This document shows positions 1 to 32,000 of a DNA stretch of 32,000 nucleotides, one piece after another (positions within the stretch are counted from its first letter, which is position 1; each line of letters begins with the position of its first letter). The stretch covers positions 1,380,001 to 1,412,000 of the forward strand of contig NC_022093.1 of the NCBI RefSeq assembly GCF_000446015.1, given 5' to 3'. Origin of the DNA: Thermofilum adornatum. GTDB taxonomy: Archaea > Thermoproteota > Thermoprotei > Thermofilales > Thermofilaceae. Below the pieces are notes generated by a model. It made no database searches and had not been told where the DNA came from. It saw nothing but the letters and a program-made list of their open reading frames with translations. The translations under genes and the position numbers were made by a program.

Positions 1-175
1 CCCATCGCTGACCCAGCAAAGATAAATTTCACAGACAAAATCCAGTACGCCACCAGACACGAACTAAAGAACAAGCTGAGGAATCTCTAGGGCGGAATTT
101 TTAAGACCATCATTTCCTCGAATCCTCGAAAAATTAACAGTCGCAAGGTAAGATTATTTGCTCTAAATAAAGTCC

Positions 176-409
176 TCAAGAAATATCTTCATCTTTTTTC
201 CTCTCCTCTAATAGTTCTCGGTAAGCCTCCTCAAAGCCAGCAACAGGTTTACAAGCCTCTTCGAGAAGCTCAGGCCTTCTTTTCTTTATCAACAAATACC
301 TAATAGCCTCGTTCAAATCAACCCTCCTTCCCAGCTTAAGCTGCAGCTCAGAAGCTATTCTTAACAAAGCTTCTTTGACATCTTCCGTTACAGATATTGT
401 TGTTGTCAT
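176..409 (-). CDS. Small ribbon-helix-helix / VapB-like antitoxin-family protein (77 aa), apparently orphan
   Basis: The ORF track gives 77 aa. The N-terminal 'ISVTEDVKEALLRIASE' followed by 'LNEAIRYLL' fits the strand-helix-helix pattern of short archaeal RHH antitoxin-like proteins, and the tail is acidic. There is no toxin-sized ORF downstream on the minus strand, because a + strand open frame ends at 90. Confidence 0.5.
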   Translation of the reverse strand: MTTTISVTEDVKEALLRIASELQLKLGRRVDLNEAIRYLLIKKRRPELLEEACKPVAGFEEAYRELLEERKKDEDIS

Positions 410-790
410 ATCTACTATAGTTGTTATAGTAAATATATCAAATTTTCTGAGACTGAAATTCCAAAAAATTTGATGTTTCCTAGAATTTTCCTCTTCTAGT
501 TTTCAACACTAATTCCCAGAGAGTAAACTAACAGTAGTAAAGCGTGAGGCAACTTGCCCTCAAGAGCAGTTTCAATTTGCATTCCATCTCACCTTATTTA
601 AAATAAGCTAAATAGTAATGCTTTCGGGGACTTTAGGGAAAAATCTATTCACTTTTGTGTGCCTCATGTCTTGGTCTGGCTAGCAAGGAAATTTTTCAAA
701 TGTCTCTTGCACTTAATATTTTAATTGAAAACTAGTTACCCTAATCGAATTACTTATCTATGAGCTTATGTTTTTATCGGCAAGGTATCT

Positions 791-1141
791 ATGGAGAGCT
801 GTCCCAGGCGGCGACGGTGGAGACGCTCGGTGTGGAGAAAAGAAGCCACCACTAGTTCTGGAAACTTGGAGGAAATATTCTTTATACCGACTAGTGCGCC
901 GGCAAGCATATTTAGACCAGAGGAAGTTGTCGAGCTATACCCCGAGGAGCTATTGGCGCTAAAGCTTGTCTATGCAGAAGACCTAGAGGTCGACGAAGCA
1001 GCGGCGAGGCTAGGCTTGTCCAAGGCGACCTTCTGGAGGATGCTCGACTCGGGCAGAAAAAAGATGGTTACAGCTATCCTGCAACTGAGACCTATAAAGA
1101 TAGTTTTCTCAGAGAAAGCATCCATGGAAAAGACAGAGTAA
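791..1141 (+). CDS. DUF134/UPF0251-family predicted DNA-binding protein (sigma-70 region-4-like HTH)
   Basis: 'FIPTSAP...VELYPEELLALKLVYAEDLEVDEAAARLGLSKATFWRMLDSGRKKMVTAILQLRPIKI' matches the DUF134 layout: a basic N-terminus, F.P motif, L..DE.EA.rL, an HTH 'mgvSr.Tf.R.l..aRkK', and G..I.I. The true start is uncertain. Confidence 0.75.
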   Translation: MESCPRRRRWRRSVWRKEATTSSGNLEEIFFIPTSAPASIFRPEEVVELYPEELLALKLVYAEDLEVDEAAARLGLSKATFWRMLDSGRKKMVTAILQLRPIKIVFSEKASMEKTE

Positions 1142-1152
1142 AGCTTAAATAT

Positions 1153-1485
1153 ATGAAACCTATTTCACTTTTGATGAAAAACATGGCATGGGGATGGTGG
1201 GGAAAAGGTAGATGGGCAAGAGGACCATGGCCAGGAAACGGGCCATTTTCATACCTGCCTCCATGGGAGAGGCCCGGCTGGGTCTACGGCCCAGGAGCAT
1301 GCTGGTGGCTTTATGGCGCGAGGGTTCCACCGCCTCCGCCTGGGGTATCCTACTATACGTATCCTGGCTTGACTGCATCAGATTTGGAGGCCTACAAGAA
1401 TTGGCTAGAGGATGCTAGAGCGAGGCTCGACGAGCAGATAAGAGAACTAGACAAGAGGATAAGGGAGCTAAAAGAAAAACAATAA
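1153..1485 (+). CDS. DUF5320-like protein: Trp/Gly/Pro-rich N-terminus plus C-terminal coiled coil
   Basis: It lies 11 nt downstream of the DUF134 gene, which is the usual pairing. The N-terminus is Gly/Pro/aromatic low-complexity, and the C-terminus 'LEAYKNWLEDARARLDEQIRELDKRIRELKEKQ' is typical of DUF5320. The start could instead be the internal 'MAWGWW'. Confidence 0.6.
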   Translation: MKPISLLMKNMAWGWWGKGRWARGPWPGNGPFSYLPPWERPGWVYGPGACWWLYGARVPPPPPGVSYYTYPGLTASDLEAYKNWLEDARARLDEQIRELDKRIRELKEKQ

Positions 1486-1491
1486 AGAAAT

Positions 1492-2121
1492 TTATTTCTC
1501 TTTTTCTATTTCTTTTATCGTCTCCTCTACCGCTATTAGTACCCCTTTTACTAGGACATCGAGGGGAAGGCTTGCAGGCAACCCCTTCTTTCTCGATGCA
1601 ATATCTATCGTATATGGGATGTGGATAAATCCAGCCCTCCTAGGATACCCAGTCCTGTCTGAAAGCCTAAGCAGCGTATACATAACATAGTTACAGAGAT
1701 AAGTACCTGCACTATACGACAGGCTTGCAGGTATACCTTCCTCCTTCAGCCTCTCGACGACCCGGCGTGTAGGTATGGAGGCTAGATATGCTGTGGGGCC
1801 CTCGGGGTCTATTGGCAAATCCTGCGGTTTTTCGCCGTCAACGTCTGGGATAGAAAAGTCCATCATGTTCAATGCGACCCTCTCCACCCTGACATGTGTA
1901 ATCCCACCGTATAGGCCGAGCGCGATGGCTATGTCTGGTCTAAGCTCGCCTACCACTTGCTCAAGTATGGCTTTTGCCCGCCTATAGGCAACAGGCAAAA
2001 CAACGTGCCGCGCCTCGTGCCCAGCCTCACGTAGCTTTTCGGCCACCCGCGTAGCTACGATTTCAGACGGATTAGTGTCTTCCTCCCCAAAGGGGCCGAA
2101 GCCTGAAAGCAGTATTTTCAC
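1492..2121 (-). CDS. pcp: Pyrrolidone-carboxylate peptidase (pyroglutamyl peptidase I)
   Basis: The full length resembles archaeal Pcp: 'MKILLSGFGPFGEEDTNPSE', 'VRVERVALN', the catalytic Cys in 'AGTYLCNYVMY', and the His in 'GFIHIPY'. Confidence 0.95.
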   Translation of the reverse strand: MKILLSGFGPFGEEDTNPSEIVATRVAEKLREAGHEARHVVLPVAYRRAKAILEQVVGELRPDIAIALGLYGGITHVRVERVALNMMDFSIPDVDGEKPQDLPIDPEGPTAYLASIPTRRVVERLKEEGIPASLSYSAGTYLCNYVMYTLLRLSDRTGYPRRAGFIHIPYTIDIASRKKGLPASLPLDVLVKGVLIAVEETIKEIEKEK

Positions 2122-2193
2122 GAGTCAAGTCTAGGTCTTCAACTACATATTCTTTGCTCCTATGAGCTTCTGCCCGGAATAATTAACCTCTAA

Positions 2194-2385
2194 CTAGGTG
2201 ATGTATTCACAAGAAGTGCACACGTCCAAGAAGAAATCGTTAAGAAGATTAAGCTCTTGACGGATGACGAAGCTATGCGGAGAAATATGGGAGAAGCGGG
2301 ACACAGGCACATAAGAAGAAACTTTGCGCGCGCCCAAGAGTGGAGCCCACCTGCTTTCAACAATCATCGGGTAGCCTTTTCTTAA
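2194..2385 (+). pseudogene. C-terminal remnant of a GT1-type glycosyltransferase (no start codon, about 63 codons)
   Basis: The frame opens right after a TAA at 2191-2193. It reads 'LGDVFTRSAHVQEEIVKKIKLLTDDEAMRRNMGEAGHRHIRRNFARAQEW...', which is the usual C-terminal tail of group-1 glycosyltransferases. No ATG, GTG or TTG and no upstream catalytic domain are present. Confidence 0.35.
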
Positions 2386-2610
2386 TGGAGATCCTTGAAG
2401 ATGGAAAGGTGATATATGCGGAACTAGAATTCATGGAGAAGGCTCTCTCGATGCTCAAGGAAGTTAGGAAAAAAATGGGATAGAAGGGGTAAGGTATGTG
2501 AGGAGAGGTTTTCACAGTGAAGCGCTCTCCGCCCCGCTGTTTAGAGCCTTTTCATAGGAGAAAAATCTACTAGTGGAATGATTTTTCCTTTGTACCGAGC
2601 GGGACGTTGA

Positions 2611-3387
2611 TCAGTCCTCGATTGTTGCCTCTTCGAATACTTTGGCTGCGAAGACCAGGAATATCACTGTTAGGACTGTTAAGAGCCCGATGTCTAGTGC
2701 TGGGTCTATGGATGAGACTCCCGTAAGCCAGTACCTCATCCCGTCCACCGCGTATGTGGCTGGGTCAAGGTAGGCGAGTATCTTCATCCAGTCTGGCATA
2801 GTGTTTATTGGGTAGAAGATTCCGCTGAGGAACAGTAGGGGCATTGTTATCAGGTTGACTATCATCTGGAAGCCCTCCATGCTTGAAAGCTTTGTTGAAA
2901 GCGCTATACCTATGGATGCAAAGCCTAGAGCCAGCATTAGACCGTATAGCACCGCGGGAACCACCCCGTACGGGTTTAGGCCCGGCGCCAGGAAAAACAT
3001 TAACGTCAATATGACTAGGCTCTGGAAAACCACGACCAGAGAGTCTCCGAGAGCCCTGCCAATGATAACTTCCTTCCTACTTGCAGGCGCTACTAGGGTT
3101 TCTTTTAGGAAGCCGAACTGCTTGTCCCATATAACTGACAAGCCGCTCATGAAGGAACCTGTAAGAATGGTCATTGCCACCATGCCCGAGGCGAGGTACG
3201 ACAAGTAGTCTAGCCCCCCGAACATCTGCCTCGCGCCGGGGAAGCTGAAGGCCCTGCTCCAGCCCATGCCGAAGAAGACAAACCAGATTATTGGCTGGAC
3301 AATCGACATCACTAGCCTTGACCTCGCGTTGACGAACCTCTTTACCTGTCTATATACCATTGTTATTAAACCCTTCATACCTACCAC
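2611..3387 (-). CDS. ABC-2 type exporter permease
   Basis: 258 aa with about six hydrophobic segments. The N-terminal 'YRQVKRFVNARSRLVMSIVQPIIWFVFFG' and overall layout are typical of the ABC-2 membrane family. It overlaps the ATPase gene by 7 nt. Confidence 0.85.
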   Translation of the reverse strand: MVGMKGLITMVYRQVKRFVNARSRLVMSIVQPIIWFVFFGMGWSRAFSFPGARQMFGGLDYLSYLASGMVAMTILTGSFMSGLSVIWDKQFGFLKETLVAPASRKEVIIGRALGDSLVVVFQSLVILTLMFFLAPGLNPYGVVPAVLYGLMLALGFASIGIALSTKLSSMEGFQMIVNLITMPLLFLSGIFYPINTMPDWMKILAYLDPATYAVDGMRYWLTGVSSIDPALDIGLLTVLTVIFLVFAAKVFEEATIED

Positions 3388-4358
3388 CTCCTATGAGGGG
3401 GCCTAAAGCCCTCCTCTAACGAGTCCCTAAGCTCCCTACCAGTCAAGTGTATAAAGACCTCGTTGAGGGTTGGACGCCTATAGGTGACCTCCCGTATCTT
3501 AAGCCCATTAGCCTCGGCAAGCTCGAAAACCTTTGGCAAAGCGGCAGACGCATTCCTTACTGAGAGCTCGAGCGTGCTATCTGCCACTACACGACAGTTC
3601 TCGATAAAGTCGGCCTGGAGACACTTCGGGGGCACGCCGTCCAGCTTCAGGTAGATAACCTCGTTGCCTACGAGGGACTTTAGCTGGTCTGCGGTACCCT
3701 CAGCTATAATCTTTCCATGATCCATGATCGCTATCCTGTCGCATAGCTGTTCAGCCTCGTCCATGTAGTGCGTTGTGAGGACAATAGTCATACCCTTTTC
3801 CTTCTTTATTGCCATAATGTAGTCCCAGATCTTTACCCTTGTCTGGGGGTCGAGGCCAATTGTGGGCTCGTCCAGGAAAAGAATATCTGGCTCGTGAAGT
3901 AGCGACCTAGCTATTTCTAGGCGGCGCCTCATGCCGCCCGAAAAGTACCTTACAAGCTTGTTGGCGTATTGTTTCAGCTCTACGAACTCTAGGAGATCGT
4001 CTATCTTCTTCTTGAGCTCTGAGCCGCTGAGCCCGTACAGCATCCCATGGATGTACATGTTGTCCCAGGCAGTAAGCTGGTTGTCAAGGCTTGGATCCTG
4101 GAAAACTATACCTATCCTTTTCCTTACCTCTGCCGCCTGCCTAACGGCATCGAAGCCAGCAACCTGGACTTTGCCCGAGGTCGGCTTGAGAAGAGTCGTC
4201 AAGATATGTATAGTCGTTGTCTTGCCTGCCCCGTTGGGGCCCAGGAGACCATATATTTCTCCCTCCTTGACCGTGAAGCTTATGCCATTGACAGCTGTCA
4301 CGTCCTTAAACTTCTTAACAAGGTTTTCAACAACTATAGCCTCCCCCATATCTATCAC
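3381..4358 (-). CDS. ABC transporter ATP-binding protein (DrrA/ABC-2 subfamily)
   Basis: Walker A 'GPNGAGKTT', signature 'FSGGMRRRLEIA', Walker B 'ILFLDEPTIGLD', H-loop 'LTTHYMDE'. The GTG start overlaps the PadR stop as GTGA; an alternative ATG lies 9 nt downstream. Confidence 0.95.
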   Translation of the reverse strand: MIDMGEAIVVENLVKKFKDVTAVNGISFTVKEGEIYGLLGPNGAGKTTTIHILTTLLKPTSGKVQVAGFDAVRQAAEVRKRIGIVFQDPSLDNQLTAWDNMYIHGMLYGLSGSELKKKIDDLLEFVELKQYANKLVRYFSGGMRRRLEIARSLLHEPDILFLDEPTIGLDPQTRVKIWDYIMAIKKEKGMTIVLTTHYMDEAEQLCDRIAIMDHGKIIAEGTADQLKSLVGNEVIYLKLDGVPPKCLQADFIENCRVVADSTLELSVRNASAALPKVFELAEANGLKIREVTYRRPTLNEVFIHLTGRELRDSLEEGFRPPHRRW

Positions 4359-4810
4359 CCCTCAATAATCCTTAAGACATTGATCTCAAACTCCGCGATC
4401 AGCTTCTTTAGCTCTGAAAGCTTTTCTTCGTCGAGGGTTTCAATAGAGTCAAGTAGCTCGTCAACAACGTGGAATAGCCTGTACCCCTTTATCTCCTGGA
4501 ACTTCTTCCAGCTCCTAGCGACCCTCAATGCTTCATCAAGTTCTGGCTTCCTCAGTTCTAGGAATTCTCTCCCCTTGTTAGTAAGCTTATATATCCTTGT
4601 GCTTGAAGGCTCGCCCTCGCGATGCTCAATCTCTATCAGGCCCTCCTTTAGGAGCTTCTTTAGTATTGGATAGAGAGCACCTGGGCTAGGCTTAAACCCA
4701 GAGCTCTTTTCTAGCTCCTTTATTATTCCATAGGCGTGTTGAGGCCCCTTCTCGAGGACTGAGAGGACTAGTAGCTTCAAATAGCCCTTGAACATCAGCT
4801 TCTTATTCAT
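4355..4810 (-). CDS. PadR-family transcriptional regulator
   Basis: 'LKLLVLSVLEKGPQHAYGIIKELEK...GALYPILKKLLKEGLIE' is the PadR winged-HTH signature. It is the first gene of the PadR-ABC-permease operon. Confidence 0.9.
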   Translation of the reverse strand: MNKKLMFKGYLKLLVLSVLEKGPQHAYGIIKELEKSSGFKPSPGALYPILKKLLKEGLIEIEHREGEPSSTRIYKLTNKGREFLELRKPELDEALRVARSWKKFQEIKGYRLFHVVDELLDSIETLDEEKLSELKKLIAEFEINVLRIIEG

Positions 4811-4964
4811 ATACCTCGTCCGCTCTATAGAAATATCTTACTAATAAAGCTTTCCATTCTCCCGACAAGCACTCCCAGAAACGGGTCAGTGCTCAGCAAA
4901 CACATCACAGCTCAGTGCTCCAAACCACACCTCATTCCCAAAAAAAGAAGCAAAAAACACTGAT

Positions 4965-5441
4965 TTATTTCTTCAGCTCCCTCAATACCTCGGACACAAT
5001 CTTGTAGTGGAAGTCCTCCTGGGAAGAAATACTCTTCAACAACACCTTCAAGAGATCCTTAGCCTCTATTTCGAGAAGAGAGGAGTAAATCTTGCTATAA
5101 ATCTCTTCACCAGCCACGAGTTCTAGAGAGTTAAACTTTTCCAGGAGCCTAGCTATTTCCTCGAGCGACAAATATTCGCGGCGAGAAACTTCCTCAACGG
5201 TCTTCTTCATTTGTAATAACATCTGGGAACCTTCCCTACCAAACATTTTTAAACATTGATCCATGTTCTCGGGTCTACCAAAGAAAGTCTCAATTATTTC
5301 AGCGTGATTTTTGCTTTCCCGACCAACTATTTCAAGGCTTTTCGCGATCCTTTTATCGTTTATTTTGGTCGCTAGGGCTAAGTAAAACTCTGAAGCAATC
5401 TTTTCTAGAAAGTATAAACATTCAGGCCTAATTTTCTCCAC
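4965..5441 (-). CDS. Hypothetical all-helical protein, possibly a ferritin/rubrerythrin-like four-helix bundle
   Basis: 158 aa, predicted helical throughout. It has 'ASEFYLALA...ESKNHAEII' and 'GEEIYSKIY...QEDFHYKI' pairs that resemble the E..Y / E..H halves of diiron bundles. The first half-site is imperfect (E is at -4 from H). Confidence 0.35.
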   Translation of the reverse strand: MEKIRPECLYFLEKIASEFYLALATKINDKRIAKSLEIVGRESKNHAEIIETFFGRPENMDQCLKMFGREGSQMLLQMKKTVEEVSRREYLSLEEIARLLEKFNSLELVAGEEIYSKIYSSLLEIEAKDLLKVLLKSISSQEDFHYKIVSEVLRELKK

Positions 5442-5627
5442 AGTGATACTAATACATGTAAAATATTTAATTTTTGCGTAGGATTCATTAAATTAATGCA
5501 TAGCGTAATGATTGCTTAAATTGTCTTAGAAAGGGGGTTTACTTTTGGGATTCTTTCCATTTTATCTAGAAAATTTCTTAGAAGTTTTTGAAGCAATATT
5601 TAAAAAGATAAAACAAATATATTTTTT

Positions 5628-6911
5628 GTGGCACAAGAAAATATAACAGAAAGATTTAGCTACGGCAAGGTATTCCTCCTGGGCTTCGGTTTCTTCGGAA
5701 TAAGTATTATATGGTCCATATACAACTCTTACGTCCCGATATTCTTAAAGGACCTCGGGCTCGCCGCGTGGCTAGTAGGCTTCATAATGACAATCGATAA
5801 CATTTTCGCAGTTGTTCTCCTCCCCTACCTTGGGGCCCTGAGCGACGTTACTAGGACCAGGATTGGCAGACGCAAGCCCTATATTCTTCTAGGAGTGCCT
5901 CCAGCTGCCCTTACATTTGCACTTATACCCTTGTTTAGGGGAGACCTCCCATTAATGATGGTAACAATAATAATCATGAACTTCTCAATGGCCCTCTTTA
6001 GGTCCCCAGTGATAGCATTCATGCCAGACATAACCCCAAGCGAGAAGCGTAGCCAGGCGAACGGGATCATCAACTTTATGGGTGGAATCGGCTCCTTATT
6101 GGCTTTCTTTGTAGGGTCTATTCTCTACAAGATGGATCCCTCTTATCCGTTCATCGCCAGCGCTGTAGTGATGCTTGCGGCATGCATCCTCGTAGTTCTG
6201 CTCGTAGACGAGCCTGAACAATTCAAGGTCAAAACAGAGACAATAAGCTTCAGCGAGCTGTTGCGAAAATCTTTCCGGGAAAGCTTCAGCGAGCTAGCAA
6301 GCAACCTCCGCGAGGCCTTTACTTCTAGGGAGAAAAGCCTCCTCTTTATGCTTACCTCTATCTTCCTATGGTTTGTAGGATACAACGCTATTGAAACCTT
6401 TTTCACTAGCTATGCAAAGTACTACCTCGGAATCGGCGAAGCTACTGGATCCTTTATACTTGGCTTCGTTGCACTGGGCTTCCTGATATTCTCACTCCCA
6501 GCAGGCTTTATCGGCGCAAGACTTGGGAGGAAGAGAACAATGACACTGGGGCTTCTAGTAATCGTAGCTCTACTTTTTGTGGCTATGAGTTTTCCATCTA
6601 AGCTAGTGGGAAACCAGCTAATCTTGGCCTTTGAAGCAGTCTTCTTCGTTATAGGGATGGCTTGGGCACTAGTCAATGTTAACAGCCTGCCAACAGTAGT
6701 TGACATGACAACACGAGAAAAACTGGGCACATATACAGGTCTCTACTATTTTGCGTCTCAGCTGGCCTCAATAATAGCTCCACCAGTGGCGGGTCTCTTC
6801 ATCGATCTTTCTGGATACTCTGTCCTCTTACCATACTCTATTACTTTCCTAGTCCTATCGGCTGTAACACTTCAGCTTGTACGGAGGGGAGAACCGAGAA
6901 GAGGCTACTAA
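5628..6911 (+). CDS. MFS transporter, GPH/SLC45-like sugar:cation symporter type
   Basis: 427 aa with about 12 TM segments. The loop 2-3 motif 'LSDVTRTRIGRRKPYILLG' (D..GRRKP) is characteristic of GPH-type MFS carriers. GTG start. Confidence 0.8.
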   Translation: MAQENITERFSYGKVFLLGFGFFGISIIWSIYNSYVPIFLKDLGLAAWLVGFIMTIDNIFAVVLLPYLGALSDVTRTRIGRRKPYILLGVPPAALTFALIPLFRGDLPLMMVTIIIMNFSMALFRSPVIAFMPDITPSEKRSQANGIINFMGGIGSLLAFFVGSILYKMDPSYPFIASAVVMLAACILVVLLVDEPEQFKVKTETISFSELLRKSFRESFSELASNLREAFTSREKSLLFMLTSIFLWFVGYNAIETFFTSYAKYYLGIGEATGSFILGFVALGFLIFSLPAGFIGARLGRKRTMTLGLLVIVALLFVAMSFPSKLVGNQLILAFEAVFFVIGMAWALVNVNSLPTVVDMTTREKLGTYTGLYYFASQLASIIAPPVAGLFIDLSGYSVLLPYSITFLVLSAVTLQLVRRGEPRRGY

Positions 6912-6984
6912 AGGTCTATTTTATAAAATTGTTTGTTTCTATCTTGTGTAGCTTTGGGGTTTCTTTCTCAGCTATGTCTGTAAT

Positions 6985-7878
6985 TCATGAAAGGTCAATG
7001 ATGTCCTTAACGAGGAGCAATGCAAATGATAGTTTTTCTCTTAGATACCCAGGCAACTCGGCCATTTCCTGTATGTATTTCTGGGTGTGTGCAAAATCAT
7101 CTAGGAGTTCGTCTCGATTTGCTTTACCCTCTAAAAAGAGCCTGACAGCCCCAGCCTGCAACCTACCCAGCCTTTCGGCAATTTCGCTTAGTCCTTGATT
7201 TTTGATGATCTCCTTGAGCATGCCTAGAGATTCATACGTGTCGCCCAGGTTTTCGAGGTTCTTAGCGACAAGCCTCATGTCTAGAAGTGAGAGTCTTTCT
7301 TCTGGCATAAGTGTCGGCTCCCTGAGTTTGCCCCTTATAAGCCTCACACTTAGAAAATACAGGCGGTCCACCCTGTCGTCCAGCTGTGACAATTCTTCTG
7401 CATTGCCTCTCTTACCTAGCAGTATGTCTACAGCCATGGAAAGCATTTCCCTTGTCACAGAGTCCATTCTCGCAATAATGGAGTGCAAATTGTAGTCTGG
7501 CTTAACAAAACACTGGAGCAAGAGCTTTCTATCGCTTTCTTCTACTAGTTCAAGTCCAAGAAGAATTCTTCGAGCATCTTCTATTCTCTCCAGTGCAGTT
7601 TTTCTGTCACATTTAGCGTCGAGCTCCACCTCTATAACTTCGTAGCCCCTTAGATAAGCTGACAAAACCTGTCTAAAGACTTCCCTATCACTGCTACAAA
7701 TTATTTTTGCGTGGCTTATCCCTGTCTGGCTTCTCGTAGGGAGCTCAATTATAAGCGCCCCGTTTTCGAGGAAGTCCAGTTTAACATAAGAGTTTTCAAG
7801 CTCATTTATTTTTACCCATTCCTTCGGCAAGGATACGTAGTAGCTTCCACCTATCTGTAGAACCCTCCGATAGCTCAT
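6985..7878 (-). CDS. AbrB/SpoVT-domain plus PhoU-domain regulator (archaeal PhoU-like phosphate-uptake regulator homologue)
   Basis: The N-terminal 'MSYRRVLQIGGSYYVSLPKEWVK' is an AbrB swapped-hairpin motif, followed by about 200 aa of helical PhoU-like repeats. The ORF track extends to a TTG at 7905, but the AT-rich box at about 7910-7920 fits the ATG at 7878 better. Confidence 0.7.
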   Translation of the reverse strand: MSYRRVLQIGGSYYVSLPKEWVKINELENSYVKLDFLENGALIIELPTRSQTGISHAKIICSSDREVFRQVLSAYLRGYEVIEVELDAKCDRKTALERIEDARRILLGLELVEESDRKLLLQCFVKPDYNLHSIIARMDSVTREMLSMAVDILLGKRGNAEELSQLDDRVDRLYFLSVRLIRGKLREPTLMPEERLSLLDMRLVAKNLENLGDTYESLGMLKEIIKNQGLSEIAERLGRLQAGAVRLFLEGKANRDELLDDFAHTQKYIQEMAELPGYLREKLSFALLLVKDIIDLS

Positions 7879-7942
7879 CACTCTATTAAACAAGTTAAAC
7901 TTCAAAAACTTTATTTATCATAGCTAATCTTTCGTATACAGG

Positions 7943-8407
7943 ATGAAGCTTCAAGAACTAAGCACAGCCTCACTCTTTGTCCTCTTGGCAGTAGCCTATC
8001 TCGTTTTCCAAATTTTTGCCCTGATAGAGGAAAACCTTCTAGCTGGCAGTCGAAGAAAAACCCAAAAGATACTTTTTACTTTCGACCCTTACAGGCAGTA
8101 TCTCATCGTTCTGCCTAGACCCGCTACGAAGCTCCAAAAAGAACTAGTAGAGTGGTCAAAAATAGCAGGCTTCGGATTGTCGATAGACGGAAGCTTCAGG
8201 AAAAAACTGAGACATAAGCTTTCAATCGCGGAGCTTTCTCCAATAATTCTCTCTCTCAAACTCTTCTTGGAGCAGAAAGGCTACATTGTCGAAGCACACA
8301 TGAAGGATCTTTTCCAAGCAACACCATTCGCCGAGGTACTCATAAAAGAAAGAACACTCAGCAAGCTTAAAAACAGGATTATATCGATGTTAACAAGCAA
8401 GGAGTAA
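7943..8407 (+). CDS. Hypothetical protein with an N-terminal TM helix
   Basis: 154 aa with 'ASLFVLLAVAYLVFQIFALI' as a TM helix and no recognisable domain. It lies 5 nt upstream of DedA, so the two are probably co-transcribed. Confidence 0.5.
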   Translation: MKLQELSTASLFVLLAVAYLVFQIFALIEENLLAGSRRKTQKILFTFDPYRQYLIVLPRPATKLQKELVEWSKIAGFGLSIDGSFRKKLRHKLSIAELSPIILSLKLFLEQKGYIVEAHMKDLFQATPFAEVLIKERTLSKLKNRIISMLTSKE

Positions 8408-8412
8408 GTTGG

Positions 8413-9099
8413 GTGTCATCCTATATGTCACTAACGATATACTTGGCAGAGCTAGCAACAACAATAATTTCGAAACTAGGACTGCCCGGAATATTCTTCC
8501 TAATGACGCTAGAGTCCGCACTCATACCAATACCAAGTGAAGCCATCATGGTCTTCGCGGGCTTCCTCGTATCCAAAGGAGAGATAAACTTCCTAGACGC
8601 AGTTCTAGCAGGCACCATGGGAAACTATGCAGGCTCGGCTATCCTATATTTCCTAGGCAAGAAATATGGCGCCCCAATGCTCCTCAGATATGGAAAGTAC
8701 ATCTTCATTTCCAAGAAACACATAGAAGAGGCCGAGAAATTTTTCCAGAAAAACGGCAAACTAGCGGTCTTCACGGGAAGAATGCTCCCAGCAGTGAGAA
8801 CCGTCATAAGTCTCCCAGCCGGCATAGCCAAGATGGACTTCAAAACATTCACAATCTACACCATTCTAGGAAGCATACCGTGGAACATGGCCCTCACATA
8901 CATAGGAATAGTTCTAGGCCAAAACTGGCACCTAATCCTACAATACTCGACCCTAATAGATTCAGCGGCAATAATTGCACTTATCGTTCTAATCGCTTAC
9001 TTCTACATATCAAAAAAGCATGAGGTAAATCTTTTTTCATCACAGAATTCTCAGCGCGCTATTTACGATAAAAGTGGTAGTGAAAGTCATGACAAGTGA
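8413..9099 (+). CDS. DedA/SNARE-associated family membrane protein
   Basis: 'FFLMTLESALIPIPSEAIMVFAGFLV', 'GKKYG', 'GRMLPAVRTVISLPAGIAKM' and 'GSIPWN' are the conserved DedA blocks. Confidence 0.85.
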   Translation: MSSYMSLTIYLAELATTIISKLGLPGIFFLMTLESALIPIPSEAIMVFAGFLVSKGEINFLDAVLAGTMGNYAGSAILYFLGKKYGAPMLLRYGKYIFISKKHIEEAEKFFQKNGKLAVFTGRMLPAVRTVISLPAGIAKMDFKTFTIYTILGSIPWNMALTYIGIVLGQNWHLILQYSTLIDSAAIIALIVLIAYFYISKKHEVNLFSSQNSQRAIYDKSGSESHDK

Positions 9100-9227
9100 T
9101 TTCTGGATTTTCAGTTGCGTATGCCGTGATCTTCTTTTTTACCTCAATAATTCTGGCAATAATAGTTGTAATTCTCATGAGATACTCAGCTAGAAACTTT
9201 TTTACACAGTTTTTGTGTCTTTGTTAA
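9096..9227 (+). CDS. Possible unannotated 43-aa single-pass membrane micro-protein
   Basis: My own translation gives V/M-ISGFSVAYAVIFFFTSIILAIIVVILMRYSARNFFTQFLCLC*. The GTG overlaps the DedA TGA as GTGA, the same coupling seen at the PadR/ABC junction. The stop lies 2 nt before ATG 9230. It is too short for the ORF track. Confidence 0.3.
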   Translation: MISGFSVAYAVIFFFTSIILAIIVVILMRYSARNFFTQFLCLC

Positions 9228-9229
9228 TC

Positions 9230-9856
9230 ATGGAAGGAGTAGACGTCGTCTACGAGCTGTATAATTTTCTCAGGGAGGAGAGGGAGAAGCACCAGAAAGA
9301 GCCTGGAACCGTATGGGTTACAGACCTCGTGTCCTGTAGCCTAAAGTCAAAGTACACGTCCCTGTATCCGGATTTGGTTGCCTCAGACGTCTTCAACCCG
9401 CCTACTATTGTGGGGACACTCATCCATAGGGGCCTAGAGGAGCTTCTCAAGAACATTTTCGAGACAAAACAGTTCAAGGTTGAAATAGAGCCAGAGACGA
9501 GCATGGAGCTGGAGCTACCTTCTGGCAAAGTGGTTTTGAAGGGTAGGGCAGACATTGTTCTCACTTCTCCACAGGGAGCAAGAATAGGGGTAGAAATAAA
9601 GTCGATGAGGGGAGACATGCCTACACCTCTCGAGCACCACGTGGACCAGGTCAAATTCTACAACTACATGTTCGGGCTCGAGAAAACTTTGCTGGTCTAT
9701 GTCTCGCCCGACAGGGTTACACAGTACGAGGTAATCGAGAAGGCGAGCCAAGAAGAAATAGTGAAACGGCTCCTAGAGCCTGTTTCACCCCGCTATCCGT
9801 GGGAATGCAAGTACTGCCCCTTCAGCGTACTATGCCCAAACAAGTCTATTAAATAA
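9230..9856 (+). CDS. Stand-alone Cas4-like PD-(D/E)XK exonuclease (DUF83/RecB-like) with four Fe-S cluster cysteines
   Basis: N-terminal Cys in 'VTDLVSCSLKSKY', 'IHRGLEELL', 'GRADIVL...GVEIKS' (D...ExK), 'QVKFYNYM' (QxxxY), and C-terminal 'CKYCPFSVLC' (CX2CX5C). The track start is GTG 9215; ATG 9230 is more likely. Confidence 0.8.
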   Translation: MEGVDVVYELYNFLREEREKHQKEPGTVWVTDLVSCSLKSKYTSLYPDLVASDVFNPPTIVGTLIHRGLEELLKNIFETKQFKVEIEPETSMELELPSGKVVLKGRADIVLTSPQGARIGVEIKSMRGDMPTPLEHHVDQVKFYNYMFGLEKTLLVYVSPDRVTQYEVIEKASQEEIVKRLLEPVSPRYPWECKYCPFSVLCPNKSIK

Positions 9857-9859
9857 TGT

Positions 9860-10549
9860 TTAGGCTGTCTTTGAGGCGCGTCTCTGCCTATAGAGAAGAA
9901 AACCAGCCAGAAGCAAGCCCGCCAATGCCACAGCAACCACTAAGACCGTGCTGGGAAAAGACTCTCCCTCTGCCGGAAACACTGGGACATCCTCAAGGTT
10001 AAATGTGAGCGGCACAGTGCACGCCGAAAGCGGCCTATAGAGCCTGGTCTGGTTGAACGGCTTCCAGTACCCGTCCTCGTAGACAATACGCGTGTCCCAG
10101 CCCGCGTATCCAAGCCGGGCACACGAGACAATAGCCTCAATGTCTTCACGGCTAACGCCCCTCAGAACACCCATTTCGAGGAGCCTCTCAGCCTCTTTCT
10201 GTAGAACACGTCTAACCTCCGCTTCCGTAACGTTGTATAGAGCTTTTCCATTTACAAAGGGCACCTGAATCCTCATATAGCCATACTTGCCCCCCAGATA
10301 CGTATCACCAAGGATAACAACGATCCTCGCGTCGTAGCCACTCCTATATGCAACCTCCTGACCGGAAAGCCTCACCGCGTATCCAGCCTCTACGAGCCTC
10401 GAATAGTCCAGGACGGCGCCCGGCTTGTTAAACACTATTTCTATAGCCGCAAGATCCTCCAGGGTTACACACGATGCACTAACAATTGGCAGGAGAATGA
10501 GTAATATAGAGATCGATACATACACTTCTTTATATCTCATCATGAACAT
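9860..10549 (-). CDS. Secreted protein with a C-terminal membrane anchor, hypothetical
   Basis: N-terminal signal-like 'VSISILLILLPIVSASC', C-terminal TM 'VLVVAVALAGLLLAGFLLY' followed by 'RQRRASK'. No known domain recognised. Confidence 0.55.
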   Translation of the reverse strand: MFMMRYKEVYVSISILLILLPIVSASCVTLEDLAAIEIVFNKPGAVLDYSRLVEAGYAVRLSGQEVAYRSGYDARIVVILGDTYLGGKYGYMRIQVPFVNGKALYNVTEAEVRRVLQKEAERLLEMGVLRGVSREDIEAIVSCARLGYAGWDTRIVYEDGYWKPFNQTRLYRPLSACTVPLTFNLEDVPVFPAEGESFPSTVLVVAVALAGLLLAGFLLYRQRRASKTA

Positions 10550-10671
10550 TATTTAACACTGGGATTAAAAAGGTCTGCGACAGCATCTACGCTCTCAAGC
10601 CTAGCACCGTTCACAGTTTTTCGTCTATCAGAATGTTTATTTATTTCAGATTCTCATAAATAATCAGATAA

Positions 10672-10917
10672 ATAGGTAGTGTAAGTACTGAGGTTCGGAT
10701 CGGTAAAAGGCTGACTCTTGTTATACCCAGGAATGTAGCAGAAAAACCTGGCATAAAGGAAGGGGACAAAATAAAAATCACGGTCGTTGGAGACAAATTG
10801 GTGTTACAGCCTATCCGGGACGCTGTTTGGCTCTCGCTCTACGGGAAAAAGGTTGCAAAGGTTACATTAGAGGATCTTGAAGCTACAAGCATTGAGGAGC
10901 AGGATAAGTATGTTTAA
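10672..10917 (+). pseudogene. vapB: AbrB/SpoVT-type VapB antitoxin lacking a canonical start codon
   Basis: An 82-codon open frame directly follows a TAA at 10669-10671: 'IGSVSTEVRIGKRLTLVIPRNVAEKPGIKEGDKIKITVVGDKLVLQPIRD...LEDLEATSIEEQDKYV*'. It is a textbook AbrB-fold antitoxin, but the first ATG, GTG or TTG in frame lies past the DNA-binding hairpin. Confidence 0.55.
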
Positions 10918-10963
10918 GGTGCTAATTGATACGAGCCTTTTGCTCCCAGAACTTGGAGTATAG
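10910..10963 (+). pseudogene. vapC: Truncated PIN-domain VapC toxin remnant (17 codons)
   Basis: The ATG overlaps the vapB stop (ATGTTTAA). It reads 'MFKVLIDTSLLLPELGV*', the canonical PIN N-terminus including the first catalytic Asp, then a TAG at 10961-10963. Only about 100 nt remain before the next promoter. Confidence 0.6.
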
Positions 10964-11063
10964 ATCGAAGGGCGCAGCGCTCAAAACTACAATAAAACAC
11001 GGTCACCTTCAGGTTTTCGCAAATGGTTGATACACAGGCTTAATTGAACTAAAAAATTTAAAA

Positions 11064-11693
11064 ATGTCTTTAAACGAGCATTTTACTATGAGCAGCGAAA
11101 ACATACCCCTAAACATTAGGAAAACAATACAAAGACTAGTACTATGGATACTCCTTTACATCGTTATAACTGCCCTCATATTGACAACCATCCCGTCACT
11201 TATACCCCAAGTCAAGCCTGTAATAGACGCCTATGCGACCTACATCTCTATCGGTCTCTCATTGTTCTTCGGCTACATGATAATTAAGGCCTTCTCGGAT
11301 CTCGTCTACTGGATGCTCCGCGTAAAGCACCCACACTCAACAGCCGCAGCCGTCAGGAGCCTCTTCACCATATTGGGCATAGGCGCACTAGCGGCCGGCA
11401 TAGCTGGAGGCACAGCTGGCGGTGCGGCTGGCGTTGCACTAGGAGGCTTCATAGGAATGGTCATTGGATTCGCTACACAACAAGTGCTCGGCCAGGCCAT
11501 AGCCGGTCTCTTCGTTCTACTCGTGAGGCCAATAAGGATAGGCGACAAGGTTAACGTCGCAGGGGAGGCAGGCATCGTAGAGGACATCTCCACCCTATTC
11601 ACTGTTATCAGGAAGGACGACAACAGCCTTGCCCTTATACCGAACAACATGCTGATAGGTTCGAAGATATACATACTTGAAAGAGCCAAATAG
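11064..11693 (+). CDS. Small MscS-like mechanosensitive channel
   Basis: A Gly/Ala-rich pore helix 'GIGALAAGIAGGTAGGAAGVALGGFIGMVIGFATQQVLGQAIAGLFVLLVRPIRIGD' followed by the beta domain 'VNVAGEAGIVEDISTLFTVIRKDDNSLALIPNNML'. At 209 aa it is short. ATG 11088 is an alternative start. Confidence 0.8.
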   Translation: MSLNEHFTMSSENIPLNIRKTIQRLVLWILLYIVITALILTTIPSLIPQVKPVIDAYATYISIGLSLFFGYMIIKAFSDLVYWMLRVKHPHSTAAAVRSLFTILGIGALAAGIAGGTAGGAAGVALGGFIGMVIGFATQQVLGQAIAGLFVLLVRPIRIGDKVNVAGEAGIVEDISTLFTVIRKDDNSLALIPNNMLIGSKIYILERAK

Positions 11694-11757
11694 AAAATTT
11701 CTTGTTTGCATTTCTTTGCAGAAAACAATTTCAGTCACTCTTTTTAGTGGATTATAT

Positions 11758-12150
11758 GTGGTTAGAAGAGGGGCTGAAGCATGGCTTAGACAGGCCGAAA
11801 GAGACCTGAGAAAAGCCATAAATGATTTACAAACACAGGACTGGGATTCTGCGGCTTTTTGGTCCCAGCAGTCTGCCGGGAAGGCTCTCAAGGCATTATT
11901 AATGAACTCGGGCATAGTGTACCGGGGACACGAGCTCCTCGAAATAGCGCATGTAATTAGAAGCGAGGTCGGTATAGACACATCTGTTATCGACAAAGAT
12001 CTCAGAGAGCTGACTATACACTATACGGTAGCAAGATATCCGGACGCTGCGAATGCCCTGCCATATGAGCTATATGACGAGGAAAAAGCGAGAGACCTAG
12101 TTGAGAGGGCAAAAAAGGTGGTAGAATGGGTAAAGCAAAATCTGCACTAG
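11758..12150 (+). CDS. HEPN-domain protein (PF05168-like), partner of the downstream MNT
   Basis: 'AEAWLRQAERDLRKA...SAAFWSQQSAGKALKALL...GHELLEIA...ARYPDA' is the HEPN helix pattern. The track ORF begins at ATG 11677, overlapping the MscS gene. GTG 11758 gives a typical length of about 130 aa. Confidence 0.8.
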   Translation: MVRRGAEAWLRQAERDLRKAINDLQTQDWDSAAFWSQQSAGKALKALLMNSGIVYRGHELLEIAHVIRSEVGIDTSVIDKDLRELTIHYTVARYPDAANALPYELYDEEKARDLVERAKKVVEWVKQNLH

Positions 12151-12473
12151 CCTCCCAGCACGAAGCCCTAGAAAGAGCAAAAAGCTTTGTCGAAAAAGCA
12201 AAGGCCAGAGCTTCCTGTTTGGGGCTGACCCTTCTAGGGGCCTACCTTGTCGGTAGTAGGGCTAGAGGAGACTACCTCAGAGACAGCGACATAGACATAA
12301 TCCTTGTCGTTAAAGGTCTAAAGAATCTTAATTTTCTCGAAAGGCTCCAGCTCTTCACTGATACACTTGAACCCTCCATAGACCTCAGGATCTACGACGC
12401 CGAAGAATGGGAATCCACCGAAAACACCTGGATAAACCAGCTAAAACAAGAAGCCATAAAAATCGACACTTAA
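12126..12473 (+). CDS. Minimal nucleotidyltransferase (MNT, Pol-beta superfamily)
   Basis: 'LVGSRARGDYLRDSDIDIILVV' is the GS-x9-DxD nucleotidyltransferase signature. It overlaps the HEPN gene by 25 nt. Confidence 0.85.
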   Translation: MGKAKSALASQHEALERAKSFVEKAKARASCLGLTLLGAYLVGSRARGDYLRDSDIDIILVVKGLKNLNFLERLQLFTDTLEPSIDLRIYDAEEWESTENTWINQLKQEAIKIDT

Positions 12474-12597
12474 CGTGAAATCCTTCTCGCGTAGCAAGGT
12501 CTAGGGAAAACACAAATGTAATGCCTGAAAAATCGTGCAACATTGGACGGCTCAAGAAAAACCTTACAGGTATACACATTCGAAGTTATATAGCTTT

Positions 12598-14766
12598 TTA
12601 TTTTAAGTCCAGAACAAGCAATTCGTACTCGTCTAAGCTAACTAAAATCTTTGAGGCATCATTCTCTCTTCTTATCTCATAGCTCTTTCCGCTAAGGGGG
12701 CTCCAAACCTTTGCTACTTCATAACCTCTAAGCTCTATAGAAACTTCTTGGGGTACTATTGAAGAGGGAGGCCAAACACTTTCAGCTGTTGAGTGCCACA
12801 TCAATGGGTCATCTATGTTACCCCGCACAATGACCCTTTTATCAAATGTCAGGTTAACCAGGTGTACAATTAGTTGTCCACTCCTCTGATATGGCTCCAT
12901 AAGGACAATCCCCCTAGAATTTAGCTTGATTGGTGGCATGCCGCCACTCCATAAAGTCGAGTTTAATATCATTTTTTCATAGCTTGGGAGTCCAAGTCTC
13001 CAGTAAAGCCTGCCCAGCTGTCCCGAATAATATACAACACGCCGACTCGGATTGGCAACGATAGCCGGGGCTCTAGTGAAGTTTCCAATTAAAGGCGGAG
13101 ATCTACCATTCTCATACTCATATCCAAACTCACTCTGAGGCTCTGCAACATAGCCTATAACGATGTCGTCAATTGGCTCTACTAGAATATGCCAGCCACT
13201 AAAGGGCGATGTTCTTCTAGTCTGGAAAACTCTATCATAGTCGCCCCACAAAATGTTTTTCTCATTTATCCCGGTAGTAATCGCATGTTCGCGCTCTAGA
13301 ATTACATAGCTCCAGGGATACTTTAGCAACCCCTTAAATGACACTCCCAGAATATCTTTGAGCTGGAACTCTTCCAGTAGGCTACCCTTCTCATCCATGA
13401 GTGATGTTGAGTACGTTGCTACAAGACCATTCCCCTCTCTAACGTAGCTCACAAGGTTTTTTGAACCCGCCTTAGAAAGGGAGGCGACGCTCCCAAGTAA
13501 AAGAACTTTATATTCAGAGAAAGAGCCTGTGTCCAGCTGATTGTCAGCTATGAAGTCAACAGGGTAGCCATTATAAAGTAAAGCATAGTAAAATCCTCTA
13601 GCATCATCCGTTACATACCTTGGATCATTACGTCCCCACCAGTCCCTACTCCTGTTAGAATAAACCACTCCAGCATACTTAACTCTCGTTACATCTTTCA
13701 TAAATTCTTCCAGCTTCTCTACTTCTCCAAAAGTTTCTTTAACAGGCTCCTTAAAAGATGGTGATTGGATATACGTAGAGCTGAAAACTAAAACCATTGG
13801 CTCGCCGCCTGCGGCAAAAATCTCCCTGATTCCCTGTCTAAGAACCACAGGTGATGTAGAAGTCGTCGTTAAAGCCATATGAAAACTATTACGCGTAGAC
13901 CAGACTCTTTTCCCACCGCTAAGGGCCTTGGTAAGCTTTACGATTTCATCCAGAAACCCTACAGGCTGATAGTCTGCCTCGGAGGCCTCCGCGAAGACGA
14001 CGTCCAAATAATTCCTTGCCATCTCAACAATAGTGTTAGCCCTGCCTTTCCAACCAGCGGGATGACTATTATAGGCAAGAAGAGTTCCGGGATAATGCGT
14101 CTTTACGTTTTCCCATATTTTTTTGAGGGCGTCCACATTGACTTTGTATCTCCACAGGAAACTTTCACGGTAAGCCAGGCTATCCCAGTCATCTCTCTGT
14201 GGAAGTTCTCTACCCATCTCTTCTTTAAACTTTGTCTGACAATAGTTGCAGAAACATGCTTTCTCTAGGTCAGGCATATACCTAAATGAATCAAGAAAAA
14301 CTCCATCAACATCGTACTTTAAAACTTCCACTGCCTCTCTTACAACATAGTCGAGAAATGGGCTATTTAGGCACATTAGGGGCCATCTTAGAGGAGGATT
14401 TTTCTCTAAGCTAGGGTTGGTATCCATGTGAATAACTTCCCCTTTAAGGTTTCTCTGAACCCACTCAGGGTTCTGACTATACAACTCGGGATTTGTTGTG
14501 TGACCAATCATTACAATAACTTTGATTCCATCTTTTTTTGCTTCTTGTATAACCTCCCTCAAGAAATCTCTTTTTTCCAGTTTTGATGTTTTTCTCAGGA
14601 CGTCACTGTCAAAATATGCTCTCCCCCAAGCATCCCTCGCAAAGAGAACAATAGTGTCACTGTGTAGCTCTCTTGCTAAATTCACTACATCAGAACCGGT
14701 AATTTTATCAAGATAAATGAGATCTTTGTCTTCAAAATTGAATTGTAGGATACGAGCCATTAACAT
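12598..14766 (-). CDS. Putative glycoside hydrolase: GHL6/GH42-like TIM barrel plus a beta-galactosidase-trimerisation-like (GATase-1-like) domain, 722 aa
   Basis: The N-terminal 'TIVLFARDAWGRAYFDS', 'GIKVIVMIGHT' and 'DVDGVFLDSFRY' look like barrel strands. The Cys cluster C-x38-CFCNYC resembles the GH42 Zn site (C...CxCxxC). The middle 'YKVLLLGSVASLSKAGSKNLVSYVREGNGLVATY' resembles the GH42 middle domain. The start overlaps the TrmB stop (ATGTTAATG). Confidence 0.6.
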   Translation of the reverse strand: MLMARILQFNFEDKDLIYLDKITGSDVVNLARELHSDTIVLFARDAWGRAYFDSDVLRKTSKLEKRDFLREVIQEAKKDGIKVIVMIGHTTNPELYSQNPEWVQRNLKGEVIHMDTNPSLEKNPPLRWPLMCLNSPFLDYVVREAVEVLKYDVDGVFLDSFRYMPDLEKACFCNYCQTKFKEEMGRELPQRDDWDSLAYRESFLWRYKVNVDALKKIWENVKTHYPGTLLAYNSHPAGWKGRANTIVEMARNYLDVVFAEASEADYQPVGFLDEIVKLTKALSGGKRVWSTRNSFHMALTTTSTSPVVLRQGIREIFAAGGEPMVLVFSSTYIQSPSFKEPVKETFGEVEKLEEFMKDVTRVKYAGVVYSNRSRDWWGRNDPRYVTDDARGFYYALLYNGYPVDFIADNQLDTGSFSEYKVLLLGSVASLSKAGSKNLVSYVREGNGLVATYSTSLMDEKGSLLEEFQLKDILGVSFKGLLKYPWSYVILEREHAITTGINEKNILWGDYDRVFQTRRTSPFSGWHILVEPIDDIVIGYVAEPQSEFGYEYENGRSPPLIGNFTRAPAIVANPSRRVVYYSGQLGRLYWRLGLPSYEKMILNSTLWSGGMPPIKLNSRGIVLMEPYQRSGQLIVHLVNLTFDKRVIVRGNIDDPLMWHSTAESVWPPSSIVPQEVSIELRGYEVAKVWSPLSGKSYEIRRENDASKILVSLDEYELLVLDLK

Positions 14767-15821
14767 GCACCTCTTACCTCAACCCTGCTAGCGGCAATAT
14801 CCTCAATTATTGCGTCTTGAGCGCCTATTGTTACGGTATTGCCATTTACCTTTATCGTGAGCTGTGCAATTCCTCTACTATCCTCAAACAACGTATTCAC
14901 AAGCTCACCCTCAACCATGCAGTCCTCACCTGTTCGCACATATCTCCCATAAACAAGGACACGCAACCTACACTTCTTCTGTAAAAGTTTTTGCGCCTCG
15001 TAAAGCGCAAGCCTAAATATTGTAAAACTCGTCGGTAGCTTTATATTTTCATCACGGATTATTTCGCTTCTGATCCATCTAAAAAAGAAGTCTTGTTCCA
15101 GATAATCGATTATAACAGGGTCCTCTATGATAAGCCCATAGTTAGGCTTTTCTAAGAGACTTCTTCGTCTCTGGGACAGCACAGCTACACGTGAATCAGA
15201 AATAACTACTAAATCTCCAGACACATATTTCCTAATTTTTCTAAGTTTCGGCAGTTTTGAATAGTCTATGTTGATCCCGGGAACCTCGTACAACAGAACA
15301 TATGTATTTACGCCCTCTTTTTCCTTTAATTCAATAGTCTCATTTAAATACTTTACAAATTCAAAGTCACCACATACAATAAGATCAACTGTTGCATTGT
15401 GTGCTGCTTCTTCAGCTCTTGCAAGGAATGTTCTCCAATTTTTCAAAGTATATACATTTGGTTCCTCGGATGCAAGTTTTTGTTTTCTTGGCGCTGTGGC
15501 CTTAAGTCTTTCAAGTATTCTAGCCCGAAGTGACTCCGTTTTTTCTATGTAAAGTTTTTCAAGTACACTGGGCGAAACCGCCCTATAGACGACAGGTCGA
15601 CTACTACTTGCCTCTATAAGCCCTTTAGAGACAAGTTCCTTGATATAATAGTAAAGCTGTGAAGTTTTTGCCTCCATTTTTTCTGTCAGTTCGCTTAGTG
15701 TGAGAGGTCCTTCTTGCAAGAGCTTAAGGTAGACTTCACATCCGAATTTACTTATGCCTAGCAACGAAAATACTTCGGCAACCTCTTCTTCACATTTTAT
15801 TTCCCCTATGCTTTCAGTCAT
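14760..15821 (-). CDS. TrmB-family sugar-responsive transcriptional regulator
   Basis: N-terminal winged HTH 'FGCEVYLKLLQEGPLTLSELTEKMEAKTSQLYYYIKELVSKGLIE...RPVVYRAVSP' plus a C-terminal domain of about 230 aa, as in full-length TrmB. It lies next to a divergent sugar ABC operon. Confidence 0.85.
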   Translation of the reverse strand: MTESIGEIKCEEEVAEVFSLLGISKFGCEVYLKLLQEGPLTLSELTEKMEAKTSQLYYYIKELVSKGLIEASSSRPVVYRAVSPSVLEKLYIEKTESLRARILERLKATAPRKQKLASEEPNVYTLKNWRTFLARAEEAAHNATVDLIVCGDFEFVKYLNETIELKEKEGVNTYVLLYEVPGINIDYSKLPKLRKIRKYVSGDLVVISDSRVAVLSQRRRSLLEKPNYGLIIEDPVIIDYLEQDFFFRWIRSEIIRDENIKLPTSFTIFRLALYEAQKLLQKKCRLRVLVYGRYVRTGEDCMVEGELVNTLFEDSRGIAQLTIKVNGNTVTIGAQDAIIEDIAASRVEVRGAC

Positions 15822-15982
15822 GGCAACCGCTCAAATATTTTAGCTCTGAAATTATTTATAAATTTTTTTATGAAATATTTCTAAAATAATGCAGTTTAAA
15901 GAAAATAGATGAATCGACAATATAAGTCAACCCGAAAAAAATATAAATATCTTTTTTCAATGATTAACTTGGCGAAAAATAC

Positions 15983-17323
15983 ATGAACGAAATTATGAAA
16001 AACAATTCGGCGATAATGGTTGTAGCGATACTTCTCGTTGCTGTCATTATTGGAGCACTCGCATACTATCTTCTTAGACCTCCAGCTTCTCAGCCGGTTC
16101 CGGAAAAACGTCCATTTACAAAAATTATCTTCGCATCAACACAGCTTTCACAACCACAAGAACAGTCCTTTACAATAGGTCTTCTCTCAGCACTACTTAA
16201 CGAGAAAAACATACAGGCTGTATTTGTACCCCTTGGTTATTCAGACATGGTTTCCAAATTAAAGGCAGAAGTCTCATCAGGCTCTGTTTCAGTAAGCCTT
16301 ATAGGAGGATTGTCAACAGAAATAGATTATTTTGCAAGCCAAGGCTGGCTGGAAGATCTTTCTAGATATGGAACCTTGCCTGGAAGAACCTTTACCAGTT
16401 CTGTCATGAACGTTGTAGAGCAACAGAAGAAACAGTATGGCATACAAACATTTGTACCATGGATGACAGCAACCTTTGTTATTGTAGTCAACAACAAGAC
16501 CTTTGACTACTTGCCTGCAGGGCTTACTAAGGAAGACGTAATTAAGGGAACCGATAAATGGACGTGGGACGCGTTAGTAGCTTGGGCAAAAAACATATAC
16601 GAGAAAACAGGTGAAAAAAGGGTAGGATTACCCGCTGGTTCTGGCGGCTTGTTACACAGGCTTATCCATGGATATCTTTACGTATCATACACAGGTTATC
16701 AAGCCAGAAAATTTAACTCACCTGAAGCTGTAGCTATGTGGAACAAGTTAAAGGAACTTTGGAACTACTGTCACCCAGAAAGCACAACATGGTCTGCCAT
16801 GGCAGACCCACTTTTAAAGGGCGACGTGTGGATTGCATGGGATCATACAGCAAGAATAATCTCTGCCATTAAAACAAAGCCAGATGATTTTACTGTTGTC
16901 CCCGTTCCAAGGGGACCCGCTGGTAGAGGCTATATCCTTGTGTTGGCTGGACTAGCTATACCAAAAGGTGCACCAAATCCAGAAGCGGCATGGGAGGTTA
17001 TAGAATTCTTGACTAGACCAGAGAATCAAGCAAGGATAGCCGAAAATGTTGGCTTCTTCCCAGTAGTTAAAGAAGCTACTCCCACAATAGTGGATCCCGG
17101 AGTGAAAAAAGTAGCAGAAGGTGTCAGTACTCAGATGTCTGTAGCCGACGGCATACCCGTAGCCATACCTAGTCTTGGAGCTAAAGCAGGTGATTTTGTG
17201 GCAATGTACCGCACAGCATTTGAAAGAATAGTGCTGAAAGGGGAGGATGCGTCGACTGTACTTTCACAACTTGATCCTCAACTTCAGGCAATCTTCCGCG
17301 ATCTAAACATTCAAGCTCCCTAG
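15983..17323 (+). CDS. ABC sugar transporter substrate-binding protein (CUT1-type), TM-anchored
   Basis: 446 aa with an N-terminal anchor 'AIMVVAILLVAVIIGALAYYLL'. Its size and position upstream of MalF/MalG-like permeases fit an extracellular solute-binding family 1 protein. Confidence 0.8.
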   Translation: MNEIMKNNSAIMVVAILLVAVIIGALAYYLLRPPASQPVPEKRPFTKIIFASTQLSQPQEQSFTIGLLSALLNEKNIQAVFVPLGYSDMVSKLKAEVSSGSVSVSLIGGLSTEIDYFASQGWLEDLSRYGTLPGRTFTSSVMNVVEQQKKQYGIQTFVPWMTATFVIVVNNKTFDYLPAGLTKEDVIKGTDKWTWDALVAWAKNIYEKTGEKRVGLPAGSGGLLHRLIHGYLYVSYTGYQARKFNSPEAVAMWNKLKELWNYCHPESTTWSAMADPLLKGDVWIAWDHTARIISAIKTKPDDFTVVPVPRGPAGRGYILVLAGLAIPKGAPNPEAAWEVIEFLTRPENQARIAENVGFFPVVKEATPTIVDPGVKKVAEGVSTQMSVADGIPVAIPSLGAKAGDFVAMYRTAFERIVLKGEDASTVLSQLDPQLQAIFRDLNIQAP

Positions 17324-17349
17324 ACTATAATCTCTCTAGGGTTGAAAGC

Positions 17350-18189
17350 ATGGAACAAAAAATACGTATTTTTTTTCCTTATTTCCTAATTTTACCAACA
17401 CTTATCTATGAAGTCTTCATTAGCGCATATCCCATAGCTTATGCTATTGGAATGGCATTTTCAGGCAATCCTCCCGCTTTAGTCCAATTATTCCAAGACT
17501 TTGAGAGATTCAAGGAAGTAATTTTTTACACTATTCTGATTATAGTTACTGTTATTCCCTTACAACTCATAATCGCAATATTTGCATCGATATTTTTCTT
17601 GAACCGTTTTAGGGGCAGGGAACTCGTGCTTTACTTTTTTATTCTTCCTGTGGCTATCAGCGAAGTAGCTGGGGCGCTTTTCTGGTATACAATGTTTTCC
17701 TCTAGCGGTTTACTAAACAAACTCTTAATATGGCTAGGTGTGATGCATAATCCAGTATACTTCTTTGGATACGAATTTAGGGACAGGACACTCTTAGTTA
17801 TAGTTTTAGAAGAGGTGTGGAGGGCAACAGCAATTGTCTTTACTATTATATATGCTGGCATACAAATGATTAATAGGGAATACTTTGAGGCAGCAGATGT
17901 ATTCGGCTTTAACTTTTGGCAGAAACTTAGATACATAACGGTGCCTTTGCTCAAACCATCAATTCAAACAGCACTTATCATCAGGACGCTCTTTGCATTT
18001 CAAATTGTGGGGCCTATTCTCATCCTTGGAGGAGAGTATATAAGAGTGATGGCTACAGAGGTCGTGTACTGGTATTCTCAAAGAATGGATCCATACATCG
18101 CTAGTGCATGGGCTGTTCTCGTTGGCGTTGTAACTTTTGTACTTAGCATTCTCTATATAAGGATGTTTAGGGCAGGTGAGGGGGCATAA
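17350..18189 (+). CDS. ABC sugar transporter permease (MalF/UgpA-like)
   Basis: Six TM segments and the EAA loop 'EAADVFGFNFWQKLRYITVPLLKP'. Confidence 0.9.
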   Translation: MEQKIRIFFPYFLILPTLIYEVFISAYPIAYAIGMAFSGNPPALVQLFQDFERFKEVIFYTILIIVTVIPLQLIIAIFASIFFLNRFRGRELVLYFFILPVAISEVAGALFWYTMFSSSGLLNKLLIWLGVMHNPVYFFGYEFRDRTLLVIVLEEVWRATAIVFTIIYAGIQMINREYFEAADVFGFNFWQKLRYITVPLLKPSIQTALIIRTLFAFQIVGPILILGGEYIRVMATEVVYWYSQRMDPYIASAWAVLVGVVTFVLSILYIRMFRAGEGA

Positions 18190-18190
18190 T

Positions 18191-19000
18191 ATGAGGAAAG
18201 TTTTGGTATATCTTATCGCGTTTCTCATTTCTCTCTGGATTTTAACCCCAATAATCTACACAGTCTTGGCATCATTCGCTGATATATTAGACTATTACCA
18301 GCATTTGATTCCCCAGAAATACACGCTAAAGTATTATGAAGAGTACTGGAGACTTGGCGTTGGCGACGCGCTTGTCAGAAGCATAGAGATAGGTGTCTTA
18401 ACGGTTCTGTTAAGCTTCCTCATAGGAATACCAGCTGGCTACGCTATAGGAAGACTAAAATTTAGAGGAAGGAACTCTATTCAGCTAACTATCCTCTTCT
18501 TTAGAGTTTTACCAATTGTTGTAATGGCAGTCCCCCTGGCAGTGGTTTTCTTGAAAATCGGGTTGTATGATACAATATTTGGGGTAACGCTCGCACATAC
18601 AGCAATTGCACTTCCATTTGTCGTTCTCATAACCTCAAGCATCTTTGCAGGTGTTCCCAGGGATCTAGAAGAAGCAGGCACAGTGTTTGGTCTTAGTTCT
18701 TTACAAATATTCACAAAGATAACTCTTCCATTAGTTGCTCCCGGACTAGCAGCTGCCGGAATGTTTGCGTTCCTCATTTCCTGGAACGAGGTTGTAGCTT
18801 CAACGATCCTTACATATCTAAACAGAACTCTTCCAGCAGCTGTTTTAGCTCCCTACGTTATGGGTATGGGTGCTGCAGGTCAGTTGCCAGACCCCTACAG
18901 GTTTGCTGCGGCAACCATTATGATAATCCCTGCATTTTTATTCATGGCATATATTAGGAAATATTTGACAGCTATGTGGGGTTCTGCAGGGGTGAGATAG
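18191..19000 (+). CDS. ABC sugar transporter permease (MalG/UgpE-like)
   Basis: EAA loop 'EEAGTVFGLSSLQIFTKITLPLVAP'. ATG 18191 lies 1 nt after the upstream stop; the track ORF starts at GTG 18176. Confidence 0.9.
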   Translation: MRKVLVYLIAFLISLWILTPIIYTVLASFADILDYYQHLIPQKYTLKYYEEYWRLGVGDALVRSIEIGVLTVLLSFLIGIPAGYAIGRLKFRGRNSIQLTILFFRVLPIVVMAVPLAVVFLKIGLYDTIFGVTLAHTAIALPFVVLITSSIFAGVPRDLEEAGTVFGLSSLQIFTKITLPLVAPGLAAAGMFAFLISWNEVVASTILTYLNRTLPAAVLAPYVMGMGAAGQLPDPYRFAAATIMIIPAFLFMAYIRKYLTAMWGSAGVR

Positions 19001-19002
19001 AC

Positions 19003-20067
19003 ATGGTAAGTGTCGAACTACAGAATATTGTCAAAAAGTATAGAAATGTTACAGCTGTAGACAATGTATCCTTTAAAGTAGATCACGGTGAATTTTTTGT
19101 CCTGTTAGGTCCATCTGGATGCGGCAAGACAACTACGCTGAGAATAATAGCTGGTCTCGAAACTCCTGATAGCGGCAGAGTCTTATTTGACGGGAGAGAC
19201 GTCACCAATGTGCCAGCTAAAAACAGGAACATTGGAATGGTCTTTCAAAGCTATGCAGTTTGGCCTCATATGAAGGTCTACGATAATATTGCTCTCCCGC
19301 TTCAGATAAAGAAACTGTCAAGAGAAGAAATAGAAAAAAGAGTAAAGGCTGCCGCACAAATGGTTAATATTGCGCATTTACTTGATAGGTATCCCTTCCA
19401 GCTCTCTGGAGGTGAGAAGCAGAGAGTCGCTGTAGCTAGAGCTTTGGCCTTCGAGCCAAATATTTTGTTAATGGATGAGCCTTTAAGCAACCTCGATGCA
19501 TTATTGAGAGTCCAGGCTAGGGCTGAACTAGTTAAACTACAGAAAGAGCTCAAGATAACAACTATCTATGTTACCCACGACCAAACTGAAGCCATGGTAT
19601 TAGCAGACCGTGTTGCAGTAATGAATAAAGGCAGAATAATGCAGATAGGAACGCCTGACGAAATCTACAATAGACCAGTGAATAGATTTGTGGCACACTT
19701 TATAGGCACGCCTCCTATAAACTTCTTTGCTGGAACAGTAGAGGAAGGCTATATCAATGCGGGTTTCCTAGTTATACCATTCAAAAATATACCCCCAGGG
19801 CTTGTTGGAAAAAAGGTAACAATAGGTATAAGACCCAATGATATCTCGATCTCTCCCATTGAACAAAGCATACCTGTGAAGGGAAAACTAGTTGTTGCAG
19901 AAAATCTAGGTAGCGAATTTATTCTACACGTTGCTATCGGAGATGTTGTCCTAAGAGTTTTGTCAAAGAATAAACCAGCAAAGGAGGAGGTAACTCTATA
20001 TGTAGATAAAACAAAGCTACATATATTTAGTGAAGAAGAAACCAGAATAAACATTCTCCCAGCATAA
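19003..20067 (+). CDS. ABC sugar transporter ATPase (MalK/MsmX-like)
   Basis: Walker A 'GPSGCGKTT', Q-loop 'MVFQSYA', signature 'LSGGEKQRVAVA', Walker B 'ILLMDEPLSNLD', 'YVTHDQ', and a C-terminal regulatory (TOBE-like) domain. ATG 19003 follows the permease stop by 2 nt. Confidence 0.95.
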   Translation: MVSVELQNIVKKYRNVTAVDNVSFKVDHGEFFVLLGPSGCGKTTTLRIIAGLETPDSGRVLFDGRDVTNVPAKNRNIGMVFQSYAVWPHMKVYDNIALPLQIKKLSREEIEKRVKAAAQMVNIAHLLDRYPFQLSGGEKQRVAVARALAFEPNILLMDEPLSNLDALLRVQARAELVKLQKELKITTIYVTHDQTEAMVLADRVAVMNKGRIMQIGTPDEIYNRPVNRFVAHFIGTPPINFFAGTVEEGYINAGFLVIPFKNIPPGLVGKKVTIGIRPNDISISPIEQSIPVKGKLVVAENLGSEFILHVAIGDVVLRVLSKNKPAKEEVTLYVDKTKLHIFSEEETRINILPA

Positions 20068-20114
20068 AATATTTTTTCTTGGGTCTTATAGCTAGGCGGT
20101 CTTTAATTATGTCC

Positions 20115-21152
20115 TCATTGTAGGAGCTTGCATGCTTCACGGTAGATTGGGTCTAGGAATTCATAGTTCTTTATTATGCTCATGTCTTCGAGGCTTCTCA
20201 ATATGTTGCTTAAAACGCTGCTTGAAATCGTTGTGCCCTCTTTTTCTTCTAGGTATTCTTTAACCTGGCTCCATGTCTTTCTGCCCTCTGCTATTGCCCT
20301 GAGGACTAGCCCATATCTTCTGGGGTTGTCCCGGGTCATGTTTCTCAGCTCTTCTAGCGCAGTTCTTACGGCAATGGACTTTATCTTTTCGATGTCTGCT
20401 TCGCCCCTCGCGTAGGCGTTGCCGAAGAATGTTAGCCAGCCTGGTATCCCGTCGAAGTGTTCATAGGCCACTTCGAGGACTTCCTCACTTACCCTTAGGT
20501 TTAGCTGGGCAAAACCTTTTCTCAGAAAGTCTATAGACTGCTCCCTGCTGAGCCTCTCAAGCTTTACCTCGACATAGTATCTTCCATAAAGCGGAGACCT
20601 TGAGTCCTCTATACCAATAAAATCGTATAGCAACCCCACTTCTGAGCCAGTAAGAATAAAGGAAATATTCTTGTCATAGTCATAGGCGTGTGCAATAGCA
20701 TCCTTAAGCTCTGATGACCTCGGTCCCCTCAGCCTCTGTGCCTCATCAATAGCAATGACAATCTTTTTCTTGTTTAGCCGGTCAAACAGCTCTACTAGGC
20801 TCAGAGAGTCGCTCCCCCTCCAAGAAACCTCGACCTCGACCCCCATAACTCTTAACCCACGGATACCCATGAGCAAGTCTTTGATTTTGTCAAGGGAGCC
20901 GCTGAGCCCTTGAGCTATAAGCCGAAACAAATCGCTCCTGCTGTAGTTCCTCCTCAGCGACCTCGCATCTATGAGTACATAGGGAATATCCAGCTCGCTG
21001 AGTGCAACTCTGAGCACAGAAGTCTTTCCTATACGCCTTATACCTGTAAGCAAGATTAAGGGTCTCCCTATACTTCTCTTTAATTCTTCTATCTCTTTTT
21101 CCCTATCGTATAGGTCTTCTCTTCTCTCCTTCGGCCTCTCATCAAACAGCAA
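20115..21152 (-). CDS. Archaeal P-loop ATPase (Arch_ATPase/ATPase_2 type) with a C-terminal winged helix
   Basis: 'DREKEIEELKRSI', Walker A 'GIRRIGKTS', Walker B 'VIAIDEAQRL', and the C-terminal 'ISSSVLSNILRSLEDMSIIKNYEFLDPIY'. Only a TTG start is available: an in-frame TAG lies two codons upstream and there is no Met before Walker A. Confidence 0.85.
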   Translation of the reverse strand: MLFDERPKERREDLYDREKEIEELKRSIGRPLILLTGIRRIGKTSVLRVALSELDIPYVLIDARSLRRNYSRSDLFRLIAQGLSGSLDKIKDLLMGIRGLRVMGVEVEVSWRGSDSLSLVELFDRLNKKKIVIAIDEAQRLRGPRSSELKDAIAHAYDYDKNISFILTGSEVGLLYDFIGIEDSRSPLYGRYYVEVKLERLSREQSIDFLRKGFAQLNLRVSEEVLEVAYEHFDGIPGWLTFFGNAYARGEADIEKIKSIAVRTALEELRNMTRDNPRRYGLVLRAIAEGRKTWSQVKEYLEEKEGTTISSSVLSNILRSLEDMSIIKNYEFLDPIYREACKLLQ

Positions 21153-21189
21153 CTTCTACCCCAGAACATAACTTCTGCCCCAGAATATA
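21152..21189. repeat. Tandem 19-nt repeat (2 copies, 17/19 identical) between a TATATAT box and the TTG start of the ATPase gene
   Basis: On the + strand, ACTTCTACCCCAGAACATA (21152-21170) is followed by ACTTCTGCCCCAGAATATA (21171-21189). In gene orientation each unit contains TTCTGGGG(C/T)AGAA, a short dyad (TTCTG/CAGAA). Confidence 0.5.
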
Positions 21190-21311
21190 TACTTAACCTT
21201 AATCCATTACTCGGGACAAAAACTAGTCATAAATTACCGCTAAAAGTTAAACAGAAAAGTCAAACTAGAAAAGTAAAGTAAACCATAAAAGCATGTATGA
21301 ATTAATGTATT

Positions 21312-22133
21312 ATGCAGGAATTTTCAAGAGTAATTGATTTTCATGTTCACCCACCTCTTGATGCTGAAGATAAGGGCGTCAGTGCAAAGAGCATCGCTGA
21401 GGAGCTACTTGACTTAATGGACAAGAGTGGGGTCTCGAAGGCAGTCATACTGCCAATAGCCCCATAGATTTCCAACAACTACATATACAAGATAGTCGAA
21501 GTGGAGCCGAGAAGGCTAGTAGGCTTTGCATCGGTTGTTCCCAACCCCGCGGATAAGGCGGTGAAGGAGCTAGAGAGGGCTGTCTCGGACTTGGGCTTGA
21601 GGGGGCTTAAGCTTCATCCAGGCATGCAGGGCTTCTGCCTAAGGAGCACGCACGTCTGGAAGGTTCTGAGGAGAGCGGGCGAGCTAGGAATACCGGTAAT
21701 CTTGCACGCCCTATGGATGGATGAATCAAGCCTTTACTTCAAGAGTCCATACAAGCCTTGGGAAAACCCCCTAGAAGACTACGCCCTCCTACCTTACATT
21801 GCACCTGAGACAAGATTGATCTACGCACACATGGGAGGCCTCCTCCACTTTAAAGAAGTCTTCAACATTGCTACGCACAGGAACGTATACCTAGATACGT
21901 CGTACAGCATTATCACTATTGCTCGTGAGGTGGGTCTCGAAAGGCTAGCTCATTACATCAAGTTGCTTGGAGCAGAGAAGATCCTGTTTGGAAGCGACTT
22001 GGTTCCAGGCCTAACCCCCGAAGATTTAGGGCCTAAAAAGCAGATCGAGCTTATCAATAGACTCCCCCTAAGCCAAGAGGAAAAAGAAAAAATACTATTT
22101 AAAAATGCCCTACAGCTAATGGGAACTTCCTGA
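21312..22133 (+). pseudogene. Amidohydrolase_2-type TIM-barrel metal-dependent hydrolase interrupted by one in-frame TAG
   Basis: ATG 21312 opens 'MQEFSRVIDFHVHPPLD...SKAVILPIAP', which carries the HxH metal motif. A TAG follows at 21465-21467. The same frame then continues 'ISNNYIYKIVEVEPRRLVGFASVVPNP...' into track ORF 21501-22133 ('KLHPGMQGF', 'HMGG', 'FGSD'). Confidence 0.7.
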
Positions 22134-22197
22134 AAAGCTATTGTGCTCGGTTAATAGTCACGAACCTTGCTACGTTAGGGAAGAAATAAAAAGGAAG

Positions 22198-22253
22198 CTT
22201 GGGATTTTCAATACCAAGACTTTAAATATTTCTTGGGATTCTAAATACCAAGA
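22198..22253. promoter_or_regulatory. Two copies of a 22-bp dyad element flanking the TTTAAATATT box of the 22253 ATPase gene
   Basis: CTTGGGATTTTCAATACCAAGA (22198-22219) and CTTGGGATTCTAAATACCAAGA (22232-22253) are 20/22 identical. Each is a near-palindrome (CTTGGgATT-N3-AATaCCAAG). Copy 2 ends on the A of the ATG. Confidence 0.55.
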
Positions 22254-23575
22254 TGGAATCACTGAATCCATGGTGGAAGGGCAAAGAGGCTTTCGAAGAA
22301 GACGAGGACTACAAAAAGTGGAGGCAAAGCAGTGTAAGATGGGTGCCCCAGCTATTAGAAGAAATTGAGCTAGAGGCTCCTGCTCTTCATTTCCTTTTTG
22401 GTCCACGACAAGTCGGCAAGACGACACTTTTGAAGCTTCTTATTGGAAAACTTCTTCAAGTAGTTGATAATCCCAGGGCAATTTTCTACTACAGATGTGA
22501 CTTGCTCGCCGACTACAAGGAACTCAATAGTGTGCTCATGGAATACTTGAAAATAAAAAGGAACGAGGTTCTCCGGGTCTCGTTTATTTTTCTAGACGAG
22601 GTTACCTTCCCGAGGGAGTGGTATAGAGCAATCAAATACATGGTTGACAGGGGCTATCTTCAAAACGATATAGTGGTTCTCACGGGCTCTCTAAGCATGT
22701 ATGCGAAAAGAGAAGTAGAAACATTCCCAGGTAGGAGGGGTCGAGGCAGGGACTACGTTTTATACCCGTTAAGCTTCAGGGAATACATAAAGGTTTCAAG
22801 GCCAGACCTATACGGAAAACTCGAGGAAATCAGAGACTTTAGCCCGAAAGAAATACGCGAGAAGTGCTTGAAGCTCATCCCTTGGAGGGAAGAACTAAAC
22901 AAACTGTTTGAAACATACCTAGTAACTGGAGGCTTCCCACTGGCAGTGAAGACCTACCTAGAGAATAGAAGCATAAGCAGAGAGGTGAAGGAGACTTATC
23001 TTTCAGCATTTCTCTACGACCTGGCAAAACTAAGGAGAAACGAGGCAATAGCCAAAAGAGTCATAAAAGCCATAATCGAGAAGCTACCCTCTCCGGTGAG
23101 TCTCAACAGCATAGCAAAAGAGTTCGAAATAAGGTCACACAAAACAGTTTTCCAATACTTAGACCTCTTCGAGAAACTATTCATCGCCAAGAACCTCTAC
23201 TTCGTGGACCCCGACAAGGCTGTTGAGGTATTCTACAAGGAGAGAAAAGTACATCTCACGGACCCATTCCTCTACGAGGTCTTCTCGGAGTGGTGCCACG
23301 TCCAAAAGCCCGACGAGTCAAAAATAGTGGAAAGCGTGGTAGCAACACATCTAGCCAGAAGGTTCAGGGTAGGCTACTGGAGAAACAGAACAGAGATTGA
23401 TGTGATCCTCCCCGACCTTTCACTGGGATTCGAGATTAAATGGGCCGAAAAAACAAAATTATACCCCAAGAGCATAGGAAAAATCAAAAACATAGTCTAC
23501 CTCACAAAAGAAGAATTCTCAGACGAGCCACTTGCAGTCCCCACAAGCGTGTTCCTGAGCTGTCTAAAATTATAG
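22253..23575 (+). CDS. AAA+ ATPase of the COG1373 type (AAA_14 + DUF4143) with a C-terminal PD-(D/E)XK-like module
   Basis: Walker A 'GPRQVGKTT', Walker B 'FIFLDEVTF', a central helical/wHTH region, and the C-terminal 'TEIDVILPDLSLGFEIKW' (D...ExK). Confidence 0.85.
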   Translation: MESLNPWWKGKEAFEEDEDYKKWRQSSVRWVPQLLEEIELEAPALHFLFGPRQVGKTTLLKLLIGKLLQVVDNPRAIFYYRCDLLADYKELNSVLMEYLKIKRNEVLRVSFIFLDEVTFPREWYRAIKYMVDRGYLQNDIVVLTGSLSMYAKREVETFPGRRGRGRDYVLYPLSFREYIKVSRPDLYGKLEEIRDFSPKEIREKCLKLIPWREELNKLFETYLVTGGFPLAVKTYLENRSISREVKETYLSAFLYDLAKLRRNEAIAKRVIKAIIEKLPSPVSLNSIAKEFEIRSHKTVFQYLDLFEKLFIAKNLYFVDPDKAVEVFYKERKVHLTDPFLYEVFSEWCHVQKPDESKIVESVVATHLARRFRVGYWRNRTEIDVILPDLSLGFEIKWAEKTKLYPKSIGKIKNIVYLTKEEFSDEPLAVPTSVFLSCLKL

Positions 23576-23654
23576 ATTCTTGCCTGGAGCAGTTGGACTC
23601 AACTGGATATGTTAAGTTTTAATAACAGCCCCTATACCAAGCCCAGAGAGCCAA

Positions 23655-24932
23655 ATGAAGAAGCCAGTCAAGATAGCCATCGCTACAATCCTTGTTATAT
23701 CCCTAACAATCCTTGCAGGTCTCTCAGAAGCCAAGAAGCCCGAGTCACAGATCCCAAGGCTTGAGGCACTAAACATCACGGTTTACCCCCAGTGGCTAAA
23801 GCTTAGACAAACCCAGGCAAACATGTCAAGCTTCAGCTTCACCTTCGAGAGCACAGCTACTGAACCAATGAGCCTCCAAAACGTCACAGTCCTCCTCTCT
23901 TCTCCGCAGGGCATCAAAGTGGAAAACATCTCCCTTATTCTGGGAATTAATGGCACCCGACTGGTGCTCCCAGCTGTTTTCTCAGAGAGAAATCACACCA
24001 TCATCCTGATGGCTAGCGGGATAAACCTAACGGTTCCAGCCAGAAAACAAATCGAAATAAAGATAGCATACATCCCCGAAGTCGATGCATCAGTACTCAC
24101 AAGCAAAACAGCCAACATGACATGTACACTCCTACTCGACGGCTACAAGCTAACAAACACCATTAACCTGTGGACAAACGCGTCTCTAAAGACGGTGGCC
24201 AAAGGCCAGGGAACACAAATAAACATCTATACAAATGTCACGCTAACCGGAAACAATTCTCTCATACTCAGAGCTACAACAGAAAACCCCCTAGCCCTCT
24301 GCATAACAGGAGCAGACATACTTGTAGCCACTAATCCTGCAAGCAAGGACTTTTCCCTGACACAAGACGGCAACTGCCTCAAAATAACTGGCGCAGGCAG
24401 GCTACCACAGACAATCAATGTCCAAGCCCAACTAAAAGTCCAGAAACAAGACTCACCGATAGCTACGATAAGCATGCAACTAAAGGTGGGAAACAGAACA
24501 ATAACAGTGAAACAAACAACAACAGAGGCCGGCAAGATATTATCTATACGTAAACCCTACATTATACCATACATCCTCACACTAACCACGCCAGAACCAA
24601 TCAACGGGACCCTCACACTCATAATAGGAGAAACAACGAGACAAACAAGGCTCACAATGGGAAAAGCCACCCTAATACTCCCAGAAGCCTTCTGGCCAAT
24701 ACTGACCCCAATACCAATACAAGCAACAGAAATAACGCTTGACGGCTCCCAGACAACCTTCTACGCTGTCCAGGACCAGCCAGAAACAATAATCCCCGGA
24801 ATAGCAACCTTAGCACTGGTTGCCATAATTGCTCTTGCCACGGGATTTATCTTGTATAGAGAAAGGAAAAGAAACAAGAAGAAAAATCCTCCACCAATCA
24901 CTGAATTTATAGAAGAGATAGAGATAAGCTAG
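23655..24932 (+). CDS. Surface-exposed, probably heavily N-glycosylated protein with a signal peptide and a C-terminal TM anchor
   Basis: Signal-like 'IAIATILVISLTILAGLSEA', C-terminal TM 'GIATLALVAIIALATGFILY' followed by 'RERKRNKKK'. I count 13 N-x-S/T sequons. The protein is Thr-rich and predicted beta-rich. Confidence 0.65.
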   Translation: MKKPVKIAIATILVISLTILAGLSEAKKPESQIPRLEALNITVYPQWLKLRQTQANMSSFSFTFESTATEPMSLQNVTVLLSSPQGIKVENISLILGINGTRLVLPAVFSERNHTIILMASGINLTVPARKQIEIKIAYIPEVDASVLTSKTANMTCTLLLDGYKLTNTINLWTNASLKTVAKGQGTQINIYTNVTLTGNNSLILRATTENPLALCITGADILVATNPASKDFSLTQDGNCLKITGAGRLPQTINVQAQLKVQKQDSPIATISMQLKVGNRTITVKQTTTEAGKILSIRKPYIIPYILTLTTPEPINGTLTLIIGETTRQTRLTMGKATLILPEAFWPILTPIPIQATEITLDGSQTTFYAVQDQPETIIPGIATLALVAIIALATGFILYRERKRNKKKNPPPITEFIEEIEIS

Positions 24933-24945
24933 ACATATGGGTAGG

Positions 24946-25046
24946 AATAATAACAATGTTATCATTAATAAAAACAAAGTTATTACATGAAATCTCTTTT
25001 TAAAATATAAGAATAACAAACTTATTATCAATAATAACATTGTTAT
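24946..25046. promoter_or_regulatory. Pair of 17-nt elements, each containing a 13-bp perfect palindrome, in the AT-rich region upstream of 25150
   Basis: AATAATAACAATGTTAT (24946-24962) and AATAATAACATTGTTAT (25030-25046). The core is ATAACA-N-TGTTAT. The centres are 84 bp apart. Weaker relatives (AATAA-N5/8-TTATT) lie between them. Confidence 0.4.
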
Positions 25047-25149
25047 AACAAAAAATCTACAGTTCAAAAGCCGCAAAACTTGGCACATAGGACACACATG
25101 CTTACATCAACTTTAAAAGGATAGTTCACCCACAAAAATTAGGAGTGAG

Positions 25150-25992
25150 ATGCTGTCAAAAGAAGAAAAACTCAGATTTCTCAACACACTGCGAGAAGAC
25201 GAAGAATTTAGACTAGCGGTAGCTGGGCTCCTCGGCTTAAACACTATACTCGAAGAGCTGAAAAAGCTCCGGCAAGACTTCCAAGCCCACTTAGAACTAG
25301 AAGAAAAAAGATGGGAAGAAAACAGAAAACGATGGGAGGAGAACAATAAAAGATGGGAAGAGAACGACAAGAAATGGGAGCAAGTTTTCAAAAAACTCGA
25401 AGAACACAGCAAGATACTAGAGCAACACAGCGAAATCCTAGAGCAACATAGCAAAATACTTGAAGAGCAAAGAAAGCTCTTAGAAGAGCATAGGAAAGTC
25501 CTGGAGGAACACACAAAGATTCTACAGCAACACAGCAAAATGCTGGAGGAGCACTCTCGGCAAATCCAAGAGCAAGGTAAATCACTAGCAGAGCTCAAAG
25601 TTGTTATAGGCTCCATGGGGAGAAGGTGGGGTTCAGACCTAGAACGCACAGTGCTAGAGATCTATAGGCAAGCACTCGAGACAAAGGGAATCAAGCCTGA
25701 AAACGTAGCCAAATTTACCTATGAAGACGTCGAGGGCAAATATTACCGGAGAGGCGCAAAAATAGAGGTAGACATCTATATGCACAACGACACAACCATA
25801 CTCATAGAGGTCAAATCGAGGGCGGAGCTAGAAGACGTCGAATGGTTCCTCGACAAGGCAGGAATAGTGGAGAAGATCATCGGCAGAAAAGCAGACAAGC
25901 TCATCATCGTCGCTGTAAACATAGACAAGGACGCATATGAGAGGGCCCAAGCCCTAGGCATAGACGTAGTCGCTGGTGCAGTAATCGAGTAG
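25150..25992 (+). CDS. Coiled-coil protein with a C-terminal PD-(D/E)XK-like nuclease domain (paralog A; possibly the DUF3782 + archaeal PDDEXK architecture)
   Basis: The N-terminal 'LREDEEFRLAVAGLLG' is shared with 30988-31815. About 90 aa of strict heptads follow. The C-terminal 'KIEVDIY...TILIEVKS...KLIIVAVNID...GIDVV' fits a D...ExK restriction-endonuclease-like core. An SD-like AGGAGTGAG precedes the ATG. Confidence 0.7.
   Translation: MLSKEEKLRFLNTLREDEEFRLAVAGLLGLNTILEELKKLRQDFQAHLELEEKRWEENRKRWEENNKRWEENDKKWEQVFKKLEEHSKILEQHSEILEQHSKILEEQRKLLEEHRKVLEEHTKILQQHSKMLEEHSRQIQEQGKSLAELKVVIGSMGRRWGSDLERTVLEIYRQALETKGIKPENVAKFTYEDVEGKYYRRGAKIEVDIYMHNDTTILIEVKSRAELEDVEWFLDKAGIVEKIIGRKADKLIIVAVNIDKDAYERAQALGIDVVAGAVIE
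25303..25572 (+). repeat. In-frame 21-bp (heptad) repeat arrays: 4 x (K/R)RWEEN(x) then 8 x LEEH(S/R)K(I/V)
   Basis: Trp falls at aa 55, 62, 69 and 76. His falls at aa 86, 93, 100, (Gln107), 114, 121, 128 and 135. The DNA units differ mostly at wobble positions. Confidence 0.9.
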
Positions 25993-26086
25993 GTCCCGGG
26001 AAGGTTTTCCCACAGCCTATAGAAGTGTTTAAAAGTAATTGTCTTGCTGTGCAACAAATATATAGAACCTTTATGAGTGAGTTTAT

Positions 26087-26971
26087 GTGCCTAGACCACG
26101 ATTGCTCGAGCTCCACCTGACGGTTCTCGTGGACGATTATTCCGGCATGACAAGGCTACTTGCAGAGCACGGCCTAAGCATCCATGTCAAAGCAGTCTAC
26201 GACAATGGGGAAACATATAGGCTCCTCTTTGACACTGGCCAGACAGGAGAAGTATTGCTCAGGAATGCACAGGGGCTAAAAATACTGCTCGAAGACATCG
26301 ATGCAGTTGTCCTCTCTCATAGGCACTACGACCACGCCGGCGGCTTGCCCCAAATACTAGACAAGATCAAAGCCAAGCCTCTAGTCGCACACCCAGACGT
26401 CGTAAAGCCCAGCTACTCCTCGCGAGAAGGCTTCATGCGCTTCAACCTGGCCCTCACTAGCACCCAGTGGGAAAAAATAATCACCAGCCTAGAGCCAGTC
26501 CTAACCAGGAAGCCCCTCGAGCTAGCTCCAGACATATGGTTCCTAGGAGAAATACCCAGGACCAGCGACAACTCCTACGCAACCAGGGGGTTCTATACAC
26601 AGGAAGCCGGGGAAGTAGTCCCAGACAAGCTACTGGACGACACGGGCATAGCCATAAAGCTCCAAGACACGGCAATAGTAATAGCTGGATGCAGCCACTC
26701 AGGAATAGCGAACATAGCCCGACAAGCAAAACAACTAACAGGAGCACAGCAAATAGCCATAATAGGCGGACTGCACACGGGCCAAGCCACAGACCAAGAA
26801 CTAGAGACAATAACAAGGGAACTCGCCTCGCTCAATACCACCGAAGTCCACGCAGGCCACTGCACAGGGCTCAGAGGAGAAATAGCCCTCCACAACCAAT
26901 GGAAACAATCGCTGCACAGGATCCACAGCGGCTACACAGCCATCTTTAAGCTACAAGAGAGAGAAAAATAA
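26087..26971 (+). CDS. MBL-fold metallo-hydrolase, COG1237 type (cytoplasmic paralog)
   Basis: 'VLVDDY...HGLSIHV...LLFDTGQ', HxHxDH as 'SHRHYDHAGG', 'AGCSHSGIAN', 'GGLHTG', 'HAGHCTG'. GTG start. Confidence 0.85.
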   Translation: MPRPRLLELHLTVLVDDYSGMTRLLAEHGLSIHVKAVYDNGETYRLLFDTGQTGEVLLRNAQGLKILLEDIDAVVLSHRHYDHAGGLPQILDKIKAKPLVAHPDVVKPSYSSREGFMRFNLALTSTQWEKIITSLEPVLTRKPLELAPDIWFLGEIPRTSDNSYATRGFYTQEAGEVVPDKLLDDTGIAIKLQDTAIVIAGCSHSGIANIARQAKQLTGAQQIAIIGGLHTGQATDQELETITRELASLNTTEVHAGHCTGLRGEIALHNQWKQSLHRIHSGYTAIFKLQEREK

Positions 26972-27152
26972 AACCAGACCCCTTTACATACCAAAAATGC
27001 CCTTCGAGACAACTTCTGAAGATGCACGGTATTAACTTAAATCTCCAGAGCAAATCCCCCAGAAGCTTTATTTTGATATGTTTCCACGTCTCAGAGAAAA
27101 GGTAGCCCATTCGCCTTGCTAAGTTTAAAATACTACTTTTTGTTAAAAGTAA

Positions 27153-27401
27153 TTGAGAAGTTTGAGGTTCAGCGTAGTTATTGAAAAAGACGAGGATGGT
27201 TACTATGTCGCCTACGTCCCAGAGCTACCCGGCTGTCACACGCAGGCTAAAACCCTAGACGAGCTCCTGGAAAGGGTCAAGGAAGCCATCGAACTTTATC
27301 TTGAAGTTGAGGGGTCATCTGTGGAAATGGGAAGAGAACTCGTCAGCATACAGTTCATTGAGGTCGGTGTTAGTGAGCTTAAGACCCGTTCCAGCCGATA
27401 A
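27153..27401 (+). CDS. hicB: HicB-family antitoxin (UPF0150-type, minimal)
   Basis: 'FSVVIEKDEDGYYVAYVPELPGCHTQAKTLDELLERVKEAIELYLE' is the HicB N-terminal fold signature. The start is TTG (27153 or 27162), and TTTAAAAT lies about 25 nt upstream. Confidence 0.85.
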   Translation: MRSLRFSVVIEKDEDGYYVAYVPELPGCHTQAKTLDELLERVKEAIELYLEVEGSSVEMGRELVSIQFIEVGVSELKTRSSR

Positions 27402-27594
27402 GGTCATAAAGGTTCTTATGAAAGTAGGCTTTAAACCAGTAAGGCAAAAAGGGGGCCACATTATTCTTAAACATGAGGACGGAAGAGTAACCGTAATACT
27501 TGTCCATAAAGGCGAGGAGATCGGTAGAGGCTTACTCACTCGGATTATTAAAGAAGCAGGTCTAACAAGGGAAGAGTTGCTCAAATTATTTTAG
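27373..27594 (+). CDS. hicA: HicA-family mRNA interferase toxin
   Basis: '(M)SLRPVPADKVIKVLMKVGFKPVRQKGGHIILKHEDGRVTVILVHKGEEIGRGLLTRIIKEAGLTREELLKLF' matches HicA/YcfA along its full length, including the catalytic His in 'GGH'. The track ORF (27301) is over-extended; the start is probably GTG 27373 or 27367, overlapping hicB. Confidence 0.85.
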   Translation: MSLRPVPADKVIKVLMKVGFKPVRQKGGHIILKHEDGRVTVILVHKGEEIGRGLLTRIIKEAGLTREELLKLF

Positions 27595-27660
27595 GAAACC
27601 TAAACCTATAAAAATATACATGCCAACATCTCTTGAGACATCGTCCAAAACTATTTATAC

Positions 27661-28524
27661 ATGACAAAGTTACTTTACTATGTGTATAAATGGATTTTTC
27701 CCATTGCAATTCTTATTGTATGCATAGGTGTCTTTGGAGCCCTACTCTACATGCTGGGAAGAGCCTCCAATGTTCCCGAAAAACATGCTGGCAACGAGTC
27801 TCGGGAGTATGCCGGGTATGTGCGCCTAGTTGTCCTCGTAGATAACAATCCCTACAAGGAAGGCCTAGAGACGGCGTGGGGCCTCGCAGTCTATCTCGAG
27901 ACCGGTCAGACCAAGCTGCTCTTCGACACGGGGCCGGACCCCGGCGTACTCGAGAGAAACGCCGAGAAGCTAGGAATAGACCTAAGCAAGATAGACTTCA
28001 TAGTTATCAGCCACCCGCACGGGGACCATACAGGGGGCCTGAAGCTCCTTTCTTCTATTAAGCCCGGGCTCCGAGTATATATACCGCCAGACCGAAGCCT
28101 CAAAAACTATGTCCAAAGCCTCGGCCTAGAGCCCATACAGGTAAACAGCACTGTCGAGGTGGCGAAGGGGGTATTCGTCGTCGAGCCCCTTTATGGACCA
28201 CCCGTCGAGGAGGCGCTCGCCGTCAAGACCAGCAAGGGACTAGCCATACTGGTCGGCTGCAGCCACCCCGGGGTTGTGAACCTCGTTAACCAGGCAGTTA
28301 GAGACCTAGGCATGAAGCCATACCTCGTGCTCGGGGGATTCCACATGTTCGGGGCACCTCTCCAGGATATTAAAGAAGTCGCTTCACGACTAGTGGAAAT
28401 TGGGGCCGAGAAGATCTACCCTATACACTGTAGCGGCGACACAATCAGGAACTACCTCGCAAACAGCTACAAGGACAAATACGGCGACGGGGGAGCAGGG
28501 CTAGAAATCGATATACAAGGATAG
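27661..28524 (+). CDS. MBL-fold metallo-hydrolase, COG1237 type, with an N-terminal TM anchor (paralog of 26087-26971)
   Basis: TM 'IFPIAILIVCIGVFGALLYML', then 'VVLVDNN...WGLAVYLE...LLFDTGP', 'SHPHGDHTGG', 'VGCSHPGVVN', 'GGFHMFG', 'PIHCSGD'. Confidence 0.85.
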   Translation: MTKLLYYVYKWIFPIAILIVCIGVFGALLYMLGRASNVPEKHAGNESREYAGYVRLVVLVDNNPYKEGLETAWGLAVYLETGQTKLLFDTGPDPGVLERNAEKLGIDLSKIDFIVISHPHGDHTGGLKLLSSIKPGLRVYIPPDRSLKNYVQSLGLEPIQVNSTVEVAKGVFVVEPLYGPPVEEALAVKTSKGLAILVGCSHPGVVNLVNQAVRDLGMKPYLVLGGFHMFGAPLQDIKEVASRLVEIGAEKIYPIHCSGDTIRNYLANSYKDKYGDGGAGLEIDIQG

Positions 28525-28623
28525 CTCGACATAAAACCAGCTTCAAAGGTATGAATCCTTGGATTTAACAGGATTAAATAGTTAGTTTCGTTATATATTG
28601 GGAAGATATAACCAGGAGAGAAT

Positions 28624-28923
28624 ATGCATGATCTAAGAGTTTCTAGGAGATTTGTAAGCCATGTTATAAAAAGACACAAGGATTGGATAGAAATGTTAGG
28701 GCTAGAGACAGGGGAGGAAATTACTAATTTTATAAGGCAAGTCCTTAAGAACCCTGACAAAATTTATAAAGATAAAATCAGAGACGACGTCACATATCTT
28801 CTTAAAAGGCTAGATTCATACTTTCTTTGCGTAGTTGTTGTTGGAAAAATTGCTGTAACAGCATACCTTATAAGCCAAGAAAAATATGATAAATATAGGA
28901 AAAATAGATGGGTGGAGAGGTGA
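28624..28923 (+). CDS. Putative toxin (DUF4258/BECR-fold-like small RNase candidate)
   Basis: 99 aa. 'VSRRFVSHVIKRHKDW...EITNFIRQVLKNPDKIYKD...YLLKRL...FLCVVVV...VTAYL' resembles the H..KRH plus 'nPD.I' plus beta-core layout of small BECR/DUF4258-type toxins. It sits 7 nt upstream of a DUF2283-like gene, with a strong SD (GGAGAGGTGA) between them. Confidence 0.45.
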   Translation: MHDLRVSRRFVSHVIKRHKDWIEMLGLETGEEITNFIRQVLKNPDKIYKDKIRDDVTYLLKRLDSYFLCVVVVGKIAVTAYLISQEKYDKYRKNRWVER

Positions 28924-28930
28924 ATAGAAA

Positions 28931-29212
28931 ATGGGAATAGCTTCTCTCTTAGAGCTTGATTTGAAAAAAATACTAGACCTCATTGAGAGGAAGTACAACA
29001 TTAAATTGCCAAAGAAGGTTATAGAGGTCTACCTAGACGACACCCATGACCTGCTATTTGTAAGGTTCAAAGAGCCCCAAGGAATAGAGGCCGGCGAACC
29101 CCTCCCAACAAGGACCATAGCAACGATATTTATCGAAGAGAAAACAGGCGAAATAACCGCCCTCGAAATAGTAGGATTAAGCGACCTACTAGAAGAGCTA
29201 GCAATGGCATAG
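28931..29212 (+). CDS. DUF2283-like small protein (putative antitoxin)
   Basis: 'VIEVYLDDTHDLLFVRFKEP...ATIFIEEKTGEITALEIVGLS' matches the DUF2283 pattern (Y-D-x-x-x-D-x-L-Y-I/V-x-F ... G-x-I-x-G/A-I/L-E-I). Confidence 0.6.
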   Translation: MGIASLLELDLKKILDLIERKYNIKLPKKVIEVYLDDTHDLLFVRFKEPQGIEAGEPLPTRTIATIFIEEKTGEITALEIVGLSDLLEELAMA

Positions 29213-29400
29213 CTTTTTTCTCCTCAGAGTCAGCACACGAGGTTTTCAAGATACTACAAAATACTAACCTAAAACCTTACTTTTTGGGTGCCTACCCTGC
29301 CATATTTCCTTTTTCCCCGGAGCTCACATTTAACCCAGGTATATTCCCTCAAAAACCATCGGTCTCATGTTATGGGACATCCAAAATGAAATGAAAAAAT

Positions 29401-29418
29401 TTATAGTCTAGACTATAA
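29401..29418. promoter_or_regulatory. 18-bp perfect palindrome overlapping the TATA-like box of the 29435 ATPase gene
   Basis: TTATAGTCTAGACTATAA (29401-29418) was checked base by base as its own reverse complement. TTTATA at 29400-29405 lies about 32 nt upstream of the ATG. Confidence 0.5.
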
Positions 29419-29434
29419 TAGTTTTAACTATATT

Positions 29435-30778
29435 ATGAAACATCTAATTGACAGGAGGGAAGAGCTTAAGGCCCTTGATGAGTGGTATAACAAGGGAAGA
29501 GTAGCCCTTATATTTGGAAGGAGGCGAGTCGGAAAAACCAGGCTCGTCCTAGAGTTCATAAAGAATAAGAGAGCTGTCTATCTCCTAGCCGCGGATTCGA
29601 CCCTCGAATACAACCTTGCAAAGTTTTCCGAGGAATTGTCAGAGAGATTCAGCGTTCCAGGCTTGAGGTTCAGAGACTTCGAGGAGCTTTTCCGCTTCAT
29701 CGAGGGCAGAAGCGACGTAGACATAGTAGTCATAGACGAGTTCGGGTACCTAGTAAAGGCGGGGGCTCTTCCACAGTTCCAACGCATCGTGGACATCATC
29801 CTTGACACAAAGAAACTAGTATTGACTGGCTCAACAATCTCAGCTATTGAGTCTAAACTCCTGGGATACAGGAGCCCACTCTATGGACGCCTAGACCTCG
29901 TAAAAAAGATCCAGCCACTCCGCTTCCACCACTTGTTCGAATGGTTCCCCGGCGCAACCTTTGACGGGGCAATAGCTGTCTACGGGGCCACGGGCGGGGT
30001 TCCACGCTACCTTGAATTCTTCTCGAAGTGTACAGGAGACGAAGTCGAAAAAGTAATGCTTAACCCCGACATATTGCCCTTCCGCGACGCGAAGCTCATA
30101 ATAGAGGAGGAACTGCCCGAGCCGCACCGCTATTTCCAGATACTCGAGGCCATTGCAGGCGGCAGGACAAGGCTAAGCGAGATCTCACACGTTACAGGCA
30201 TAGAGCCACACAAGCTACCATACTACCTAGGCGTCCTCAGGGACCTCGGCTACGTCTACTACGAAAAGCCCCTGCTCGAGGGCAAACGCGGCACATACAG
30301 GGTCAAGGAGCCTTATTTCGCCTTCTGGCTCAGGTTCATATACCCGTTCTACGAGGAGATAGAGTCGGGACTAAAGACACACGCCGAAACATATTTCCGG
30401 AAAAACTTCAACACGTACCTAGGCCAAGTCTTCGAACAAGTCGCAGGAGAACTAGTCCTCCAAAAAATCAAACACACGAGGGCAGGCCGGTGGTGGAAGG
30501 GAGACACAGAGATAGACCTCATAGCAATAGACGAGGAAACAGCCAAAGCCTACTTCATAGAATTCAAATACAGCTCCGACGTAGACCCAGAAACCGAGCT
30601 AGACAAGCTCAAAAAGAAGACAACACTATTCGGCTGGAAAAAAGACACAAGGAAAGAAGAATACATACTCGTCGCAAAATCATTCAAGAGACAGTCAAGC
30701 CAAGCCACAACAATAGACCAACAAAAACTCCACAAAATAGCACTAGAAACCCTAAACAACGAGAGAGAAAAATATTAA
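29435..30778 (+). CDS. Archaeal P-loop ATPase (COG1672 / Arch_ATPase) with a C-terminal DUF234-type PD-(D/E)XK-like module
   Basis: 'DRREELKALDEW', Walker A 'GRRRVGKTR', Walker B 'VVVIDEFGYL', wHTH 'YFQILEAIAGGRTRLSEISHVTGIEPHKLPYYLGVLRDLGYV', and the C-terminal 'WWKGDTEIDLIAIDEETAKAYFIEFKYS' (D...ExK). Confidence 0.85.
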   Translation: MKHLIDRREELKALDEWYNKGRVALIFGRRRVGKTRLVLEFIKNKRAVYLLAADSTLEYNLAKFSEELSERFSVPGLRFRDFEELFRFIEGRSDVDIVVIDEFGYLVKAGALPQFQRIVDIILDTKKLVLTGSTISAIESKLLGYRSPLYGRLDLVKKIQPLRFHHLFEWFPGATFDGAIAVYGATGGVPRYLEFFSKCTGDEVEKVMLNPDILPFRDAKLIIEEELPEPHRYFQILEAIAGGRTRLSEISHVTGIEPHKLPYYLGVLRDLGYVYYEKPLLEGKRGTYRVKEPYFAFWLRFIYPFYEEIESGLKTHAETYFRKNFNTYLGQVFEQVAGELVLQKIKHTRAGRWWKGDTEIDLIAIDEETAKAYFIEFKYSSDVDPETELDKLKKKTTLFGWKKDTRKEEYILVAKSFKRQSSQATTIDQQKLHKIALETLNNEREKY

Positions 30779-30987
30779 CAAGCACCCGCTCGGCCTTATA
30801 AAGAGCACTTTAGGTTGGTCTCTAAAGAAACAATTAGCACACGCTATTAAATAGTAGAAGATATACAAAAGATGATGTTGTTTTACTTCTCGGGAAAAAA
30901 TGTGGCAAGCTCCCAAGGAATAGATCTGGAACTGACCACCTTAAATATATATCAGAGTGATGATTATAGAAAATAGAGAGTGGTCAA

Positions 30988-31815
30988 ATGATGGAGCTAA
31001 GCGAGCTCAAAACAAAGATACTAGCCCTGCTCAAAACAGACGAAGAATTCCGCTACGCAGTAGCAGGCATGATTGGCTACGACGAGATACTAAAAAGACT
31101 CCAGAAACACGACGAGAAGTTTGAAGAAATAGTCTCTATACTTAATAGGCACGAGGAGATACTTGCAAGACACGAAGAGAAATTCAAAGAAATACTGGCA
31201 CAGCTCAAAGAAATCCGGGAATCCCAAAGCAGGCTAGAAAACCGCGTTAACTCTTTAGACAACCGTGTAGACTCTCTAGAAAAAGGCGTAAACTCCTTAG
31301 ATAAACGTGTGGATTCTCTAGAGAAACGGATAGACTCTTTGGAGAAAAGTGTAAACTCCTTAGAGAAAAAAGTCGACTCTTTAGATAAACGTGTAGGCTC
31401 CTTAGAGGAACGCGTCGATTCATTGGCAAGCGCGATGATAGCAGGCTTCGCCGAGCTAAGCAAGTTCGCAGGCATAACCTTTGAAGAATTCGTAAGAAAA
31501 TTCCTAACAGCAAGCCTCCAAAAGTCAGGCCAGATACCCCAGGGATTAGAGCTCACAAGAAAAGTCATAGACAGCGAAGAAATAGACATCTTCCTAGAAG
31601 ACCCCCTCATAGTTGGCGAAGTAACAGCACACGCAGATACACCCCAGGAAGCCGACAAGCTCCTCAAAAAAGCAGAACTAGCAAAAACAAGGTACGCAAA
31701 GGAGCCCAAAAAAATACTAGTAATCCTCACAGCCAAAAGAGACGTAGCCCAAGAAATACAGAGAAAAGCAAAAGAGAAAAACATAGAACTAATAATAGGA
31801 AGAATAATAGACTAG
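30988..31815 (+). CDS. Coiled-coil protein with a C-terminal PD-(D/E)XK-like domain (paralog B; ExK lysine replaced)
   Basis: 'LKTDEEFRYAVAGMIG' is shared with paralog A. It has His heptads (H41, H55, H62) and nine 'xVDSLEK' heptads. The C-terminal 'EEIDIF...LIVGEVTA...KILVILTAKRD...NIELI' aligns with the core of paralog A, but reads EVT where A has EVK. Confidence 0.7.
   Translation: MMELSELKTKILALLKTDEEFRYAVAGMIGYDEILKRLQKHDEKFEEIVSILNRHEEILARHEEKFKEILAQLKEIRESQSRLENRVNSLDNRVDSLEKGVNSLDKRVDSLEKRIDSLEKSVNSLEKKVDSLDKRVGSLEERVDSLASAMIAGFAELSKFAGITFEEFVRKFLTASLQKSGQIPQGLELTRKVIDSEEIDIFLEDPLIVGEVTAHADTPQEADKLLKKAELAKTRYAKEPKKILVILTAKRDVAQEIQRKAKEKNIELIIGRIID
31234..31425 (+). repeat. In-frame 21-bp repeat array (9 heptads, L-[ED]-x-[RGSK]-[VI]-[DNG]-S), with 42-bp super-periodicity in the first units
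   Basis: Ser-Leu falls at aa 89/90, 96/97 and onward to 145/146. The first four units alternate LExxVNS / LDxRVDS, and their Leu codons alternate CTA/TTA. Confidence 0.9.
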
Positions 31816-32000
31816 CCCCAAAAGCCCTAAGCTCCCTCAACACGACGACATATCAAAATCTAAAAAGCCCTGAGAAAATCTCTAAAACTTTTATCTTTTA
31901 AGTCCCCTAATGAACTTCTTTCGCTGACAGAACCACTGTATTCTTACCCTTAATCCAATGGAAAGAAAGCTTTTTGACTATATGCTGAAGTAATAAAAGG

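Follow-up and report, generated by a model that had tools for sequence, protein, structure and literature searches.

Among described protein families, the closest relatives of the two bracketing nucleases at this locus are the COG5493 coiled-coil nucleases of Crenarchaeota, which combine Pfam PDDEXK_10 (formerly DUF1626) with DUF3782 and among which the literature, as far as we searched it, gave us no characterised example. The available parts of that literature describe a motif III variant in which Lys is replaced by Thr and the following helix is basic (PMC1913061), remark on the stalk of these nucleases (PMC4786415), and note an association with PaREP1/HEPN and MNT genes (PMC3710099). The PADLOC candidates PDC-S27 (DUF234) and PDC-S01 (DUF4143) are reported to be abundant in Archaea, and most such candidates still await validation (PMC12988326). 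The remaining comparisons concern HicAB type II systems, BECR toxins, and the COG1237 MBL-fold hydrolases (2p4z, 3h3e). Our literature search on COG1237, MJ0301 and 7DCK found nothing useful, and the label 'methanopterin-pathway synthase' on some COG1237 members is a source annotation only.

The window analysed here is a stretch of 32,000 nucleotides from the hot-spring archaeon Thermofilum adornatum (NC_022093.1, positions 1,380,001 to 1,412,000). Nine consecutive + strand ORFs at 25150-31815, which an earlier sequence-only reading had listed as a candidate novel conflict island, were all confirmed at their coordinates. Our analysis indicates that the island is real but ordinary: rather than a single new multi-gene machine, it is an archaeal defence and toxin–antitoxin island whose parts are of known kinds. 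The nine genes probably lie within a larger accessory region that is hypervariable and in which unrelated cassettes have been separately gained and lost.

Limits and contents of the variable zone

The island was originally delimited as 25150-31815, and these limits have to be abandoned: the variable zone starts at ~22.1 kb and continues past 32000, reaching over 8 kb further than the window end. Its left recombination breakpoint (22110..22200) is marked by a drop in identity to the related contig L027, from 96% up to 22110 to 76% from 22201. An AAA_14 and DUF4143 ATPase gene (22253..23575, + strand; Pfam) has only 76% nucleotide identity to its L027 counterpart, and its product matches the PDC-S01 model PDLC04787 of PADLOC (E 7.8e-36). 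The gene at 23655..24932 (+ strand) encodes a putative membrane or surface protein of 425 aa, judged by the hydrophobic N- and C-terminal segments of the translation; its sole Pfam match is weak and sub-threshold (DUF2627), and the gene varies between strains, being missing from L027/L028. Between this gene and the first nuclease gene, NucA, lie four copies of the palindrome AATAACAWTGTTAT with a spacing of 21/42/21 (24949..25047). The palindrome is matched 11 times in the window where 0.98 matches would be expected, and the copies upstream of NucA are kept in L001, L002, L026 and L035.

An AT-rich, TATA-like region lies upstream of each unit of the block, with gaps of 66-222 nt, a layout that would suit separate promoters. 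As a counterpoint to the modular view, the shared orientation and close packing of the nine genes are also compatible with co-regulation. The absence of an integrase, a tRNA and terminal repeats from the window, as first described, is borne out by our scans, which also gave no CRISPR array and no Rfam matches in the window. An NCBIfam scan returned nothing over its cut-offs. We dismissed two long antisense ORFs (25113-25649 and 31077-31784), which arise from the heptad repeats.

The identification of a DUF234 ATPase-nuclease is upheld by Pfam matches to ATPase_2 and DUF234. This protein (29435..30778, + strand), which also contains a wHTH, matches the PDC-S27 model PDLC04984 over its full length (residues 1-427, E 2.4e-28). 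PADLOC yielded matches to single-gene candidates only. The statement that no named system matches holds only in part, since the components match HicAB, PDC-S27, PDC-S01 and COG5493/C3a181.

The coiled-coil nucleases

NucA (25150..25992, + strand) is a predicted COG5493 coiled-coil PD-(D/E)XK nuclease, with Pfam scores of 41.6 bits for DUF3782 (cut-off 24.4) and 37.8 bits for PDDEXK_10 (cut-off 21.2). Its motif D208...E220-x-K222 is intact, and the three residues are invariant or nearly so in the alignments. The tail of the AF2 model matches EndoMS/NucS, AF1548, Card1 and Can2 with probability 1.0, so that the modelled tail appears to combine the PD-(D/E)XK fold with the catalytic D...ExK residues. 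NucB (30988..31815, + strand) is assigned to the same family through its BLASTP match to NucA (23% identity, E 4e-12), which marks the two as paralogs, and through a full-length match to PADLOC C3a181 (E 1.7e-22). In the alignment, it has E-V-T where NucA-type proteins have E-x-K, which is the Lys→Thr variant mentioned above. Both proteins belong to COG5493 as two further members of a known but uncharacterised family, sharing its architecture and Pfam matches with no essential difference.

As proposed, the paralogs share head and tail around different middles: the head EDEEFRxAVAG and the tail are common, and the 21-nt tandem arrays in between are unrelated. No homology between the two genes was detected at the DNA level. 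The arrays in NucA (25299..25554, + strand) encode the heptads RWEENxK and HSKILEE, and that in NucB (31235..31415, + strand) encodes LExRVDS heptads. Copy number depends on the strain in both genes; NucA orthologs measure 280, 266 and 259 aa, the indels being multiples of 7 aa, and NucB orthologs have 275, 254 and 247 aa. This heptad-number polymorphism is not mentioned in the parts of PMC1913061, PMC4786415 and PMC3710099 that were available. In both proteins, a short head at the N terminus is followed by a long stalk of heptads and, at the C-terminal end, by a PD-(D/E)XK domain with putative DNase activity; the stalk length may shift by whole heptads via slippage of the 21-nt repeats.

The position of the two nucleases at either end of the block appears to carry no structural meaning. 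The bracketing looks incidental because the two genes lack homology at the DNA level, the COG5493 family is common in these genomes, and in one strain the NucB ortholog is both displaced and truncated. Elsewhere, the commonest nuclease neighbours are HEPN-type genes, found in 17 of 46 independent nuclease subclusters, which fits the association noted in the available part of PMC3710099. Among the same subclusters, MBL neighbours occur in two lineages and DUF234 neighbours in close strains only. A point against the modular view is that, at one distant locus (L044), a DUF234-like ATPase lies directly upstream of a nuclease paralog.

Several other labels were considered for these proteins and rejected. 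C3a181 carries the name 'diadenylate cyclase', but the cluster consists of three occurrences with a low score of 25.55, and the proteins are PD-(D/E)XK nucleases; a role as a type III CRISPR accessory was not supported, as the window had no CRISPR array and none of its scanned ORFs gave a cas-specific match. The PADLOC matches to JetC, LmuB, DruC, ZorA and PbeC reflect coiled-coil composition only. A CoCoNuT or McrBC-type system was likewise discarded, as Pfam and PADLOC scans of the nine genes gave no McrB-family GTPase and no McrC-type nuclease.

Toxin–antitoxin pairs and metallo-hydrolases

Both members of the hicB and hicA pair lie over their Pfam cut-offs, as the original annotation had it. 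HicB (27153..27401, + strand; 82 aa) scores 43.5 bits for PF15919 (cut-off 27) and matches a HicB-like PHROG, and HicA (27373..27594, + strand; 73 aa) scores 63.5 bits for PF07927 (cut-off 27). The genes are small, adjacent and co-oriented, with a 29-nt overlap, and we regard them as a predicted type II toxin–antitoxin pair. The domains and the small overlapping genes are as in other HicAB systems; the differences are that the antitoxin gene comes first and that HicB is short, Pfam covering only its N-terminal HicB-like part (residues 6-59).

The protein encoded at 28624..28923 (+ strand) had been called a BECR-like toxin. The fold part of this claim is supported, whereas the Pfam gathering score is not reached: the PBECR scores are 24.2 bits (PBECR3) where 30 is required and 22.7 where 27.1 is required, and sub-threshold PBECR2 matches occur in 12 of the 22 toxin family members. 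The structure model (pLDDT 94) has CdiA-CT 7m5f_C as its best PDB match (probability 0.99), followed by HigB, with weak PDB E-values, and it aligns with phage PBECR-type domains in BFVD at a TMq of 0.68 (E 1.4e-4). The likeness to BECR toxins (PBECR2/3, DUF4258, RelE/HigB, CdiA-CT) consists in the predicted fold, the size, and conserved His/Asp/Thr/Tyr/Arg positions. A word-index homolog search found only two near-identical relatives; an exhaustive search gave more, the family having 40 representatives in 1.84 billion.

The 93-aa protein encoded next (28931..29212, + strand) is the presumed antitoxin, being conserved downstream of distant toxin homologs at 46% and 31% identity. The two genes are adjacent in L029, L030 and L031, at 32-36% toxin identity. 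A DUF2283-like antitoxin had been suggested, and this is not sustained by Pfam, which has no DUF2283 match even at E 10. BLASTP against a DUF2283 protein was negative, and hhalign against three DUF2283 proteins gave a probability of 30% (E 5e-4) in a plausible register, so that by sequence the partner is only possibly DUF2283-like. Gene order, toxin then partner, is as in BECR toxins paired with small antitoxins such as DUF2283; the pair differs from known BECR families in a toxin under Pfam gathering scores, a very small family, and a partner that Pfam does not place in DUF2283. The pair is a small family without a previous name.

MBL1 (26087..26971, + strand) and MBL2 (27661..28524, + strand) are COG1237-type MBL-fold hydrolases with Pfam Lactamase_B and the HxHxDH motif, of the same sequence family as 2p4z and 3h3e, which are the PDB relatives of MBL1. 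They are 28% identical, and MBL2 has an N-terminal hydrophobic segment, in line with the proposed membrane-anchored paralog; this predicted anchor is the difference from other COG1237 hydrolases. For MBL1, the identity of homologs follows taxonomy, suggesting vertical inheritance. Its orthologs in contig L093, in Infirmifilum and in a Sulfolobales MAG are solitary and have metabolic or repair settings. The behaviour of MBL1 is that of a stand-alone enzyme conserved in the lineage, not that of a defence gene, and the claim that the block is devoid of housekeeping functions is not established for it. A homolog of MBL2 (61% identity) adjoins a NucB-like nuclease in L082/L085. The nuclease–MBL adjacency is weakly recurrent and also speaks against the modular view, with two cases (NucA→MBL1 and the L082/L085 lineage) against ~0.3 by chance on a rough estimate.

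Strain variation and competing explanations

Variability among related strains was one of the points proposed for checking, and it is evident: Thermofilum contigs keep, lose or degrade the genes piecemeal. The full block is present in CP007493 and three near-identical contigs. L026 is missing window positions 27390-28556 (hicA plus MBL2); past the window end it also lacks the 197-aa gene that follows UbiA and most of UbiA itself. L035 is without hicA, its MBL2 is frameshifted, and a deletion fuses 16 toxin codons to the 93-aa partner gene; hicA is accordingly lost or decayed in both contigs. In L027/L028, only NucA and MBL1 are kept, at ~75% nucleotide identity beside a 96%-identical left flank, and NucB is truncated and located 7 kb further downstream. 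The region is an accessory one, variable between close strains, in which toxin–antitoxin genes and defence candidates abound.

A single new defence system of nine components, with the two rod-nucleases as its ends, is suggested by the compact co-orientation of the genes, by the four near-identical contigs that keep the full block, and by the several parts that match defence-candidate HMMs. The strain series already largely refutes this reading, through the piecemeal losses in L026, L035 and L027. Nor does the set recur: the block was never seen at 21 NucA-family and ~50 NucB-family loci outside these strains, i.e. in ~70 more distant nuclease loci, and the earlier reading had itself named genes that never co-occur elsewhere as grounds against an island of this kind, which is essentially what we find. 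In the NucA-family scan of the genome collection, based on a 9-sequence alignment, no other block gene lay within 10 kb at any of the 21 loci, although absent neighbours are partly uninformative because most metagenome loci are short. At a distance, just two pairings hold, that of HicB with HicA and that of the BECR-like toxin with the 93-aa protein. Together with the solitary MBL1 of other genera and the separate AT-rich upstream regions, these observations leave the single-system reading scarcely credible.

A smaller unit can be imagined, a two-gene module of COG5493 nuclease and COG1237 MBL whose two copies here, NucA–MBL1 and MBL2…NucB, diverged long ago, the toxin–antitoxin pairs and the DUF234 gene having been inserted afterwards. 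The NucA–MBL1 adjacency kept in L027/L028 at ~75% nucleotide identity would fit it, as would the similar divergence of the paralog pairs (23% and 28%) and the 61% MBL2 homolog that divergently adjoins a NucB-type nuclease in L082/L091 and L085/L089, where L082 and L085 count as one event because they are syntenic relatives. However, an MBL is present at 0/21 NucA-family loci, MBL1 orthologs of 57-60% identity have no nuclease neighbour, no MBL starts within the 251 nt that separate the 58% NucA ortholog from the downstream end of its contig, and gene orientation varies among the instances. We consider such a module unlikely, and its bolder version, a Thermofilaceae-specific conflict module of two ancient copies whose stalk is tuned by heptad slippage and into which the other genes were later inserted, very unlikely. 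Descent from a plasmid or virus that integrated and then decayed could explain the strain-specific presence, the sharp identity breakpoint at ~22.1 kb, and toxin–antitoxin modules, which are typical of mobile elements. Against it, no integrase, tRNA or flanking repeats were seen in the window, no nuclease relatives turned up in 2.9 million viral contigs, and the only PHROGs matches were HicA/HicB, generic metal-dependent hydrolases in the case of the MBLs, and noise from coiled coils, none of them pointing to virion, replication or integration functions; moreover, the variation consists of many small indels rather than a single insertion. This origin appears highly improbable, if less so than a single nine-gene system.

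We therefore favor a hypervariable zone in which unrelated cassettes, independently transcribed and independently gained or lost, would gather. HicB/HicA would act as a type II pair with an RNase toxin, and the BECR-fold, RNase-like toxin with its conserved partner as a second toxin–antitoxin-like pair. The DUF234 ATPase with its PD-(D/E)XK domain would be a single-gene unit (PDC-S27) with an upstream cousin in the DUF4143 protein (PDC-S01), the two COG5493 nucleases would stand alone, and of the two COG1237 hydrolases, MBL1 may simply be located here. Defence or addiction are the probable roles of the cassettes.

Comparison with known systems

Gene mix and co-orientation alone may suggest a system where strain comparison reveals a patchwork. 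As an archaeal variable hot spot, the locus is a clean case in which steps of toxin–antitoxin decay are dated. It also offers a small family of BECR-fold toxin and partner outside Pfam coverage, and whole-heptad length polymorphism in the widespread, uncharacterised COG5493 nucleases, next to which HEPN/MNT modules are found most often. These points leave the current understanding of archaeal defence unchanged.

The DUF234 and DUF4143 proteins share with PDC-S27 and PDC-S01 a full-length HMM match and the ATPase plus PD-(D/E)XK architecture; those are single-gene candidates, and the remaining block genes are unexplained by them. With defence islands, the region shares the clustering of toxin–antitoxin and defence-candidate genes and their variability between strains. 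A defence island is, however, a type of neighbourhood and not a mechanism, and this one also holds the apparently non-defence MBL1, UbiA and surface protein genes.

Composition of the block and the two nucleases

By exact match of its proteins, the window belongs to Thermofilum genome CP007493.1. The nine consecutive + strand ORFs described in the sequence-only reading were all found at 25150-31815. The coiled-coil nuclease NucA (25150-25992; Pfam DUF3782 and PDDEXK_10) is followed by the metallo-hydrolase MBL1 (26087-26971), by HicB (27153-27401) and HicA (27373-27594), both of which exceed the Pfam cut-off, and by the paralogous hydrolase MBL2 (27661-28524). MBL1 and MBL2 both match Lactamase_B and carry HxHxDH, with 28% identity to each other, and the hydrophobic anchor at the N-terminus of MBL2 recurs in its 61% homologs. 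The BECR-like toxin (28624-28923) matches PBECR3 and PBECR2 under the cut-off, its 93-aa partner (28931-29212) has no Pfam match even at E 10, the DUF234 ATPase (29435-30778) comprises ATPase_2 and DUF234, and the second nuclease, NucB (30988-31815), yields nothing beyond coiled-coil noise. The window contains neither tRNA nor terminal repeats, as had been noted, and searches of it for Rfam families and CRISPR arrays found none. Gaps of 66-222 nt, each with an AT-rich TATA-like element, precede NucA, MBL1, hicB, MBL2, the toxin, DUF234 and NucB, suggesting that the block consists of seven transcription units.

Upstream, a 425-aa membrane protein (23655-24932) with hydrophobic segments at its termini and many N-x-S/T sequons is likely a surface glycoprotein. 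Between its stop and the NucA start lie four copies of the palindrome AATAACAWTGTTAT (24949-25047, spacing 21/42/21 nt), which occurs 11 times in the window where 0.98 matches are expected. Close strains possessing the membrane protein keep the array, whose role could be that of an operator or of a terminator.

Over their full length, NucA and NucB align at 23% identity (E 4e-12). As proposed, head (EDEEFRxAVAG) and nuclease tail are common to both, while their central 21-nt tandem arrays are unrelated. The family, DUF1626/COG5493, is already known, with the roles of its members predicted only. Its members were predicted to combine an N-terminal coiled coil with a PD-(D/E)XK domain, in which Thr often takes the place of the motif III Lys and a basic helix compensates (PMC1913061), and the crenarchaeal stalks have been examined as unusual coiled coils (PMC4786415). 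By alignment, NucB fits the Thr variant exactly (E-V-T, then KLLKKAELAK). NucA retains D208/E220/K222, and the tail of its model matches EndoMS/NucS, AF1548, Card1 and Can2. Depending on the strain, NucA has 280, 266 or 259 aa and NucB 275, 254 or 247 aa; these shifts in the stalks (25299-25554 and 31235-31415) are exact multiples of 7 residues, implying slippage of the 21-nt repeats with the coiled-coil register kept. The two genes have no common DNA similarity and are thus unable to serve as recombination boundaries. The bracketing of the block by paralogs looks incidental and is most simply explained by the abundance of the family, of which further paralogs lie close by in other strains (L003, L027).

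Variation among close relatives

The proposal of a defence-type island is borne out: the region is rich in toxin–antitoxin and defence-candidate genes and varies from strain to strain. The block is retained in four near-identical contigs with differing flanks, and across contigs with orthologs of decreasing identity it changes piecemeal. L026 (NucA 90%) lacks 27390-28556, that is hicA and MBL2, keeping an unpaired hicB with a remnant of hicA; most of UbiA is missing too, as is the gene that follows it downstream. In L035, hicB is divergent, hicA is missing, MBL2 is frameshifted, and a deletion leaves the 16 initial codons of the toxin in an in-frame fusion with the gene of its partner. For L027/L028, identity to the window is 95-97% as far as 22110 and 74-76% beyond; these contigs retain only DUF4143, NucA and MBL1. 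HicBA, MBL2, DUF234 and the toxin pair are missing from them, as is the 425-aa protein, one more variable gene on the margin of the island, and their NucB ortholog, truncated to 193 aa, lies 7 kb farther downstream. Since divergence and rearrangement persist to the end of the 21-kb locus, the variable zone runs from ~22.1 kb to well past the window end.

This zone also holds PaREP1, a HepT–MNT fusion, DUF433 with DUF2283, and an AAA_15 and DUF3226 pair. On contig L002 (CP007493) an AAA_15/AAA_21 ATPase followed by a DUF3226 protein occupies 16713-18515 of that contig, ~4.7 kb beyond the window end; the PaREP1, HepT–MNT and DUF433/DUF2283 genes nearby indicate that the island extends downstream. 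L026 carries other genes in place of this segment.

Other genes upstream vary as well. The Amidohydro_2 gene (21501-22133) is split or truncated, with 210 aa where L026 and L027 have 275-279 aa, and in L001 it is mostly deleted along with part of the adjoining ATPase. A 7.6-kb block of GHL6 glycosidase, TrmB regulator and sugar ABC transporter (12474-20121) is missing from three related Thermofilum contigs, where 12473 is joined directly to 20122, implying a strain-specific insertion or deletion for sugar utilisation. In strains without it, the HEPN and MNT pair at 11677-12473 lies ~5 kb from NucA, which agrees with the usual neighbourhood of the nuclease family.

Neighbourhoods in distant genomes

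A single novel system had also been proposed, and is not borne out: besides the piecemeal variation, the other block genes are not found near distant NucA-family loci. The family (848 matches) is spread across Thermoproteota; when 13 window proteins were compared by tblastn with 21 non-conspecific loci (flank up to 10 kb), MBL, HicAB, the toxin pair and DUF234 were absent at 21/21. Neighbours of the NucB family were clustered for 59 metagenome loci (46 nuclease subclusters at ≤85% identity). A HEPN-type gene (HEPN, HepT–MNT or PaREP1) lies within 3 kb in 17/46, an association already on record (PMC3710099); MBL neighbours occur in two lineages only, and DUF234 neighbours in close strains only, save one 24%-identical gene in L044. 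There (760-5636), this distant DUF234-like ATPase precedes a coiled-coil nuclease gene apparently split by two TnpB-like ORFs.

MBL genes adjoin COG5493 nucleases in two cases, NucA→MBL1 in the window and an MBL2-like gene divergent beside a NucB-type nuclease (L082/L091 and L085/L089, syntenic relatives and so scored as one event). Against a chance expectation of ~0.3, our own rough estimate, this is a weak hint rather than evidence. Upstream of the 58% NucA ortholog lie housekeeping genes, and the 251 nt of sequence present downstream contain no MBL start. Identity among the 1678 MBL1 homologs tracks taxonomy (Thermofilum 74-97%, Infirmifilum 57%, Desulfurococcaceae and Sulfolobales ~50%), and the orthologs in Infirmifilum uzonense, a Sulfolobales MAG and contig L093 are solitary, in metabolic or repair surroundings. 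Separately, an ATPase_2 protein with an MCM-type winged helix (20115-21152, - strand) recurs a few kb from NucA-family genes in several genera (L005, L010, L019, L021, L094), which may reflect the mere abundance of both families.

The toxin pair and relation to known systems

The toxin and its partner are a genuine two-gene cassette. The toxin belongs to a very small family, which has 40 representatives among 1.84 billion at E < 1e-3, and downstream of the homologs with 36% and 32% identity an overlapping gene encodes a homolog of the 93-aa protein (46%, E 4e-19, and 31%, E 1e-11, respectively). The toxin model (pLDDT 94) best matches BECR toxins: CdiA-CT 7m5f_C (probability 0.99), HigB, and phage protein domains (TMq 0.68, E 1.4e-4). 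Conservation is complete or nearly so at D50, T79, Y81, R95 and W96; toward the N-terminus the family consensus has two His positions. The link of the partner to DUF2283 (hhalign probability 30%) is only suggestive.

The statement that the block matches no named system stands in part. PADLOC matches are confined to single-gene candidates: PDC-S27 by the DUF234 ATPase (E 2e-28), PDC-S01 by the DUF4143 ATPase upstream of the block (22253-23575; E 8e-36), and C3a181, a cluster founded on Tpen_1359 (three occurrences, low association score), by NucA and NucB alike. What is new here is modest, namely a small family of BECR-type toxins and partners, so far unnamed, and the heptad-count polymorphism of COG5493 nucleases; the island itself is assembled from independent modules of known kinds and is not a new multi-gene system.
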